Assembly: GCA_958366945.1 (NCBI GenBank) | Contig: CATXCY010000005.1 | Coordinates: forward strand, 19,708 to 83,707 | Origin: an uncultured bacterium | GTDB taxonomy: Bacteria; Vulcanimicrobiota; Xenobia; Xenobiales; Xenobiaceae | Length of the DNA stretch: 64,000 bases | Direction: 5' to 3' | Part shown: piece by piece, positions 1 through 64,000 of the stretch | How positions within the stretch are numbered: the first letter of the stretch is position 1 | How the letters are laid out: every line of letters begins with the position of its first letter | The notes under the pieces: model-generated | Seen by the model: only the letters and a program-made list of their open reading frames with translations | Database searches by the model: none | Told to the model about the DNA's origin: nothing | Program-made: the position numbers and the translations under genes

Positions 1-45
1 TATTTGCAATAAAAAAAAGACCGCTAACAAATAGACGGCCTTTTG

Positions 46-121
46 TGGTGCGCCGGATAGGGATCGAACCTACAGCCTTCGGCTCCGGAGACCGACGCTC
101 TATCCATTGAGCTACCAGCGC
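46..121 (-). tRNA. tRNA-Arg (anticodon CCG), 76 nt including the encoded 3' CCA
   Basis: The reverse complement reads GCGCTGGTAGCTCAATGGATAGAGCGTCGGTCTCCGGAGCCGAAGGCTGTAGGTTCGATCCCTATCCGGCGCACCA. The anticodon loop is CUCCGGA flanked by a 5 bp stem (TCGGT/GCCGA), with a GTTCGATCC T-arm and a 3' CCA. Confidence 0.85.
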
Positions 122-206
122 AAAATTTCCCAAACATTCTAACATTCAAGATTGTATAAATCAAGAAGTCTGTTTATTTGAGAAAGTCTGGGAAAAATTG
201 ACTCAA

Positions 207-1328
207 TTAACGGGTACGAACAGGCATACAAATGTAAATGAAATTCGAATCATTTTCATTTTCTTTTACAGCGATACTACTCTTGTTGTCTTGAAGTTGA
301 ACAACGATTTCTTCGCTTTCTAAAACTCTCAAAACATCTAAGATGTAATTTCCATTGAAAGCAATGTCTAATGGTTCGCCTTGATAAATAGCCCCAATTT
401 TCTCTTCAGCACTACCCACGCTATTAGTCTCAGAAGTAAGCAAAATAGAATCGTCGCTAAACGAGAATTTTATAACATCGGGAATGTCCTTATCTTTGGC
501 CATAATCATCACACGTCTGATAGTAGCCATAAAACTTTCGCGTCCCACCTTACATGTTGACTTAAAAGTTTTGGGAATTACTCTTTCATAGTCAGGAAAA
601 CTGGTATCTAAAAGTTTACAGAAAAAGCTCATATTATCTGAAGCCACAAAAATATGAGTTTTGCTGTAATGAATACTTAAATTTTGTTCTTTATCCAAAA
701 TTTTAGAAAGTTCACTTAAAGGCTTACCGGGAACGATAATTTGTTGTAATTCGTTATTGGCATTTTCGTAAGGAACGGTTAACTTAGATAATCTTTTACC
801 GTCTGTAGAAGCGAAGATTATTTCATTAGGTTTAAAAGACATAGAAACACCTAACATAGAGGGTCTAGTCTCATTAGAACTAGCTACTGCTATAGTAACT
901 TTATTTATTATAGAGCAAAACTCCTCAGCGGTCATATTTATACTGCTGCAGTTTTGAGGTTTAATACTTTTAGGAAACTCTTCGCTGGGCAAAGTCATTA
1001 CTTTGAAAGTAGAAGATTCATTGCTTACAGTAAGTTCTGAGTTTATGTTTGAATCTGTATCTAAGTTGATAAGTCCTTGAGGTAAACTATTTACTATATT
1101 AGCTATTACTTTAGCTGAGCATGTAGTGCTGCCTTCTTCTCTCAACTCTTCAATAGGTATAATGCAAGTAATCCCTATGTCTAAAGAAGAAGCTGTCAGT
1201 TTAAGTTTGTTATCATTAACTTCGAAAAGTATATGGCCAAGAATAGGTAAAGCTTGTTTGCTCGATATAGCTTTTGATACTTGATCAATTGCATTTTTTA
1301 GTAAATTTCTTTCACAACTTATGTGCAT
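207..1328 (-). CDS. dnaN: DNA polymerase III beta sliding clamp
   Basis: 373 aa with DnaN-like three-domain length and an N-terminus (LLKNAIDQVSKAISSKQALPILGHILFEV) typical of beta clamps. It lies immediately downstream of dnaA. Confidence 0.9.
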   Translation of the reverse strand: MHISCERNLLKNAIDQVSKAISSKQALPILGHILFEVNDNKLKLTASSLDIGITCIIPIEELREEGSTTCSAKVIANIVNSLPQGLINLDTDSNINSELTVSNESSTFKVMTLPSEEFPKSIKPQNCSSINMTAEEFCSIINKVTIAVASSNETRPSMLGVSMSFKPNEIIFASTDGKRLSKLTVPYENANNELQQIIVPGKPLSELSKILDKEQNLSIHYSKTHIFVASDNMSFFCKLLDTSFPDYERVIPKTFKSTCKVGRESFMATIRRVMIMAKDKDIPDVIKFSFSDDSILLTSETNSVGSAEEKIGAIYQGEPLDIAFNGNYILDVLRVLESEEIVVQLQDNKSSIAVKENENDSNFIYICMPVRTR

Positions 1329-1350
1329 TTTCTTATCTCCTTAAATATTT

Positions 1351-1366
1351 TTAAATTAGTAGTAGT
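1351..1366. repeat. (TAG)5 trinucleotide microsatellite in the dnaA-dnaN intergenic spacer
   Basis: tagtagtagtagtag is read directly, just upstream of the dnaN start on the minus strand. Confidence 0.6.
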
Positions 1367-1612
1367 AGTAGTAGGGGCTGTTAATTATGTTGATATCCAT
1401 TGCGACTTCCTTTTTGGTGGCACTTTCTTTCACTTTTTTTGTGTTGAAAAGCCATTGAAAACCGCTTTAACTTTTTCAACTTTTCCGACATTTATACTGC
1501 TTTGTTTGGCTGTGTAAAGTTGTCAAGCTGATATTAACAGGTAATGCACAGTTATTTTTATCTATTTATAAACAAATGATCAACTGTTTATTAACAGCAT
1601 GTTGATTAATAG

Positions 1613-3085
1613 TTATTTAAGTCTTTCTTTTAGGTTGTTCAGCGGAATTTTGTAAAGCTCGTCGTCCAAATTGGTTTCGACTTTTCTATAAGCATGGATT
1701 ACTGTAGTGTGATCTCGTCCGCCGAATTGAGCTCCTATTTCAGGGTAGCTAGCTCCTGGTACCATTTCTTTGCATAAGTACATGGCTAGTTGCCTGGGTT
1801 TTACGATTCTTTGATCGCGTCTGGAACTTATTAAATCTTTTTCCGAAATTTGAAAATATTCGCACACTACTTTCTTTATTTCGTTGATATCGACTTTCTT
1901 ATCTTTATTGTGATTCAAAAGTTCTTTAAGAGCTTCTTTAGCATTATCTAAAGTCAGATCTTTTTTCATAATGCTACAGTAAGTAATAACGCGTATCAAA
2001 GCTCCTTCGAGTTCACGGATGTTAGAATCGAATTCTGAAGCTATGTAGTTTAGAATGCTATCGTTGATATTTTTATCTAAACTGGCTGCCTTTTGTCTTA
2101 GGATAGCTACTCTAGTATCGAGATCCGGAGGCTGAATATCAGCGATCATGCCCCATTCAAAACGACTGCGCAATCTGCTCATGACTGTGTTCATCTGTTT
2201 TGGAGGACAATCGCTAGAAATAACTATTTGCCTATTAGAGCGTTTCAGAGCATCTATGGTTTGGAATAATTCTTCTTGAGTACCAGGTTTGCCGATAATG
2301 AAATGTATATCGTCTATTAAAAGAACGTCTACATTACGAAACTTATCGCGAAAACGCTGATTAGTTCCTGAAGCTAGAGATTCCATAAATTCATTAGTAA
2401 ATTGCTCTGCTGATGTATAGAGTACTTTTAAATTAGGGTTGGTTTTTACTATGCTGTTGCCAATGGCGTTAATTAAGTGAGTTTTTCCTAATCCTACGCC
2501 GGAATAGAAGAACAAAGGATTATAAATAACGCCTGGTGACTGAGCTACAGCTTTAGCTGTGGCAGCTGCTATGCTGTTATTGGAACTAGTAACGAAGTTT
2601 TCAAACAGCAAATTTTCCTGAAGATTGCTGTTCCATTCCGTTTTTTTGCTATCTTTTATAGAAGCCGAAACTTGAATTTCCGCTTTTGGTTCGGACTTTA
2701 TTTGGCTTTTTATTTCCTTACTAGTTTCTTTCCTTTTGATTACGGGAGGTAGCTCTGCAATGTCGTTCTTTTTCTCTTCTGCGTTTTCTTTGGGAAGATT
2801 TGGCTTGCTATCATCATTAGTTTCTACTTGACCTATAACAAATTCTATTTTTATAGATTCGCTATTAAAGCAAGCTTTTAGAGAAGCTAATATACGTTCA
2901 AGTCTATCTGCTTTTTTCAGAAAATCTCTCATAAACTTATTGGGAGTAACTATTGTTAAGGTATCTCCGTTTAAGTCTTTGGGAGAACATTGCTCTAAGA
3001 AGGTATTTAAAGGGCTTTCCGTTTCGGATAAAAATTCGCGCCATAAAATACTTAGGCACTCAGCCGAAACAGCTTGATTAGCCAT
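1613..3085 (-). CDS. dnaA: chromosomal replication initiator DnaA
   Basis: 490 aa. It has an AAA+ Walker A (GVGLGKTHL), Walker B (LLIDDIHF) and the C-terminal DNA-binding domain IV (RDHTTVIHAYRKV). A long K/E-rich low-complexity linker sits between domains I and III. Confidence 0.95.
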   Translation of the reverse strand: MANQAVSAECLSILWREFLSETESPLNTFLEQCSPKDLNGDTLTIVTPNKFMRDFLKKADRLERILASLKACFNSESIKIEFVIGQVETNDDSKPNLPKENAEEKKNDIAELPPVIKRKETSKEIKSQIKSEPKAEIQVSASIKDSKKTEWNSNLQENLLFENFVTSSNNSIAAATAKAVAQSPGVIYNPLFFYSGVGLGKTHLINAIGNSIVKTNPNLKVLYTSAEQFTNEFMESLASGTNQRFRDKFRNVDVLLIDDIHFIIGKPGTQEELFQTIDALKRSNRQIVISSDCPPKQMNTVMSRLRSRFEWGMIADIQPPDLDTRVAILRQKAASLDKNINDSILNYIASEFDSNIRELEGALIRVITYCSIMKKDLTLDNAKEALKELLNHNKDKKVDINEIKKVVCEYFQISEKDLISSRRDQRIVKPRQLAMYLCKEMVPGASYPEIGAQFGGRDHTTVIHAYRKVETNLDDELYKIPLNNLKERLK

Positions 3086-3869
3086 ACTTATCCTCCGTTG
3101 AAAGTTCAGTCAAGAAAATATGTTTCTTGTTTTAATAAAAAAAACATTGATTTTACTTGGTCTGAGTTTTTATTTCGCAAATATAGTGAAATCGGCCGTT
3201 TGTTTTTAGGCAAATAACGGGCTGTTTTTCTTAGCTGCTTTCTCTCTTCCTTTAGAAAAAAAACAATTTTAATGAACTGTTTTATAGATATTTTATTAAC
3301 ATTTCCACAAATTAACTTATTAAACTGTGGATAACTAATAAAAAATCTGTATTTTCAGAATTTATTGCATATAACAACATGTTTATAACAACAAAATTAT
3401 CAACATTATCAACAAGTTATTAACAAAACAAGTCAGACGTTTGTTAGGTTATCCACAGAGTTGCATAATTTTTTACACAATTTGCCACATATTCTTTATA
3501 TAAAAATAACGTCTAATAAAATTATGCACAGTTACTTTCACAAAAATAGTGTTTTTATCTTATATTTAGCAGTTATATAGCGTTTTTGTCTTATTTTATA
3601 TAGTAAAATGTTCTGTTGATAACCTGTGTATATGTTAATTAAAATCACTATTTGGCCCACTTTCTATGCATATAGATTTGTTTGACAAACTTGCAAATGA
3701 GCATTATACTGCTATAGCTCTAGTATTAGGGTTTTTTTAGTGTTCTCTGAAGGCTTGAAAATACAGCAGAGTCACTTTGAAACAGCCGCCGGCGCAGTTG
3801 TCGTGTTTTTGTTAGTTCGGCACAAGGGACGCTTGGAGCGGCTCTGAGTTTTTTGGAGGAATTAAAACA
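3086..3869. promoter_or_regulatory. oriC: AT-rich replication origin between dnaA and rpmH with DnaA boxes
   Basis: Perfect DnaA boxes TGTGGATAA (3326-3334) and TTATCCACA (3449-3457). Tandem TTATCAACA at 3398-3406 and 3407-3415, each one mismatch from consensus. TTTCCACA at 3302-3309. The non-coding stretch is very AT-rich, about 780 bp, in the classical dnaA/rpmH position. Confidence 0.8.
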
Positions 3870-4004
3870 ATGAAGCGCACTTTTCAGCCCCACCGCAAAT
3901 ACAGAAAGGTAAAGCACGGATTTTTCGCTAGAATGGCCTCTTCTTCCGGTCGTAACGTTTTAGCTCGTCGTCGTGCCAAAGGCCGCAAGCGTATCTGCGC
4001 CTAA
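3870..4004 (+). CDS. rpmH: 50S ribosomal protein L34
   Basis: A 44-aa ORF ([44 protein letters not shown]). It is too short for the ORF track. The RBS GGAGG lies upstream. Confidence 0.95.
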
Positions 4005-4011
4005 TTAAGGA

Positions 4012-4380
4012 ATGATAACTTTAACCAGGTCGAAAGATTTTGATCGTATTTTTCGGCATGGAAGTTCTGTAAGTTCCTCAGAAGTAGTTATTTACGCGCT
4101 TAAGCGTTCTAAAGGCAAGTTTTCCCAGCCGCGGGCTGCTTTTTGTGTGAGTAAAAAGTTCGGCAAAGCGGTGGCGCGCAACCGGGTTAAAAGGCGCCTT
4201 AGGGAAGTCTACCGTTTGAACGAAGGAAAGCTGGATACTCAATGGGATGTGATTCTTTTAGCCCGTCAGGGAGCTGCTGTTGTTCAGTTTGCTCAGCTGG
4301 AGAAGAAGTTCCTGAGTCTGTGCCGCAGAGCCGGGATTCTCAAGGAAGTTCCAAGGATCCCGGAAACGGCGAGCCCGTAA
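4012..4380 (+). CDS. rnpA: RNase P protein component
   Basis: 122 aa basic protein directly after rpmH. It carries the RNR motif region ([14 protein letters not shown]). Confidence 0.9.
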
Positions 4381-4598
4381 AAGCGAGTCTTGCCGCTCGC
4401 GGTGCCAACCTTCTTATAAAAGGGTATCAGTTTATATCTCGTTACACTCCCGCTGTATGTCGGTTTCGTCCCACTTGTTCCGAATATACACGTCAAGCTA
4501 TTCTTAAATACGGATTTTGGCGTGGCGGTCTCATGGGAGCTTGGAGAATACTGAGATGTAACCCTTTTAATCGCGGCGGTTACGATCCGGTACCTTAA
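4318..4598 (+). CDS. yidD: membrane protein insertion efficiency factor YidD; start uncertain
   Basis: The C-terminal region ([55 protein letters not shown]) matches the YidD cysteine motif. The frame overlaps the 3' end of rnpA. There is no ATG in frame, so a GTG at 4318 is proposed. Confidence 0.6.
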
Positions 4599-4624
4599 AT
4601 ATCGACTGCGAGAGTATTTAATCG

Positions 4625-5350
4625 ATGATTGATTCCATTGCTAATTTGATGCTTGTTTTGTTGCGAGGCATCGAGAGCGTCACAGGCTCCTACGGATTAG
4701 CTATTGTCATTTTTGCTGTTATTGTCAGACTTGCTCTTTATCTTCCGACTAAACAACAGTTTCAGTCTATGAAAGAAATGCAAGAAATTCAGCCTGAATT
4801 GCAAAAGTTGCAAGAGCGCTACAAAGATGATCAAGATATGCTACAGCAGAAGCAAATGGAATTCATGCGCAATCATAATGTAAATCCTTTAGCCGGATGT
4901 CTTCCTATGCTGGTTCAGATGCCGATTTTGTTTGCCATCTGGAGAGCCATTATGATGGAGCAGCGTATCTTTGAAAATGCCTACTTCATGTGGATTTATC
5001 CCGGATCTTTGCAGAATTTATTCCCTGATTATTTAGCTTCTAGTTTAGCCGGTCGCGATCTCCCCATGATCCTTTTTTATGGTCTGACCATGTACCTGTC
5101 TATGCGACTTACCCCCAATTCTAATGCCCAAGCGGCTGGTCAGCAGAAGCAAATGGCCGTCATTATGACGATTATGTTCTCATGGATGATGTGGGCTTAC
5201 AGATGGCCTTGCGCTTTGATTATGTATTGGAGCGTGTTCTCACTTTTAGGTATAGTCCAGCAGGCGGCAATTATGAGATCGTCTCTATCTGGAAAAACTG
5301 CAGTAGCTGCCGAAGGTGCAAGCAAAGAATCAGTTAAAGGCGGCAATTAG
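4625..5350 (+). CDS. yidC: short-form YidC/Oxa1 membrane protein insertase
   Basis: 241 aa polytopic membrane protein in the conserved rnpA-yidD-yidC-jag position. It shows a hydrophobic TM1, a coiled-coil region and the conserved WPCALIMYW segment. Confidence 0.85.
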   Translation: MIDSIANLMLVLLRGIESVTGSYGLAIVIFAVIVRLALYLPTKQQFQSMKEMQEIQPELQKLQERYKDDQDMLQQKQMEFMRNHNVNPLAGCLPMLVQMPILFAIWRAIMMEQRIFENAYFMWIYPGSLQNLFPDYLASSLAGRDLPMILFYGLTMYLSMRLTPNSNAQAAGQQKQMAVIMTIMFSWMMWAYRWPCALIMYWSVFSLLGIVQQAAIMRSSLSGKTAVAAEGASKESVKGGN

Positions 5351-5380
5351 TAAAAGGTTCTGTTTTGGGAGGTTTAGCTG

Positions 5381-5890
5381 ATGGCATACGATAAAGACTA
5401 CGAAGAAAACAACTTAGAAGTTGCTGATGAATTTGACGAAGATGATGATCCTATAGCCGATATTCTCTATGAAATCGTCACTCGTATGGGATTTGAAGAT
5501 GTAGATATTGAGTGGGAAGAGCGCAGCGATCACACCAGATATTTCGTGGAAGGCGAAGGTTTGGGCGTTCTGATCGGTCGCCACGGAGCAACTTTGGAAG
5601 CTTTGCAATATCTCATCGGAGTTATTAACTCTCGCCAAGATTTAGTAGAGCACAAAATTATTATAGATATTGAAGGCTACCGCGAGCGTCGTGAATGCAG
5701 CTTGCGTGCTCAGGCTCACGAAGAGGCTTTGATAGCTGTTCGTGAAGGACAAGAGATTGTACTTGAGCCTATGCCCGCTTGTGATAGACGCATTATCCAT
5801 GTTTGTTTGCACAGTGACCCTACTGTAGAAACTTACTCGGAAGGTGTAGAGCCTGAGCGTTGTGTGGTAATTAAGCCTTTGATTCGATAA
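5381..5890 (+). CDS. jag: Jag/KhpB-like RNA-binding protein with KH and R3H domains
   Basis: 169 aa. It has a GxxG KH-like loop (VLIGRHGATLEALQYL) and a C-terminal R3H-like segment. Its position after yidC is conserved. Confidence 0.8.
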   Translation: MAYDKDYEENNLEVADEFDEDDDPIADILYEIVTRMGFEDVDIEWEERSDHTRYFVEGEGLGVLIGRHGATLEALQYLIGVINSRQDLVEHKIIIDIEGYRERRECSLRAQAHEEALIAVREGQEIVLEPMPACDRRIIHVCLHSDPTVETYSEGVEPERCVVIKPLIR

Positions 5891-5903
5891 AGGTTTACAA
5901 TTA

Positions 5904-7298
5904 GTGAATTATTCACCTTTAGATACAATTGTAGCAACGGCCACTCCTCCAGGTCTGGGAGGGGTGGCCATTGTGCGTATTAGTGGTTCTGAAGCTTTGT
6001 CTATACTTAAAATGGCTGTTAAAAATGGTCAGCAAAAAGTTTGGCAAGCTAGGCGTATGTATTATTGTGAAATAATAGATGAATATGGCCAAACAATAGA
6101 CAAAGCTTTAGCTGTATATATGCCTTCTCCTCACTCTTACACTGGTGAAGATGTAACAGAAATTCACTGTCACGGTGGCAGTGTTTTGGCTAGTGTAATT
6201 GTAGATATATGCTTACATTACGGAGCCCGTTTAGCTCAGCCGGGAGAATTTACTTATAGAGCTTTTATGGCCGGCAAATTAGATTTGGCTGAGGCTGAAT
6301 CTGTTTTGAGCTTAATTGAAGCTAAGTCTAAGAGCGCGGTAGTTTTGGCTGCTAACAACTTAAATGGAGCTTTTTCCGAATCTTTGGATAAGCTTCGAAG
6401 TGATATTTTGGATTTAATAGCTCAATATGAAGCTGAAATTGATTACGGTGACGAAATAGCCGCTTCTGATGTGTCACTAATTAAAGACAAATGTCAGACA
6501 TTTCTTAAATTTACTGATTCTTTGCTTTGTAGAGCCAATGAAGGACGTGCTTTAGCTGAAGGTCTGGAAACCGTTTTAGTAGGTCCTCCTAATGCCGGCA
6601 AGTCTACGCTGTGGAATGCTCTTATTGGACAAGATAAAGCTTTGGTGACTCCTTATCCTGGCACTACTAGAGATCAGCTTGAAGATTACGTCTACGTTGA
6701 CGGAGTGATGCTTCACTTGATAGACACGGCTGGAATGCATGAAGCTCAAGATCCTGTAGAACAGCTGGGCATAAAAAAGACTGAAGCGGCTTTAGAAAAA
6801 GCAGAATTAGCTGTCATCGTTCTTGATTGTAGCATTGACATAGAGTCTGACTTCAAAAAGATTATGTCAGACATATCAGAACGAGCCACGAAAAACGATG
6901 ATTTCAAGGTTTTGGTGGTTTTGAATAAGTGTGACTGTGGTATAAAATTGACGCCTAAGTCTGTCACTGAAACTTTTGGCTTCAAACATATTTGCCAAGC
7001 TAGTCTAAAATTTTCTGATGGCTTAGAAGATGTTAAAAAAAATATCGCTCAATTATGTTGTCCTCTTTTAAGTTCGGATAAAGCTGCTTTAAGTGTGAAT
7101 CAACGTCAACGTCAGGCCCTGACAAAAGTCAGAGAGGCTTTGTTGAGTCTAAATTCAGGCGTTGAGTCGAATGTGCCATGCGATTGTTTGCTTTTAGATT
7201 TGCACAATTGTCTGACAGCTTTGAATGAGTTGACAGGACATGATGTCAGTGAAGATATTTTAGATAGAGTTTTTTCTAAGTTTTGTTTGGGCAAGTAA
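5904..7298 (+). CDS. mnmE: tRNA modification GTPase MnmE (TrmE)
   Basis: 464 aa with a GTG start. The G-domain motifs GPPNAGKSTL and DTAG are present. The C-terminus ends in CLGK, which resembles the CxGK tail of TrmE. Confidence 0.9.
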   Translation: MNYSPLDTIVATATPPGLGGVAIVRISGSEALSILKMAVKNGQQKVWQARRMYYCEIIDEYGQTIDKALAVYMPSPHSYTGEDVTEIHCHGGSVLASVIVDICLHYGARLAQPGEFTYRAFMAGKLDLAEAESVLSLIEAKSKSAVVLAANNLNGAFSESLDKLRSDILDLIAQYEAEIDYGDEIAASDVSLIKDKCQTFLKFTDSLLCRANEGRALAEGLETVLVGPPNAGKSTLWNALIGQDKALVTPYPGTTRDQLEDYVYVDGVMLHLIDTAGMHEAQDPVEQLGIKKTEAALEKAELAVIVLDCSIDIESDFKKIMSDISERATKNDDFKVLVVLNKCDCGIKLTPKSVTETFGFKHICQASLKFSDGLEDVKKNIAQLCCPLLSSDKAALSVNQRQRQALTKVREALLSLNSGVESNVPCDCLLLDLHNCLTALNELTGHDVSEDILDRVFSKFCLGK

Positions 7299-7340
7299 TA
7301 CTTAGGCTTTGCTTTTTCTAAGGGAGATTTTTTTAATTAT

Positions 7341-9206
7341 ATGCAAAAATTTGATATAGCTGTTATTGGCGGTGGCCATGCCGGAGTTGAAGCGGCTTTG
7401 GTTTGTAGTCGTCTAGGCTGCAGAACGGCCGTAATTACTTCCAATCCTCTCAAGATAGGTGTTATGCCTTGTAATCCTTCTATAGGTGGTCCGGCTAAAT
7501 CCCATTTAGTACGAGAAATAGATGCTATGGGCGGAGAGATGGGCCGAGCTATAGATGATGTGTTTATTCACATAAGGCGTCTTAATACTGGCAAAGGTCA
7601 AGCTGTTCAAGCTTTAAGGGCCCAAGCTGATAGACCGCTTTATAATCAGCGCATGGTTAAAGCGGTTCATGAGGCTGACAATGTGACAGTAATTGCTGAC
7701 ACTGTTGTTAGTATTGTGTCAGACGATAATGTTATAAAAGGTTTGGTAACTGCTTCCGGTCTCAATATTGAATGTGGCGCTATAGTAATATGTACCGGTA
7801 CCTTTTTAGCTGGTGCTTTGCATTTAGACAAGTTTACTTTGCCTGGTGGCCGGGCTGGTGAAGCTCCTGCTTTTGGTTTGAGTCACTCTTTACGTAGTTT
7901 AGGATTACAGCTGGGACGTTTGAAAACGGGCACTTGTCCACGACTCCATCGTGACACTGTCAATATTGATGGTCTTGATATTTTGCCTTGCAAGTCAGAA
8001 CCTCTGAAATTTTCTGACATGTCACCAGACCCAGATTTCACTAAACCTACTGTCAATTGTTATATAACTCGCACTACGGAAGAAACCCGCCGGGCAGTTA
8101 TGAACAATTTGGACCGCTCCCCTCTTTACGATGGCTCTGGAGCTATTACCGGCATAGGCCCTCGTTATTGCCCTTCATTAGAAGATAAGTTTGTCCGTTT
8201 TCCTGATCGTAAAGTCCATTTAGTATTTCTAGAGCCGGAAGGTATAAATGCCAAAGAGATATATTTGCAAGGCGTTTCTACTAGTATGCCCTTAGATGTT
8301 CAGTATGCTATGGTACATAGTTTGCCTGGCTTAGAAAAAGCGGAAATTATCAGACCTGGGTATGCAGTGGAATATGACTATGTCTTGCCGACGCAACTTG
8401 ACTTTTCTTTAGGTGTCAGACATATCAAAGGATTGTATTTAGCTGGTCAAATAAATGGCACTTCTGGATATGAAGAAGCTGCCGCCCAGGGACTTATCGC
8501 CGGTCTCAATGCTGCCAGATATCTCGATAATCAAGAGCCGTTTATTGTGCGCCGCGATCAAGGCTACATAGGTGTGCTTATAGATGATCTCGTTTGCCGC
8601 GGCACTAAAGAGCCCTATCGTATGCATACTAGTCGTGCAGAATATCGTTTGCTTTTACGCGAAGATAATGCTGATGATCGCTTTACACCTCAAGCTAAAG
8701 AGATGGGCATTATTAGTGACAAACGTTGGGAAAAATATCTGTCGTTTAAATGTCAGGCTCAACAAGAGATTGAAAGATTGCGACATAAACATTTAAATTT
8801 AGATTTAGCTACTAAGTTAAGTCAAGCTTGTGGCAGTAAAATTGAGCCAGGTCCAGCTTTGTCAGAACTATTACATCGTCAGGATGTGTCTTTGTCAGTA
8901 ATACGTCAGTGTGAAGGCCTTGAGCCTTTTGAATTGCGTTTAAGCGAAAAAATTGAAGCGGCTATTCGCTATGAAGGTTATATAGAAAGACAACAGCGTG
9001 AAGTCAATCGTATGGCTAAGTTGGAAAATGTCAGACTTAGTCAAGATATGAACTACGCAAATGTTATTGGTATGTCAGCTGAAGCTGTAGAGAAATTGAC
9101 TAGGACTAAACCCTATAATATAGGGCAAGCCTCAAGAATTTCAGGAATTTCACCTTCAGACATAAATGCTCTCATGATCCATTTACGTAAAGTTATATCT
9201 AATTGA
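7341..9206 (+). CDS. mnmG: tRNA uridine 5-carboxymethylaminomethyl modification enzyme MnmG (GidA)
   Basis: 621 aa. The N-terminal FAD-binding motif is FDIAVIGGGHAGVEAA. It follows mnmE. Confidence 0.95.
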   Translation: MQKFDIAVIGGGHAGVEAALVCSRLGCRTAVITSNPLKIGVMPCNPSIGGPAKSHLVREIDAMGGEMGRAIDDVFIHIRRLNTGKGQAVQALRAQADRPLYNQRMVKAVHEADNVTVIADTVVSIVSDDNVIKGLVTASGLNIECGAIVICTGTFLAGALHLDKFTLPGGRAGEAPAFGLSHSLRSLGLQLGRLKTGTCPRLHRDTVNIDGLDILPCKSEPLKFSDMSPDPDFTKPTVNCYITRTTEETRRAVMNNLDRSPLYDGSGAITGIGPRYCPSLEDKFVRFPDRKVHLVFLEPEGINAKEIYLQGVSTSMPLDVQYAMVHSLPGLEKAEIIRPGYAVEYDYVLPTQLDFSLGVRHIKGLYLAGQINGTSGYEEAAAQGLIAGLNAARYLDNQEPFIVRRDQGYIGVLIDDLVCRGTKEPYRMHTSRAEYRLLLREDNADDRFTPQAKEMGIISDKRWEKYLSFKCQAQQEIERLRHKHLNLDLATKLSQACGSKIEPGPALSELLHRQDVSLSVIRQCEGLEPFELRLSEKIEAAIRYEGYIERQQREVNRMAKLENVRLSQDMNYANVIGMSAEAVEKLTRTKPYNIGQASRISGISPSDINALMIHLRKVISN

Positions 9207-9232
9207 TAAAAAGTGCCAGTCAGGTGTCTGAC

Positions 9233-9275
9233 AAAAAAAATCCGGCCAGATTAAAAAAGGCCGGATTTTTTTTTG
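9233..9275. terminator. bidirectional rho-independent terminator between convergent mnmG and lipoprotein genes
   Basis: A8-TCCGGCC-loop-GGCCGGA-T9: a perfect 7 bp GC stem flanked by an A-run and a T-run. Confidence 0.8.
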
Positions 9276-9291
9276 TCAGTAATCGCAGAAA

Positions 9292-10149
9292 TTATTTCTT
9301 GGTGGCAGCTTTGGTAGAATCAGCTCCTTTGTTTTTTGTATTGGCTTGAGCTTTAGTATTCTTGTCATCTTTGCTGGGGGGGCCTGGTTGAACTTTTTGG
9401 GGGTCAGCCTTTGTAAGTGACATGTCAAATTCTTTGTTTTTGTCAGTAGCTTTAAGGTGAATAGAAATTATGTTGTCACCCTTGACAATAATAGGAGCTT
9501 TGTCAAATTTGACAAGTGTATAGGAGTCAGTCGCTTTTTTAGCTTTGCCTTTGTCGGAATAAACTAAGACATTGTTGACATATACTTCCATGTCATTGTT
9601 GTAAAAAACATTCATGGTTGTATTTTTATAAAGAGTTGGATCTTCAACATTAAAGACACGGCGTAAAAGCAAGTTGTTACTATTGTCATTCCAGCTAATT
9701 TGGGTAGCGGGATCGAGTTCTGAGTTACCAGTTTTTATGACATTTCCCATAGGAGCTTGTCTTGTTCCCCAAGCTTTGGAATTAAAGTCTTGAGAGAACC
9801 AGCTGGGATTGTTGTTGACAAAAGTTTTGTAAGCGTCATCATTCATGACAATATATTGCCATTCGTCGCCATTACTGACACCTTCAGTAATTTTCTGACC
9901 TTGATGTCGGTAATAACCTGACTTTGTCAATTCTTTTTTGTCAGCATTAGGTTGGTGGGCTATAGCTTTAGATAATTTCTCATCAACCTTTACCTTTTCA
10001 GTGTTCACTTGTTCAGGCGTGCTTTGAGCTGTTGGTGTAGTTGGGCTTTGAGGAATTTTATTGTCAGCTGTATTATCGGGGCTGCAAGCGCTTAAAGATA
10101 AGCACAAAAGAGCTGCTGCTGATAAGAAAAAAGATTTTTTTAACGACAT
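9292..10149 (-). CDS. lipoprotein of unknown function
   Basis: The signal peptide carries a lipobox (MSLKKSFFLSAAALLCLSLSAC). A P/T/Q-rich linker is followed by a globular domain. The ATG at 10149 is preferred over the upstream TTG at 10167. Confidence 0.7.
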   Translation of the reverse strand: MSLKKSFFLSAAALLCLSLSACSPDNTADNKIPQSPTTPTAQSTPEQVNTEKVKVDEKLSKAIAHQPNADKKELTKSGYYRHQGQKITEGVSNGDEWQYIVMNDDAYKTFVNNNPSWFSQDFNSKAWGTRQAPMGNVIKTGNSELDPATQISWNDNSNNLLLRRVFNVEDPTLYKNTTMNVFYNNDMEVYVNNVLVYSDKGKAKKATDSYTLVKFDKAPIIVKGDNIISIHLKATDKNKEFDMSLTKADPQKVQPGPPSKDDKNTKAQANTKNKGADSTKAATKK

Positions 10150-10239
10150 GAAAGCTTTTAACCTCAAATAGAATTTTGCAATTTCAAACTTCAGTAGCCT
10201 TTAATTGAATCCCTTTTATATAGTCTGTTAGCGTATTTT

Positions 10240-10545
10240 TGAGTTTATGTCAGACTTTTATCCGTTGTCAGACAATAATATAGAGAGTAGGGGAGGAGTG
10301 TTACTGACAAATAATGTTGCAAGTCAGTAGTATATCAGTAATGCGCTGACACATGTCAGTAGTGTGCTTGACACATGTCTGTAATGTATTATTGTTGTTA
10401 CTGGCAAATGTCAGACATTTAATGTGTTACACGTAATATAGTATTTTCTTTGTATAAAACACTATATATAGTATGCTGCCATTACTGTCAAATGTCGGTA
10501 GTATGTCAGCTATATGTCAGACGGCGTGTCTGTAGTGCTTTGTAG
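10240..10545. repeat. cluster of TGTC(A/T)GACA palindromes and TGTCWGTARTG direct repeats in the mnmG-parB intergenic region
   Basis: Read directly: atgtcagac (10248), ttgtcagacaat (10265), ctgacaaat (10305), gtcagtagtat (10323), atcagtaatg (10336), ctgacacatgtcagtagtgtg (10346), gacacatgtctgtaatg (10370), atgtcagacattt (10408), ctgtcaaatgtcggtagtatgtcagc (10485), atgtcagacgg (10514), gtgtctgtagtgc (10526). Confidence 0.6.
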
Positions 10546-10923
10546 TGCATAACTACATCTATTTTTATAAATCATTTTGCAATGGCTTTTATCTTAAATT
10601 AAAAACACATGTTTTGCTAAGTATAAGTTTACACAAATAATCATTAAGAAAATCGATTATTGATTATAAAAATGTAATAATTATGCTAGTTAAAATGCGT
10701 AATTAAAAGCTCTAGCTATAGATGGAATTATTAGTTGTGCTTATTTGTTTACTCTTTTTGCCCGGGAAGGTAATAAAAACAGAGGGAAGAATGCAAAGAG
10801 AATTTTAGAACTGCAAGAACTACGAGGATGACCTGGTAATATTGTGTCCAGATGGACTTTTTTTATCGGTGATCTTACGACTTTAAGTCGTAGTTAGTTC
10901 AGTTTTTAGCAGACGAAAGGTCC

Positions 10924-11838
10924 TTGATTGGTTTGGACAGTTCAACTTCCGCAAAATTGACTGCTGAGCATCTGCCAGAGGACGGCTTTTCTTCGCAAAA
11001 TGATTTGGACTTAGAAGTTAAAGAAATTTCTATAGACGATATTTTGCAAAATCCGCTGCAACCTAGACGGGTTTTTGAAGAATCCGCTTTACAGGAATTA
11101 GCCGATTCCATAAAGGCTAATGGCATTATTCAGCCTGTCATTGTTACCAAATTACCAGAAGGCTACCGTCTGGTAGTGGGTGAACGCAGGTTTAGAGCGG
11201 CTAAAATGATCGGCCGCCAAACTATTCCAGCTATAGTTCGCAATTTGACCAACAAAGATATGTTGGAGCTGGCTTTAGTTGAAAATTTGCAACGCCAAGA
11301 TTTAAATCCCATTGAAGAAGCTCAGGCGCTCTCTTTTTTAATTGGAGAATTTAAGTTCTCTCACTATAAATTGGCTGAGCGCATAGGCAAAAGTCGCCCT
11401 TACATTACTAATTCTTTGCGTCTTTTGAGTTTGCCGATTCCTATAAAGGACGATTTACAGAATAATGTGCTTTCCAGCGGCCACGCCAGAGCTATTTTGT
11501 CACTTGAAGACGAGGTTCGTCAAATAGAAGCTTGGGAACACGTTAAAGTTGAGCAACTCTCCGTACGCAAAACTGAGGAGTATGTAAATACTCTCAAGGG
11601 ATTGAATGATTCTGCTGAAGAGTTGACAGAAAGTCATTCTGACAAAAAAACTGTTGCCGCCAAAGAGCCTCTTTCTCCTGAATGGAGAGATCTTTTGGAG
11701 AAACTTCGTTACAGTTTCGGCGCTGACATACGTTTAAATTCCCGTTCTGATGGCAAAGGCAGGCTAGAATTTCACTTTAAAAATCAGGAAGAACTGGAAA
11801 GAATTGTCGAATGTTTTATTTACCTGATGAAGTCTTAG
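10924..11838 (+). CDS. parB: ParB/Spo0J/Noc-family chromosome partitioning protein; TTG start proposed
   Basis: The ParB N-terminal box (GIIQPVIVTKLPEGYRLVVGERRFRAAKMIG) and an HTH region (SHYKLAERIGKSRPYITNSLRLLSLP) are present. No parA or soj gene is adjacent. Confidence 0.85.
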   Translation: MIGLDSSTSAKLTAEHLPEDGFSSQNDLDLEVKEISIDDILQNPLQPRRVFEESALQELADSIKANGIIQPVIVTKLPEGYRLVVGERRFRAAKMIGRQTIPAIVRNLTNKDMLELALVENLQRQDLNPIEEAQALSFLIGEFKFSHYKLAERIGKSRPYITNSLRLLSLPIPIKDDLQNNVLSSGHARAILSLEDEVRQIEAWEHVKVEQLSVRKTEEYVNTLKGLNDSAEELTESHSDKKTVAAKEPLSPEWRDLLEKLRYSFGADIRLNSRSDGKGRLEFHFKNQEELERIVECFIYLMKS

Positions 11839-11899
11839 ATCGCAGTTTGGTCTTTAGGGGCTTTCTGCAGCCGTAGTTAGCCACAGTTAGTTGGGTTTT

Positions 11900-12622
11900 A
11901 TGGAGATTTTAATGAAAGAGCTTATCAGACAGGGCATACAGTCTATAGATAATCCCTTAATAAAAGCGACTGAAGAAGAGCTTGATCGTCTAGCCGAATT
12001 TGCACAAAATTTGCTTGAGCATGGCAGCGAGAGGGGACTTACGGCTTTAACAAATCCTGAAGATATAGTTAGAGAGCTGATTGTTGATTCTTTGGGAGCT
12101 ATGCCATACATTGGGCAAGATCAGCGTATTGCTGATATTGGATCTGGTGCTGGTGTACCCGGCATACCTTTAGCTATAGTGCGTCCTGAATCATTTTTCA
12201 TTTTGGTTGAATCTCAGAATCGAAAGTCCGCTTGGATCGAAGAACAAATCTTAAATTTGGGCATTCAAGCCAAAGCTCATGCTTTGCCTATGCGTATAGA
12301 AGATGTTGCCCACAGTGATAACTGGCGTGGCAAGCTGGACTTTGTTACTGCTAAAGCTCTTTCTGCGTTACCGTCTTTAATAGAATTAGCAGTTCCGCTC
12401 TTAAAAGTAAATGGTTGTCTTTTAGCTTATAAGGGTGTGAAGTTCCAAGAAGAAATTGAACAATCGGCCAATGCTTTAGATAAACTTCACGCTAAAGTTG
12501 ATGAAATATTTTCTTACACTCTTTATGGGCGCGAGCGTCATATATGTGTTATAAGAAAAATGAAGCCTACACCTAAGTCTTATCCAAGACGAGTAGGAAT
12601 GCCTCAGCACAGTCCACTTTAA
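11900..12622 (+). CDS. rsmG: 16S rRNA (guanine527-N7)-methyltransferase RsmG (GidB)
   Basis: It has the SAM-binding motif DIGSGAGVPGIPLAI and an RsmG-like length. It lies in the origin-proximal gid cluster. Confidence 0.85.
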   Translation: MEILMKELIRQGIQSIDNPLIKATEEELDRLAEFAQNLLEHGSERGLTALTNPEDIVRELIVDSLGAMPYIGQDQRIADIGSGAGVPGIPLAIVRPESFFILVESQNRKSAWIEEQILNLGIQAKAHALPMRIEDVAHSDNWRGKLDFVTAKALSALPSLIELAVPLLKVNGCLLAYKGVKFQEEIEQSANALDKLHAKVDEIFSYTLYGRERHICVIRKMKPTPKSYPRRVGMPQHSPL

Positions 12623-12643
12623 TTAACAGCTTTTCCACAAAAA

Positions 12644-12675
12644 GCACAGCCAAAGTTGTGGCTGTGCTTTTTTTA
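12644..12675 (+). terminator. rho-independent terminator of rsmG
   Basis: GCACAGCC-aaagtt-GTGGCTGTGC followed by T7. Confidence 0.8.
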
Positions 12676-12695
12676 TCAAAGATAGTGCAATAATC

Positions 12696-13009
12696 TGTGG
12701 AAAAAATGTTAATAATGTTGATAACTTATAAAAGTAACAAAGTGCATATTGGCGATTTCAGTTGCGTGTAGTTCTAAATATTGAAAAATAACCAAAAATG
12801 TACATAAATTTTACCTATATATACCCATTGTAACGTATACAAGAGCAAAAATATTTCAATAATGCTTAGCAATTTATAAGCCAAAACTCTCTAAGTTAAA
12901 ACTTTTATACAGCTAATTGCGAAAAAATGTGAATAAAGTTGTGGAAAAGTGTACTATTCAAACAAATGTAAAAAAATATATACACTGCCTGTGTAAAACT
13001 TGTGAATAA
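12696..13009. promoter_or_regulatory. secondary cluster of DnaA-box-like 9-mers upstream of the DUF362 gene
   Basis: TGTGGAAAA at 12696-12704 and 12940-12948, and TGTGAATAA at 12928-12936 and 13001-13009. Each is one mismatch from TGTGGATAA. They sit in a 510 bp AT-rich non-coding region. Confidence 0.35.
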
Positions 13010-13133
13010 TGTGCACAAATAGAAATTTTTCTGCTTTATAAAACTAAAATATAGATGATATTATCAAGGGAAAGAACAATTTTACGCCAAAATTATTAAA
13101 TGTATCTATTACTTTCATAAAAATTACACTTTA

Positions 13134-14258
13134 GTGAGGATTGCTGCTGTGGCTAAATCTAAAGTTTATTTTGCTGATATATCTGTCAGTATGGAAAGAC
13201 CTTTATTAGTAAAATTTCGTCACCTTTTGGAAAAGTCTGGCTTAAAAGAGCTTCCCTTAAAAGATCATTTTGTAGCTATCAAAACTCATTTTGGTGAGTT
13301 CGGAAATTTGGCAGCTCTGCGTCCCAACTATGCTAGAGTTTTATGTGATTATATAAAAGAATTGGGCGGACGTCCTTTTTTGACTGATTGCAATACTTTA
13401 TACGTTGGTGGACGCAAAAATGCACTCGACCATTTAGATACGGCCAATTTTAATGGTTATAGTGTTATTACTACCGGAGTACATAATATTATTGCCGATG
13501 GTCTTAAAGGTAATGATGAAGTTGAAGTTCCGGTAGAAGGTGGAGAATATATTAAAAAGGCTAAAATTGGCCGTGCCATTATGGATGCCGACGTTTTTAT
13601 TTCCTTAAGCCACTTTAAAGGGCATGAAATGGCCGGCTTTGGTGGAGCTTTGAAAAACATTGGTATGGGCTCTGGCTCGAGAGCTGGCAAAATGGATATG
13701 CATTGTGCCGGTAAACCTACCGTAAATGAAAGCTTGTGTGTCGGTTGTCGTCGTTGTCAAAAAATTTGTGCCCATAATGCTCCAACTCTCAAAGGCAAAG
13801 TTATGTTTATTGATCACGACAAGTGTGTCGGTTGCGGTCGTTGCTTAGCTATTTGCCCTCGTGATGCTATTGAAGCCAATGGCTACGATTCTAGCGATAT
13901 TATGAATCGCAAGATCGCTGAATATAGCAAGGCAGTTATTGATAAACGCCCTCACTTCCATATCTCTTTGGCCATAGATATTACTCCCACTTGTGATTGT
14001 CATGCTGACAATCCTTTGCCTATTGTTCCTAATGTAGGTATGTTCGCTTCTGCTGATCCTGTGGCTATAGATGTAGCTTGCGCAGATATGGTCAACAAAC
14101 AGCAACCTATTCCGGGAAGTGTTTTGGCTGAAAGTAAAGTTGAAGGTGGCGATCATTTTTATAAAACAGCTCCAGTAACCAATTGGCGCAGCTGTGTCGA
14201 GCATGCTCAAAAAATTGGCATAGGTTCTATGGATTATGAGTTAATTAAAGTCAACTAA
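13134..14258 (+). CDS. DUF362-family protein with 2x[4Fe-4S] ferredoxin domain
   Basis: Two CxxCxxCxxxCP-type motifs are present (CVGCRRCQKICAHN and CVGCGRCLAICPRD). The N-terminal DUF362-like region is present. GTG start. Confidence 0.75.
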   Translation: MRIAAVAKSKVYFADISVSMERPLLVKFRHLLEKSGLKELPLKDHFVAIKTHFGEFGNLAALRPNYARVLCDYIKELGGRPFLTDCNTLYVGGRKNALDHLDTANFNGYSVITTGVHNIIADGLKGNDEVEVPVEGGEYIKKAKIGRAIMDADVFISLSHFKGHEMAGFGGALKNIGMGSGSRAGKMDMHCAGKPTVNESLCVGCRRCQKICAHNAPTLKGKVMFIDHDKCVGCGRCLAICPRDAIEANGYDSSDIMNRKIAEYSKAVIDKRPHFHISLAIDITPTCDCHADNPLPIVPNVGMFASADPVAIDVACADMVNKQQPIPGSVLAESKVEGGDHFYKTAPVTNWRSCVEHAQKIGIGSMDYELIKVN

Positions 14259-14282
14259 AATTTAAACATATATTTTTGGCTA

Positions 14283-14320
14283 AGAGCTCTGTTTATTATG
14301 AATGGAGCTCTTTTTTTTTA
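14283..14320 (+). terminator. rho-independent terminator
   Basis: AGAGCTC-loop-GAGCTCT followed by T9. Confidence 0.75.
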
Positions 14321-14430
14321 TTGTTGTTTATAAATAGTAGTGATAACCTTGATTAGTTTTTTACTTTAAGAGCTACGCATAATGTTAAATGTGCATAAAA
14401 GTTACCTATGATATTCATTTTTATATTTTA

Positions 14431-14446
14431 TGTTTCGCGTGAAACA
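14431..14446. promoter_or_regulatory. parS site (ParB binding/loading site), one mismatch
   Basis: TGTTTCGCGTGAAACA compared with the consensus TGTTNCACGTGAAACA. Confidence 0.75.
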
Positions 14447-14462
14447 TAAAATATATGGGGTA

Positions 14463-14478
14463 GGTTTCACGTGAAACA
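14463..14478. promoter_or_regulatory. parS site (ParB binding/loading site), one mismatch
   Basis: GGTTTCACGTGAAACA, a 14 bp perfect palindrome GTTTCACGTGAAAC. It lies 17 bp from the first site. Confidence 0.8.
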
Positions 14479-14813
14479 ATTGAAATTAATCTAATCAGTT
14501 TACTTTAATTAGTTTTGTTATTTGTTTGTATACAACATATAGTATTTTTTGCTTTATATAGTTGCTATGTATCCACATTTATAATACATATCACACGTTT
14601 GCCGGTTTGACATTTAGCTAATGGATGCAAGTTATGACTTGCTATTACATTTGCTGAAAAATTTTGATATCTAGACAATCCGACATTATGATAAAAATTT
14701 TTATCTTATAATCCAAATAGGCTAGGGTAGGGGACAGGTGGTATTTGATGGTCTTGTGAGGTGGCTTATATTTTTAATAGCTTACGCATTTTTTTATAGA
14801 TATTTGTTACTAA

Positions 14814-14853
14814 AATAAAAAAATCTCCGGCAGTGATTACTGCCGGAGATTTT
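14814..14853. terminator. bidirectional terminator
   Basis: A-run, then ATCTCCGGCAGT-gatt-ACTGCCGGAGAT, then T-run. It sits downstream of the convergent lipoprotein gene. Confidence 0.8.
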
Positions 14854-14938
14854 GGCTACTAGATAGCCTAGCTTATTTCATCATCGCCATTATTGATGGC
14901 TTTTAGTTACGAGATAGCCAGTTCTTTTACTCGCTCTA

Positions 14939-17065
14939 CTAGTAAATGTTTAATTCATTTCTATCTATAACGGTAGAGGCGTCGTCACCGTCTAAAAGGA
15001 TATTTCTCGATCTCATAACTTCATCAATGATGTTTTGAGCGCGGCAGCCATTATATTTGGCATCTACTTTAAGCATGGCAATAGCTGCTCTGCGGTATAC
15101 GAATTTTTGAGCAAGTTGAAACTGATTATCAAATTCTCCCTTCTCCATGTCGCCCAATCCCCACATCAGCAATTCCATGGCTTCTTGACCGGCAGCTTTT
15201 AAGGCTATAGCACTATCCATGCCTGCGTCTATATTACGTTGAGCAATGCCTGTCATTATGTCGTAAAAAGCACCGCTAAATATAAGAGAGGCTGTCAAAT
15301 GTTCACTCTTGCCGGATATCACCTCTAATGTATCGTAGTTAATTGTTTTGTTGCAATTTATTCCTTCTCTCCATTTGTCATTGTTGATTAGTTGGCGTAA
15401 GCAATCGCGTTTATTGTATTGACCGACTTCTTCGCCAATAGACGATAAACAATTGACTTTTCGCCAATTACCTTGACATTGTTTGACGGCCAAACGACAA
15501 ACATCGATATTTTGAGATGACATGTACAAGGCTACTATGTCTTTAAAAGCCTCTTCAAAGCAAGGAATTTCACCCATAAGGATCTGTAAATCGTCTCTGC
15601 AAGGAAATGGATGCTTAATCATGTCTCCTAAGATAAAAGCGCCGGTTTCTCTGGCGACTATCTCTCCGGAAGCTCCAGCGTAAATATTTTGACCATTTTC
15701 ATTAGGGGCATAAGGAAGTGTTATAAGTGAACCATTTCCGTAAAGATGTGGATTTAAACGTACATCAGGTTCTGGCCGATATGTAGTAGAATAATAACCA
15801 CCAATTTTCATATAGGCTTCATTTAATTCATACGGTTCTATTGCAGTGGAAAATACATCTATGTGACTGAATTTGCTGCCATTTCTGCAACCATTTGATA
15901 AAATTGCTGTTATTTTTTCTGACGTTTGAATAATGGTAGCTAGACAGTTGGCAGCGACATATTTTTCTGGATCTGTTTTGTAGTCAAAAACGTAATTCTT
16001 CTGGCTATTAGGATAAAATTCAAAATATTGTGTAAACCCTGAGCTACCACGATATGGAGCGAGCTCATATTCAACTCCTGCGTTGTCAAGTGTGAAAGAC
16101 ACCGTCGTGGGAGGCATTACGGTATTATCTTGTGGGTTGTAAGAAAATTCCCACAAATGATTGCGAGCTACCTGAAAAGCGCCTGAAGAATTTGATACGT
16201 TCCCGTTGGCAGTTTTGATAGTTACATTAATGGAATAGTCACCTCCAGAAGATTGCACAATATCAAATCGGCCAATTCTGTAAGGATCGCGTATCATTAA
16301 GGCTTCGCCGGCTACTTGAGGTAAATCTATTTCGTCGACTAACCCTATAACATCGTCTATGACAACATTGTCGGCGGTAATTAACTTTAATGTGCAAGTG
16401 ATGTAGCCGCCTTTAGCAGTTTCGGTTTTGTCAGGCTGAAGTTCCCATCTGGCGCCTTTAACTGAATGAATAGCAGTATCTACTTCTTCTGTCTCAACTT
16501 TAGCTAACTTGCCCAGAGCTACTTTACCGAGAGAACTTTGAGTTTGTGTTTGGTCCAGCTTTAACCTAGTACTACTGACGGCAGCTACTTTGTCTTCGTC
16601 GTTGTAATAGAAGCAAGTAATGGTATTGGCGTCTTGGGGAACGTCCTTTATAGCCATTTCTTTAGCCTCAGAATCGAGGTTCAGAGTGCCTTCCAGAAGC
16701 TTAGCTTGACCTTCGCCATCGTCGAGATCTTTAGCTACGAGGTAGCGAGCTTTGACTACTTTCAAATTTTGCAATTCGGCAATAGATTTAGAGTCAAATT
16801 GCAAACTGATTTGACGACTTTCTTCTTCCGTAGGCTGCTCCGGATTGGGAGTATTTGGAGTATTGGGGGTACTCGGAGTTGCAGGTGTAGTAGGTGTACT
16901 CGGATCGTTAGGCGTAGGCTCTGTAGAAGGAGTAGAAGTTGAAGAAGAAGCGGGGAACGCGGGAGTAGTACTTCCGCTGTCGCCACAACCGGAAATGAAG
17001 GCACTTCCAAAGATTAGGCTAGTAGCAATAGCTGAATATGCGAAAACGCGTGCTTTTTTGTTCAT
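14939..17065 (-). CDS. surface lipoprotein, variable paralog A (708 aa)
   Basis: Lipobox signal peptide (SAFISGC), a P/T-rich linker, and a conserved N-terminal ~150 aa. The middle is variable. The C-terminal module (CRLAVKQCQG...FSGAFYDIMTGIAQRNID...KAAGQEAMELL) is conserved and shared with the downstream paralog. Confidence 0.85.
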   Translation of the reverse strand: MNKKARVFAYSAIATSLIFGSAFISGCGDSGSTTPAFPASSSTSTPSTEPTPNDPSTPTTPATPSTPNTPNTPNPEQPTEEESRQISLQFDSKSIAELQNLKVVKARYLVAKDLDDGEGQAKLLEGTLNLDSEAKEMAIKDVPQDANTITCFYYNDEDKVAAVSSTRLKLDQTQTQSSLGKVALGKLAKVETEEVDTAIHSVKGARWELQPDKTETAKGGYITCTLKLITADNVVIDDVIGLVDEIDLPQVAGEALMIRDPYRIGRFDIVQSSGGDYSINVTIKTANGNVSNSSGAFQVARNHLWEFSYNPQDNTVMPPTTVSFTLDNAGVEYELAPYRGSSGFTQYFEFYPNSQKNYVFDYKTDPEKYVAANCLATIIQTSEKITAILSNGCRNGSKFSHIDVFSTAIEPYELNEAYMKIGGYYSTTYRPEPDVRLNPHLYGNGSLITLPYAPNENGQNIYAGASGEIVARETGAFILGDMIKHPFPCRDDLQILMGEIPCFEEAFKDIVALYMSSQNIDVCRLAVKQCQGNWRKVNCLSSIGEEVGQYNKRDCLRQLINNDKWREGINCNKTINYDTLEVISGKSEHLTASLIFSGAFYDIMTGIAQRNIDAGMDSAIALKAAGQEAMELLMWGLGDMEKGEFDNQFQLAQKFVYRRAAIAMLKVDAKYNGCRAQNIIDEVMRSRNILLDGDDASTVIDRNELNIY

Positions 17066-17082
17066 GATAATCTCCTCTCAGG
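16605..17082. repeat. 478 bp direct repeat, copy 1 (5' end of lipoprotein A plus the RBS region)
   Basis: Identical to 18767..19244 except one substitution at 17053. The overlapping antisense ORFs in the track have identical translations (16634..16942 matches 18796..19104). Confidence 0.9.
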
Positions 17083-17190
17083 TAGAGATATTAAGTTGCA
17101 ATGTTTACTTTTGCTCATATTGGAGAGCAAAGTTGTGGTAAGCGGACTTTAGCCATAAAGCCCGCCAGATTAACAAAATGATTAGCTTAG

Positions 17191-19227
17191 TTATTTCTCC
17201 CAGTGAGGCAAAACAGTAGAAGCGCTGTCGTCCTCTTGAAGGATTTTTCTCTCTTTCATAACTTTCGTGATAATTTCTGTATTGCGTCCGCCGTTGCTCT
17301 GGGCATCAATTTTGAGCATAGCTATAGCAACTTTGCGGTACATATAACTATCTTGATCGCCGTGCATGCGCAAATCATTGCTATGCAATCCTTTTACAAG
17401 TAATTCCATAGCTTCTTGTCCGGCTGCTTTAAGGGCCAAGGCGCTATCCATACCGGAGTCTATATTGCGCTGAGCTATGCCAGTCATAATGTCATAATAA
17501 GCACCACTGAAGATTAGTCCCCATTCTTGGTAGTCAAGTGCTGTAAAATCTTTACTTACAGTTCTGCCGTCATTTGACCATTGACGATCATTTATAAGTA
17601 AGCGCAAGCAATCATGTCCGCCATATTGTCCGACTTCTTCTCCCAGAGCTGCTAAGCAGTTGCTCTTTTTCCAATCGCCTTGGCATTGCTTGACGGCCAG
17701 GCGACAAACGTCAATATCTTGTGAAGACATATAGAGGGCTAGTATATCTTTGAAAGCTTCTTCAAAGGCGGGGAAGTCTTTTTCACTTGAAAGAGGGGTC
17801 TTAAGGATAGGATAGCCTAAGCAACTTGCAATTCCTGATAAAATATGACTGCCAATTCCGCGAGCGGCGATTTCTCCCGAAGCTCCGGAGAAAACTTCTG
17901 TGCTGTTCTCTTGTTTAGCAAAAGGAAAAACTAGGGTTACAAAATTAACTTTATCTAAATACGAATAGGATCCGTAATTAACCATAGAGGTTTTATCCAA
18001 TTCGTATGGCTTAATAGCAACGTCAACGCCTACACCATTCTCAGGAGAAGCATAGTCACTCAGTATTGTTACCATTTTGTCTTCAGCCAGCAAAGCTGTG
18101 GCTATGCAATTGGCAGAGACATATTCCAATGGGTTGTCTTTAAAACTGAAAACGTAGTTCTTTTGGCTGTTGGGGTAGAATTCAAAGCCGTTAATAAATT
18201 CTATATTGTTTCGCTTGGGGGCAGTTGCCGATTCGCTGTCGTAGTTGGACAGTTTAAGCGATACTGTAGTGGGAGAACAAACCGTATTATCTTGTGGATT
18301 ATAGGAAAATTCCCACATATAATCTCGGCCTACTAGGAAAACAGCACGGTTAGGTTTTATATATTTTATGCCACTGTCTGTGACTACTAACCTAATGCCA
18401 ATTTCCAGTTCGCTACTTTGATCTTCAACAACTTGGTATCGCCCTATGATATTTTCAGAAGCGGGCGCAAGGCAATCTTTTCCGTCAATTTGAGGAATGT
18501 CTAGTTCACTATCAGCTAAGCCGATAACATTATCTATGACTGTATTATCGTCGGCAACCAATTTTAAAGTATAAGTAACATATTCGTCTTTGGCTACTTC
18601 GGCTTTATCTGATTTCAGTTCCCAAGTGGCATCTTTAACTGAATGAACGCTTGTTTCAACTTCTTCAGCTTCATCTTTAGCCAGTTTGCCAAGTCTTTGT
18701 TGTGGTTTTGCGTTATTAAGTTTTAATCTGGTAAAGCCGACTGCAGCTAACTCATTTCCTTCGTTATAATAGAAGCAAGTAATGGTATTGGCGTCTTGGG
18801 GAACGTCCTTTATAGCCATTTCTTTAGCCTCAGAATCGAGGTTCAGAGTGCCTTCCAGAAGCTTAGCTTGACCTTCGCCATCGTCGAGATCTTTAGCTAC
18901 GAGGTAGCGAGCTTTGACTACTTTCAAATTTTGCAATTCGGCAATAGATTTAGAGTCAAATTGCAAACTGATTTGACGACTTTCTTCTTCCGTAGGCTGC
19001 TCCGGATTGGGAGTATTTGGAGTATTGGGGGTACTCGGAGTTGCAGGTGTAGTAGGTGTACTCGGATCGTTAGGCGTAGGCTCTGTAGAAGGAGTAGAAG
19101 TTGAAGAAGAAGCGGGGAACGCGGGAGTAGTACTTCCGCTGTCGCCACAACCGGAAATGAAGGCACTTCCAAAGATTAGGCTAGTAGCAATAGCTGAATA
19201 TGCGAAAACGCGTGTTTTTTTGTTCAT
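17191..19227 (-). CDS. surface lipoprotein, variable paralog B (678 aa)
   Basis: The first ~153 aa match paralog A except for one A5T substitution. The central region diverges and the C-terminal module is conserved but not identical. Confidence 0.85.
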   Translation of the reverse strand: MNKKTRVFAYSAIATSLIFGSAFISGCGDSGSTTPAFPASSSTSTPSTEPTPNDPSTPTTPATPSTPNTPNTPNPEQPTEEESRQISLQFDSKSIAELQNLKVVKARYLVAKDLDDGEGQAKLLEGTLNLDSEAKEMAIKDVPQDANTITCFYYNEGNELAAVGFTRLKLNNAKPQQRLGKLAKDEAEEVETSVHSVKDATWELKSDKAEVAKDEYVTYTLKLVADDNTVIDNVIGLADSELDIPQIDGKDCLAPASENIIGRYQVVEDQSSELEIGIRLVVTDSGIKYIKPNRAVFLVGRDYMWEFSYNPQDNTVCSPTTVSLKLSNYDSESATAPKRNNIEFINGFEFYPNSQKNYVFSFKDNPLEYVSANCIATALLAEDKMVTILSDYASPENGVGVDVAIKPYELDKTSMVNYGSYSYLDKVNFVTLVFPFAKQENSTEVFSGASGEIAARGIGSHILSGIASCLGYPILKTPLSSEKDFPAFEEAFKDILALYMSSQDIDVCRLAVKQCQGDWKKSNCLAALGEEVGQYGGHDCLRLLINDRQWSNDGRTVSKDFTALDYQEWGLIFSGAYYDIMTGIAQRNIDSGMDSALALKAAGQEAMELLVKGLHSNDLRMHGDQDSYMYRKVAIAMLKIDAQSNGGRNTEIITKVMKERKILQEDDSASTVLPHWEK

Positions 19228-19244
19228 GATAATCTCCTCTCAGG
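18767..19244. repeat. 478 bp direct repeat, copy 2
   Basis: See copy 1. The offset is exactly 2162 bp. Confidence 0.9.
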
Positions 19245-19665
19245 CAGGGATAACAGGGACGTTTTCAGTTGCTATAAGCCTATTTTTTGGCAATCAATTT
19301 ACAAAAAATATACAGAAAAAACAAAAACGAAATGTCAGTAGCAATAAATAAAAACAATAATTGCTTTTATTTTACTGTATAAGATGTGCACAATAAAAGA
19401 ATTGAGCACAAGCAAACAAAGCTTAAAAGCTCCCTTGAAAACGCCTATTTTAATTGATAAACGCGAACACTTGAATGCAAATTTGCTGTCTGAAATTAAA
19501 AAAAGGACATACACTTGCAGACAGAAACACACAGGCTGAACCGTCCCTTGGCGGTTCGATCAGTTTAATAATACACGCACATTAAATAAGATGCAAGATA
19601 TATAAACAAAAAAACGCAGTTTATGGCTTGACTACAAGCTGAAACCGCGTTTTTTCGGGCATTTT

Positions 19666-21813
19666 TTAAGCTAAATTGCCTGTTCTGGGGCATTCTTCGA
19701 GGACGGTAGCTGAATGGGGAGGTAGAGTACAATACTTACTAACTTTGTACACACTAGGATCGCTGTAAGTATTGACAACAACTTGCCATTGAGCCCAAGG
19801 TTTAGCCTGCGGTAAGGTAAATTCTCTGGGACACATATCGTTGTTGAAAAGTAAAAGGAAAGAGCTGTCTTTAAGTTTGTTGCATTTTTCGTCTAGATCG
19901 TCGAGCCATTCGCCATCAATGTACATGCCAAAGGCACCGCAACTTTGCTGATCCCAATCTGAACCGTGCATTTCCTTGCCGCTTAAGTTAAGCCAAACAA
20001 CATCTTTGGCGCCGCTTTCTGTTTGGCCTCTGAAAAAAGTCGAGCGCCTAAAAGCTGGGTGCTTTTGGCGAAGTTCGATGACGGCTTTGGTAAAAGCAAA
20101 AAGTTGTTGCTGTTTAGGGCTTATATTCCAGTTGTAATAAGAAATTTCATTATCTTGGCAATAAGCATTATTGTTTCCATATTGGGTGCGGGCAATTTCA
20201 TCACCGCCCAAGAGCATAGGAATGCCTTGACTGAGCAAAATAGTTAAGATGAAATTGCGCATTTGACGCCAGCGCAAGTTCATAATACCTTCGTTGGTGG
20301 TAGGCCCTTCATAACCGCAATTCCAGTTGTTATTGTCGTTGGTGCCATCTCGATTACCTTCGCCGTTAGCTTGATTGCGCTTTTGCTGGTAAGTAACTAA
20401 ATCATACAAGGTAAAACCGTCATGAGCTGTGACAAAATTTATGCTGGCTAAAGGACTCCTATTCCAATACAAATCGCTGGAACCGCTCAATTTGGAGGCC
20501 ATTTTACCTAAAAGGCCTCCATCGCCTTTCCAAAAGCGTCTCACGGTGTCGCGCCAATCGCCATTCCATTCGCTCCAACCTTTAGGAAATTTTCCCACTT
20601 GGTAGCCATCAGGGCCGCAATCCCAAGGCTCGGCGATAAGCTTAGTGCGATTTAAAATTGGATCTTGGGCCAGAACTCCCAAAAAGCTGGAGTGAGTGCG
20701 ATAATTATTACCGGAAGCAGTACGAGCTAAAGTTGTAGCTAGGTCAAAACGGAAACCATCGACATGCATTTCCTGTACCCAATAGCGCAAACTATCGGCT
20801 ACTAATTGTAAGGTACGCGGATTTCTGGTGTCTAAACTATTACCGCAACCGGTAAAATTGCAATAATTGTGCTGGCAACTGGGCTCTAAGCGATAATAAG
20901 TGGGGTTGTCTAAGCCACGCATAGAGAGCTGTGGCCCGTCGTTGCCTTGCTCGGCAGTATGGTTGTAAACCACATCTAAGATAACTTCGATGCCTGCTTT
21001 ATGCAAAGCTTTTACCATAGACTTAAATTCGTTTACTGCGTCGGGAGAGGAACTGTAACGAGGATCGGGACAGAAGAAGCCTAAGCTATTGTATCCCCAA
21101 TAATTGCTTAAACTAAGGCCGTCGAGACGCCCTTCGCTGGCAGATAAGTGAATAGGCAATAGTTCTACGGCCGTAATGCCTAAATCTTTAAGGTAATTGA
21201 TAGAGTCAGGATGGGCCAAGCCTGCGTAAGTTCCGCGTATCTTTTCAGGAAGTGAAGTTTTCAACTTAGTGAAACCTTTAACATGGACTTCATAAATAAT
21301 AGTTTCGTTTAAAGGCCTACGCAGTGGCTGATCGCCTTCCCAGTCGAAAGCTTCATCGTCTACAACTACACTCTTAAGCATATAAGGAGCGCTGTCGCGT
21401 ACGTCGCGGCTGAACAAATTGGTTCTGCGCAAAGAACTTTGGCTATTTTTAGTGTATTTTTCATAGCCGTAGATTGCATCGCAATTGATTAGCTTACCGC
21501 TGACAGCTTTGGCATAAGGATCTAAAAGAAGTTTATCAGGATTAAAATATAAGCCATGATTAGGATCGAAAGAACCATGGGCTCTATATCCATAGCGAAG
21601 TCCGGGTTTAGCTTGAGGCAAAAAACAGTGCCAAACACCTTCAACTTGATTCATATGGATATTCGGTTTGATTTCATTGCCGTCTTTGTCGAAGAGGCAT
21701 AAAACAACCATAGTGGCATTCTCTGAATAAACGGCAAAATTTACGCCTTCACCTGTCCAGGTTGCTCCCAGAGGGTACTTCTCTCCTGGACGAATGTCAT
21801 AGGGAATACTCAT
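19666..21813 (-). CDS. glgX: glycogen debranching enzyme GlgX (GH13)
   Basis: 715 aa. It has the N-terminal CBM48-like region (YPLGATWTGEGVNFAVYS) and the GH13 catalytic regions (GFRFDLA, AEPWD). Confidence 0.85.
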   Translation of the reverse strand: MSIPYDIRPGEKYPLGATWTGEGVNFAVYSENATMVVLCLFDKDGNEIKPNIHMNQVEGVWHCFLPQAKPGLRYGYRAHGSFDPNHGLYFNPDKLLLDPYAKAVSGKLINCDAIYGYEKYTKNSQSSLRRTNLFSRDVRDSAPYMLKSVVVDDEAFDWEGDQPLRRPLNETIIYEVHVKGFTKLKTSLPEKIRGTYAGLAHPDSINYLKDLGITAVELLPIHLSASEGRLDGLSLSNYWGYNSLGFFCPDPRYSSSPDAVNEFKSMVKALHKAGIEVILDVVYNHTAEQGNDGPQLSMRGLDNPTYYRLEPSCQHNYCNFTGCGNSLDTRNPRTLQLVADSLRYWVQEMHVDGFRFDLATTLARTASGNNYRTHSSFLGVLAQDPILNRTKLIAEPWDCGPDGYQVGKFPKGWSEWNGDWRDTVRRFWKGDGGLLGKMASKLSGSSDLYWNRSPLASINFVTAHDGFTLYDLVTYQQKRNQANGEGNRDGTNDNNNWNCGYEGPTTNEGIMNLRWRQMRNFILTILLSQGIPMLLGGDEIARTQYGNNNAYCQDNEISYYNWNISPKQQQLFAFTKAVIELRQKHPAFRRSTFFRGQTESGAKDVVWLNLSGKEMHGSDWDQQSCGAFGMYIDGEWLDDLDEKCNKLKDSSFLLLFNNDMCPREFTLPQAKPWAQWQVVVNTYSDPSVYKVSKYCTLPPHSATVLEECPRTGNLA

Positions 21814-22022
21814 AAATAATAGATCCTAACGTCTGATTTTTGCAAAAATTTGCTCTAGGTTAGCAATTTAGCCGAAATTTCCTGGCATAAAAGCCGAGGC
21901 GACATGTTTGCTCTTAATTTATATAAAAAAGAGCAGCCTACACAGACTGCTCTTTGGCTTTGTGAATGTATCCGTGAAGGGCTTAAGACTTTAGTCAAAA
22001 AATTAACGGATAATTCGCCGTA

Positions 22023-23057
22023 TTAAACATTAAAACGAATGTTTAAAATATCACCATCTTTTACGACGTAGTCCTTACCTTCCACTCTCAGCAAGCCTTT
22101 TTCTTTGGCTACATTAAGTGAACCACATTCAATGAAGGTTGGATAGTCAATAACTTCAGCTCTAATGAAACCTCTTTGCAAATCGCTGTGAATCTCTCCG
22201 GCAGCTTCCGGAGCTTTGGCACCGACTTTAGTAGTCCAAGCGCGACATTCATCTTCGCCGGCTGTAAAGAAAGTTTGCAAACCGAGCTTTTTGTAGCAAA
22301 TGCTAATCAGTCTGTCCAGGCCGCTTTCATTTATGCCTAAATCGGCCATAAATTCAACACGTTCGTCTGCGGAAAGGTCAGCCAACTGAGCTTCGATTTC
22401 GGCTGAGATAGCTAAGCAAGGTGTCCCTCGTTTATCGCAGAGCTCTTTGAGCGCTTTGTAATGAGGACCGCCGTCTTCAATATCGTTTTCAGAAATGTTG
22501 GCTACTACAATGCGAGGCTTAATGCAAAGCAAGCCTAAGCCGGAGAGAATTTTTTTCTCTTCCTCATCGAATTGCGGAACAGCTGAAATATCGCCGTCGT
22601 TTAAAGGTTTAGCTAAAGACTCCAGCAGAGCGCGCTCTTTAGGATCAAGCTTTTTGGCTCGCTCAAGCTTGCCTTCCACTACCTTAAGGTCGGCTAAGAG
22701 AAGCTCTGTTTCGAAAGAATCGATGTCAGCCAAAGGATCGACGCCTTCTAAATAGGGGTGATTGAAGCAGCGTACTACTTCCAGCAATAAGGTAGAAGTG
22801 CGAATTTCTGCTACCGCTTGGGAGCCTAATCCGGAACTTCCGCCGCCAGGCATATCCAAAAAGTCTACTGTAGCCGGAGTAGTTTTTTTCGGCTTAAAAA
22901 TATCGGACAATCTTTGTAACCTTTCGTCTGGTACAGCTGCTCTGGCTAAAGGCTGTTTGCGTCCTGAAACGTCAGATTCGGACAAACAAGTGAGGGATTT
23001 GAATAAAGTTGATTTACCGGATTGAGACAGACCGGTAATGCCAATAGATAACGCCAT
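22023..23057 (-). CDS. ychF: YchF/OLA1-family P-loop GTPase/ATPase
   Basis: G1 motif GLSQSGKSTLF and a C-terminal TGS-like domain (DFQRGFIRAEVI...VVKDGDILNIRFNV). The second ATG is preferred on RBS spacing. Confidence 0.7.
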   Translation of the reverse strand: MALSIGITGLSQSGKSTLFKSLTCLSESDVSGRKQPLARAAVPDERLQRLSDIFKPKKTTPATVDFLDMPGGGSSGLGSQAVAEIRTSTLLLEVVRCFNHPYLEGVDPLADIDSFETELLLADLKVVEGKLERAKKLDPKERALLESLAKPLNDGDISAVPQFDEEEKKILSGLGLLCIKPRIVVANISENDIEDGGPHYKALKELCDKRGTPCLAISAEIEAQLADLSADERVEFMADLGINESGLDRLISICYKKLGLQTFFTAGEDECRAWTTKVGAKAPEAAGEIHSDLQRGFIRAEVIDYPTFIECGSLNVAKEKGLLRVEGKDYVVKDGDILNIRFNV

Positions 23058-23230
23058 AATGGCCATCCTTTTCTGCTAAGTGTAAATTCTGTCCTGCCTT
23101 TAAGAGTGGCTAAGCTGTGTGGCTGTGAGAAGGCTACTAGCATTTTTTTAGCAATGTTTTACCTTTTGAAGATATTGAGAAGGTTTTAATTTAACTGTTC
23201 CTTAATTTTCGAAGTTCTGACAAAGAACAC

Positions 23231-24448
23231 ATGATTTTTTATCGCTTAGACATTTCTGCAGTTAGGAGCAGCGTTGTGTCAGAGAGAAAAACTTATAGGA
23301 CTATAGCTAAGACTGTCGATTCTCAAGCCGATGTCTTTATTATAAATAGTACCTCCGGATATAATATCGGAGCTTTCTTGATCTTTACCGGTTTAGTCGG
23401 TGGCATTCCACTTTACTACATGTTCAGTGCCTTGGTATTGCGAATAGGCAATCCCAATTTATTTCCAGGTTTGATTCTTTCTTTACTCATAATTGCTTTG
23501 GGGATTTTTGCCATTTTCTTTGCAACTAAGCAAGTTAAAGTGTTTAACAGCGGTAAAGGCGGCAGTGTCTCTATTAAGGACGGTATCTTAGCTCAGGAAA
23601 TAACTTATACATATGGAGAAAGTCCGAAAATAAGACTTAGTGTTGCTGAAGTAAATAGTGGCAAGATAGCTTTAGACAGCTGGGAAATAACTCTTATGGA
23701 CGGACGCTGTCAATTTTTACTCGATTTTAGGGTGGGGCGCTTGCAAGAAAGTAAAGCTTTGGCCGAATTTTTGGCTAAGTCGATGCGTTGCGATCTATTG
23801 GTAGTGTTTGATGCGGTTCGCTCTGTTACTATTCCTTACACCGACGTCGATTTACCTTATTGCTTGCGTGTAAAGAAATATCCTATTTTGGCTTCTCCAC
23901 ATCCAAGACGTCCGGACAATTGTCCTGTGAAAGTAGAAGATGTCAACTATGGTTTAGGCAGACGCTATAGCTGGGGGCTTATGGCTTCAGGTGTTCCTAC
24001 AGAGCTTATCTGGTTGATTTCTGCAGTAATTGCTGTGGGAGTTACGCCGTTTTGGAAAGTTAAAAATCACTATGTTTCGTTTTTAAGCGAGTCTATGACT
24101 ACTGGTGACTGGTCATTCTTTATCGGAGCGGCAACCTTAATAGCTGTGCTATGTATAGTTGAGTTCGGCTACAGAAGCGTTATAGAAATTAATGAACAAA
24201 GAGTCAATATTCGCAAAGAGATCTGGGGCTTGGCTTATTACACCAGAAGTTTTATTTTAGACGATTTAGAGGAAATACTGACACGTAAGACTGACAGTCA
24301 AAATTGTGTTGTCTTTACTGGTGACAACTTGGTTGTCTCTATGAGAGTCAGTGGCCCTGACATAGCTGACTATTTAGCAGCAGATATACAGTATTTCCTC
24401 ACTTCTGGTCAGGCTGTTGCCGATACGCCAGCCGCTCCGCAAGTTTAA
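23231..24448 (+). CDS. hypothetical polytopic membrane protein
   Basis: 405 aa with several hydrophobic helices. No recognisable motif. Confidence 0.5.
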   Translation: MIFYRLDISAVRSSVVSERKTYRTIAKTVDSQADVFIINSTSGYNIGAFLIFTGLVGGIPLYYMFSALVLRIGNPNLFPGLILSLLIIALGIFAIFFATKQVKVFNSGKGGSVSIKDGILAQEITYTYGESPKIRLSVAEVNSGKIALDSWEITLMDGRCQFLLDFRVGRLQESKALAEFLAKSMRCDLLVVFDAVRSVTIPYTDVDLPYCLRVKKYPILASPHPRRPDNCPVKVEDVNYGLGRRYSWGLMASGVPTELIWLISAVIAVGVTPFWKVKNHYVSFLSESMTTGDWSFFIGAATLIAVLCIVEFGYRSVIEINEQRVNIRKEIWGLAYYTRSFILDDLEEILTRKTDSQNCVVFTGDNLVVSMRVSGPDIADYLAADIQYFLTSGQAVADTPAAPQV

Positions 24449-24489
24449 CTTCTTTGACATAATTTTTAAGATTGACATTTTTATCGCAA

Positions 24490-24560
24490 TATGTCTGACT
24501 TTTTATTTTTTTATTGACTGACATAATGTCAGATATGTGTCAGATATTGACTGACAATTT
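24490..24560. repeat. second cluster of TGTCAGA/TTGACTGACA repeats
   Basis: atgtctgac ... ttgactgaca-taa-tgtcagata-tg-tgtcagata-ttgactgaca. Confidence 0.6.
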
Positions 24561-24564
24561 TACA

Positions 24565-24612
24565 TAAAAAAGAAGCTCGCTTCCGCATTCAGGAAGCGAG
24601 CTTCTTTTTTAT
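24565..24612. terminator. bidirectional terminator with a 14 bp perfect stem
   Basis: A6-AGAAGCTCGCTTCC-gcattca-GGAAGCGAGCTTCT-T6. Confidence 0.85.
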
Positions 24613-24630
24613 GTGTCAGTCAGAATAGAC

Positions 24631-26187
24631 TTAGAAGATTTTGGTAAGCAATCCATTTCTAAAGAAAGATAAACTGTACTTACTGGTACTAGGAGTTACC
24701 AAACCTACACCAACGTTATCTTCAGGAGCAGAATAGCTGATACTGTAGTAATTGTTGGACATAGACTTTACTTTGTACTGATTGCTCTTAGAAGTAACTG
24801 TAACGGGAACAGCTCTGCCGAGAGCGCTGGCCTCGTCAGCGCCATGCAAGTAGTTCTTATTTAAATCAATGCTCTTGTAGTTATATAAGGCAGGAGCGTT
24901 GTCTCTATTGCTCAGTAAGTTAGTCATACCGAAATCGTAATAGAGTTGACTGAACTCTGTGCCGGTCACATCTTCGATATTGTCAAAACTTACATTCGGA
25001 GAAGTAGCAATCTCGGTAATAGTGCTATCGCCGTAGCGATCAGTGATATATTTCATTAAAAGATAAGCCTGACCGTACTCTCCTAAAGCGTTGTTGAAAG
25101 ACAACAGAGAGACCTTGCCGGGATTGGCGAGGTAAGCACTAGCTGTACTGAAAAGGTAAGAGTTGCTGGGAGCTTTAGTTTCTTCGTCTTCGGCTCTCAT
25201 TCTGAAACCGCAGAAATCCTCTGCCAAGGTAGACTTACCTTCGTTGATGGTCGTATCTTCGTATTCTCCGGAAAACTCACCATCTAAGCACACTTTCTGG
25301 TTGAAGTCACACATGTGCTGGAATTCGTGAGCGATAGTGGAATACAAGTCGGCGTCGGCGCAATTGCTATTCAGATAAAGAATTTCACCTTCGTTGCTGT
25401 ACTTAGAATCTTTCTTGGAAAAAGCATCTTTAGGATCAAAGTAACCATAAAGATTCTTCTTCATGCTGCTGCACATCATGATGATGATTTTTTCTTCGCC
25501 GTCGCGACCGCCGTCTTTATTCCACTCTGTACCAAAGATACTACGAACTCGGTCACCGATAGCTTTAACTTCATCGTCACAAGGGTTGGCGTCACCGAAC
25601 ATCTTGTCTATTTCAAAAGCTTTGGTTTCGTCAATGCAAGCTTCGTCGGTTTCAGGATCGACCTCAGCGAAAACTAAAACTGACTTAGTTTCGCTATTGT
25701 CAAGTATCTTACGGAAAGTGGCCTTAGTAGTAGTACCGCTGAAGTTGAAGTCGGCGTTAATTACAACATCTTCATCTTTGGCGGTATCAGTATAGACGGT
25801 GTTGGGAGTGAAAGACTCTTTTCCCAAAACTTTAACATCGGTAGCTTTGGCTTTTAAAAGTTCGCTGGCTTCTTCGATGAGCTTGTGGGTGAGACCATGA
25901 GGATCGGCGCCTTCTTCAGCTTCAAGCTTAGCTTCCGCTTCCGTCGTGGATGAAGTTTTGGCCGGAAGAGCGGAACTGGTTATGTAAATGTCATCAGTAA
26001 AGCCCTTTTCGCTTTGGCCGTTACTAACCAGTAAAGTGGAGCTATCCGCAGCGGTGACTGTGCCCAGTTCATATTTTTTAGTTAAATTATCGGTGGGAGA
26101 CCAGTTGTCATCATCAGAACAGCCAGCCATAGTTAAGCACAGCGCCGAACAGGCGATACCTAAAAGTAATTTTTCCGTTACTCGCAT
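24631..26187 (-). CDS. secreted zinc metalloprotease lipoprotein (HEXXH)
   Basis: Lipobox signal (LCLTMAGCSDD) and a HEXXH motif (IAHEFQHMCDF). 518 aa. Confidence 0.65.
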   Translation of the reverse strand: MRVTEKLLLGIACSALCLTMAGCSDDDNWSPTDNLTKKYELGTVTAADSSTLLVSNGQSEKGFTDDIYITSSALPAKTSSTTEAEAKLEAEEGADPHGLTHKLIEEASELLKAKATDVKVLGKESFTPNTVYTDTAKDEDVVINADFNFSGTTTKATFRKILDNSETKSVLVFAEVDPETDEACIDETKAFEIDKMFGDANPCDDEVKAIGDRVRSIFGTEWNKDGGRDGEEKIIIMMCSSMKKNLYGYFDPKDAFSKKDSKYSNEGEILYLNSNCADADLYSTIAHEFQHMCDFNQKVCLDGEFSGEYEDTTINEGKSTLAEDFCGFRMRAEDEETKAPSNSYLFSTASAYLANPGKVSLLSFNNALGEYGQAYLLMKYITDRYGDSTITEIATSPNVSFDNIEDVTGTEFSQLYYDFGMTNLLSNRDNAPALYNYKSIDLNKNYLHGADEASALGRAVPVTVTSKSNQYKVKSMSNNYYSISYSAPEDNVGVGLVTPSTSKYSLSFFRNGLLTKIF

Positions 26188-26310
26188 TACTAGAGTTGTC
26201 TCCTTAATTTGAGGTCTGCGACCATCAGCACAGAAGAAAAACCCGCCTGACCAGAGTTTACCGTTTCAATGGCGCAGCGCTATGTATATACGTTAGAATT
26301 ATGGAGGAGA

Positions 26311-26693
26311 AAAACGTGAGACTGTAAGCCGGGTTCTGTATCTGCTTATAAAGCTGATGGCAGCCATTTATCTGTGAAACATGTTGCCATGTTCCTCTAG
26401 CGATCTTTTGAGAAGGGATCCGACGGGCCGCCGGGCGCTTAAGACGCTCCTTCTGCTGATCTTGCTCCAAGTGGGGTTTACCTGGCCAGCACGTCTCCGC
26501 ACTGCCGGTGGGCTCTTACCCCGCCGTTGCACCCTTACCTGAACTTTCTTATGAAAGTTAGGCGGTCTAACATTTCTGTGGCACTTTCCTGAAGGTTGCC
26601 CCTACTGGACGTTATCCAGCACCCTGCCCTAGGGAGCCCGGACTTTCCTCAGGAGTTCTATAAAAACTCCCGCGGCTGCCCGTCTCACGTCAA
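26311..26693 (-). ncRNA. rnpB: RNase P RNA, bacterial type A
   Basis: Minus-strand reads include GAGGAAAGUCCGGGCUCCCUAGGGCAGGGUGC (the P4 region) and CAGGUAAGGGUGCAACGGCGGGGUAAGAGCCCACC. Other conserved segments are GGUAAACCCCACUUGGAGCAAG, ACAGAAAUGU and the 3' ACAGAACCCGGCUUA. The P1 helix ACGUGAGAC/GUCUCACGU defines the ends. The gene is a GC-rich island in AT-rich DNA. Confidence 0.95.
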
Positions 26694-26880
26694 ACTCCAA
26701 TTCTACAAACTCTGTGCCTGAGTTCCTTCTTTTTGTTTTACTTCCTGCCGCTTGAAGCATAACCTAAAGCGAAGCATGCATGTTTTGGTTCTACATGGCA
26801 TTCTCCACAAAAAAATACGCTTGAGATTTGAAAATCTCAAGCGTATTAATTATTACTACTATTTTGGCAATTGGTGTTTT

Positions 26881-27492
26881 TTAGGCTTCGGAATTTTTCT
26901 CGCCAGTCACGATCTCGCCGGTTACAATGTAACGGCCTCCGTTTACCTTTTCACCGCTATTGTCGGTTTGATCCCATTTTACTGAGAAGACACGCTCCTC
27001 GTTGGGCAGAATTGTAAGCACCTTTTGATTGCTGAAGTTTTTATTGGCCTTGGAATAGCGCCAAATTTCAATAGGTACTTTATCAAAAAAGACATTTACT
27101 TGCTGTTGCACCACAAAGTCTACTTTAGAATCTTTGGAAAAATCCAAAGTTTTGGGCAAACCAGTTGTATTGGTAATAGACATTGTTAAATATATGCCGT
27201 CTTTTTCACGGTCAGATATTTTCATGGTGTAGTAGAGGCCGTCTGAAGATTGGTTGGCTTCGTTGCCTACGGCACCGGCGCGTGAAACGATGGAATAGCG
27301 AACGAAAACCATAAAAGCAACAAACAGACAGGCTAAAACGATCATAACCAATTTAGCGTCTGCTTTGCTATCTTGAAGGTGGCGGCTGCTCTTGCGTACT
27401 CTGGCTACTGGAGCTGTCGTGTTGCTTAGTCCAACCGTTTGGGGATCAGACATAATATTCGTCACTTCTCCTACTGATTTTTGATTACTCAT
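26881..27492 (-). CDS. membrane-anchored protein with a C-terminal Ig-like beta-sandwich domain, possibly BsuPI-like
   Basis: A single TM helix (LVMIVLACLFVAFMVFV) is followed by a domain whose residue pattern (DFSKDSKVDFVV...WRYS...LPNEERVF...W...GRYIVTGEI) resembles intracellular-proteinase-inhibitor folds. Confidence 0.5.
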   Translation of the reverse strand: MSNQKSVGEVTNIMSDPQTVGLSNTTAPVARVRKSSRHLQDSKADAKLVMIVLACLFVAFMVFVRYSIVSRAGAVGNEANQSSDGLYYTMKISDREKDGIYLTMSITNTTGLPKTLDFSKDSKVDFVVQQQVNVFFDKVPIEIWRYSKANKNFSNQKVLTILPNEERVFSVKWDQTDNSGEKVNGGRYIVTGEIVTGEKNSEA

Positions 27493-27779
27493 TTTTTACA
27501 AAAAAGACTCCGCTCGCAGCTCAGACTCAGTGTGACTGAGCATAATCTCACTGCTTAGTATTGTTCACCTATTGGGCGTTAGTTTGAAACATTCCTTTTC
27601 TTGTTGTACAATCGCAGCGAGGCGCTTTCCACTATTTTTATATGTTTTGCAACACAACTTGCTTATTTAGCTTTAACTTTGCAAAGTCTAAGCGTCTTAG
27701 AGCGAATTTTTTTAAGTTTAATATTGAGCAGGGAGCGAACGGCTTGCCCTTTTGCTGTTCCTGCGAGGGAGAAAAATTT

Positions 27780-28832
27780 ATGAACCGCTTTATAGGTTTT
27801 ATAATTTTGTTATTTTTTGCCTTGGCCCTCCCTGTGCTTGCCGATTTGGAGGGTATGGTTGTCAATGTAGCCCAAAGTGGCGAAATTACCGTCAATCGCG
27901 GTATCGCTGACAATGTCACTCCCGGGACACGCTGGTATATCTATCGCAATGGCTCTCCCAAAGCCGAAGTGGAAGCTGTTTTAGTCGATAATTATACTAC
28001 TACTGTTAGAGTCGTTTCCGGAAGTGGAGTGGCTGTAGGCGACAAAATTACCACTAAACCTTTTGCCGCTGCTCCTAAAGAAAAGAAAGAAACAGCCAAA
28101 AACATAGAGAGCAACATACCCAAAAATCAATTAGATCCGCGCTTCAAAACTACTCGTCGAGTAAAAGAAGAGACTGCCGAAAGCACAGAAGGACATTATA
28201 AAAAGGCTTTGTCTTCTTCTACTAAAAAGGCCAATTTTTCCGGTGGCATGAGTAAGCAAAGAAGAACTTCAATCAACCCTATGATGGCTTACAACGTGTT
28301 TAGTGGTTTTACTACTTCCCATGGCGGTGGCATCGTCTGGCAAAACGCAGCCACGACTATCCCCGGCGAAATTGCTTATAACGCTACCATGAAGAACCAG
28401 AGCAAATACTGCAGCCTCGACGTGGAAGTTACTTGGTGGAGCGACAATCTTTTAGATGCTTACTCTGATATGATCGCTTTTAAGGAAGGACGCACTAGTA
28501 TGGAGCAGCGCCTTTCTATGCGCAATGGTCTTTATTCCCAGCGTGGCGCCGATAAGTTCTTAGTTTTTCATATAAAAATGAAGAACACTGGTAAAGCCAA
28601 TGTCCAAGTTGAGCCTTTCCATTGGCATGCTTATTTGTTAGATGGACAAGGTAATAGATTAAAAGCCGAGCGTTACGATCAGATTTTGGATAGAACTTTA
28701 ACTCCCGGACAAGAAACTGAAGGTAATATTTACTTCTCCAAGTATGACGCCTCTGGTCGCTGTTTAGCCGATAACAAAGTGACTTTGGTTTTGGAAGATA
28801 TCCTTACTGAAAGAGCAACATTGAAGTTCTAG
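27780..28832 (+). CDS. secreted protein with a C-terminal DUF4352-like Ig domain
   Basis: Signal peptide MNRFIGFIILLFFALALPVLA with an RBS GAGGGAG upstream. The ORF-track start at 27642 is probably too far upstream. Confidence 0.6.
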   Translation: MNRFIGFIILLFFALALPVLADLEGMVVNVAQSGEITVNRGIADNVTPGTRWYIYRNGSPKAEVEAVLVDNYTTTVRVVSGSGVAVGDKITTKPFAAAPKEKKETAKNIESNIPKNQLDPRFKTTRRVKEETAESTEGHYKKALSSSTKKANFSGGMSKQRRTSINPMMAYNVFSGFTTSHGGGIVWQNAATTIPGEIAYNATMKNQSKYCSLDVEVTWWSDNLLDAYSDMIAFKEGRTSMEQRLSMRNGLYSQRGADKFLVFHIKMKNTGKANVQVEPFHWHAYLLDGQGNRLKAERYDQILDRTLTPGQETEGNIYFSKYDASGRCLADNKVTLVLEDILTERATLKF

Positions 28833-28848
28833 TCTATTTTTATAAAGG

Positions 28849-28886
28849 GAAGCTGTTACCAATTTTGTGACAGCTTCTTTTTTTTA
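28849..28886 (+). terminator. rho-independent terminator
   Basis: GAAGCTGT-loop-ACAGCTTC followed by T8. Confidence 0.8.
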
Positions 28887-29049
28887 TTCATTTTGGCTTT
28901 TCATTGATCTGTGTTTTCTCACCATATGATTTGCGTTAGAATTAAACATATGTTTCCCTTTTTCACTTGAACTAAACATTTTAAAAAGGTAAATTGATAG
29001 GCGGGGGATTAAGATTTTAACAAGATTATAAGTGTGGGAGAGTTGTACC

Positions 29050-29646
29050 ATGTCTTCTAAAGAGCATAAACACAATCATAACGCTGTTGAGCCAGACGTT
29101 AAAGCAGAGGCTGAGGGGGCTTCTGTTAAGGCTGAAGAGAACGCCGAACAAGTGGAAAATAAAGAATTAAAGCAGGAAGAAAACGCTCAAGAACTTTTGG
29201 AAGCCAAGGATCAAGAGATAAATCGATTGCAAGAGCAACTTAAGCGTGTTACTGCTGATACCGAGAACTATCGCAAGCGTATGGATGCCAACTTTGAGCG
29301 TCGTGTTGATAGTGCTAAAGAGGATATCTTCCGCAAGCTTTTACCTATTATCGATCATTTGGAAATGGCTATTGAAGCTTCTCGTAAAGGCGGTACGGTT
29401 GAGTCTCTTTGCCAAGGCGTAGAATTAGTCCTTAAAGACGCTGTCAAGATGATGGAGAGCTATGCTGTTGTTCCTATCGAAGCGAAAGGTAAAGCCTTCG
29501 ATCCAGCGTGTCACGAAGCTGTTATGATGGAAGAATCAGATGAGCTTCCCGATGAAACGGTGTCCAATGAATTTAAAAAGGGCTACAAAATAGGCGATAG
29601 AGTTTTGCGTCCCAGCATGGTTTGTGTAGCTCGTAGCACCAAGTAG
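29050..29646 (+). CDS. grpE: nucleotide exchange factor GrpE
   Basis: Coiled-coil N-terminus with the GrpE signature (TADTENYRKRMDANFERRVDSAKEDIFRKLLPIIDHLEMAI). The ATG at 29050 has an RBS GGGAGAG. Confidence 0.85.
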   Translation: MSSKEHKHNHNAVEPDVKAEAEGASVKAEENAEQVENKELKQEENAQELLEAKDQEINRLQEQLKRVTADTENYRKRMDANFERRVDSAKEDIFRKLLPIIDHLEMAIEASRKGGTVESLCQGVELVLKDAVKMMESYAVVPIEAKGKAFDPACHEAVMMEESDELPDETVSNEFKKGYKIGDRVLRPSMVCVARSTK

Positions 29647-29708
29647 AGCTAGATCTTTTTTATCGTGAGTACAGCTTTTCCGCAGCCTTAAATTAAGGGG
29701 TCAAAGCT

Positions 29709-30767
29709 ATGGATTATAAAGATTATTATAAAATTTTAGGTGTAGATCGTTCTGCTAGTCAGAAAGATATAAAATCGGCTTATCGTAAGCTCACTAAGAA
29801 GTATCACCCTGATTTGAACCACGGCGATAAAGATGCAGAGCTTAAGTATCGTGATGTAAATGAAGCTTATGAAGTGTTGGGCGACCCTGACAAACGTTCA
29901 AAGTATGATCAGTTTGGCGCTCAGTGGAAGTATGTCAAGGATGGCAAGACACCTCCTTACGGAGCTGGCGGCTACCAACAAGGTGGTTTCGATTTCTCTG
30001 ATATCTTCTCCCAATTTTCTCAGGGCAGCCAGGGAGGCGGTGCTCACTTTAGCTCGTCTTTTGGTGGTTCGGGATATTCTCCGTTCTTTGAAATGCTCTT
30101 CAACAATATGGGAACTTCTGGAGGCTCTCGTCGCAGCAGTGCCGGGTTTGAAGGTTTTGGTGGAGGCGCTCGTCGCAGCGCACCAGCAAGCAAACCTCTG
30201 GAGACTGAGCTTACTATTAGCTTAGCTGAAGCTTATAATGGCACAGTTAAATCGGTAACTATTGCTAAACCTGCCGCGTGTGCTTCATGCTCTGGAAGTG
30301 GATTCTTTAACGGTACTCCGTGCAGTATGTGTGGAGGTACCGGTAAAGTAAATGCTACTCACACTTTAGACGTAAAGGTGCCTGCTGGTGTTACCAACGG
30401 CTCCAAAGTGAGAGTGCGTGGTGAAAACAGTGGCGGTGTTTGTGGCGATATCATGTTCAAAATTAATATTGCTCCGGATTCTGTCTACAAAGTAGAAGGA
30501 CGCGATTTGCGCTGCGACTTGTGGGTTTCGCTTAGAGACGCTTTCTTGGGAGGGAGTTCCGATTTGAAGTTGCCTAATGGCAAGTCTATCTCTATTAAAG
30601 TGGCTCCCAACACTCCTAATGGTAAAATGCTTCGCATGAGTGGTTTAGGATTACCTAATCCCAGAGGAGAAGCAGGCAATATTTTAGCTCGCCTTATGGT
30701 GAAATTGCCGGAAAATCTTACTGCAGAGCAGCTTACAGGGTTAGATTTGCTTTGTCCTGTGAAATAA
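29709..30767 (+). CDS. DnaJ/CbpA-like J-domain co-chaperone with a reduced Zn-finger
   Basis: J domain (DYYKILGV...KKYHPDLN), a G/F-rich region, and only two CxxCxG-type motifs ([16 protein letters not shown]). Confidence 0.8.
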
Positions 30768-30802
30768 AAGTGCGGCTGTAAGATAAATATATTATGAAAG
30801 GA

Positions 30803-30838
30803 GCGATGCGGTTACGTTACGCATCGCCCCTTTTTTAT
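30803..30838 (+). terminator. rho-independent terminator
   Basis: GCGATGC-loop-GCATCGC-CCC followed by T6. Confidence 0.75.
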
Positions 30839-30993
30839 TACTTCTTACTCTTCCATTTTTCAAAGAACTGTGGGAGCAATTTCGGCAGGGAGAAGGCTTT
30901 AGGCTGTGAAAAAGGAAGGCGTTTGAAATTAGGCGGGTGTTATGTTGTTCTTGTCACCTACGGCGCCCGACTGCGTCAATTGGGAAAGTGACG

Positions 30994-31773
30994 ATGGTAT
31001 TATTTTTTGAGTACATTGGCAGAACGGTTCTGGGTGTTCTAGATTATCTCGGAGCCATATTTATGCTGCTAATGGAATGCCTGTCCGGCATAGCCAAAGG
31101 AGCTGTGAGATTCGGACTTGCTGTGCAGCAAATGGCCTTCCTTGGAGTAGATTCTTTAGTTATTGTTATCTTAACTACTACTTCAGCTGGTATGGTCATT
31201 TCTTTGCAATTGGCTCATATCGCTGTGCAATATGGAGTCGTCAGCGTAGTCGGTGGTGGTGTAGCTATTGCTATGGCTCGTGAACTTGCTCCTATGCTTA
31301 CCGCTGTAGTGGTAGCTGGTCGGGCCGGTTCGGCGATTGCTGCCGAAATTGGTACTATGAAAGTTACCGAACAAATTTCTGCTTTAAAGTGCATGGCTGT
31401 CAGTCCCGTTCGCTATTTGGTAGTGCCTAGGCTTATAGCTTTAGTGACTATGATGCCTCTCCTTACACTCTTTGCTTTAACTTTCGGCACTTTAGGCGGG
31501 GCTGTAATTGCTTATCAATCGGCTAATATCCCCTATGAAGTATTTTGGGACTCTATTCAGCGCCTTTTAGTTCTTTCCGATGTGAGCTATGGTTTGCTTA
31601 AAGGTGTGGTTTTTGGCTTTGAAGTAGCGCTGATCGCTTGCTACCAAGGACTTAATACAGGTAGAGGAGCAGCTGGGGTTGGTGCTTCGACTACTTCCAG
31701 TGTGGTTTATGCCACTATATTTATTTTCATAAGTAACTACCTTATGTCGCTGTGGCTCTTCCCAGTGAGCTAA
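30994..31773 (+). CDS. mlaE: Mla/Ttg2-type ABC transporter permease
   Basis: About 259 aa polytopic permease. It lies directly upstream of an ABC ATPase and an MCE protein. Confidence 0.8.
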   Translation: MVLFFEYIGRTVLGVLDYLGAIFMLLMECLSGIAKGAVRFGLAVQQMAFLGVDSLVIVILTTTSAGMVISLQLAHIAVQYGVVSVVGGGVAIAMARELAPMLTAVVVAGRAGSAIAAEIGTMKVTEQISALKCMAVSPVRYLVVPRLIALVTMMPLLTLFALTFGTLGGAVIAYQSANIPYEVFWDSIQRLLVLSDVSYGLLKGVVFGFEVALIACYQGLNTGRGAAGVGASTTSSVVYATIFIFISNYLMSLWLFPVS

Positions 31774-31801
31774 CAATTGTCGGGAAAGAAAAACTTGTAG
31801 T

Positions 31802-32653
31802 ATGGTAGATCTAGCAAAAAACAGTGCTGCTGAAAAGCAAAACGTGGTCAACGAACCTGCTATGGAAAATAGCGTTTTAGGGCCGCGCCGTCCTATGTCT
31901 GATCCGGCTATTTCCGTGCGCAATGTCTCTGTCTCATTTGGTGGTCGAGCTATTTTACGCAATGTCAGTTTTGATGTCCCCAGAGGCCATACTTTGGCTA
32001 TTATGGGACTCTCAGGCGTTGGCAAAAGTACAACTTTGCGCTGTTTGGTCGGTTTGCAAAAGCCCGATGAGGGTGAAATATATATAGACGGCCAAAATGT
32101 TTTACAACTCAAACCTAAAGAATTTGATGAACTTCGCAAACGCATAGGCATGGTTTTTCAAATGCCTGCTCTGTTCGATTCGCTTAGTATCGGTGAAAAT
32201 GTAGCTTTTGGCTTACGCGAGCATACGCGTCTTTCTGAACAAGAAATTCAGCGTATTGTGGCGGAAAAGTTGGCTATAGTCGATCTTCAGGGAATGGCTC
32301 ACCTTTATCCAAACCAACTTTCCGGAGGTATGCAAAAGAGGGCTAGCTTGGCTAGGACTATTGCTACCGATCCTGATGTTATTTTATACGATGAACCTAC
32401 TACCGGATTAGATCCGATTTTGTCTATGGTTATCAACGAGCTTATTTGTGATTTGCAACGCCGTTTAAAAGCTACTTCGGTAGTAGTTACTCACGATATT
32501 CGCGGTGCTTTAATGGTGGCTCATCAGATAGCTATGCTCAATAAAGGCGAGTTTACTTGGATGGGAACTCCAGAAGAGTTCCAATCTACCGATGATCCCT
32601 TTGTTGTCCAATTCCGTGAAGGCCGGGTACAAGGGCCTATTAGGGTGCAGTAA
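31802..32653 (+). CDS. mlaF: Mla-type ABC transporter ATP-binding protein
   Basis: Walker A GLSGVGKST, signature LSGGMQKR and Walker B ILYDEPT. Confidence 0.85.
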   Translation: MVDLAKNSAAEKQNVVNEPAMENSVLGPRRPMSDPAISVRNVSVSFGGRAILRNVSFDVPRGHTLAIMGLSGVGKSTTLRCLVGLQKPDEGEIYIDGQNVLQLKPKEFDELRKRIGMVFQMPALFDSLSIGENVAFGLREHTRLSEQEIQRIVAEKLAIVDLQGMAHLYPNQLSGGMQKRASLARTIATDPDVILYDEPTTGLDPILSMVINELICDLQRRLKATSVVVTHDIRGALMVAHQIAMLNKGEFTWMGTPEEFQSTDDPFVVQFREGRVQGPIRVQ

Positions 32654-32695
32654 GAATGAAACTATTTCGTTTAACCAAAGCAATGGAGGGTGAAA

Positions 32696-34171
32696 ATGGG
32701 GCTTAGTCCTGCGGCAAGAGTAGGCATGATGACGGTGGTGGCCTTCATTCTGCTTGGCCTTGTCTTCCTGCAAATTGGTAAAGTTGGGCCTGATGTGGGT
32801 GAAAAATATCATGTCATGTTTGACGACGTCCAAGGTTTACAAGTTCGTTCGTCGGTACATCTTTCCGGCGTACGTATCGGTTATGTTTCCGATATAGAGC
32901 TTAACTCTCAAAATCGCGTTGACGTAACTATTGTAGTGACTCGTGATGGAGCTAAACTTTTTAGCTCCGATTATTTTGTCTATACTATAGCTTCTAATAT
33001 CTTGGGTGATAAATGGTTAGACATTAAGCCCGGCGCTGTGCCCGAGGGAGTTGAACCTATCTCTGTCGATGAAGTAGTTATCGGTACTACTCCCATTTCA
33101 CTTGAGCAATTGGCCCAAGAAGGCAGTCAACTTATGGAAGAGTTGCGCGGATCTATCGCTGCTTTAAATGAAATAGTGGGTGACGATACTTTCAAAAAAG
33201 ACGTAAAAGTTACCGTTAATAATATTAGGGATATTTCTGCCAATTTAAAGGATGCTAGCGGTGATGCTCGTCAGCTGATGGGTGAATTGCGTGTACGTAT
33301 GGCTAATATAGCCGGTACGATGGAAAACGTGATAGATAATGCTTCCGCTACTGTGGCTCAGCTTCGCTCAGATGCAGCCGAAATAGGCAGCAATGTCAGA
33401 AATACTACTTCTACGGTAAATAATTTAGTTCAAGGCAATGCTTCCAACTTAAATGCCATTGTTATGAACTTGCGTCAGATGTCTTCCAGCCTTAAAAATA
33501 CCGCTTCAGCCCTAGAAAATGTTGCTGACGATCCACAAATGCGCGGCGATATTTTAGCTATTGCGGCTAACATACGCAAAGTCAGCGAAGAAGTAGCTGG
33601 AATCGCCGGCGATATTCGCACCGTAACAGGCGATCCTCAAGTTCAGGAAGATTTGCGCGAAACCGTACATAATGTTCGCGAAGCTTCCGGCTCGGTTAAA
33701 CGCGTTACTCAAAAGGTAGAAGGTGCTGTAGACAAATTCCCTAGCGGCTTGAGCAAAGGGGATCGCCCCCTTTTCCAAGGTGATGTAGCTGAAGAGCTCA
33801 ATATGAGCAATGGTCAGCTTTCTACCAACGCCAACGCTTGGCTTTTCCCCTACGGTGGACCGCTTACTTTCAGAGTTGGTCTCGACTCTATAGGCAACGA
33901 AAATCTGCTTAATTTACAAGCTGGCAAGGCGTGGGACAATTGGCGAGTACGTGGCGGTATTGTCCGCTCCAAAGTAGGTGTTGGCGCCGATGCTTGGTTC
34001 TTTGACAAGCGTTTAGAAACGTCGCTAGATGTATACGATCCACGTGATATAAAAGTTGACGTTTTGGGTAAGGTAGTTTTACCTTCTGATTGGTACATCT
34101 ACGGTGGTGTACGTGACGTTACCGATAAACATAACAGCGCTCCAGTTATCGGCGCTGGTAAACGATTCTAA
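32696..34171 (+). CDS. mlaD: MCE-domain substrate-binding protein (MlaD-like) with a long C-terminal extension
   Basis: N-terminal TM helix, an MCE domain, and roughly 300 aa of additional helical or low-complexity sequence. Confidence 0.75.
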   Translation: MGLSPAARVGMMTVVAFILLGLVFLQIGKVGPDVGEKYHVMFDDVQGLQVRSSVHLSGVRIGYVSDIELNSQNRVDVTIVVTRDGAKLFSSDYFVYTIASNILGDKWLDIKPGAVPEGVEPISVDEVVIGTTPISLEQLAQEGSQLMEELRGSIAALNEIVGDDTFKKDVKVTVNNIRDISANLKDASGDARQLMGELRVRMANIAGTMENVIDNASATVAQLRSDAAEIGSNVRNTTSTVNNLVQGNASNLNAIVMNLRQMSSSLKNTASALENVADDPQMRGDILAIAANIRKVSEEVAGIAGDIRTVTGDPQVQEDLRETVHNVREASGSVKRVTQKVEGAVDKFPSGLSKGDRPLFQGDVAEELNMSNGQLSTNANAWLFPYGGPLTFRVGLDSIGNENLLNLQAGKAWDNWRVRGGIVRSKVGVGADAWFFDKRLETSLDVYDPRDIKVDVLGKVVLPSDWYIYGGVRDVTDKHNSAPVIGAGKRF

Positions 34172-34247
34172 CCCGACTCTGCCTGAAGTCCTCTGCCTCT
34201 TAGGTGGGGGATAAGGGGGGAAGTGGCGAAGCTACCTTGCAATGATA

Positions 34248-34345
34248 CCCTGGGTCGGTCGCACGGGAATTTATGCCTGGGGAAAGAGTACAAGTCGTTG
34301 CAATTTCTAGAAGTTGCAAGGTTGCTCTAGCCTAATCAGGAAGCT
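34248..34345 (+). ncRNA. conserved GC-rich structured RNA motif, copy 1 (unknown family)
   Basis: About 80% identical to 40946..41040. The hairpin UUGCAA-uUUCuaGAAg-UUGCAA (34298-34319) corresponds to CUGCAG-uUCCucGGAg-CUGCAG in copy 2, with compensatory changes. Confidence 0.5.
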
Positions 34346-34484
34346 CCTTCTTCTTTGAGTGGGGGTACGTTTAGCAAAATATGGTTGTATATCCGGCGTG
34401 TTCTAGGCTGGCTTTGTCTTTACAAGCAGAAGTTCAGCAAAGTGCGTCGGCGCGAGCAGCAAAGGGCGGTTAATATCCAAAGCA

Positions 34485-35678
34485 ATGCATACAGGTGATT
34501 TTACTTTAGAACCCGGCACTTTACTGGACGGTCGCTTCTATGTTGTGAAGCCGATTAAGGCAGGCGGTATGGGCGCTGTCTATGAAGTTAAAGATCGCAT
34601 GGTTAACGATCGACTTTGTGCTTTAAAACAAATGCTCGACTCTTCGGCTCGTTCTGCCGAGCGTCAAGCGGCTATAGATCGTTTCCTTTCCGAAGTACAA
34701 GTCATGCAAACTTTAAATCATCCTGGCATTCCCAAGATTTATAGCTCCTTTATTTGTGACAACTCTTTCTTCTTTGCTATGGAATATATAGAAGGCAAAG
34801 ACTTAGCTACGATCCTTAAAGAAGAAGGCAACCCTGGCTTACCTGTACAATCTGTAGTCGGCTGGGCTTTGCAAACATTAGATGCTTTAAAGTATTTACA
34901 CAGCCGCACTCCGGCTATCACCCACCGCGATATTAAGCCTTCCAATCTTTTAGTGCGCAGTCGCGATCAGCGTTTAATGTTAATCGACTTCGGTATTTCC
35001 AGGGTAACCAATCCTGCCGATGGCTATTGGATTGGCACTCCAGGTTACGCTCCGGCTGAACAGCAGCAAGGACAGCCTGAGCCTAGCAGCGATCTTTACG
35101 CTTTGGGTGCTACAATGCATGAATTGCTTACTGGTCGTAAGCCCAAAGATTGGGATTTCCCTGCTTTTGAAGAATTCGGCGTCAAAGTGCCTGAAGATTT
35201 GCAGCAAATTATTTGGAACTCTCTGGGTACTTGGCCAGAAGATCGTTATGCCAGTGCTGAAGCCATGTATAACGACTTAAAAAATTTGCCCGGAGTTTTT
35301 GTCAGCTTGCCGGAAAATGGCCGAGCTGAGCAATTTGAAAATGCTGTAGTTAAGTTGCGCGATAGACTATATTTCTATCTTAATGACCTTATTCAAAAGT
35401 ATGCTAATGAGTGTCACACTTCGTATCTGCCACAAAATTTGGATTTCTTTGAATTCACTTTAGCTTGTTCCACTCCATTTTCGCTTCGAGTAGTGAAAAA
35501 TTTGGACGAAATGTGCGTACAATTTTACGAAAAGCAAGGCATCTTATCTCCTGTTTTGCTTGATAGTGTCAATCCGCTCAATTTTGGCTGGGAACAAAAA
35601 ATAGACGCTTTGATTAAACGCTTCGTTAAAGACTACGAAGACAGTAAAGGTGGAGGCTGGGGGATTAGTTTAATGTAA
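34485..35678 (+). CDS. Hanks-type serine/threonine protein kinase
   Basis: Kinase motifs GAVYEV...ALK, HRDIKPSNLL and DFGIS. Confidence 0.85.
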   Translation: MHTGDFTLEPGTLLDGRFYVVKPIKAGGMGAVYEVKDRMVNDRLCALKQMLDSSARSAERQAAIDRFLSEVQVMQTLNHPGIPKIYSSFICDNSFFFAMEYIEGKDLATILKEEGNPGLPVQSVVGWALQTLDALKYLHSRTPAITHRDIKPSNLLVRSRDQRLMLIDFGISRVTNPADGYWIGTPGYAPAEQQQGQPEPSSDLYALGATMHELLTGRKPKDWDFPAFEEFGVKVPEDLQQIIWNSLGTWPEDRYASAEAMYNDLKNLPGVFVSLPENGRAEQFENAVVKLRDRLYFYLNDLIQKYANECHTSYLPQNLDFFEFTLACSTPFSLRVVKNLDEMCVQFYEKQGILSPVLLDSVNPLNFGWEQKIDALIKRFVKDYEDSKGGGWGISLM

Positions 35679-35704
35679 CTCCAGCTTGAATAGAGGTCTT
35701 TATC

Positions 35705-35750
35705 AATCGGCGTGTGATAAGTAAATTGTATCAGCGCCGATTATTTTTTG
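35705..35750 (+). terminator. putative terminator
   Basis: ATCGGCG-loop-CGCCGAT followed by T6. The loop is large. Confidence 0.5.
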
Positions 35751-35842
35751 TGGTGCAAAGGCAGAAATTAAAATTCGTCGTATATGCGCAGAACGACCGT
35801 TTTAGACTAGTTGACTTTTTGTCTAAATTAGGAGCCTGAAAG

Positions 35843-36826
35843 ATGTCCGTCCGTGCCCAATTGGCAGTTTTTTTGCTAGGGTTTATCTATACTTTGCTTC
35901 TGGTACCTCTGGTGAAGCGCCTAGCCGTTTATTGTGGTGCTTTAGATAAGCCCAACGCCCGCAAGGTACACCATCAGCCTATTCCTTTGTGGGGCGGCTT
36001 GGGGGTTGCTGGCGGCTATTTTTTGGCTACAGCCAGCGTCATTTGTTTATCCCAATCGTTTAGAGAAGCAGTTACTCCAAGTATTATTTCACAACTTACC
36101 GGTATGACTCTGGGCGGTTTGATTATTTTAGTTGTGGGTATGGTTGATGATCGTTACGGTATGCCGGCTAAAGTTAAATTGGCTTTGCAACTTGTAACCG
36201 GTTTGGTGATGTTTTATTTCGGCATCAAAATCGACTACATTACCGTACCTTGGTATGGAGTTATCTTTTTAAGCACTTGGCAAAGTATTTTGGTAACGCT
36301 TTTTTGGATTGCTGGCATTACCAATGCTTTAAATTTAATTGATGGATTGGACGGCCTTTTAGCCGGCGTTTCTTTAACGGTTGCTTCTGTCTTTTTTGCC
36401 GTTAGCTTACTCAAAGGGCAGTTTGTAATCGCTTTGGTTATGGCTTGTTTAGCCGGTTGCTCTTTAGGATTTTTGCGTTACAACTTTAATCCGGCGCAAA
36501 TTTTCATGGGAGATACTGGCAGCTTATTCTTCGGCCTTATGTTTGCTGGTTGGTCTATAATTGGATTGCTTAAGAGCACCGCTACTTTTGCTTTCTTATT
36601 GCCCATATTTTTAATGGCTGTTCCCATTTTCGATACGACATTTGCAATTTTACGTCGTTTGTTGGCTCATAAGCCCATTTTTCAAGCTGATAAAGGCCAT
36701 TTGCATCACCGTTTATTGAGTCTCGGTTTAAATCAGCGTCAAGTTGTTTTAATTATTTATGCCATTAACACGGCCTTTGGACTTTGCGGCTTGGCCTTGT
36801 TCTATTGGACTTGCAGAGGAGAGTAA
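35843..36826 (+). CDS. glycosyltransferase family 4 polyprenyl-phosphate GlcNAc-1-phosphate transferase (WecA/TagO/MraY-like)
   Basis: Motifs DDRYG and NALNLIDGLDGL in a polytopic membrane protein. Confidence 0.8.
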   Translation: MSVRAQLAVFLLGFIYTLLLVPLVKRLAVYCGALDKPNARKVHHQPIPLWGGLGVAGGYFLATASVICLSQSFREAVTPSIISQLTGMTLGGLIILVVGMVDDRYGMPAKVKLALQLVTGLVMFYFGIKIDYITVPWYGVIFLSTWQSILVTLFWIAGITNALNLIDGLDGLLAGVSLTVASVFFAVSLLKGQFVIALVMACLAGCSLGFLRYNFNPAQIFMGDTGSLFFGLMFAGWSIIGLLKSTATFAFLLPIFLMAVPIFDTTFAILRRLLAHKPIFQADKGHLHHRLLSLGLNQRQVVLIIYAINTAFGLCGLALFYWTCRGE

Positions 36827-36831
36827 TTAAA

Positions 36832-38046
36832 GTGCAAAATTTAATTCACGTGATGGTTGTTTTCGGCACTCGCCCGGAAGCTATCAAGATGGCTCCGGTA
36901 GTTTTAGAGCTTAAAGCTAATCCTAGATTTAAAGTCACTACTGTAGTCACAGCTCAACACAGAGAAATTTTAGATCAAGTTCTTGATTTATTCCATATTG
37001 AGCCTGATGTAGATTTAAATACTATGAAGGCTAATCAAACTCTGACAGGTATTACTGTGCGCGTTTTGCAAGGTTTAGAGCCTGTTTTGCTTGAGAAACG
37101 GCCCGATATCGTGTTAGTACAGGGAGATACTTCTACAGCTTTTGTTGCCGGTTTAGCTGCCTTTTATCAGAAAATTCCTGTCGGCCACATTGAAGCTGGC
37201 CTGCGCACGGACAAAATTTATGATCCTTTCCCTGAAGAAATGAATAGGCGTTTGCTTTCCCGTTTGGCCGAAATGCAATTCCCTCCCACAAAATGGGCCT
37301 ATAATAATTTAGCTCAGGAAGGTTTAGTCTTTAAGGATACTTACATTACCGGAAATACAGTGGCTGATGCTCTTAAACTGATCGTCGCTGGTTTGCCTGA
37401 AGGAGTGCCTACCAATTTGCAATCTGTAGCTCCTTGGGGAGAAGAAGCAAGCGCATCTAAAGTCGATCCTTTGGAATTTATGGCTAATTCTGGCAAGCGA
37501 ATGGTCTTAGTTGAAACTCACAGAAGGGAAAATCTGGGACAGCCTATGGCTCAGATTTGCCGCGCTTTGCATCGTTTAACCGAGAAATTTGACGATATCG
37601 AGTTGGTATTCAGCGTTCATCCTAATCCAAAAGTTCGCGAAGTTGTTTGCCCTGCTTTGCAAGGTTTGCCCAGAGTTCATCTTTTAGAGCCTATGCCTTA
37701 TACCAACTTGCTTCGCTTAATGCGTTCGGCCTATTTAATTATGACCGATTCTGGAGGCATTCAGGAAGAAGCACCTTCTTTAGGCGTGCCTGTAGTTGTA
37801 TTGAGAGAAACTACTGAGCGTCCTGAAGGTATCGAATCCGGAAATGCCGTTTTAGCTGGCTGTGATGAAGACAAAGTCTTTGCTTTAGCGGCTGACATTT
37901 TAGAACATAATGATGTCCATGAATGCATGGCCAAAACTTCCAGCCCTTACGGCGATGGTTTGGCTTCTCAACGTATTGCCGAAGCTATTTTGCATAAATT
38001 CTATCCTGCTGAATTTGCTGCTCCCGAACCGTTTGCGGTTAAGTAA
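36832..38046 (+). CDS. wecB: UDP-N-acetylglucosamine 2-epimerase (non-hydrolysing)
   Basis: VMVVFGTRPEAIKMAPV...HIEAGLRT...DSGGIQEEAPSLGVPVVVLRETTERPE. A GTG start follows the wecA-like stop with an RBS GAGGAGAG. Confidence 0.85.
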   Translation: MQNLIHVMVVFGTRPEAIKMAPVVLELKANPRFKVTTVVTAQHREILDQVLDLFHIEPDVDLNTMKANQTLTGITVRVLQGLEPVLLEKRPDIVLVQGDTSTAFVAGLAAFYQKIPVGHIEAGLRTDKIYDPFPEEMNRRLLSRLAEMQFPPTKWAYNNLAQEGLVFKDTYITGNTVADALKLIVAGLPEGVPTNLQSVAPWGEEASASKVDPLEFMANSGKRMVLVETHRRENLGQPMAQICRALHRLTEKFDDIELVFSVHPNPKVREVVCPALQGLPRVHLLEPMPYTNLLRLMRSAYLIMTDSGGIQEEAPSLGVPVVVLRETTERPEGIESGNAVLAGCDEDKVFALAADILEHNDVHECMAKTSSPYGDGLASQRIAEAILHKFYPAEFAAPEPFAVK

Positions 38047-38052
38047 ATCGCT

Positions 38053-38916
38053 ATGGATGAAAACAAGAGTCGCTTAAACGATCAGGATTTGTCTATTGAA
38101 GAGCTAGAGGCTATCTTCTCTGGCCCTTCTTTGGCTGATTCTATCGATTCTGAGGCCGACCGAGAAGAATTGGCTCGCTTAGCTCAAAGTGTTTTAAATC
38201 AAACGGAGTCCAAAGGCGAGCCTTTACTTAAAAGCTCTTTTAATTCCGGAAAAGAGCTATCCAATGCTATAAATCCTGAAGCTAGTCACGCAACGGTTCC
38301 AGAGAAAAATTTGCCAAAAGAAATGGGCTTGTCTAATATTAAAGATAAGCATCTTGGAACTGCTTTAAGTGCTCAACTTAATCTTATGGCTTCCGGAGCT
38401 TCTGATGTCGCTGCTCGTCGTACTTCAGAAAAACAATATGAAGTTAGCACTTTTGCCGCTGCTCCGGAGAAGAAAATCGAAGTACAAGCTATTTCGACTG
38501 TACAAGAGCAAGATAATGAAAGTGCAGAGCCTGAGCCTAATTCTCCTGAAGCTTTGCGTGAGCGTATAAAAGCTTACCAAGAGCGTACACGAGAAAAGAA
38601 CCTAATGGCTCAATCTTTGGGAGTAGTTTTTTCTTTTGGCTTTACCGTAGCTGCTGTTATTTTGGCTTTTTGGTGGCTAGGCCAGCGGGCTGTTGAATAC
38701 AGCGGCCGTGCTTGGTTGGCTTATCCGTGCATTATTTTTGGAGTTTTGCTGGGCTTATATTCAGGAGCATTGGTACTTAAGCCCTTCCTCAAAGGAGCGC
38801 TGCCAGTAGTTCCGCTTGCTAAAGACAAAGTCCAAAACACTAGTCAAGCTATGACCACAGCCGAAAATGGTGGCTCTAAAGCACCGTCGGTTGATGAGGG
38901 CGAGGGCCAAAAATGA
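38053..38916 (+). CDS. hypothetical protein with an acidic N-terminus and two C-terminal TM helices
   Basis: ORF immediately upstream of the ATP synthase operon. There are no recognisable motifs. Confidence 0.5.
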   Translation: MDENKSRLNDQDLSIEELEAIFSGPSLADSIDSEADREELARLAQSVLNQTESKGEPLLKSSFNSGKELSNAINPEASHATVPEKNLPKEMGLSNIKDKHLGTALSAQLNLMASGASDVAARRTSEKQYEVSTFAAAPEKKIEVQAISTVQEQDNESAEPEPNSPEALRERIKAYQERTREKNLMAQSLGVVFSFGFTVAAVILAFWWLGQRAVEYSGRAWLAYPCIIFGVLLGLYSGALVLKPFLKGALPVVPLAKDKVQNTSQAMTTAENGGSKAPSVDEGEGQK

Positions 38917-39269
38917 TGGGCACTTTATCCATACTAAACATAAAAGCTTTTGTGTGCGGATCTGCTATCGGTATTTTGCATTGGATAACTTGGTATTGGT
39001 GGTCAAATAAATTCTTTCAATCCTTGATTGACAAGGAATTAAATAATTCCTGGGGGAAGATGGACGGCGCATTCCTCAAAACACAGTTCTTTTTACCATG
39101 GCTGGTTGTTATTGGAGGCGTGTATGGAGCTTTTAAGCTCCTTTCATTTCCCGTATTGCCCGTGTGTTTGGGCATTGTGGCTGCTGTTTCGATTGGACTT
39201 ATTTTTGTGGTCTTCTTCGTTACTAAGCAGGAGCAAACCGGCTCGCGGCGGGCTAAGGAGGAAAAATAA
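38913..39269 (+). CDS. atpI: AtpI/Atp1-like small membrane protein
   Basis: 118 aa hydrophobic protein overlapping the previous stop and directly preceding atpB. Confidence 0.55.
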   Translation: MMGTLSILNIKAFVCGSAIGILHWITWYWWSNKFFQSLIDKELNNSWGKMDGAFLKTQFFLPWLVVIGGVYGAFKLLSFPVLPVCLGIVAAVSIGLIFVVFFVTKQEQTGSRRAKEEK

Positions 39270-39271
39270 TT

Positions 39272-40288
39272 ATGGGCTGGAGTTGTTTGGGGGGAGTTGC
39301 AGCAAGCGCCTTTTTAGCCTCAGCGCCCATTGAGGCTGTCGGATTGGCAAATCTTGGCAATCAGATCTTAATCGCTTCTACAATTTTAGTGATAGTTGCG
39401 GCTCTGGTTTTGGCTGCTATAGGACGTCGGCAGCTTGGTGTCGTTTCCACAGGTATGGGAGCTGTATTCGAGCACGTCTACGAATTTGTCAACGATATGG
39501 CCTCTTCTTTTATGGGAGAGCGTGGCGAGCGTTACACTCCTTTCGCCATGTCGATATTTTTATTCGTTCTCTTGTGCAACTGGTCTGGCCTCTTGCCTGT
39601 ACCTGCCGTACTTTTTGGCGGAGAAGAGGGACACTCTCACCTTATTTTTGAAGCTCCCACCGCTTCTTATAACACGACTTTAGCTTTGGCTATCGTTTCT
39701 TGTATTGCTTTCACTTATTATGGGCTTAAGCAAAAGATTTGCGGTGATCCTCTTCAGGAACGCCTTGAAGCTGAAAAGGCTGCTCAAAAGAAAGCTGCTC
39801 TGTCAGCTGAAGGCGATTCTAAAGAAAAAGCTATCGTGTCCCATTTTGAAGAGGGACATGGTCTGTTCGTAGGCTTTTTCGTTTGGTTGCAACACTACTT
39901 AGGGCCTGTGCCGGAATTATGGCAACAGTTTACCGGAATTATGCGTTATGTTTTGGTTCCGGCTTTGGCTGTGCTTTTCTGTGGCTTAAATATCATCGAA
40001 GAAGTTGCCCGTTTACTGTCTCTCTCTTTCCGTCTTTATGGAAATATTCACGGAGAGCATGAAGTTAAGAGCAATTTGCTCGGAGTCGGCGGAGAATTCT
40101 TCCGCTCCATTTTCGCTGCTGACGCCAGTATGGCTGTCAAGTTTAAAGGCGCAATTTTGAGCTTCGCCATGTGGGGCGTTTCCCTCTTCGTTACTTGTAT
40201 CGGTGCTTTAGCCGGTTTCATCCAGGCTTTTGTATTTTGCATCTTAACTTTATCTTATATCAGCCACTTAGTAGCTGACGAACATTAA
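39272..40288 (+). CDS. atpB: F0F1 ATP synthase subunit a
   Basis: Polytopic protein ending with the conserved Arg-containing helix LSLSFRLYGNI. Confidence 0.85.
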   Translation: MGWSCLGGVAASAFLASAPIEAVGLANLGNQILIASTILVIVAALVLAAIGRRQLGVVSTGMGAVFEHVYEFVNDMASSFMGERGERYTPFAMSIFLFVLLCNWSGLLPVPAVLFGGEEGHSHLIFEAPTASYNTTLALAIVSCIAFTYYGLKQKICGDPLQERLEAEKAAQKKAALSAEGDSKEKAIVSHFEEGHGLFVGFFVWLQHYLGPVPELWQQFTGIMRYVLVPALAVLFCGLNIIEEVARLLSLSFRLYGNIHGEHEVKSNLLGVGGEFFRSIFAADASMAVKFKGAILSFAMWGVSLFVTCIGALAGFIQAFVFCILTLSYISHLVADEH

Positions 40289-40492
40289 GAGTCTATAAAA
40301 AGGTAAGCTTTTAGAGACGGCACGCACTTATGCTGCTCTTCAAACAGCAGTACAATAGAGGACGCCGCTGCTTTTTGAAAAAAATGGCGGGAATCGTAAT
40401 CTTTGGGTTGCCAGTAGCGGTTTTGCTAGCGCTGGTGAAAAGTGTGCGAAGAAATTTAGGAAGTTGTCTCTAAGTTGTTTCGGAGGTAAAAA

Positions 40493-40858
40493 ATGTACTC
40501 TAAAGTTGGAAAATTGTTTGGCATTTTGTCTATGCTTGCCATGGGAGTTTTCTGCTCTATGCCCGCTTTGGCTCAGGAAGCTGCTGAGACCGCTACTGCG
40601 GCTGCTGCTACTGGCAATGAAACCTATTTCTTGAGCACCAGCGCTATTTATGCTTTGTCTGCAGCTCTCGTTCTTGGCTTAGCCACCGTCGCCGGTGGCT
40701 TAGGTCAGGCTAACGCTGCTGCCAAGGCAGTTGAAGGTGTTGCTCGTAATCCTGAAGCTTCTGGCAAGATTCAGAGCTTGTGCCTCTTGAGCTTGGCCTT
40801 CATTGAGTCTTTAAGCATTTACGCTTTAGTTATCGCTTTGTTGCTTATCAACAAGTAA
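40493..40858 (+). CDS. atpE: F0F1 ATP synthase subunit c with an N-terminal signal-peptide-like extension
   Basis: The C-terminal 80 aa form a c-subunit hairpin ([21 protein letters not shown]...[15 protein letters not shown]). The N-terminal ~35 aa look like a cleavable signal peptide ([11 protein letters not shown]). Confidence 0.85.
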
Positions 40859-40945
40859 TCGATACTTTAGCCTAATCCCGCTGGAAATCTTCCATACATT
40901 TAGTTGAAGATGAAGACGGGCGTGACGAACCTATTTCGGGAAAAT

Positions 40946-41040
40946 ACCGTGGGTCGCACGGGAATCTACGCCTGTGGAGAGAGTGTAAGCCGCTGCAGTT
41001 CCTCGGAGCTGCAGTGCTGTTTTCGCAGAAGCAGGAATCC
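40946..41040 (+). ncRNA. conserved GC-rich structured RNA motif, copy 2 (inside the ATP synthase operon)
   Basis: See copy 1. Hairpin CUGCAG-uUCCucGGAg-CUGCAG at 40993-41014, with an upstream CCGUG-ggucg-CACGG stem-loop. Confidence 0.5.
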
Positions 41041-41081
41041 CCCACCTAATAGGCGGGAGTGCGTTCACTTAGGAGGTGTCG

Positions 41082-41588
41082 ATGGACATAATCCTCGCCT
41101 TGTTGAAGAATATGGGCTCTGAACCGCTAATGATAGTGGTTCAGGTGTTCCTTTTCTACGTTTTCCATTTATTGATGAGCCAAATTCTCTATAAGCCTAT
41201 GTTAGCGGCTCGCCGCGAGCGTAAGGCACAGACTGCCGATAAGGTTAGTCAGGCTCAGGAATTGAATGAAATAACGATCAAGGCTAAGACTGAATATGAA
41301 GAAAAAGTCCGTCTGGCCAGAAAAAAAGCTCTTGAACGAGTACAAGCAGCCCAGAAAGAGGCTGAAGATCTTCGTCAGGAGCGCTTAACCAAAGCTAAAG
41401 CCGAATCTGAGACTATTATCGAAAAAGCCAAGGCTTCGGTCAAAGAAGAGCGCTGTCGCGCAGAGGCCGAGCTCGATTCGGCTGTATCCAAGTTGGCTTC
41501 GGAAGCTGCTTGGCGCATACTTTCTGGTCTTACTAGCGGTCGCGAGCGTGAGCGTGTTGAAAAATTTGTAAAGGAGAGCGTAAAATGA
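41082..41588 (+). CDS. atpF2: F0F1 ATP synthase subunit b' (second b-type subunit)
   Basis: N-terminal TM helix followed by a long charged coiled coil. The ATG at 41082 follows an RBS AGGAGG. A second b-type gene follows. Confidence 0.75.
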   Translation: MDIILALLKNMGSEPLMIVVQVFLFYVFHLLMSQILYKPMLAARRERKAQTADKVSQAQELNEITIKAKTEYEEKVRLARKKALERVQAAQKEAEDLRQERLTKAKAESETIIEKAKASVKEERCRAEAELDSAVSKLASEAAWRILSGLTSGRERERVEKFVKESVK

Positions 41589-42070
41589 CCAACTCATTCG
41601 ATTTTTTTGCCGGTCTTTTGAGCTTTTGTATCCTCCTTTACGGCCTTAAGTTTGTGCTTTACGATACTTTGGTGCAAGTAGCTAAAGATCGTGCCAAATC
41701 AGCTCAAGATCGCATATCCGAAGCTGAAGATATTTTATGCCAGGCTCAAAAGCAATCCGCTGAATGGAATGCCAAGCTGCAAAATCTTCCTGTTGAGTTG
41801 GAAGAAATTGAAGCTAAAGCCAAGCTTGATGCCGAACAAATAATCAGCGAAGGTCAAGAACATTCCGAAAAAGAGGCTGCAGCCGTTTTATCCAGTGCCC
41901 AAAACGAAGCTTCTTCTTTGCGCTCTAAAGTGCAAGACGAACTTCAGTTGCATATGGCCGACAAAATTACAGAACGTGCCGAATCTATTATTCGCGCTTC
42001 TTTAGACGAATCTGTCTCTCAGAATATAATCGAAAATTTCTTGACAAAGATGAGGGCTGAGCATGCTTGA
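41585..42070 (+). CDS. atpF: F0F1 ATP synthase subunit b
   Basis: TM helix plus coiled coil. It overlaps the previous stop by 4 bp (ATGA). Confidence 0.75.
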   Translation: MTNSFDFFAGLLSFCILLYGLKFVLYDTLVQVAKDRAKSAQDRISEAEDILCQAQKQSAEWNAKLQNLPVELEEIEAKAKLDAEQIISEGQEHSEKEAAAVLSSAQNEASSLRSKVQDELQLHMADKITERAESIIRASLDESVSQNIIENFLTKMRAEHA

Positions 42071-42608
42071 TGAATCATTGGCCAAACGCTACGCCGCTGC
42101 CCTTTACGCTTCTGCTAGCGCCAAGAAGCAGCAAAGAGAACAGCTCAAAGAGCTGCGCATTATTCAAAAAGAGCTGTCCGAACATGTTCAATTGAATCAG
42201 TGTCTGGTTTCTCCGGCTGTAGCTCGTCCCGTAAAGAAAAAAATTATACAAGCTGTCTTTGCTGATAAAATTTCCGTCCGCGCTTTCAATTTTTTGTTCG
42301 TGCTTATAGATAAAGGGCGCGAAGCTTGCCTGAATGACATTATCGAGTGCTTCAAAAGACAGTTCTGTGAAGAAAATGGCATAGTTGAAGTGACTGTTGA
42401 GTCTGCTTCCGAGCTGGATATGCAACTTTGCATCTTTATTGAAACTCACCTGAACAAAATTACAGGCAAGAAGATCAAGATGCAGACAGTTGTTCGCCCT
42501 GAGCTTATCGGCGGTTTGGTCGTGAAATACGACGGATGCCTCTACGACGGAAGCATTAAGCGCCATCTTGGCAACATTCATAGCCTTATGGCCCCTAAGC
42601 GTTCCTAA
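42063..42608 (+). CDS. atpH: F0F1 ATP synthase subunit delta
   Basis: About 180 aa in the conserved position between b and alpha, with an OSCP-like N-terminus (AKRYAAALY). Confidence 0.8.
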   Translation: MLDESLAKRYAAALYASASAKKQQREQLKELRIIQKELSEHVQLNQCLVSPAVARPVKKKIIQAVFADKISVRAFNFLFVLIDKGREACLNDIIECFKRQFCEENGIVEVTVESASELDMQLCIFIETHLNKITGKKIKMQTVVRPELIGGLVVKYDGCLYDGSIKRHLGNIHSLMAPKRS

Positions 42609-42641
42609 GGTTCCGCTTTTCACAACTCTTTGGAGGAAAAT

Positions 42642-44162
42642 ATGGCAATTCGTTCAGACGAAATATCTGAAATTCTGCGCCAGCAGATAGACGGGTACAA
42701 TCCTGAAGTTGAAGAAACTTCATACGGAACTGTTATCCAAGTAGGCGACAATATCGCTACAGTATATGGCCTTAAAGATGCACGCGCCGGTGAGTTGTTG
42801 CGCTTCCCTAACGGTATTTACGGTATGATTATGAACCTCGAAGAGGATTGTATCGGCTGTATCGTCATGGGCCCTGACGATGAAATCCGCGAAGGCGATC
42901 GCGTAGAGCGTACCGATCGTATTGCCGAAGTGCCAGTAGGTGAATGCATGTTCGGTCGTGTGGTTAATGCTTTAGGGCAACCTATCGACGGTTTGGGGCC
43001 TATCGCTTCTACTGAGACACGTCCTGTTGAGTTTACTGCTCCTACCGTAATTGAGCGCCGTTCTGTAGGCGAACCCATGCAAACCGGACTTAAAGCTATT
43101 GACGCTTTGGTACCGGTGGGCCGCGGCCAGCGCGAGTTGATTATTGGTGACCGCCAGTTGGGCAAAACCGCTATCGCTGTTGACGCCATGATCAACCAAA
43201 AAGATTCTGATATTTATTGCATTTATGTAGCTATCGGTCAGAAGGCTAACTCTGTAGCTACTTTGGTGGAAACTTTAAAGCGCGAAGGCGTTATGCATAA
43301 GTGTGCTGTGGTAGTGGCTAATGCCAACGAATCTCCTTCATTGCTTTATTTAGCTCCTTACACAGGTTGTGCTATCGGCGAGCATATGATGTACAACGGC
43401 AAGCATGTATTGATCATTTATGATGATCTTTCTAAACATGCTAAGGCTTACCGCGAAATATCTTTGCTTTTGCGTCGTCCTCCGGGGCGTGAAGCTTACC
43501 CTGGCGACGTCTTTTATTTGCATTCTCGTCTTTTGGAGAGAGCTGCTAAGCTGTCCGACGAGTTGGGCGGTGGCTCTATGACCGCTTTACCTATTATTGA
43601 AACTCAGTTAGGTGACGTCTCCGCTTATATTCCTACAAACGTAATCTCCATTACCGACGGTCAGATCTATCTTAACTCCGACTTGTTCTATTCCGGTACT
43701 CGTCCTGCTGTAGATGTAGGCCTTTCGGTATCTCGTGTAGGTGGCGCTGCTCAGATGAAAGCCGTTAAGCAAGTGGCCGGCCCTCTGCGTATGGACTTAG
43801 CCCAATATCACGCTTTGGCTGCCTATGCCAAGCTTAGTGCCGATGAACTTGATGCCGTCAGCCGCGCTCAGTTAGCTCGAGGCGACAGGGTTACAGCAGT
43901 TCTCAATCAGAGGCAGTATGTACCTATGAGTGCAGACTTACAGGTGGCCATTATCTTTGCCGTGACTAAGGGATACCTTGACGATATTGAATTAGTTGAT
44001 GTCTCACGTTTCGAAAGTGAATTTTTGAAATTCATGAAGGCTTCCCATAAGGATGTATTGGATGCCATTAGAGAAACTGGCAAGTTGGAAGATGCTACTT
44101 CTGATAAGCTTGTTGATGCTATCAAAGAGTTCAAACAAGGGTTCACACCTTCGGCTAAGTAG
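42642..44162 (+). CDS. atpA: F0F1 ATP synthase subunit alpha
   Basis: Walker A GDRQLGKT and alpha-subunit length. Confidence 0.95.
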
Positions 44163-44190
44163 TCGCAGTTAACTTTTTTCAAGGAGAATC

Positions 44191-45108
44191 ATGGCTAGCG
44201 ACAGAGAATTAAAACAGCGTATTCGCTCCGTCAAAAGCATCGGTCAGATTACCAATGCTATGAAGATGGTGGCCAGTTCGCAAATTCGTAAAGTAGAATC
44301 TCAGGCTATTGAGGGTCGTCCTTACGCCGATAAGCTGCGCCAGGTCATAGGTGAGCTTTCGCAGCAAATTCAAGATTCTAAGCATCCTTTGTTAGAGAGT
44401 CGTGAAGTTAAAAATATCGGCGTAATAGTTGTTGGTGCCGATAATGGTCTGTGCGGCGGCTATAATTCTAGCCTGAATAAAATTGCGCTCAAGACGCTAA
44501 GTGAGCTTCCTTTCCGTCCGGCTAAGCTTATTTGCTTAGGAGGCAAAGCGGCTCGCGGTGTCGTCAGAGGCGGCTATAAGCCGGACAAGACCTATTTAAA
44601 ATGGGAAGCCGGTTTTGACTTAGCCGCCGAGTTATCAGAAATGATAACGAAGTGGTTTTTAGAAGGCGAAGTAGATGAAGTTTGGGGAGTTTATACTAAA
44701 GCGGTAAGCACTTTAGTATGCGAACCGACTAAACAACTTCTTTTGCCTATGGCTGCTCTCAACTCTCAGGAAAAGAGCAGTGAAAAAAAAGGCTCCAATC
44801 AGAAAGCAGATTTAAGCAAAAACGAAACTGCAAAAAGTTCTAGTTTTGCCGACTATACGTTTGAGCCTGATTGCAACTCTGCTTTAGAGAAGGTTGTCCC
44901 CATGTACTTGCGGGCTATCGTTTCTCAAATGCTTTTTGAATCTAAAACTTCCGAATTCGGTTCACGCTTAAGGGCTATGACTAACGCTACGGAAAATGCC
45001 GATAAGTTGGCTTCAGAGCTCACCTTGAAGTATTACCGTGTACGTCAGAATAATATTACTACCGAGATTATTGAGATCTCTAGCGGTGCTGAAGCGCTTA
45101 ATAGCTAG
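44191..45108 (+). CDS. atpG: F0F1 ATP synthase subunit gamma
   Basis: N-terminal IRSVKSIGQITNAMKMVASS and a C-terminal helix. Confidence 0.9.
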   Translation: MASDRELKQRIRSVKSIGQITNAMKMVASSQIRKVESQAIEGRPYADKLRQVIGELSQQIQDSKHPLLESREVKNIGVIVVGADNGLCGGYNSSLNKIALKTLSELPFRPAKLICLGGKAARGVVRGGYKPDKTYLKWEAGFDLAAELSEMITKWFLEGEVDEVWGVYTKAVSTLVCEPTKQLLLPMAALNSQEKSSEKKGSNQKADLSKNETAKSSSFADYTFEPDCNSALEKVVPMYLRAIVSQMLFESKTSEFGSRLRAMTNATENADKLASELTLKYYRVRQNNITTEIIEISSGAEALNS

Positions 45109-45152
45109 TCGGCTTTTTGTAGCATCGCGGTGGCCGAAGGTCGCCTTTGTAG

Positions 45153-46616
<1,464 letters not shown>

Positions 46617-46640
46617 GATCTTTTTTGGCGGGAGGCCATT

Positions 46641-47015
46641 ATGAGCGATTTGTTATTCCATTTAGAAGTTGTCACCCCGAGCAGTCGTGTTTTTAGCGGA
46701 GAAGTAAGCCAAGTTTCTTTGGCTGGCGTTAAGGGGCAGATGTGCATTTTGGCTAATCATGCGCCCCTTTTGGCTCTCCTTCAGCCTGGTCTAGTCGTCT
46801 TTAAAGAAGATGGCAATGATGAACAAATGCTGGCGGCTGCTGGCGGCTTTGTACAAGTTCAAGACAACAACGTTAGCGTTTTGGTGGATCGAGTCTGGAG
46901 AGAAGAAGACTTGCCCGACGATCTGAGCATGGACGAAAAGCCTGCCGATCTGGATAAACGATATGAAGCTGAGTTGCTTTATGCGGCCAAAGTTAAGTTG
47001 AAAGCGGGTGTTTAA
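46641..47015 (+). CDS. atpC: F0F1 ATP synthase subunit epsilon
   Basis: 124 aa with beta-sandwich plus helical hairpin. It follows atpD. Confidence 0.85.
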   Translation: MSDLLFHLEVVTPSSRVFSGEVSQVSLAGVKGQMCILANHAPLLALLQPGLVVFKEDGNDEQMLAAAGGFVQVQDNNVSVLVDRVWREEDLPDDLSMDEKPADLDKRYEAELLYAAKVKLKAGV

Positions 47016-47018
47016 ATT

Positions 47019-48299
47019 ATGGCCAGCAGACTGGTTATTAAGGGAGGAAGGCCCTTAGTCGGATCTTTGGAGGCCAGCGGAGCTAAAAATGCGTGCTTGC
47101 CCATTATGGCAGCTTCTATTTTAGCTCAAGGTGTAGTTGAGCTGGAGCGTGTCCCTAATATTTCAGACGTTAGGGTTATGGCTGATATTCTGCGTGAAAT
47201 TGGCGTAGAAGTAAATTTCGACGCTAGCCTTGGCCATATGCAGCTCGATTCTTCGCACTTAAAAACTACTCGTGCTCCAGAAGAGCTAGTGCGCAAGATG
47301 AACGCTTCTTTCGATGTCATGGGCCCTTTGCTGGCTCGTTGCGGAGAAGGCGAAGTGAGTATGCCTGGTGGTTGTCGTTTGGGCCCTCGTCCTGTCAACT
47401 TCCACATTGAAGCTTTTAAAAAGTTGGGCGCTGAAGTAACGGTTGAAGGTGGCTTTGTCAAAGCCAAGGCTAATGGCTTAAAAGGGGCCCATATCCTTTT
47501 CCAGTCTGTCAGCGTCGGAGCAACCAAAAACGCCATGATGGCCGCAACTATGGCTGAAGGCACTACTATTTTGGAAGGCTGTGCTAGAGAGCCCGAAATC
47601 TCTGATTTAGCCGAATTCCTTATCAAAATGGGAGCCAAAATTAGCGGTATCGGTACTCAGACTTTGCAAATAGAGGGCGTTAAGAAGTTGCACGGCGCCA
47701 AGCATTCCATCATTGCCGATCGTATCGAAGGTTGCACTTATCTTTTAGGCGCTGTTATTACAGGCGGCGACGTCACGATGGAAAAATTTGACGCCGAATA
47801 CAGTGGCGCTCTCTTAGCTCAGTTGGAAAAAGCTGGTCAAGAAGTTATTGTTGGTGATCATTTTGTGCGCGTAAAAGGACGCCGTCCTATTTTGCCCTTG
47901 GAAATAGCGACCGCTCCTTATCCTGGTTTCCCTACCGACTTGCATCCGCAAATAGTGGCTGCGCTCACTTTATCTACAGGCGTAAGCGCTTTGTCAGAAA
48001 CTATTTTTGACAGTCGCTTTATGTATGTGATGGAACTGGTGCGTTTAGGTGCCGATCTTTTGGCTTCTGGTAAGTACGTACGTATTCGTGGCGTAGAAAA
48101 GTTGGTCGGTGCTCCGGTAGATGCTCCCGACATCAGAGCCGGTGGTGCTTTGGTTCTGGCTGGTCTAGCCGCCGAAGGTGAAACGATTATACGTGGTGTC
48201 AAGTATATCGACCGAGGTTATCAGCAGCTTGAACAAAAACTTACTGCTTTAGGAGCTCAAATAGAAAGAGTAGAAGGGCCATTACCGCAAGTGCCGTAA
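47019..48299 (+). CDS. murA: UDP-N-acetylglucosamine 1-carboxyvinyltransferase
   Basis: MurA signature (LVIKGG...GAKNA) with an active-site loop PGGCRLG around Cys. Confidence 0.9.
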   Translation: MASRLVIKGGRPLVGSLEASGAKNACLPIMAASILAQGVVELERVPNISDVRVMADILREIGVEVNFDASLGHMQLDSSHLKTTRAPEELVRKMNASFDVMGPLLARCGEGEVSMPGGCRLGPRPVNFHIEAFKKLGAEVTVEGGFVKAKANGLKGAHILFQSVSVGATKNAMMAATMAEGTTILEGCAREPEISDLAEFLIKMGAKISGIGTQTLQIEGVKKLHGAKHSIIADRIEGCTYLLGAVITGGDVTMEKFDAEYSGALLAQLEKAGQEVIVGDHFVRVKGRRPILPLEIATAPYPGFPTDLHPQIVAALTLSTGVSALSETIFDSRFMYVMELVRLGADLLASGKYVRIRGVEKLVGAPVDAPDIRAGGALVLAGLAAEGETIIRGVKYIDRGYQQLEQKLTALGAQIERVEGPLPQVP

Positions 48300-48313
48300 A
48301 TTCTTAGCGGTAT

Positions 48314-49396
48314 GTGGATAGTAGCCCAGGCCCACCGAATTTGCGTAAGCAATTGAAGGTGGGCAATAGTCTACTAAATTTAGTCTTTTATAACAGGGGC
48401 TTGTCGGCTTTGTTTTTTTTGCACGTTAATTTAGATTTGGGCAGCGCTAATTTTCGCTTAAGTATTGACGGCAAAGTGATTGTCGACGAGCCTTCTTTAG
48501 TTGCTGTAGATTGCAACTCTGGCCACATTAAGGCTGTCGGTCGCGCGGCTTTTGATTTGGCGGACAAGCCCCTTTCGGCCTTATCTACCGTCTACCCCAT
48601 AAAACGTGGCCGTATACGCGATTTTTCTTTAGCTGAAGCTTTGTTACGCTTCCACTTGCGCAAACTTCCTAAAACGCGTCGTATAAAAGCTTTGGTTACC
48701 TTGCCTGCTTCAGCCAGCAGTGTAGACAAAATTTGCTGGCAGCAGCTTTTTGATTGTATAGGATCTGTCTCTTGCAAGTTTGTGCCTTCTACTTTGGCTG
48801 CTGCCTTGGGAGCAGGGGTAGATATGGATTTGCCGGGCGGCATTTTGCTTGTTGATATAGGTGACGGTAAAACTGATATTTCCGTACTCAGTGCCAACGA
48901 AATAATCGTTTCTGCTACAGCCAATGTGGGAAGTGGCGATTTCTCTTCGGAAATAGCTAGAGTTTTGCGCCGTCAATACAATATTTCTGTCTCCGAAAGT
49001 GTAGTGGAGACATTGAAAAAGAACCTTACTTCGGCTGTTCCCTTGGAAGTTCCCAAAGAAATGAAAGTCAACGGCTTCGATCTAGTGAGCGGTTTGCCTT
49101 GTGAGCGTTTAGTCTCTTCTTCTGTAATCAACTCTTGTTTGATTCGTCCTTTAAATGACATCGCCCGTGCCATTCAGGACGTCATGCTTGAGACTCCTTG
49201 CGAGCTTTCTGCCGATTTGGTTGACAGTGGCATTATATTAGTCGGCGGTGGAGCACTGACAGCTGGAATAGACAAATTTTTACAAGAATATTTTTCTATT
49301 CCTGTAAAGTTGGCCGATGATCCTCAGCATTGCTCTGTTTTGGGGTGTAGCGCGTTCGAATTGGCACAAGTAGAAAAAGTCAAAACCGGGGGGTAG
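48314..49396 (+). CDS. divergent MreB-like actin homologue; the true start is probably internal at a TTG near 48400
   Basis: Alignable to MreB throughout, but with altered phosphate motifs (DLGSANF for DLGTANT, DIGDGKTD for DIGGGTTE, GGGALT for GGGALL). There is no ATG between the ORF start and the first conserved motif. Confidence 0.7.
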   Translation: MDSSPGPPNLRKQLKVGNSLLNLVFYNRGLSALFFLHVNLDLGSANFRLSIDGKVIVDEPSLVAVDCNSGHIKAVGRAAFDLADKPLSALSTVYPIKRGRIRDFSLAEALLRFHLRKLPKTRRIKALVTLPASASSVDKICWQQLFDCIGSVSCKFVPSTLAAALGAGVDMDLPGGILLVDIGDGKTDISVLSANEIIVSATANVGSGDFSSEIARVLRRQYNISVSESVVETLKKNLTSAVPLEVPKEMKVNGFDLVSGLPCERLVSSSVINSCLIRPLNDIARAIQDVMLETPCELSADLVDSGIILVGGGALTAGIDKFLQEYFSIPVKLADDPQHCSVLGCSAFELAQVEKVKTGG

Positions 49397-49399
49397 ACC

Positions 49400-52300
49400 T
49401 TGATTAAGCTTTCTCTGACAAGCCGTGTCTTAAAAGTCGGAGGCATAGCGGTAGCTTCTGTAGCTGCCTTTTTGCTGTGCCTAGTTGGCTTGTTTTACTT
49501 GTGTCTTTCTCAGTCTGCCAATTCATTGACTCAGTATGGACTTAGTGTCCTTAATGATAATTTCACTGGACAAGTAGAGCTAGAAAGAGCTCAATTTAGC
49601 AGAAAGTCCCTTATTTTAGAGGGAGTTTCTTTAAAACTAGATGATGGAGAGCCTTTAGCCAATTTGGAAAAAGCCGAACTGGACTTCCATTGGCTTAGAG
49701 GCTTAATGCGTTTAGATTATATGGCCGTTTTGGGCGACTTGCGGTTGCATAATTTAGATCTAACTCCAGAAATAGATAAAGACGGTCGCTTTAATTTCGC
49801 TCAGTTAAAGTCGACGAAGCCTAAAAAAGATAAAAAGCGTTGGCCTTGGGAACAATATTTTAGTCGCTATGAAGGATCTGTTAGTTTAGATAATGGTTCG
49901 GCTTTTTTCCGCGATTGGAGTAGGGGAGACTTCTGCGCTCAGCTAGACAAATTAAATCTTCTGATTATTGCCCAACCGGATCATAAGGCCGAGTTTGAAA
50001 TTAGCCTCGTGCCTCTTCAAAAAGCCAATTCCTGGGCATCTGAAAATGGCAAAGTGGAGCTTAAAGGCAAAATCCGCTTGGATATGGCTCCCGATTTTGA
50101 TGCTACTCTCAATTTGGTCAATATAGATTTGGTGCGTTGGAGCGAATATTACCATTTACCTAAAGCTGTTCGTTTATTAGGAGCGCAACTTAATAGCAAT
50201 ATTTGGGCTAATTGTAAGGCTCATGCTTGGAGCCAAACTTTAGAAAAACTCAATTATGGTGGCCATGTAAAGCTGAGTCACGGCTCTATTATGGCTACAC
50301 ATTGTCAAGAGCCCATTGAAAATATTGTTTTGGAAGCTGATATTATTTCTGGTTTAGCTTCTATAAAAAGATTGAGCGCTCAATTTGCTGACGCTTTGCT
50401 TTCCGCTGGAGGAAAAGTCTATATTTGGAGTCCGTCTGGGAAGATAAAGGACTGGCAAGGACGAGTTAAGTTGGATGCAACTGTCCCTGAGTTGCAATTG
50501 CGCAAACTGAGCCGTGCTCTAGGAATAAAAGTTCCGATAAGTGGCAAGATTAGTACCGAATTAAATGTCGATGGAACTTTGCGCAATCCTGGTGCTAAAG
50601 GAAAAATCAAGTCGGCAAAGTTGACTTACGCCGATAAGGAAATAAGTCAGCTTAGCATAGATGTTAGTTGGAAGGACAAACTTCTCACTATTGAGAGTTT
50701 GAAAGCTCAGGCTGCTCAAGGCAATATTCAAGGCCACGGCTACGCTCTCTTTGAAGGATCAAAACCGCAATTGGTATTTAATCTTGATGGTCAAGATCTT
50801 TCTTTGCAAGGTATAAGTCCCGTAGGTGGTCACGTCGGGCAATTTAAAGTATCAATGGTAGGTACTGCTGATTCGCCTTTTGTTTATGGCGAAGGATCTG
50901 GAGTCGGTGGCTTTTCTGGTGCTGCTTCCATGTTAGGATCGGCTTCGGCTCAATTTATGGTATTGGGAGATACCGTAAGTCTCAATAATGTCAGAGCCTA
51001 TACAAATTTAGGCCAAGCTAGTGTGCCTTATGCTAGTTACAATTATAAGCACCCTTATTTATACGCTTCTGTACAAACTGATAATTTGTCTTTACCTTCT
51101 GTGAGCGTACCTTCTATAGGCTCAGTTAGCGGCACTGTTAGTGGCAGGGCTCAGGTTATGGGTGTACCTACCGACTTAAACAGTTTGAGTGTTTGTGCTT
51201 ACAGTCAGTCTACCAATTTAAGTTTAGGCAATTTACAAATTAACAATTTACATGGAGCTGTCGGCCTCGATCGTCAAAGTGTCTATCTTCCACAAATGAG
51301 TGGACAAGTGGCTGGAGGCAGTGTCTATGCCAGCGGTTGGATTGGCTTAAAAGGCGGTACTTCTAGCGTAAGTATACTAGCTCGAGATGTAAATATCGCT
51401 CCTTTTGCCGATATTGTTCAATATGATATCCCTTTGAAACTCAATGGAGTAGGGGATATGGGAGCTAGTTGGTTCGCTAATGGAAGCGACCACAATAATT
51501 GGATCAGTCTTTATGTTGAAGGTCAGACTGGCCACCAAGCTGTGTTGCAAGAGGCTGCGGCTCACACTATGACGGCGTCTGACGGCAGGGCTGCAGAAAA
51601 TGCTGCTGCCGAAAGTACTGCCGCTTATAACGAGCCCAACCGAGTTGGTTCGGAAATAAACCCGGAGCCTACGCCTGTACCCACGTTTGCCTCTGAAACC
51701 ACCAGCAAAGCGGACACTCTTATTGCTTCTTCAGCAGGCGTGGCTACAGAACAACTTGGCACTTTAAGTTTCTCTCTCGAGCGTAACGAAGTCGATTCTC
51801 AAGCAGCCATGCAAAAATTGGGCTTAGCTTACAATGTGGCTCCTGGCTTTAGCCATTTCGAAGAGCCCAATGGTTATGCTGCTGCTGTGCAAGGATTTGT
51901 CGGCAGACAAGGGCTCGGTTTTGTCGGTTGGGCCAAAGATTTAGCCTTGGATGGCCGCCGCCTCACTCAGGATCTGTCCTTAGAGGGGCGCTTGACCGGT
52001 CGTTTTGGAGCTTGGGGACAACCCAAAAATTTAGCTCTTAGTTATTTCACGGCTATAAGTGGTTCGCCGGTTAAACTTGTGGATCAACACACTTTATGGC
52101 TAGCTGGTCGTGGGGTTTTGAAAAATGGTTGCCTGAGCTTACAGGACAATATTTTAGCTTGGAATTATTGGCCTCGCTCTGGTTGGGAGGCTATCCCCCA
52201 CTTAGAAGGCAGCGCCTACGCTTTTTTAGGTCCGGACATGGCTCGTCCGCTGCAGCAAAATGGTTTACTCTATTCTTGGTTGCCTGAAATAGGTTTAGTC

Positions 52301-55300
52301 AAAGTAGAGGGCGATATTATGCTTGGTACTCCTCTGAGCTACCAACTGGCTGCCGAGGCTACAGGTATAGATATTGCTTGGCTACACGAACAAAATTGGC
52401 TGGCTCAGGCCGCAGACTTATTGGATAAGGCTAATATTACTGGCGGTCAAGCTAACCTTTATGCCAAGATTGGCTCCGAGCGCGGAACTCCAAAAATTTT
52501 ACCTGGCACTTGGGCTTATATTCCTTGGTTTACCGCTGGAAGTGCCAATAACAGTCGCATCTTCTCTGGAGCAGTTTCTTTATCTTCGGAAGTAGCTATC
52601 GACCCAACGGCAAATGGTAAAGCTACTATGGGGGAAATCAATTTTGAGCGCTTATTAGTCTCTTCTGCGCCCAGAGACAAACGTCTTTTTCAAGCCAAGG
52701 GACGTTTGGCCAACTACGATTCTGAGCCTATACCTTCAGGTTTATTACAAGCTAAAGGACGAATTGATGGCGGCCAAGCGGCTTTAAATATTAAAGCTAA
52801 AGACTGGAACAGTGATCATGTTATGGCTTTGCTGCCCGGCTTGGAAGAACACGGGCAAAAGTTCAGTGGTTGGCTTGGTACTGACGAGCTTGATATTTCC
52901 TTCGACTCTAAGCGTGGCCTTTTAGACACTTTATCAATGGAAGGTTCTATGTACTTCCATGATGGCCATTTACTTTTGGCCGATAGTTTAATTCCCATTG
53001 ACAGACTTTCTGCTCAGGTTAGTAGGGACAGTAACAAATTAGTTTTCTCTGACTTAAATTTGCTCTCTGGCAATTTCCTTTTTCAAGGTTCCGGTTGGCG
53101 TAGTTCTTCAGGTCGTTTAGAAACTAAGCTTTACGCCAAAGATATTGCTTTGGACTCTCTCTCTTATTTCGATCCTGCCCTTTCCGATTTGCATGGCAGC
53201 GTAGATTTAGCTTTATGTGTAGAGTCTGACGATCTGTCTTTTAGAGCTGTGCAAGCCGTTTTGGCTATGGAAGGCAAAGATGTCACTTGGGGTTCTGTTC
53301 CTGTGAGTCTTTATTTTCCCGATTTCAAAATGGGCACAGTTAAAAGGGCGGAAAATGGCGAACTGTATACTGCTAAAGGTTTTGGCATAGCAGCCAGCTA
53401 TAAAGATGGGCGCGTTTATGTCAATATCCCCTCGGAAGCTGTGAAGTTTAGCGCTTACAGATTCTTTGAAAAAGTTTTGCTTCCCAAAGAAGTTGCTGAT
53501 CGTTTGATGGAGCCGGGAGATGAAAATCAAAAAGGTTTCCGTCCTCACCCAGCTTTAGATAACCAGGGAGAGATTATTGGCGCCCGTTTAGATAAAGAGC
53601 CCGTATCATTTAGCGTATCTGGTGATTTCAATTTTTCTCCATCTTTTAATTCCGGAGGAGAAAATTGGTTTTTAGGCCCTGATGGCCCCGACTTTGGCAA
53701 TGGTGAGCAACCATTAGTTTTCAGTTTAAAAAATTTCCAAGGTAATATGGCCAGAGCGGCTTTAGGGCTGCCCATGAGTCAGCGACGTTTTAGCTTCAGT
53801 GGAGAGCTGGGATTAAAAGGGCAATGGTACAGAGGTCATCTGGCTGAAGCTCCAGCCGGTTCTTTGCGCTACAACTTTGACATTTCTCAATTAGCTTTCG
53901 GCAGTGTTACTATCGACAAAGCGGAAAATATTGAAAAAAGCGGCAAAACTGAGGAAGAAGCAGATAAAAAGCAGCCTCGTCGCATTTTGTGGCGCGGCCT
54001 TACTCTTAAGCAAAATTTAAAAGGTGCTTATAGCCGTGAAGAAAAGGCTGGTCGTTTTATTATCGAGCCTTTCGAATTTGTACCAGAAAAGCATAGCTTC
54101 GGCCCTGAAGGCAAAGATGATGAGTCACTTGCTTCTGGTAGTGTCAGTGGTAGTGCCAATTTAGCTCTCACCCGTTTGCCGTGGCGTTCTTCATCCATAG
54201 GAAACACTGCTAACGACAAAAATCAGGCAGATTCGAGCTCCAAAAATGCTTCTATAGACGCTAATGAACTCCATTTAAAAATAAGTCAGGTGCCTATTTC
54301 TGAGCTGGGATCTTTCCTCTTCCCCAGTTTGAATAGTGGCTTTGTGGAAGATTTTGTTCTGAATGCTTCTGGCCCTATTTATTCGCCCGTCTTTAATATG
54401 CTTTTCAATGTTACCAATGGCAAAGCGGGCAATTTGGACTTAGCCTCCATAACTGGTGCTGTCAGTGGTCGTCGCGATCCCCAAAGTAAACTTTATCAAG
54501 TTAAACTCGGCACTTCTGAAACTGCTTTTAGAAATGAGCGAATTAAAGATATCGTCAGTCAGGGATTACAAGAACTGGGCAACGTTGAAGATTATGCCGC
54601 TGGCATTAAAGTTTATTTCGGCAAAGAAAAGAAAAGTGATCGAGTTTTTAGTATTTCCGGTACTTTACCTTACGAAGTAACTAGGGTAAGGCCCAAAGAT
54701 GACGGTTCTTTAGTGCCTTTCTGGAGAGGCACTAGTGTCTCTTTAGACGGTGCTGTCGATATCAATGCCGAGCTTAAAGACAAAGACTTAGGTTTGCTTT
54801 CTAGTGTAGTTAGTGATGTTTCCGAAAGTGCTGGTAATATGTTAGGTACTTTACATATTGGTGGTACTTTGCTGCGTCCGGAAGCGATTGGCGAATTAAA
54901 AGTTATTGATGGACAAATTGAACATAAAAAAGTCGGCACGATTTCTGATTTAAATATTGAAGCCAACTTTAGTGAAATTCTCGATTCCGATTTGAAGAAT
55001 AAGTATATAGAGCAGAAAAAACGCAATTATATAGCTGAGCATGGTTTTGGAGCCGTTTTAGCTGAGCATCTTAGCCGAAAAGCTCAAGAAAATAGCTCCG
55101 CTCAAAATTCTGATTCAGAGTTAAAAAATGACGGCTCGAAAGAAAAGCAAGTCGCGGAAAAAGAGCAATTTGAGCCTTTAGACTTTAGTGATGCTCGCTT
55201 CAATCGTATCGAGTTGCGCAAATTTAGTGGTAAGCTCGGAGATAAAAACTTTGTTATGCAAGGGCGAGCCGATATGGACGGCTTCACTCCTATGGATGTG

Positions 55301-56407
55301 GATTTGTCTTTCACTGGTGAGCAACTTCCTTTGCGTTGGGGTAGCCTTTTTGAAGGCAGAGCCGATGTCGATTTGCACTTAAGTAAAGCTGATGTTAGTG
55401 GCAAGGACTTGGCTTCATGGAAGGAGAGTTTGCGCACTCGGGCGGCAGCTCGTCCTAGGCTTGGCATTTCTTCTTCAGCTTCAAAAGCTCAAGTTGTGCC
55501 TATTCCCAAGATGTACTATCTATCTGGCAAAATTTCTGTGCCTAGAGGCGATGTCAGCGTTGATGTCAGCACTTTAACTAGCAGTTCTGGAGCAAGCTTC
55601 GATTGGAGCAAACTTCCGCTCGATTACCGCATTGATGTCAATATCGGTGAAGATGTGTGGATGCACGCTTTGGGCTGTCGTATCAGAGCTGCCGGAGAAT
55701 TAGCTGTTGTGCCAGACAAAGACACTGGTAAGCCGGTTGTTGACGGAGAAGTTGATCTCTCTCGCGGGCTTCTGGCCATCCCTCTGTATGATTTAAAATT
55801 TAAAGTGCGCAGTGGTAAGGCTGTTTTCAATCATAGTCAAATACCCGAATTGCGAGAGGTAACAGCCGATGCTCAAGTTGACAATTACGAAATTACGGCT
55901 TTTGTAAGCGGCGCTTATCCCAATATCAAAGTCGATTTCGTTTCTAATCCACCTTTGGCTGAAAAAGAAATTCAAAACTTGTTGGCTTTAGGCGGTTTCG
56001 CTAAATATACTCCGTCCAATTCTGCTTCTCAGATGGTTCATGCTCCCGGAAATACTACCGGAAGTCAGGCTGTAAGCACCGACTTGAATTTGAGTACATC
56101 TGGTATTTCCATGCTTTCGAAGATCCTTTCTTCACCTCTTACTCAAGAAATCAGTCGTATGTTGTTCTTGTCTGACTTCTCCGTAGATATAACTTCCCCG
56201 CATGGATATTCTTTCAAAATAGCTAAATCGATTGATTCTAAAGATCGCTTCTTATTTACTTTGACGCGCAGTTTAAATACTCAAACTGGACAAGATGAAA
56301 GTGTTTATGGTATAGAGTGGCGCTTTAAGAATAATATGCTCTTCCGTCTCGGTTTCGACCAAGATGGATATGTCCGTCCTTGGTTCCAAGGTTTTTGGGA
56401 GTTCTAA
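49400..56407 (+). CDS. tamB: giant TamB/AsmA-like outer-membrane biogenesis protein (2335 aa)
   Basis: N-terminal signal-anchor helix, a very long beta-rich body and a C-terminal DUF490-like segment (GIEWRFKNNMLFRLGFDQDGYVRPWFQGFWEF). TTG start. Confidence 0.75.
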   Translation: MIKLSLTSRVLKVGGIAVASVAAFLLCLVGLFYLCLSQSANSLTQYGLSVLNDNFTGQVELERAQFSRKSLILEGVSLKLDDGEPLANLEKAELDFHWLRGLMRLDYMAVLGDLRLHNLDLTPEIDKDGRFNFAQLKSTKPKKDKKRWPWEQYFSRYEGSVSLDNGSAFFRDWSRGDFCAQLDKLNLLIIAQPDHKAEFEISLVPLQKANSWASENGKVELKGKIRLDMAPDFDATLNLVNIDLVRWSEYYHLPKAVRLLGAQLNSNIWANCKAHAWSQTLEKLNYGGHVKLSHGSIMATHCQEPIENIVLEADIISGLASIKRLSAQFADALLSAGGKVYIWSPSGKIKDWQGRVKLDATVPELQLRKLSRALGIKVPISGKISTELNVDGTLRNPGAKGKIKSAKLTYADKEISQLSIDVSWKDKLLTIESLKAQAAQGNIQGHGYALFEGSKPQLVFNLDGQDLSLQGISPVGGHVGQFKVSMVGTADSPFVYGEGSGVGGFSGAASMLGSASAQFMVLGDTVSLNNVRAYTNLGQASVPYASYNYKHPYLYASVQTDNLSLPSVSVPSIGSVSGTVSGRAQVMGVPTDLNSLSVCAYSQSTNLSLGNLQINNLHGAVGLDRQSVYLPQMSGQVAGGSVYASGWIGLKGGTSSVSILARDVNIAPFADIVQYDIPLKLNGVGDMGASWFANGSDHNNWISLYVEGQTGHQAVLQEAAAHTMTASDGRAAENAAAESTAAYNEPNRVGSEINPEPTPVPTFASETTSKADTLIASSAGVATEQLGTLSFSLERNEVDSQAAMQKLGLAYNVAPGFSHFEEPNGYAAAVQGFVGRQGLGFVGWAKDLALDGRRLTQDLSLEGRLTGRFGAWGQPKNLALSYFTAISGSPVKLVDQHTLWLAGRGVLKNGCLSLQDNILAWNYWPRSGWEAIPHLEGSAYAFLGPDMARPLQQNGLLYSWLPEIGLVKVEGDIMLGTPLSYQLAAEATGIDIAWLHEQNWLAQAADLLDKANITGGQANLYAKIGSERGTPKILPGTWAYIPWFTAGSANNSRIFSGAVSLSSEVAIDPTANGKATMGEINFERLLVSSAPRDKRLFQAKGRLANYDSEPIPSGLLQAKGRIDGGQAALNIKAKDWNSDHVMALLPGLEEHGQKFSGWLGTDELDISFDSKRGLLDTLSMEGSMYFHDGHLLLADSLIPIDRLSAQVSRDSNKLVFSDLNLLSGNFLFQGSGWRSSSGRLETKLYAKDIALDSLSYFDPALSDLHGSVDLALCVESDDLSFRAVQAVLAMEGKDVTWGSVPVSLYFPDFKMGTVKRAENGELYTAKGFGIAASYKDGRVYVNIPSEAVKFSAYRFFEKVLLPKEVADRLMEPGDENQKGFRPHPALDNQGEIIGARLDKEPVSFSVSGDFNFSPSFNSGGENWFLGPDGPDFGNGEQPLVFSLKNFQGNMARAALGLPMSQRRFSFSGELGLKGQWYRGHLAEAPAGSLRYNFDISQLAFGSVTIDKAENIEKSGKTEEEADKKQPRRILWRGLTLKQNLKGAYSREEKAGRFIIEPFEFVPEKHSFGPEGKDDESLASGSVSGSANLALTRLPWRSSSIGNTANDKNQADSSSKNASIDANELHLKISQVPISELGSFLFPSLNSGFVEDFVLNASGPIYSPVFNMLFNVTNGKAGNLDLASITGAVSGRRDPQSKLYQVKLGTSETAFRNERIKDIVSQGLQELGNVEDYAAGIKVYFGKEKKSDRVFSISGTLPYEVTRVRPKDDGSLVPFWRGTSVSLDGAVDINAELKDKDLGLLSSVVSDVSESAGNMLGTLHIGGTLLRPEAIGELKVIDGQIEHKKVGTISDLNIEANFSEILDSDLKNKYIEQKKRNYIAEHGFGAVLAEHLSRKAQENSSAQNSDSELKNDGSKEKQVAEKEQFEPLDFSDARFNRIELRKFSGKLGDKNFVMQGRADMDGFTPMDVDLSFTGEQLPLRWGSLFEGRADVDLHLSKADVSGKDLASWKESLRTRAAARPRLGISSSASKAQVVPIPKMYYLSGKISVPRGDVSVDVSTLTSSSGASFDWSKLPLDYRIDVNIGEDVWMHALGCRIRAAGELAVVPDKDTGKPVVDGEVDLSRGLLAIPLYDLKFKVRSGKAVFNHSQIPELREVTADAQVDNYEITAFVSGAYPNIKVDFVSNPPLAEKEIQNLLALGGFAKYTPSNSASQMVHAPGNTTGSQAVSTDLNLSTSGISMLSKILSSPLTQEISRMLFLSDFSVDITSPHGYSFKIAKSIDSKDRFLFTLTRSLNTQTGQDESVYGIEWRFKNNMLFRLGFDQDGYVRPWFQGFWEF

Positions 56408-56526
56408 GCTAAATATTTCCTTTTGGTTGTATTCTAAAATACAGAAAGAAAAGGCGCTTCTGCCTGAAATCGAGAACTTTACATTCAAAAGGTTATAAAT
56501 TTAGATGGCAAGGAAGGGTAACGGAC

Positions 56527-59500
56527 GTGGACTTTTTTAAGAATAAGGGCTGGTTGTATATGAACCGCTGTCGTGGTTCAGCTAGAAGAGGTGCAAATCT
56601 TACTAGTCCTTATTTATCATTGGTAAAAGTATTAAGTGACGCAGCTATAAAGACAGAAAAACAATCAGATTCTACGGAAAACAACAAAGAACAAGAAAAA
56701 CATAATCATAAAAAAAATGACAATATAAAAGAAAAAGCTCCCCATTTAAATAATGGCTCTAATTCGCCAGATAATTTTGAATTTGATCCTTCTGATGAAA
56801 GCATTTTAACGGGGTGGAAAGGGATTAAAAAACAACGCAGCATAGAGTTGCCCACAGTCTCTCCTTCTAGAGCAAAGGTAACTTCTGTAGCTGAGGGAGC
56901 TTTTGCCAATTCTACCGAATTAGCCAAAATTGTTGTACCTGAAGGCATTGTGGCTATAGGTAAAGGGGCTTTTCTCAATTGCAGCAGTTTGGGCAGTGTA
57001 ATTCTGCCCAGCACTTTAAAAACTATCGGTGACGAGGCTTTTAAAGGTTGTGTTTCTTTAAAAAATATAACTTTTGGCTCTTCTTTAGAGCAACTAGGCA
57101 AATCGGCTTTTAGCGAGTGTACTTTACTCAAGAAGGTTGCTTTCACTTCTGGCTCTGCTTTGACGGAAATTCCTCAGCGGTGCTTTTTTGAGTGCGAAAG
57201 TTTGCATGAAATAAAATGGCCAGAGTCTTTACAAGAAATCAAAGAAGAAGCCTTTCGGTCCTGTACGTATCTGGAATCTCTTAGTTTCCCTCCTTCTTTG
57301 GCCAAGATCGGCTATTCAGCTTTTCGCGGCTGTACGCGTTTAAAATCTTTACATGTTCCTGAAGATCTGAAAGTGGTGGCAGAATTTGCCTTTGCCGAAT
57401 GCTCTTCTCTAGAAACTGCCGAACTTCCGGAAGATATTGTCGTTTTGGAAGGCGGTATTTTTAATAATTGCTCTAAGTTGCGCTCTGTAAAGCTGAGCAA
57501 TAACTTGCAAAAAATTGGCGCTGGAACTTTCAGTGGATGTACCGCTTTAAAAGATTTAGCTTTTCCTGCTTCTCTTTCTTCTATAGGAGTGCGAGCTTTT
57601 TGTGATTGCGTAAGTTTGCAAAAACTCAATTTGAGCCGTTGCAAATTATCTGTTTTGGAGCAGGAAGTATTTAGCGGCTGTAGCGGATTGCATGAAATTT
57701 ATTTGCCTTTTTGCTTGCGAGAAATTTATAAAGCTTGTTTTAAGAGTTGCAGTGAGCTCTATTCTGTAGAAATTCCTGGGGAAGTTGTTTCTTTAGGCGA
57801 GCGCTGTTTTGAAAATTGCCGCAAACTTAATGAAATAGACCTCTCTTCTGTTCCTGTAGCTATTCCTGAAGGTTTTTGCTCAGATTGCTCTCAGCTTAGT
57901 GCCATTCGCTTCCATAGCGATACTCCGGAAATAGATACATGTGCTTTTGCTAATTGCCGTTCGTTGGTCGAGCTTGAGTTGCCGGAAAAGTTACGAGTCA
58001 TTCGCGATCGGGCTTTTTTAAATTGCTCCGGACTTTTGGAAGTAAATTGCGGCCAAGAATTGCGCCAACTTGGGTCTGAGGCTTTTAAAGGATGTAACGC
58101 TTTGCGTCGGGTTGATTTACCCGCTTCTTTAACTGTGTTTGGTAAAGAAGGAGTGATCTTTAGTAGCGAAGCCGATGAATTGGTCATTTATGGCACGCCA
58201 AGCAGTAGCGCCGAAGATTATGCTCGCTTGCATCGCATAAAGTTCTACGATCCTCTTCTCCACGAAATAAAAGAAGAGGGGAGTGAAGAAGATAATGAGC
58301 TTGATGGTGCGGACACTTCTGATGATACTTCCGACGAAGATCTTACTCCGGAAGAAGAAGAGACTGAAGTCGTCCTTCCGGGTAGCAATACTATACGCCG
58401 TCAAGTGTTTGGCTTGCGGGTAAATCCCTCTTCTTACAAGGCTATTACTTCAAAAGGTGACTGGATTGTCATTCGTCACAAGGCTTTTGAGAAAAAAGCC
58501 GACGCTCGTTCCAATGTTCCAATTGCTGTTCATTTGGAAGGCATAAATCATATAGGGAACAGAGCCTTTTGTAATCGTAATGTCGTTTTTCTCGATTGTT
58601 CCGACAACTTAGTATCTATAGGCAAAGCTGCTTTTTGGGGTTGCAATTTGTTGCAAAAAGTACGCTGGTCTAGCCGTTTGAGCTTTATTGATAAAAGCGC
58701 CTTTTGGGGATGTAATTCTTTGAAAAACTTAGACTTCCCCGATTCTTTGCAATTTATCGATAACTGGGCTTTCTTGGGTTGTTCTGGCATAGAAAGCATA
58801 CATTTGCCCTCTTATTTGGTCTCGTTGGGAGATTATGTTTTTGCTTATTGCTCCAGCTTAGTCAACATTATCATCCCTTCTGGCACACGTTCTCTGGGAG
58901 TGGGAGTATTTTTCGGTTGCACATCCCTGCGCCGTGTGGTCATACCTCCTTCAGTAAAGCAATTCGGCCCAGAAATGTGCAAATTTAGCCCTATTTTTGG
59001 CAATGGCTGTACTTTGGATAGCAGCTCTGAAACTGATGAAAAAGCCAAAGATACAGAGCAAATTATTATTGTTTGTCAAAAAGATTCGGCCGCTCATGAG
59101 TATGCTTTGCAATTTGGCATGAAGTATGAGCTAACTAATTTTGAAGACGGTTGTGTGGCCAATGAACTGATAACAAAGGGCGGAGATTATATGCTGTGTG
59201 GCTTGGGAGTTCACGACAGTATTTCTAAATGTACTCAAGCCTTTAGCGTTAAGTCTGGACATAGCATTGCCAAGCCTGTAGTGCGTCTACTTAAATCTGA
59301 AGCAGATAAGGTAATGGCTTCAGAACGTAGTGTTTTAAATCCGGATAATTGCTCCGGTTTGTCTCAGGCTGAAGTTTTTGCTCTTCTTCAAGGTGCTTAT
59401 GAACTGGCAGATTTGGCCGGTTACATAAAAGCTTGGCACAGAGTATCTGCTTCTAGTGCCAAGAGAATCTTGAATTCTTCGCGTCTGTTTTCTTCTATAG

Positions 59501-61041
59501 AAGATATTTCGCCAATCAAAGATATTGTGGTCAAAGATTCCCCTGTCGTCAAAGAAGTGCAGCCTAAAGAAGTCGATCCTATAAAAATTCTGAAAGCAGC
59601 TTGCGATATTTTAGATCGCATGGAAAAAATAGGTTGGCTCCATATGTCTGGTACAGAAGGGCAGAAGAAAGCTTATCGCCTGCATAAAACAACATTTGAA
59701 AATATGTCTACTACTGAGCAAGAGCTTCCTTCAGATGCGGCTGTTTCCCAGAAAAATGCTACTACAGAGGAAGCAACTGTTACGACTTCGCTAAAAGCAG
59801 AGATTGCAGAGAGCATTTTGGCTTTGAGTGAAAAACAGCCTACGCATATTTTGTCTCAGTTGTCAGCTTCAGAGCGCAGCTTGGCCGAAATATCAAAATC
59901 TTGTGCTGCTGTTGCTGTTGGAGCTTTAAGCAATAGTTTCCCCGCAGCAACAATAAAGGTTAACCAAGGACTGGAGCCTTCTAAGGGGACCATCGCTCTA
60001 AGTAGAATAAGAACGAGCAATGAAGAGAAAACTCGTTCGCTTCCCAAACAAGTTGAATCCAAGCAAACTGAAGAAAAAGTTGTTCGGCCTGTTCTCTCCA
60101 AAGAGGATAGTAAAGTAAAAGTTCAACGAGCTTCTTTAAGCACTCCTTTAGTTGAATTACTTAGTCCTCAAAAGCTAGAAATGCTTAAGCAAGTGTCTAA
60201 GACAAATGCAGACTCAAAGCCTGCTATTGAAGGAATAGTCTTAGCTAAAGTGCCCAGCTTGTCAGTGTCTAAGGTTGATGTGCCAGATCAATTAAATGGA
60301 CGTCCTGTTGAAGCTCTCAGTGACAATTTTATGAAGGGTAACGATGTTATAGAGGAGATAACTTTAGGGCCTTCCTTAAAGACTATCGGTTCTGATGCCT
60401 TTAGAAGTTGTAGTCGTTTGCATATTGTCAATATGGCTGAGAATGGCTTACAAATTGTAAAAGATGGTGCTTGGCGAAGTTGTGAGCGACTTGTAGAAAT
60501 AAGCCTTCCCAATAGTGTCAAAGAATTGGGTAGTCGAGCTTTCTGTGCTTGTAGCCAACTTCGCAATATAAAATTGCCTGCCAGTTTAGTTAAACTTGGA
60601 GAGGCTGCTTTTGCAGATTGTCGTTCTTTACAAAGTTTAGAACTTCCTGAAGGACTCAAAGAAATAGGCACCAAGGCCTTTTTCGGTTGCCGCAATTTGG
60701 AAAGTATCTTCATTCCTGAAAGTTTAACCCATTTGGAAGAGAAACTCTTTGATGTCTCTCATAAGCTTACGATCTATGCTCCCCAAGGATCTGCCGCTGA
60801 ATCCTATGCTCTGGCTCACACTATTCCATTTTGTGCAGCTTCTGCCGATACTTGGCAAACAGCAATGGCGAAAAAAATACAAGCTTCGGAAGCAAAAGAT
60901 GAAGAGCCGCAAATTGCTGCTGATAGCGAAATTGCCGAGGCAGATAAGGTTGAAGAAGTTAAGGACAGCAGCGCTTCTTTAGAGAAAAAAGCCAAGTACC
61001 TTAAGAGAATAGCCGCCAGAACTAAGGGGAAGCGTCGCTGA
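56527..61041 (+). CDS. giant BspA-type leucine-rich-repeat surface protein (1504 aa)
   Basis: More than 30 tandem ~23 aa repeats of the form LxxIxLPxSLxxIGxxAFxxCxxL fall in three blocks. These are separated by an acidic D/E/T-rich linker and a low-complexity region. The start is uncertain (GTG at 56527 or ATG at 56560). Confidence 0.75.
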   Translation: MDFFKNKGWLYMNRCRGSARRGANLTSPYLSLVKVLSDAAIKTEKQSDSTENNKEQEKHNHKKNDNIKEKAPHLNNGSNSPDNFEFDPSDESILTGWKGIKKQRSIELPTVSPSRAKVTSVAEGAFANSTELAKIVVPEGIVAIGKGAFLNCSSLGSVILPSTLKTIGDEAFKGCVSLKNITFGSSLEQLGKSAFSECTLLKKVAFTSGSALTEIPQRCFFECESLHEIKWPESLQEIKEEAFRSCTYLESLSFPPSLAKIGYSAFRGCTRLKSLHVPEDLKVVAEFAFAECSSLETAELPEDIVVLEGGIFNNCSKLRSVKLSNNLQKIGAGTFSGCTALKDLAFPASLSSIGVRAFCDCVSLQKLNLSRCKLSVLEQEVFSGCSGLHEIYLPFCLREIYKACFKSCSELYSVEIPGEVVSLGERCFENCRKLNEIDLSSVPVAIPEGFCSDCSQLSAIRFHSDTPEIDTCAFANCRSLVELELPEKLRVIRDRAFLNCSGLLEVNCGQELRQLGSEAFKGCNALRRVDLPASLTVFGKEGVIFSSEADELVIYGTPSSSAEDYARLHRIKFYDPLLHEIKEEGSEEDNELDGADTSDDTSDEDLTPEEEETEVVLPGSNTIRRQVFGLRVNPSSYKAITSKGDWIVIRHKAFEKKADARSNVPIAVHLEGINHIGNRAFCNRNVVFLDCSDNLVSIGKAAFWGCNLLQKVRWSSRLSFIDKSAFWGCNSLKNLDFPDSLQFIDNWAFLGCSGIESIHLPSYLVSLGDYVFAYCSSLVNIIIPSGTRSLGVGVFFGCTSLRRVVIPPSVKQFGPEMCKFSPIFGNGCTLDSSSETDEKAKDTEQIIIVCQKDSAAHEYALQFGMKYELTNFEDGCVANELITKGGDYMLCGLGVHDSISKCTQAFSVKSGHSIAKPVVRLLKSEADKVMASERSVLNPDNCSGLSQAEVFALLQGAYELADLAGYIKAWHRVSASSAKRILNSSRLFSSIEDISPIKDIVVKDSPVVKEVQPKEVDPIKILKAACDILDRMEKIGWLHMSGTEGQKKAYRLHKTTFENMSTTEQELPSDAAVSQKNATTEEATVTTSLKAEIAESILALSEKQPTHILSQLSASERSLAEISKSCAAVAVGALSNSFPAATIKVNQGLEPSKGTIALSRIRTSNEEKTRSLPKQVESKQTEEKVVRPVLSKEDSKVKVQRASLSTPLVELLSPQKLEMLKQVSKTNADSKPAIEGIVLAKVPSLSVSKVDVPDQLNGRPVEALSDNFMKGNDVIEEITLGPSLKTIGSDAFRSCSRLHIVNMAENGLQIVKDGAWRSCERLVEISLPNSVKELGSRAFCACSQLRNIKLPASLVKLGEAAFADCRSLQSLELPEGLKEIGTKAFFGCRNLESIFIPESLTHLEEKLFDVSHKLTIYAPQGSAAESYALAHTIPFCAASADTWQTAMAKKIQASEAKDEEPQIAADSEIAEADKVEEVKDSSASLEKKAKYLKRIAARTKGKRR

Positions 61042-61093
61042 GAAAAGCGCCCATTTAGTTATAGTTCGTACAGCCAAAGAAAGATGAAAGCTT

Positions 61094-62215
61094 ATGGATA
61101 GGATTGGAAATGCTTTAGAGCGGATAGCCGGTGCTCTGGAGCGTATCGCGACGGCTATAGAGCGAGGCGCTGCTATCTCTGGAGATAGTTTATCTGCTGC
61201 TGCCGATCTGGTAAAGAAAAGTCAAGAGCTGGGTGAGCAAATTGCTCAGAAACCGCTCCAGCCAGAAGTTATTTCTGTAGTTGAGCAAACAGACATAAAA
61301 GAACCAGAGCGAGAAATTGAAAGTGGACTCATTAAGCTAGATAGTGGCAAAACTGAAGACACTTCTTTATCTGCAAGCGAAGCCGAAGAGCTTATTTTTG
61401 AATTACCCAACAACCATGTCAAAGAGGATTTCGCCAAGCGCTATCCTTGTTTGTCCGAGTTTTTAGAAAGTAGGGGCATCACTATTTGTGATGTATTTGC
61501 CCCGCTAGTTCCCAAATCTCTTGACGATAGATTAGAAGAAATTGCCCTCTATATGGGCAATCACTACGCGGATATTTGTCCTTTGCTGTTGGCTATAAAG
61601 GCCAATTTGCGTACTGGTTTTAACTTCTCTTTAGATTTCGCTTCTTGCTCTGCGTCTTCGGCGAAGGTAATTGACAAGCTTTGCCGTGCACTTTACGAAA
61701 TTGCTTTTTTGGACGAATATCGCTACTTAGGCTATCCTGACTTTAAAGTCCAGGCTCGAGCTTCCACTATAGGTATTGCTCACAATTTCTTCAGCGGTTT
61801 TTGGTTTGAACGTTATGTCGCTCAACAAACTGAAGCGGTAATAAAAAGCGTGCGTCGTGAATTCAATTTAGCTGAAAATGAGTTTGAAATTATTCGCAAT
61901 GCCAAACTCATGTGTAAAGGAATTCCTCGTGAAAGAGACATTTTGGTTAGTTGCGCAAATCAATATTACTGGTTAGAGTGTAAATCAGGCGATAATTACA
62001 TAGACAGTGTTGCCGCTTACGACACTTTCTCAGCTCATTTCGGCTTTGAACAAGATAATTGCTTCTTAGTCTTTTTGAGTAACGAGGCTGGGTATCACAG
62101 AGCAGCCGGTTCTGGAATGCAAATTTGTTCTAGTGCAGAGTTCTCTTCACGATTTGCCGATTTGCTGCGAAACAATTTAGAGCAGGCTGGCTATACTAGA
62201 GTTGCTCAGATTTAA
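61094..62215 (+). CDS. hypothetical protein with an N-terminal coiled coil (ALERIAGALERIATAIERG) and a C-terminal putative PD-(D/E)xK-like motif
   Basis: RDILVSCANQYYWLECKSG fits D-x(n)-E-x-K. There is no other recognisable domain. Confidence 0.4.
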   Translation: MDRIGNALERIAGALERIATAIERGAAISGDSLSAAADLVKKSQELGEQIAQKPLQPEVISVVEQTDIKEPEREIESGLIKLDSGKTEDTSLSASEAEELIFELPNNHVKEDFAKRYPCLSEFLESRGITICDVFAPLVPKSLDDRLEEIALYMGNHYADICPLLLAIKANLRTGFNFSLDFASCSASSAKVIDKLCRALYEIAFLDEYRYLGYPDFKVQARASTIGIAHNFFSGFWFERYVAQQTEAVIKSVRREFNLAENEFEIIRNAKLMCKGIPRERDILVSCANQYYWLECKSGDNYIDSVAAYDTFSAHFGFEQDNCFLVFLSNEAGYHRAAGSGMQICSSAEFSSRFADLLRNNLEQAGYTRVAQI

Positions 62216-62231
62216 ATCTGTTTCTTATTGA

Positions 62232-62312
62232 TTATTTTATATAAAAATAGCCACTTTCCCGATATCTGAACTTTGTAAATCATTTATGGAAAGGTGGCTA
62301 TTTTTTTTAATT
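62232..62312. terminator. long hairpin or bidirectional terminator between convergent genes
   Basis: AAAAATAGCCACTTTCC...GGAAAGGTGGCTATTTTTTTT. Confidence 0.6.
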
Positions 62313-62323
62313 AGTTTTGAAAC

Positions 62324-63064
62324 TTACTTAACAACGTAAGCTTTTTTAATCATGGTAGGCTGATGCTGGGCTGGTAAGCTCTTCAAATAAGCTTCGCCAT
62401 TGTGCCAAAGCATGCCCTGATCGAGTCCCATATCGGGGCTACCTACGGACTTAAACTGGTCGGCTACTTCCATGCCCTTGACCACTTTGCCAAAGGTAGT
62501 GAAGTTTTGTGACTGAAGGAAGTCGTTATTGCCGTAGTTGATAAAAACTTGAGTGGAGTTGGTGTTGGGGCCAGCTTTAGCAAAGGCCAAAGTGCCGCGC
62601 TCTAAGTGGAAAAGGCTGGGATCGTCGTTGAAATTCTTGTCTCTCCAATCGATCATACCCTTGCGCCAGTTGATGCCGAATTGAGCTACGAAAGGCTGGG
62701 GATTTTTTACGACACGGAAAATAGGGGTGTCATTGTAATATCCGAGTTCTACCAATTCTACAAAGCGTTTAGCAGCGTTAGGAGCAGCTTGGGGATAAAT
62801 TTCCATATCCACATCGCCATCGGTAGTTTCGAAGCGAACTAAAGTATATTCGGTAATAGCCGGAGCATTAGAACCGAAGGGAGTAAGGGAACGATATTGA
62901 GCTGACATAGGGCTCTCCTTTTCTTGTTGTTGAGACTGTGCTTGGACACTCTGAGTTTGAGCGTCCGACTGGTTTTCTGAAGCTGTCTCCTGCTTTGTGC
63001 AACCAAATTGCACACTGGCTAGCAATACAACGGCAGCTAGTGCAGATATGGCATACTTATTCAT
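62324..63064 (-). CDS. secreted cyclophilin-like peptidyl-prolyl isomerase-fold protein, paralog 1
   Basis: Signal peptide. The cyclophilin-like core is IFRVVK...FVAQFGIN...GTLAFAKAGPNTNSTQVFIN, compared with FHRVI...FMIQGG...GTIAMAR...SQFFIN in PpiA. Catalytic positions are diverged. Confidence 0.65.
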   Translation of the reverse strand: MNKYAISALAAVVLLASVQFGCTKQETASENQSDAQTQSVQAQSQQQEKESPMSAQYRSLTPFGSNAPAITEYTLVRFETTDGDVDMEIYPQAAPNAAKRFVELVELGYYNDTPIFRVVKNPQPFVAQFGINWRKGMIDWRDKNFNDDPSLFHLERGTLAFAKAGPNTNSTQVFINYGNNDFLQSQNFTTFGKVVKGMEVADQFKSVGSPDMGLDQGMLWHNGEAYLKSLPAQHQPTMIKKAYVVK

Positions 63065-63078
63065 TTTTTTCTCCTAAA

Positions 63079-63112
63079 AAATGGCTGCACTTATAATGTA
63101 CAGCCATTTAGT
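63079..63112 (-). terminator. terminator between the tandem cyclophilin-like genes
   Basis: AATGGCTG-loop-CAGCCATT followed by T6 on the minus strand. Confidence 0.6.
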
Positions 63113-63118
63113 TGAAAT

Positions 63119-63847
63119 CTAATCTTTAACAACTTCGGCTTTAAGGATCATAGTGGGCTGTTGATTAGCCGGAAGTTGCTTTAAATAGGCGCCTCCATTG
63201 GTAGAAAGCATACCTTGGTTTAATCCCATATTAGGATCGCCTACTTGTTTGAAATTATTGGCAATTTCCAAGCCTTTAGTGATAATACCGAAAGTTGAGA
63301 AAGTCTGTTCGCGCAAGAAATCGTTATTGCCATAATTGATAAAGACTTGGGTGGAATTGGTGTTGGGGCCAGCTTTAGCGAAGGCTAAAGTTCCGGCTTC
63401 TAAATGGAAGAGGCTGGGATCGTCGTTGAATTTCTTTTCATTCCACTGACGCTGACCGTCTCTCCAGTTGATGCCGAACTGAGCCACAAAGGGACGAGGA
63501 GTTTTTACTACGCGAAAAATGGGAGTGTTGTCATAATAACCGGCTTTGACCAACTCTACAAAGCGCTTGGCTGCATTAGGAGCAGCTTGAGGATAAATCT
63601 CCATCTCAATATTGCCAGCGCTGGTTTTGAAGCGTACCTTTACTACTTCAGTAAGGGCTGGAGCATTGGAGTAAAAGGGCTTAAGATGCCTATATTTGGA
63701 AACGGCTTCCGTTTTGGCTACCAGTGTGTTTTGCTTAATATTGGCATTAGATTCGGATTTAACCGTTTCTTGGGCCAAAGCTGAAACTGAGCAGCAACCG
63801 ATAAGAGCTAAAGAAATGATGAGGCTTTTGCTGAAGAATTTATTCAT
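63119..63847 (-). CDS. secreted cyclophilin-like protein, paralog 2
   Basis: The catalytic-domain region is about 70% identical to paralog 1. An ATG at 63847 gives the signal peptide MNKFFSKSLIISLALIGCCSVSALA. Confidence 0.65.
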   Translation of the reverse strand: MNKFFSKSLIISLALIGCCSVSALAQETVKSESNANIKQNTLVAKTEAVSKYRHLKPFYSNAPALTEVVKVRFKTSAGNIEMEIYPQAAPNAAKRFVELVKAGYYDNTPIFRVVKTPRPFVAQFGINWRDGQRQWNEKKFNDDPSLFHLEAGTLAFAKAGPNTNSTQVFINYGNNDFLREQTFSTFGIITKGLEIANNFKQVGDPNMGLNQGMLSTNGGAYLKQLPANQQPTMILKAEVVKD

Positions 63848-64000
63848 TTTATTTGAGTAGGCCGTTCCTTTCTTGAGTGAAGCTATTAGGGAGAACCTGG
63901 CACGTTCTGAGCCGGAGGTAAAGCCCAAGCGTCTTTGATATGAGACATATCATTAAATGATAATAAACAAGGAAAATCTCCGTGATAACGCAAGCGCACT

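Follow-up and report, generated by a model that had tools for sequence, protein, structure and literature searches.

A strain-variable island of tandem lipoprotein genes with a homogenised 5' module and a predicted dead-protease domain in an uncultured gut bacterium

The stretch of DNA analysed here (the window, 64,000 nt) comes from an uncultured bacterium of the human gut. Two head-to-tail open reading frames, genes B and A, lie on its minus strand within an island that is flanked by glgX and a DUF362 gene (Table 1). Each product would consist of a lipoprotein signal peptide, a P/T-rich stalk, beta-sandwich domains and a C-terminus with a thermolysin/fungalysin fold. The class Xenobia (Eremiobacterota/Vulcanimicrobiota) comprises uncultured gut bacteria, here mostly from Hadza and other metagenome assemblies.

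Table 1. Coordinates of the features of the lipoprotein gene array in the window.
Feature	Position	Strand	Remarks
Accessory island	14882-19607	.	~4.7 kb; both genes, upstream region and inter-copy spacer; clean indel in empty-site genomes
Upstream intergenic region of the array	19245-19665	-	presumed promoter; hypervariable even among strains within one species
Gene B	17191-19227	-	678 aa; first in array; type-B body; ORF list
5' module of B	18767-19244	-	RBS and codons 1-153; homogenised
Predicted lipoprotein signal peptide of B	19147-19227	-	aa 1-27; lipobox ISGC, Cys27; sequence MNKKTRVFAYSAIATSLIFGSAFISGC
P/T-rich stalk of B	18979-19146	-	counterpart of A stalk
Predicted M36/M4-like pseudo-peptidase domain of B	17194-18315	-	aa 305-678; aligned with A and remote homologues
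Degenerate HExxH of B	17842-17880	-	SGEIAA-R-G-I-G-S-HI; both His and catalytic Glu replaced
Third-ligand motif of B	17746-17766	-	counterpart of FEEAFKD in A
B-A spacer stem-loop	17142-17166	-	11-bp stem, no U tract
Gene A	14939-17065	-	708 aa; second in array; type-A body; ORF list
5' module of A	16605-17082	-	RBS and codons 1-153; homogenised; grouped by lineage instead of paralogue type
Predicted lipoprotein signal peptide of A	16985-17065	-	aa 1-27; lipobox ISGC, Cys27
A6 tract in signal-peptide region of A	17054-17059	-	single module mismatch adjoins at 17053
P/T-rich stalk of A	16817-16984	-	aa 28-83; from sequence
First beta-sandwich domain of A	16565-16816	-	aa 84-167; conversion tract stops within, at codon 153/154
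Second, variable beta-rich region of A	16166-16498	-	~aa 190-300; AF2 model residues 109-214, pLDDT 55-85
Predicted M36/M4-like pseudo-peptidase domain of A	14942-16153	-	aa 305-708
Degenerate HExxH of A	15632-15670	-	SGEIVA-R-E-T-G-A-FI; both His replaced, Glu kept
Third-ligand motif FEEAFKD of A	15539-15559	-	retained
Intrinsic-terminator-like hairpin	14820-14853	-	only strong one of the array; downstream of A; 15-bp stem, T run

The 5' modules of the two genes, offset by 2162 bp, differ at only one position in 478 bp, exactly as the original prediction had claimed. The block comprises 17 nt of upstream sequence, including the GAGAGGAG RBS, followed by codons 1-153, and its sole mismatch (G in A, A in B) lies at 17053/19215. 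Beyond either edge the identity between A and B falls abruptly. At the protein level the first 150 aa are 98-100% identical; the value falls to 16-62% for aa 150-500, with the minimum of 16% at aa 251-300, and is 38-78% for the C-terminal ~200 aa. This is in line with the earlier description of a diverged centre and a conserved but non-identical C-terminal part. Within the block there is 1 synonymous difference in 108 sites (dS 0.009), while outside the block pS is saturated at 0.70-0.74 and the dS of the body is 2.1-3.2. The identity of the block is far above chance.

The proposal that both genes encode lipoproteins with a P/T-rich stalk also held. In both predicted proteins the lipobox F-I-S-G-C27 precedes a P/T-rich stretch (aa 28-83). 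The N-termini of A, B and all full-length family members read MNKK(A/T)RVFAYSAIATSLIFGSAF-ISGC27, and the pattern [LVI][ASTVI][GAS]C was found after a positive n-region and a hydrophobic core. A TamB homologue is present within the window, which suggests that the bacterium has an outer membrane. The products of A and B may be exposed at the cell surface.

The C-terminal module, which the original prediction had missed, appears to be a thermolysin/fungalysin-like domain that is catalytically dead. When A and B were scanned directly against Pfam and NCBIfam, neither reached a curated threshold; at E<=1, Pfam returned no family other than a spurious PRCC match, and NCBIfam no relevant match. A narrow family profile had 0 matches among PDB sequences, but the widened profile matched aureolysin, thermolysin and M36 sequences. 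In addition, 326 remote homologues with an intact HExxH showed weak M36/M4 Pfam matches. The domain has the two-lobed fold of the thermolysin type. In thermolysin the third-ligand motif is NEAxSD. Its counterpart here, FEEAFKD, does not vary within the family; the homologues have FHE[AS]F[GA]D at the aligned position and aureolysin has NESFSD, and the Glu that serves as third zinc ligand is present.

This intact fold and the retained third-ligand motif, together with the Glu of HExxH that persists in A-type copies, could be taken to mean that the proteins are active metallopeptidases with non-canonical metal ligands. We consider this very improbable, however. Both zinc-binding histidines are missing in 17 of 17 family copies, with Arg and Ala/Ser in their places throughout, and types B and C (type C being a third body type in related contigs) have lost the catalytic Glu as well. 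The counterparts of HExxH are R-E-T-G-A in A, the same in all A-type copies, R-G-I-G-S in B, R-G-V-A-S in C and G-G-V-G-S in contig L010. By contrast, H-E-x-x-H is intact in all 40 outgroup homologues that were aligned column by column. Furthermore, the equivalent of thermolysin His231, which the homologues have within E-x-H-x-[FW]-S-R, is missing in B (D-Y-Q-E-W-G-L, without His) and displaced by one position in A and C (E-H-L-T-A-S-L).

Since the domain has no zinc-binding His, it most likely serves as a ligand-binding module rather than as a protease, and A and B may function in binding. The genes constitute a previously unannotated family of thermolysin/fungalysin-fold pseudo-enzymes, and a sister family in the same lineage is apparently active. 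Compared to thermolysin (M4) and fungalysin (M36) of clan MA(E), all copies have lost the zinc His and types B and C also the Glu, and the domain forms part of a larger protein with a lipoprotein signal, a stalk and beta-sandwich domains. A functional parallel is offered by CspC and CspA of Clostridioides difficile, which, according to two reports, keep a protease fold, have lost catalytic residues and are thought to be reused in ligand recognition (PMC6636752, PMC7200643). Yet, these are subtilisin-fold spore proteins, neither lipoproteins nor part of a recombining array; the likeness to A and B is functional only. The pair of a pseudo-enzyme and an apparently active sister family would be suited to studying how a secreted protease becomes an anchored binding module.

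In related gut-metagenome contigs (Ca. Bruticola, class Xenobia) the bodies are of three old types (A, B and C). The bodies cluster by type, while the 5' module clusters by lineage. Body identity is 51-67% between types and 87-91% among type-B orthologues. For instance, the body of gene B has a nucleotide identity of 87-91% with type-B genes in the sister species and of 100% with copy 1 of L009; for the body of gene A the identity is 100% with the gene that L005 carries as its single copy and 76-91% with copy 1 of L002. At 90% clustering, gene A has 18 members on ~40 contigs. Nucleotide identity of the 5' module, on the other hand, is 97-99.6% and 95-99.4% inside the two clades and 89-92% between them. 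Paralogues are thus closer to each other than orthologues are, in the converted segment only, which constitutes concerted evolution.

The original prediction had attributed the 5' identity to gene conversion, and the synonymous divergence agrees with this. Module dS between species is 0.35-0.38, the same as for orthologue bodies, but between paralogues it is only 0.009-0.126. Because the module diverges normally between species and yet is homogenised among paralogues whose bodies have a dS >2, the 5' identity results from gene conversion and not from constraint. A simple recent tandem duplication, or purifying selection on signal peptide and stalk, would fit the tandem order and the N-terminal protein sequence that is conserved across all family members. 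However, the A and B bodies are saturated for synonymous changes, and both types have orthologues in the sister species, so the duplication must be old; selection on the 5' part, in turn, is contradicted by the module dS just given. Explanations of this kind are therefore ruled out for all practical purposes. All segments have dN/dS values below 1, and indeed <0.5 (0.06-0.44), which gives no indication of positive diversifying selection at the codon level.

The near-perfect identity of the block may be slightly inflated by short-read assembly. The window resembles a short-read metagenome contig, in which bubble-popping in a 478-bp repeat could mask a few true differences. The one position that differs is 30 nt away from the unique upstream flank, to which reads can be anchored, and in the sister assembly L009 a scaffold gap of 100 N falls exactly at the 5' module. 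Moreover, the modules of sister-species copies differ by 0.6-5%. It nevertheless seems unlikely that the modules of A and B are really only ~95-99% identical, as in the sister species, since in the independently assembled contig L023 no difference separates copy 1 from copy 2 over nt 97-460. Even an identity of 95% against a saturated body would still represent concerted evolution.

The number of copies at this site varies by strain and is 0, 1, 2 or 3, with one A copy being the commonest state in the source species. Relatives thus carry zero to three copies of three diverged types rather than the single conserved gene that, according to the original prediction, would have indicated a simple duplication. 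The interval between glgX and the DUF362 gene measures 514-780 nt in empty sites (L012-L015, L018), 3243 nt with one copy, 5164-5461 nt with two copies and 7665 nt with three copies. In L012, where the empty site leaves 774 nt between glgX and the DUF362 gene, the alignment with the window ends ~58-79 nt past the glgX stop and resumes ~57 nt past the stop of gene A. The flanks are at least 99.6% identical within one species and 85-89% identical to the sister species, and those of the empty site L012 are 99.3-100% identical to those of the three-copy contig L002. Species representatives in GTDB, anchored on glgX, have empty sites as well, and no family member turned up when GTDB genomes were scanned by pattern with the family alignment. 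L012 and L023, both 7190 nt long, are distinct records, the former with an empty site and the latter with the island alone.

Two arrays with two copies (L001, L008) are clean recombinants of three-copy arrays, with breakpoints inside the 5' module. Copy 1 of L001 equals copy 1 of L023 (upstream region and nt 1-96) joined to copy 2 of L023. A total of 67 sites fit copy 1, after which ~157-159 sites fit copy 2 from nt 461 onwards, with 0 discordant sites, which places the breakpoint between nt 96 and 461. The comparison of L008 with L002 yielded a second breakpoint at ~nt 303-307. Deletion chimeras of this type had been anticipated from the direct repeats, and our results support strain-level recombinational variation at this locus. 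All sequences are metagenome assemblies, in which short-read assemblers can collapse or mis-join repeats of 365-478 bp, and the two-copy haplotypes of L001 and L008 could therefore be partly artefactual. The same haplotypes recur in many unrelated samples, which suggests stable inheritance.

The array may be transcribed mainly from its upstream region, which is 78-82% identical to those of L005 and L010, versus 99.6% in the flanking genes. No sigma-70-like site was found on the coding strand upstream of either gene, and such sites were not enriched over 14600-19800 in comparison with shuffled sequences. The spacer between B and A contains a stem-loop that is kept before downstream copies in both species (fold of 17066-17195: MFE -31.6 kcal/mol, z = -3.2). 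The terminator-like hairpin downstream of A is still present at empty sites. A Rfam scan of 14-20 kb gave no match.

As for the candidate antigenic variation of the original prediction, programmed antigenic or phase variation was not supported. Searches of the 64-kb window (tblastn, blastn) revealed no silent or partial cassettes, and no further module-bearing proteins were found among 5.8 billion clusters. Worldwide the family amounts to only ~10 protein clusters; each of them belongs to this locus and is a complete ORF that has an RBS. An expression site with promoterless donors, as in cassette-type antigenic variation, was thus absent from the window and the protein clusters. An invertible promoter was rejected, as inverted repeats in 19200-19700 are only short, imperfect, AT-rich and weak. 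Nor was a recombinase, as used in site-specific inversion, called among the neighbours glgX, ychF, DUF362, gidB and parB. The A tract at codons 3-4 that had been pointed out is indeed present in both genes (A6 in A, A7 in B). The difference, however, comes from a G/A substitution (Ala vs Thr) and not from a change in length. No length variation was detected in ~17 sequences aligned across the tract, and in the first copies of the sister species the tract is absent, with CACCATAAC in its place. Homopolymer-based phase variation is therefore not apparent here.

Several observations would nonetheless suit programmed switching within one strain, in which the 5' module would frequently be deleted, duplicated or converted, or the A6/A7 tract would slip, so that the expressed body changes during colonisation. 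The array has one upstream region, identical 5' modules, natural recombinant arrangements and a single strong terminator after the last gene. In addition, contig L023 contains only the island and breaks at its borders, which fits a mixed population. Even so, such switching appears quite improbable. Silent cassettes, inverted repeats and a recombinase are lacking at the locus, the A tract varies by substitution only, every copy comes with an RBS and a full ORF of its own, and the recurrence of haplotypes across unrelated samples also speaks against it. A more elaborate version is likewise quite improbable: a deletion/duplication-driven antigenic-variation device, in which good expression would be limited to the gene nearest to the single upstream promoter region, frequent RecA-mediated exchange at the 5' modules within one host would swap the body at that position, and the dead domain would present a binding surface facing host ligands or IgA.

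Probably, the whole is best explained as a strain-variable accessory island of a gut Xenobia bacterium (Ca. Bruticola) that encodes dead-protease lipoproteins with a homogenised 5' module. The lipoprotein genes, which are old paralogues of the types A, B and C, form a tandem array. Within it, RecA-type homologous recombination would convert one copy by another time and again and so keep the first ~460 nt and the RBS alike. The homogenised block would then serve as substrate for unequal crossover, through which whole genes are lost or gained and chimeras are made. The outcome is zero to three copies per strain, with body types behind the single upstream region that differ from strain to strain. 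Host immunity or phage may act as the selective driver.

Similar arrangements are known from other bacteria. The vlp, vsp and vsa systems of Mycoplasma are tandem lipoprotein genes with a conserved 5' signal-peptide end, divergent bodies and a strain-variable gene number. They switch by slippage of a poly-A tract in the promoter or by site-specific inversion, and their bodies consist of internal tandem repeats. Our locus differs in that it has no recombinase, inverted repeats or homopolymer length variation, its conserved block extends 126 aa into the mature protein, and its bodies are predicted globular pseudo-enzymes. The bab paralogues of Helicobacter pylori and similar outer-membrane-protein gene families evolve in concert; they have near-identical 5' (and 3') ends around divergent middles and form chimeras by conversion and recombination (see PMC4552749, PMC5483490). 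As at our locus, strains differ in copy number and in which paralogue (babA, babB, babC) occupies a locus. However, the bab genes are dispersed, encode beta-barrel adhesins and have a CT-repeat phase switch, whereas A and B are tandem and encode lipoproteins, only their 5' end is homogenised, and the variation seen is between strains.

The mechanism is thus familiar from surface-protein gene families and alters no general principle. Yet, the locus offers a clean natural case in which a conversion tract restricted to the 5' end supplies the homology for copy-number change. In the literature searched, nothing on Xenobia or Bruticola concerned this locus, nor was anything found on the surface biology of Xenobia. 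The locus provides a first candidate strain-variable envelope protein family for Xenobia that can be tracked. Because it is origin-proximal and has conserved flanking genes, typing by PCR or with long reads is feasible.

In ~9 contigs the single copy carries a frameshift, which shows that the array gene is dispensable and could reflect weak rather than balancing selection. The only frameshift alleles found go back to an inherited, non-repeat deletion of 1 nt that lies in the stalk and not in the A tract, and A-tract slippage was rejected as the origin of these 620-aa variants. Indels of 9-nt repeat units between strains also map to the stalk.

The two tandem lipoprotein genes, A and B, are both encoded on the minus strand in head-to-tail order. 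The two copies of their shared 5' block are offset by 2162 nt and differ at a single position (17053/19215). Each copy runs from 17 nt 5' of the ATG, through the GAGAGGAG ribosome-binding site, to the end of codon 153, and identity drops sharply at either edge. The two proteins are 98–100% identical up to aa 150, 16–62% identical from aa 150 to 500, and 38–78% identical over the last 200 residues. The first residues of both, MNKK(A/T)RVFAYSAIATSLIFGSAF-ISGC, include a canonical lipobox, and aa 28–83 form a P/T-rich stretch. This confirms the identical 5' block of the original prediction. The A6/A7 tract that it noted in both genes is also present, but what sets the two versions apart is a G/A substitution (Ala versus Thr) rather than a change in length. 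Elsewhere in the 64-kb window, no further copies or fragments of A or B were found.

Coordinates of the features discussed (window positions unless a related contig is named)
Feature	Position	Strand	Size
dnaN	207-1328		
dnaA	1613-3085		
trmE, gidA/mnmG, parB, gidB/rsmG	5904-12622		
DUF362 Fe-S gene	13134-14258		
Terminator-like hairpin	14820-14853		
Island	14882-19607		~4.7 kb
Gene A	14939-17065	-	708 aa ORF
Shared block, gene A	16605-17082		
Spacer stem-loop	17142-17166		11-bp stem
Gene B	17191-19227	-	678 aa ORF
Shared block, gene B	18767-19244		
Upstream spacer	19245-19665		
BsuPI domain gene	26881-27492		
TamB/AsmA-like gene	49400-56407		2335 aa
BspA-type LRR gene	56527-61041		1504 aa
L010, gene for P0007	8001-9689		
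L022, P0160 region	4631-9198		
L023, whole contig	1-7190		7190 nt

Among 5.8 billion protein clusters searched, only ~10 belonged to this family; all came from gut metagenomes, and a Pfam domain was present in none. Related contigs were recovered by anchoring on the adjacent glgX gene. Clade I (the window, L005–7, L009, L010 and L024–32) has flanking housekeeping genes 99.6–100% identical to those of the window and therefore represents one species; in clade II (L001–4, L008, L012 and L023) this identity is 85–89%, which indicates a sister species. NCBI taxonomy places Bruticola in the class Xenobia, phylum Vulcanimicrobiota.

Nei-Gojobori estimates on the codon alignment gave a dS between A and B of 0.009 in the 5' module (ribosome-binding site and codons 1–153), versus 2.1, 2.2 and 3.2, i.e., saturation, across three segments of the body beyond it. 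Hence, the A/B split is old and the 5' identity reflects recent homogenisation; judged by the synonymous sites, it is not due to constraint. The bodies fall into type A (window A, L005_1, L002_1), type B (window B, L009_1, L001_1, L002_2, L008_1) and type C (L001_2, L002_3, L008_2), where the suffix gives the position in the array. Type-B orthologues of the two species are 87–91% identical, like housekeeping genes, and bodies of unlike type only 51–67%. The module groups by clade instead: its identity is 97.4–99.6% across all clade I copies, 95–99.4% across all clade II copies, and 88.7–91.6% between the clades, regardless of body type. Its between-species dS of 0.35–0.38 is comparable to the 0.41–0.61 of orthologous bodies. 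The module thus evolves at a normal rate, yet has been repeatedly homogenised among paralogues in each lineage, and gene conversion as the source of the 5' identity is borne out. The alignment also contains mosaic patches common to copies of different type; L001_1, for instance, has an A/C-like patch directly beyond the 5' module (segment 463–750).

The array always lies between glgX and the DUF362 Fe-S gene, near gidB, parB, gidA, trmE, dnaA and dnaN. The glgX-DUF362 interval measures 514–780 nt with no copies (L012, L013, L014, L015, L018), 3243 nt with one (L005, L006), 5164–5461 nt with two (window, L001, L008, L009) and 7665 nt with three (L002). Flanking genes of the empty-site L012 and the 3-copy L002 are 99.3–100% identical, so that presence or absence is polymorphic inside one species. 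The empty site retains the glgX terminator region and resumes ~57 nt past the last stop codon, which defines the island borders in the window. In clade I a lone A gene is the commonest state (19 contigs with a 708-aa form and 8 with a 705-aa form), and the B-type cluster has three members only; the B-A tandem of the window is therefore a minority haplotype. These single-A contigs came from SPAdes, MEGAHIT and Logan assemblies. Had they been collapsed assemblies, orphan B bodies would be expected among the called proteins; none were seen, so the single-copy state is real.

The window is origin-proximal, with the island only ~12–17 kb from dnaA. Contig L023 (96x coverage) consists of a 3-gene island alone, with contig ends ~467 nt and ~242 nt beyond the island borders, possibly because occupied and empty sites were mixed in that sample. 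The clade I strain L010 carries a single gene with a C-like body, ~100 nt from the contig end; its product, P0007, lacks ~146 aa in frame (AELQNL to NLPQVAG), including most of the first beta-sandwich. This gap may have arisen by genuine deletion or through a join made in the Logan assembly.

Between the window and L005/L010, the upstream spacer is 78–82% identical while the flanks of these strains are 99.6% identical, and identity in DUF362, which adjoins the island, falls to 96.3% between strains. The A body of L005 matches that of the window at 100%. Divergence that peaks at the island edges, together with an identical A body, suggests that strains have exchanged alleles through recombination. 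The first gene of clade II arrays invariably starts MHHNAR..., whether its body is of type A (the 3-copy L002 and L023) or of type B (the 2-copy L001 and L008). Scored site by site, L001_1 matches L023 copy 1 at 59/59 upstream informative sites and at 8 sites at nt 4–96, and L023 copy 2 at every informative site from nt 461 (two at nt 461–462 and 157/157 past nt 470); the remaining array is 99.8% identical. L008_1 has a like structure relative to L002, with a breakpoint near nt 303–307. The L001 and L008 arrays are what a crossover joining the 5' modules of the first two copies, or the reciprocal insertion, would be expected to produce, although a short-read assembler could in principle yield the same join. 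At the population level, the predicted deletion and chimera formation by direct-repeat recombination thus finds support.

The locus had also been proposed as a candidate for antigenic variation. Variability, gene conversion and recombinational deletion stand, but nothing found in the assemblies, which are consensus sequences, supports programmed within-strain switching. There were no silent cassettes in the 64-kb window or among the 5.8 billion protein clusters, no recombinase among the neighbouring genes, no Rfam match at the locus, and only weak AT-rich inverted repeats in the upstream spacer. A-tract length did not vary in any assembly, and the tract is missing from clade II first copies. 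A 620-aa variant on ~9 contigs is caused by the loss of one nucleotide from the stalk-coding sequence (CCTGCAACT to CCT-AAACT), which splits a single A gene into ORFs of 97–100 aa and 620 aa; L024 has a second deletion. Slippage was rejected as its cause, since the three contigs examined (L024, L025, L026), from independent samples, share the deletion. The 620-aa form is therefore an inherited null allele, which implies that the gene is dispensable in some lineages. The closest analogues, neither of them homologous, are the H. pylori bab genes, a surface-protein family under concerted evolution, and the variable lipoprotein loci of Mycoplasma.

A family profile without signal peptide and stalk, searched against 1.84 billion proteins (E<=1e-3), matched 326 proteins, most of them 450–550 aa long and covering only the C-terminal ~360 profile positions; many have weak Pfam Peptidase_M36 or M4 hits. 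The widened profile matches PDB chains of aureolysin, thermolysin and fungal M36.

Catalytic-site residues of the C-terminal domain
Site	Outgroup	Type A	Type B	Type C
HExxH	H-E-x-x-H (40/40)	R-E-T-G-A	R-G-I-G-S	R-G-V-A-S
Third-ligand Glu helix	FHE[AS]F[GA]D	FEEAFKD	FEEAFKD	FEEAFKD
His231 equivalent	E-x-H-x-[FW]-S-R	His shifted by one residue	His absent	His shifted by one residue

By its fold the domain belongs to the M4/M36 superfamily, but its catalytic residues depart from those of the outgroup, which makes it a non-peptidase homologue. We infer that it serves as a binding module. The most variable segments of the A and B proteins lie in loops and in the second beta-sandwich. The closest intact relatives (33–34% identity) are P0159 and P0160, both 491 aa long, with HEAGH/HEVGH and no obvious signal peptide. 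The P0160 contig (L022) matches the window lineage in GC content and tetranucleotide usage (r = 0.94). There, P0160 is followed by a 488-aa paralogue, also lacking an obvious signal peptide, and preceded by an ADP-ribosylating exotoxin-domain gene (PF03496) and pilin-like N_methyl genes. A protein with a BsuPI domain (intracellular proteinase inhibitor) is encoded on all related contigs; in the window its gene lies ~7 kb from the pseudo-protease genes.

The sole strong terminator-like hairpin follows gene A. The 125-nt B-A spacer contains a conserved stem-loop with no U tract (z = -3.2), which also precedes downstream copies in L001, L002 and L008 and could act in partial termination, RNA processing or mRNA stabilisation. 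Co-transcription of the array from the upstream region is plausible. Farther along the window, a TamB/AsmA-like protein suggests a diderm envelope, and the next gene encodes a BspA-type leucine-rich-repeat protein (LRR_5, E = 7e-193), likely a surface or host-interaction protein.

Follow-up and report, generated by a model that had tools for sequence, protein, structure and literature searches.

Gene-less derivatives of IS200/IS605 transposons that carry omega RNAs, the homing role of TnpB, and domesticated TnpB proteins with guide loci are all established. The TnpB of ISAam1 is a 369-aa RNA-guided nuclease with the TAM TTTAA and is used for genome editing (PMC12433972). Palindrome-associated transposable elements (PATEs) have also been described; they often encode omega RNAs, on which TnpB would need to act in trans (Meers et al. 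2023, PMC10055086, the preprint version of a Nature 2023 article). TldR proteins are nuclease-dead TnpB repressors that are accompanied by guide RNAs (Wiegand et al., bioRxiv 10.1101/2023.11.30.569447).

Here, two related segments are described in the window, the whole 64,000-nt stretch of DNA that was analysed. Both segments are very probably the omega-RNA scaffold and right end (RE) of non-autonomous, gene-less IS605-type elements related to ISAam1. The architecture of the two copies is PATE-like. Like PATEs, they possess a left end (LE) and an RE with hairpins, contain no ORF, retain an omega-RNA scaffold and are presumed to be mobilised by TnpA in trans. They differ from the PATEs of Geobacillus in belonging to another IS lineage and in residing in gut Xenobia (Vulcanimicrobiota). 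In addition, the DNA hairpins of the window copies are degraded, and one of the two is fixed in several species at an orthologous site within an operon.

Two mini elements in the window

The two segments are located on the + strand and share 82% mean column identity over 139 columns when each is extended by 20 nt on either side. A 23-mer core, GGTCGCACGGGAATYTAYGCCTG, is common to both, at 34257-34279 and 40952-40974 on the + strand, and occurs exactly twice in the window. A covariance model (CM) built from 44 family members also matches the window only twice, with 140.5 and 100.5 bits, the next match scoring 12.7 bits; a CM search with filters off found no third copy in the window.

An earlier note on this DNA reported the similarity as two GC-rich segments of about 95 nt. 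The similarity is real, but the repeat extends further. The complete units, left end included, span 34172-34374 (203 nt) and 40871-41068 (198 nt), and the segments first noted are the right-hand two thirds of gene-less mini elements of ~200 nt each. Each unit is sequentially composed of a left end of ~65 nt, a short linker, and a scaffold/right end of ~130 nt, without any protein-coding gene. The GC content of the segments (0.48 and 0.57) does exceed the local value of 0.44-0.47, though only mildly.

Copy 1 lies between an MlaD-domain ORF upstream and a Pkinase ORF downstream (Pfam). Its features are as follows.

34167-34171, + strand: TAM-like/target pentanucleotide TCTAA, as the LE profile puts the start of the LE at 34172; the TAA within it serves as stop codon for the MlaD-domain ORF 32690-34171 (ORF and Pfam)
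34172-34240, + strand: left end (nhmmer E 6e-13 against a profile of ten LE seeds, both window copies being among the seeds)
~34190-34210, + strand: subterminal LE hairpin CCTCTGCCTCTTAGGTGGGGG, a weak ssDNA fold of -5.8 kcal/mol
34241-34374, + strand: omega-RNA scaffold and right end (CM match of 100.5 bits), including 34248-34345
~34293-34322, + strand: variable hairpin
~34343-34366, + strand: RE hairpin
34375-34394, + strand: right flank at the position equivalent to the omega-RNA guide, deduced from the sharp family boundary

Copy 2 is flanked by an ATP-synt_C gene (atpE) upstream and an ATP-synt_B gene (atpF') downstream (Pfam), and contains the following features.

40866-40870, + strand: TAM-like/target pentanucleotide TTTAG, from the LE profile and the empty-site comparison
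40871-40939, + strand: left end (nhmmer E 4e-13 against the same LE profile)
~40888-40911, + strand: LE hairpin, degenerated to TCTTC...GAAGA
40940-41068, + strand: omega-RNA scaffold and right end (CM match of 140.5 bits), including 40946-41040
40947-40961, + strand: P1 hairpin
40971-40975 with 41031-41035, + strand: P2
40977-40981 with 41020-41024, + strand: P2b
40989-41017, + strand: variable hairpin P3
41038-41060, + strand: RE hairpin
41061-41068, + strand: tail GCGTTCAC
41069-41088, + strand: right flank at the guide-equivalent position, read directly from the sequence

The right flank of copy 2 holds the Shine-Dalgarno sequence GGAGG (41072-41076) and the ATG (41082-41084) of atpF'. The LE of copy 1 can be aligned with the LE of full-length copies from Mitsuokella. 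The window contains no TnpB coding sequence, the best tblastn match having an E-value of 1.5.

The segments form the right end of a transposon family

The earlier note had named further homologues as a test of the motif. A scan for the 23-mer over one genome per species yielded 91 stretches. Most belong to Negativicutes (Selenomonas, Megasphaera, Mitsuokella, Phascolarctobacterium, Anaerovibrio, and Schwartzia), and others to Clostridia, Desulfovibrionaceae, and Succinatimonas. Further stretches are found in MAGs labelled Riflebacteria, UBP9 or 'uncultured bacterium'. Many genomes contain more than one copy, frequently near the ends of contigs; Mitsuokella multacida CP181253.1 has 13. When the stretches are piled up, the next ~105 nt are common to all copies and stop abruptly at ...GGGGGTACGTTCAC, beyond which the sequences are unrelated. 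This sharp 3' boundary, ...GTACGTTCAC, is the right end of a transposon.

A tnpB ORF is located directly upstream of the conserved sequence in ~60 of the 91 loci (tblastn). The ORF encodes ~371 aa with the Pfam domains HTH_OrfB_IS605, OrfB_IS605, and Cas12f1-like_TNB, and its score of 425 bits reaches the cut-off of the NCBIfam model 'IS200/IS605 family element RNA-guided endonuclease TnpB'. In many copies, tnpB is immediately preceded by tnpA, which encodes a Y1_Tnp (IS200-like) transposase of 131-151 aa (148.5 bits). In these autonomous relatives, the gene order tnpA-tnpB is enclosed by the same LE and RE. The conserved segment is thus placed between the tnpB stop codon and an IS605-type right end, where omega RNAs (reRNAs) are encoded.

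Comparison of the upstream sequences reveals a common left end, CCTAATCCGCCAGAAGTCCTCCACCTCTTAGGTGGGGGATGAAGGCGGG..., in full-length and window copies. The LE profile detects 38 LE instances, the ten seeds included, and most of them are preceded by TTTAA. The LEs of full-length and mini copies are homologous. The two ends of family members are distinct and have no terminal inverted repeats, but each has an imperfect subterminal hairpin, CTCCACCTCTTAGGTGGGGG in the LE and CTCCCGCCTCTATAGGCGGGGG in the RE. As read from the sequence, cleavage would occur ~18 nt 5' of the LE hairpin on the left side and ~9 nt 3' of the RE hairpin on the right side. These distances resemble those of IS608, which are 19 and 10 nt. 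The LE-scaffold junction is identical in all mini copies of related MAGs, suggesting that the mini copies descend from a single deletion derivative that was later multiplied.

REPs are short palindromic units of 20-40 nt that are often clustered and are associated with RAYT (TnpA-REP) genes. A REP/BIME-type repeat was tried as an explanation, as both segments are repeated, intergenic, and palindrome-containing, and was rejected: the unit is ~200 nt long, its ends are asymmetric and distinct, its target is TTTAA, and it has cognate tnpA and tnpB genes. Chance similarity is at odds with the CM E-values of the window copies (1e-25 to 1e-35), and none of 100 dinucleotide-preserving shuffles of the window gave any 23-mer match. 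The probability that the resemblance is due to chance or to a REP/BIME-type repeat is therefore negligible. Among the three options offered by the earlier note (a cis-regulatory leader, a small RNA or a REP-like structured repeat), only the last comes close, the unit being an IS605-type mini element.

The leading idea of the earlier note was a cis-regulatory leader or riboswitch-like element for the kinase and atpF' genes. Both copies are indeed intergenic, structured and co-oriented with the downstream gene, as that note stated, and copy 2 abuts the ribosome-binding site of atpF'. However, the same sequence stands beside unrelated downstream genes in the 91 loci and normally forms the 3' end of tnpB, which argues strongly against a leader for either gene. 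Its boundaries also fall at transposon ends rather than at gene starts, and Rfam offers it no match. We consider a leader function very improbable.

Comparison with ISAam1 and other known systems

The family, which the earlier note did not recognise, can now be assigned to TnpB omega-RNA/reRNA scaffolds related to that of ISAam1. The TnpB of the present family is 53% identical to ISAam1 TnpB over the full length (E 1e-135), and the TAM of ISAam1, TTTAA, is the motif found 5' of the left ends. The ISAam1 reRNA scaffold (PMC12433972 supplement) shares ACCGTGGGnCnCACGGGnAT and GAAGCCCCCACCTCT...TAGGTGGTGGGAGC with the present family. The two RNAs are alike in the 5' hairpin ACCGUGGGnCnCACGG, the long-range helix, and the 3' hairpin GAAGCCCCCACCUCU...AGGUGG(U)GGGAG. 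Both RNAs also have a short tail that ends in CAC at the element boundary. However, the middle of the scaffold, composed of the variable hairpin and its flanks, cannot be aligned with ISAam1, and the likeness is confined to the terminal hairpins. In addition, the ISAam1 construct includes a scaffold part from the 3' portion of the tnpB coding sequence, whereas the window copies lack both tnpB and that part. Since mini elements are devoid of this part, their competence as guide RNAs is uncertain.

Like ISDra2 and IS608, the present family inserts 3' of a specific pentanucleotide without target duplication, and its omega RNA ends at the RE boundary. The motifs are different, with TTTAA and GTTCAC in the present family, TTGAT in ISDra2, and TTAC/TCAA in IS608. 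The RNA sequence differs as well.

Neither segment matches any Rfam family, a check that the earlier note had proposed. At the gathering threshold, RNase P RNA and a tRNA are the sole matches over the whole window; in permissive E-value mode, the best match of the two segments has an E-value of 2.6 and is on the opposite strand. No description of an 'IS605-orfB' RNA motif was found in the literature searched. The window copies thus represent an omega-RNA lineage that is outside Rfam and related to ISAam1.

A conserved RNA fold with covariation

A consensus structure was derived with RNAalifold from 44 diverse members. The fold begins with the 5' hairpin P1 (CCGUG/CACGG), followed by the long-range helix P2 (CCUGU/GCAGG), which is extended by GAGAG/UUCUC. 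P2 encloses the variable hairpin P3, and the right-end hairpin follows. P3 is the hairpin in which the earlier note saw covariation, and the base changes are as described there: UUGCAA..UUGCAA is replaced by CUGCAG..CUGCAG, and the inner UUC/GAA by UCC/GGA. Three pairs of this hairpin, at columns 72/93, 77/88, and 80/85, are changed on both sides.

The fold is retained in the homologues. Over 87 distinct sequences, 96.3% of cells are paired, compared with 36-50% after a shift of the 3' partners by 1-3 columns, and 11 of 26 pairs are changed on both sides; fitting the alignment of the 87 sequences to the model biases these figures towards the structure. None of 500 shuffles reaches the observed value on any of five measures. 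The structured RNA claimed in the earlier note is upheld, and its compensatory changes extend to the 87 homologues, but some of the covariation may also reflect selection on an ssDNA hairpin recognised by TnpA, and not on RNA alone. This applies to the RE hairpin, where selection on the DNA hairpin is also possible. The covariation is accounted for by the identity of the segment as TnpB omega-RNA scaffold and right end.

Single-sequence folding gives a different result for each copy. Copy 2 folds better than its shuffles (z -3.0) and copy 1 does not (z 0.03), so that thermodynamics alone is equivocal and would not support a structured RNA. By eye, there is no convincing complementarity for a pseudoknot between the invariant single-stranded stretches.

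Proposed mechanism

The anatomy, boundaries, gene association, and conserved fold were observed directly, and the mechanism proposed here draws on established knowledge of the IS200/IS605 family. An autonomous element is composed of an LE with its hairpin, adjoining a TTTAA target, tnpA for the Y1 transposase, tnpB, and an omega-RNA scaffold that overlaps the RE hairpin and ends in ...GTTCAC. TnpA would excise the top strand and insert it as ssDNA by means of the LE and RE hairpins. The insertion point would be 3' of a TTTAA motif, and no target duplication would arise. RNA transcribed through the right end would adopt the scaffold fold and bind TnpB, with 16-20 nt of flanking host sequence as the guide. 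After excision, TnpB would cut the rejoined TTTAA and flank, and the element would be restored by recombination. For the scaffold of copy 2 with a cognate TnpB, the target would take the form TTTAA followed by TTAGGAGGTGTCGATGGACA. Mini elements, which combine ~65 nt of LE with the last ~130 nt, would depend on both TnpA and TnpB in trans. Such a trans-acting TnpB/TnpA partner in the host is putative.

The window copies as relics or guide RNAs

The ends of active-looking Mitsuokella copies form strong ssDNA folds (-13.5 and -10.5 kcal/mol, z about -3.5). In contrast, the ends of the window copies fold as ssDNA no better than shuffles, the LE of copy 2 reaching -7.7 kcal/mol. These weak hairpins argue against present mobilisation by TnpA. 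No TnpB or TnpA gene was found in the window or in ten related 8-kb Xenobia loci (~80 kb). The absence of tnpB from the window and the poor DNA folding of both ends indicate that the copies are most likely immobile relics.

Neither element contains a sigma-70-like promoter, and any transcription would be read-through from upstream genes. The only terminator-like call corresponds to the variable hairpin with the weak T run behind it and is part of the scaffold. Copy 2 is situated inside the atp operon. A discrete RNA from either copy is putative. The GC skew of the + strand is positive across the whole window, placing the top strand of both copies on the presumed lagging-strand template. An orientation bias of the IS200/IS605 family was reportedly found by Ton-Hoang et al. 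in 2010, and the orientation in the window fits that expectation.

No other full-length member found is as decayed as copy 1, and every other full-length match of the family scores above its 100.5 bits. The decay involves a 4-nt insertion in the 5' hairpin P1, an altered P2, and a tail that reads GTTTAG instead of GTTCAC. In two related loci, L099 and L101 (kinase 77-78% identical), the interval between the MlaD-domain gene and the kinase gene is devoid of the element. In a third, L103 (kinase 97% identical), the copy 1 site is occupied by an element whose LE is homologous to that of copy 1 and which has a different interior of ~345 nt and the right end ...GAGTATGTCAA. The flank AAAATA(T/A)GGTTGTATATCC is common to copy 1 and this different mini element. 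The absence of copy 1 from L099 and L101 and its replacement in L103 are further points against a leader of the kinase gene. The comparison shows the copy 1 site to be evolutionarily fluid and gives no sign that this copy is being maintained; copy 1 resembles a decaying relic.

Copy 2, with 140.5 bits, is typical of the family and scores within the range of copies beside intact tnpB genes. Accordingly, the window copies, at least copy 2, might be working guide RNAs for a TnpB encoded elsewhere in the genome, as PATE omega RNAs would also need TnpB in trans (Meers et al., PMC10055086). Several mini copies from related Xenobia MAGs (L006, L040, and L086) have a good LE and RE with TTTAA-like flanks, suggesting recent mobilisation in the lineage. 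Nevertheless, a role as guide RNA in trans is rather doubtful, given the lack of tnpB in the window and the ten related loci and the loss of the 5' scaffold part that normally comes from the 3' end of tnpB. Furthermore, an immobile copy with a degenerate or deleted LE gains nothing from a working guide, and this role alone does not explain purifying selection.

A TldR guide-RNA locus was considered as well and rejected. Such loci resemble copy 2 in that an RNA derived from an omega RNA stays at one position of the chromosome once mobility has been lost. However, the window contains no adjacent tldR or tnpB and no TnpB-like ORF, and the guide-equivalent flank is the original insertion flank, without a TAM at its own locus.

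Copy 2 is an old insertion in the atp operon

The window DNA is 88-91% identical to loci of UBA4705, HGM23016, and three Hadza-gut MAGs, all of which have the element at the same atpE-atpF' site. The L096/L097/L098 lineage, retrieved through the atpF' protein and not through the motif, has lost the LE by deletion at this site but keeps the scaffold. At least seven lineages of related gut Xenobia share the insertion; one, Ca. Bruticola sp. (GCA_051874735.1; Vulcanimicrobiota, class Xenobia, in NCBI), which was likewise retrieved through the atpF' protein, lacks it. In this species, atpF' is 88% identical and the atpE-atpF' spacer is free of the element. The empty site reads GAGGCTTTAT directly followed by TTAGGAGG, or in a longer view ...GTTCGAGGCTTTAT followed by TTAGGAGGTGTCGATGG. 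Whereas GCTTTAT joins TTAGGAGG in the empty site, the occupied site reads TTTAG, then the element, then TTAGGAGG, and there is no target duplication. Copy 2 is an old insertion embedded in the transcript of the atp operon.

Divergence was compared by region between pairs of species with a four-fold-site divergence of 0.33-0.42, drawing on eight orthologous sequences.

Four-fold sites of atpF' and atpA: 0.33-0.42 (reference rate)
Upstream spacer of the atp locus: 0.43-0.54 (indels included)
Left end of the atp copy: 0.19-0.37 (near the reference rate)
Variable hairpin region of the atp copy: 0.36-0.61 (96% of cells paired; 4 pairs changed on both sides)
3' 52-55 nt, comprising the 3' strand of P2, the RE hairpin, and the tail: 0.02-0.20 (binomial p down to 2e-11)

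Relative to four-fold sites, the 3' 52 nt of copy 2 thus change at a rate 2 to 20 times lower, whereas its left end decays. The low divergence of the 3' part also holds in comparisons with L096, which was independently ascertained and has lost the LE. In L096 and L097, P1, which is invariant elsewhere, shows a compensatory replacement of G-C by A-U. As a control within the same genomes, another mini copy was compared between HGM23016 (L053) and CAKUBG01 (L011). Here, 23 of 127 scaffold positions differ (0.18), whereas the same pair shows 0.039 for the atp copy and 0.091 for four-fold sites. Because the 23-mer served to find most of the orthologues, the conservation of the 5' core is biased and was rejected as evidence of selection; for this reason, orthologues were also retrieved through the atpF' protein. 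The right flank of copy 2 does not vary among the orthologues, and the empty-site species has the same sequence. Moreover, no change is seen in the Shine-Dalgarno sequence or over the initial ~55 nt of atpF', synonymous sites included, and the empty-site species is no exception; this block is therefore constrained independently of the element.

Judged from these orthologues, the conservation pattern of copy 2 would not be expected for a dead relic. A reading of copy 2 as nothing but a relic leaves the strong conservation of its 3' part unexplained. Among gene-less elements of this kind, the atp-operon copy is unusually well preserved.

Exaptation could have turned copy 2 into a structured intercistronic RNA within the atp operon, kept by purifying selection after it lost mobility; this reading would add to its transposon origin rather than replace it. 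One possible role is to stabilise the atpE segment; another is to set or insulate the translation of atpF'. The insertion shared by at least seven lineages with one empty site, the slow 3' 52 nt with the concordant L096, the pairing kept in the fast-diverging variable hairpin, the compensatory P1 change, and the faster divergence of the second mini copy in L011/L053 are all consistent with exaptation. In addition, the Shine-Dalgarno sequence of atpF' has its complement in the C-rich 5' arm (CCCCCACCUC) of the RE hairpin, with a duplex energy of -8 to -11.6 kcal/mol. If this arm acted as an anti-Shine-Dalgarno sequence, loss of the RE hairpin would, speculatively, be harmful. In the predicted folds, however, the Shine-Dalgarno sequence pairs with downstream coding sequence whether the hairpin is present or absent, and its accessibility is not clearly altered.

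Several points weaken the case for exaptation. The conserved parts of copy 2 are those conserved across the whole mobile family, so the constraint could be TnpB binding instead of a new function. Short inter-species recombination tracts are a further possible source of the low divergence, the retrieval through the 23-mer bears on the 5' core as stated above, and the empty-site species does well without the element. On balance, exaptation seems fairly unlikely.

A trans-acting sRNA from the 5'UTR of Salmonella IS200 tnpA, reportedly described by Ellis et al., is a possible precedent for host use of an IS200-family RNA. That RNA differs in being derived from another part of the element, the left end/tnpA leader, and in being a trans-acting sRNA. 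Both copies are best regarded as transposon-derived scaffold and right end; what copy 2 does now is less certain, and it may either serve a TnpB encoded elsewhere or have been adopted by the host within the atp operon RNA.

Significance

Gene-less copies that are absent from Rfam are easily mistaken for new riboswitches or sRNAs, and the omega-RNA label prevents this mistake. The spread of the element family is documented by its occurrence in Negativicutes, in further phyla of gut and rumen, and in Vulcanimicrobiota. A lineage with the TAM TTTAA, for which ~90 natural variants and a map of the covariation are now available, could help in engineering the scaffold of the compact ISAam1 editor. 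The possibly exapted copy in the atp operon is the only part that might go beyond what is already known. If a host function of this copy were true, it would represent a guide-RNA scaffold that has been exapted for host gene expression without the nuclease.

The mini element at the atp locus

The gene-less IS200/IS605 mini element between atpE and atpF' (positions 40871-41068, plus strand) changes at different rates along its length. The 3' 52 nt (41015-41068) were compared among the orthologous stretches L008, L012, L018/L095, L070, L089, L096, and L097, with four-fold sites, which diverge by 0.33-0.42 between the same species, as the reference rate. Divergence between species in this segment is only 0.02-0.20. 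The neighbouring left end and the upstream spacer change at or above the four-fold-site rate. The middle hairpin also evolves fast, and compensatory changes keep its stems paired.

In one lineage, represented by L096 (2733-3000), L097, and L098, the entire left end of the element is gone and the omega-RNA scaffold is kept, with the junction TTTAA|TAGACAACTACCGTAGG.... The 5' hairpin of the scaffold in this lineage carries a compensatory change from G-C to A-U.

The adjoining Shine-Dalgarno region of atpF' and the first ~55 nt of its coding sequence (41069-41137) are identical in eight species. The identity, seen in L093 and the other orthologues, extends to synonymous sites and is likewise found in the one species without the mini element. 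The coding region also contains the following feature.

Hairpin within atpF'
41118-41145, plus strand: terminator-like feature made up of a 12-bp hairpin and, after it, a T-rich stretch

The copy 1 site in relatives

Copy 1, the mini element between the MlaD-domain ORF and the kinase gene, occupies positions 34172-34374. L103, from a close relative with a 97% identical kinase, holds a different mini element of ~345 nt exactly at this site (L103:2143-2500). The left ends of the two elements are homologous, whereas the interior and the right end (...GAGTATGTCAA in L103) differ. No element is present at the copy 1 site in the relatives L099 and L101.

Other features of the window

GC skew is positive in all 8-kb bins of the window (1-64000; +0.03 to +0.10) and the majority of long ORFs lie on the plus strand, so the plus strand is probably the leading strand throughout.

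Additional features
49-121, minus strand: tRNA
26309-26691, minus strand: class A bacterial RNase P RNA, scoring 284 bits
49400-56407, plus strand: very long ORF (2335 aa), first of a tandem pair
56527-61041, plus strand: very long ORF (1504 aa), second of the pair

Variants and spread of the IS family

The same scaffold occurs in other tnpB-less contexts in L016, L042, and L083 (Dialister and Selenomonadales MAGs), L072, and L077. Their upstream sequence differs (GGCGGTCAGTGCTAAGTCAAAAAGCCGACAAG...), and they may be independent deletion derivatives. Three other family members are internally damaged. L054:5374-5484 has a variable hairpin without its 3' half, and in both L009:2972-3121 and L019:3681-3818 unrelated sequence replaces the scaffold after ~45 nt (59 bits).

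Among the stretches retrieved via the shared 23-mer core (L001-L091), near-identical IS copies are found in MAGs assigned to several phyla beyond Negativicutes, for example in Blautia (L071), Desulfovibrionaceae (L020/L091), Succinatimonas (L048/L050), and Lachnospiraceae (L001). The TnpB proteins of such copies are 83-100% identical over the aligned stretch, and some are fragments of 24-81 aa. This distribution of near-identical sequences points to either binning contamination or recent horizontal transfer in gut and rumen communities.
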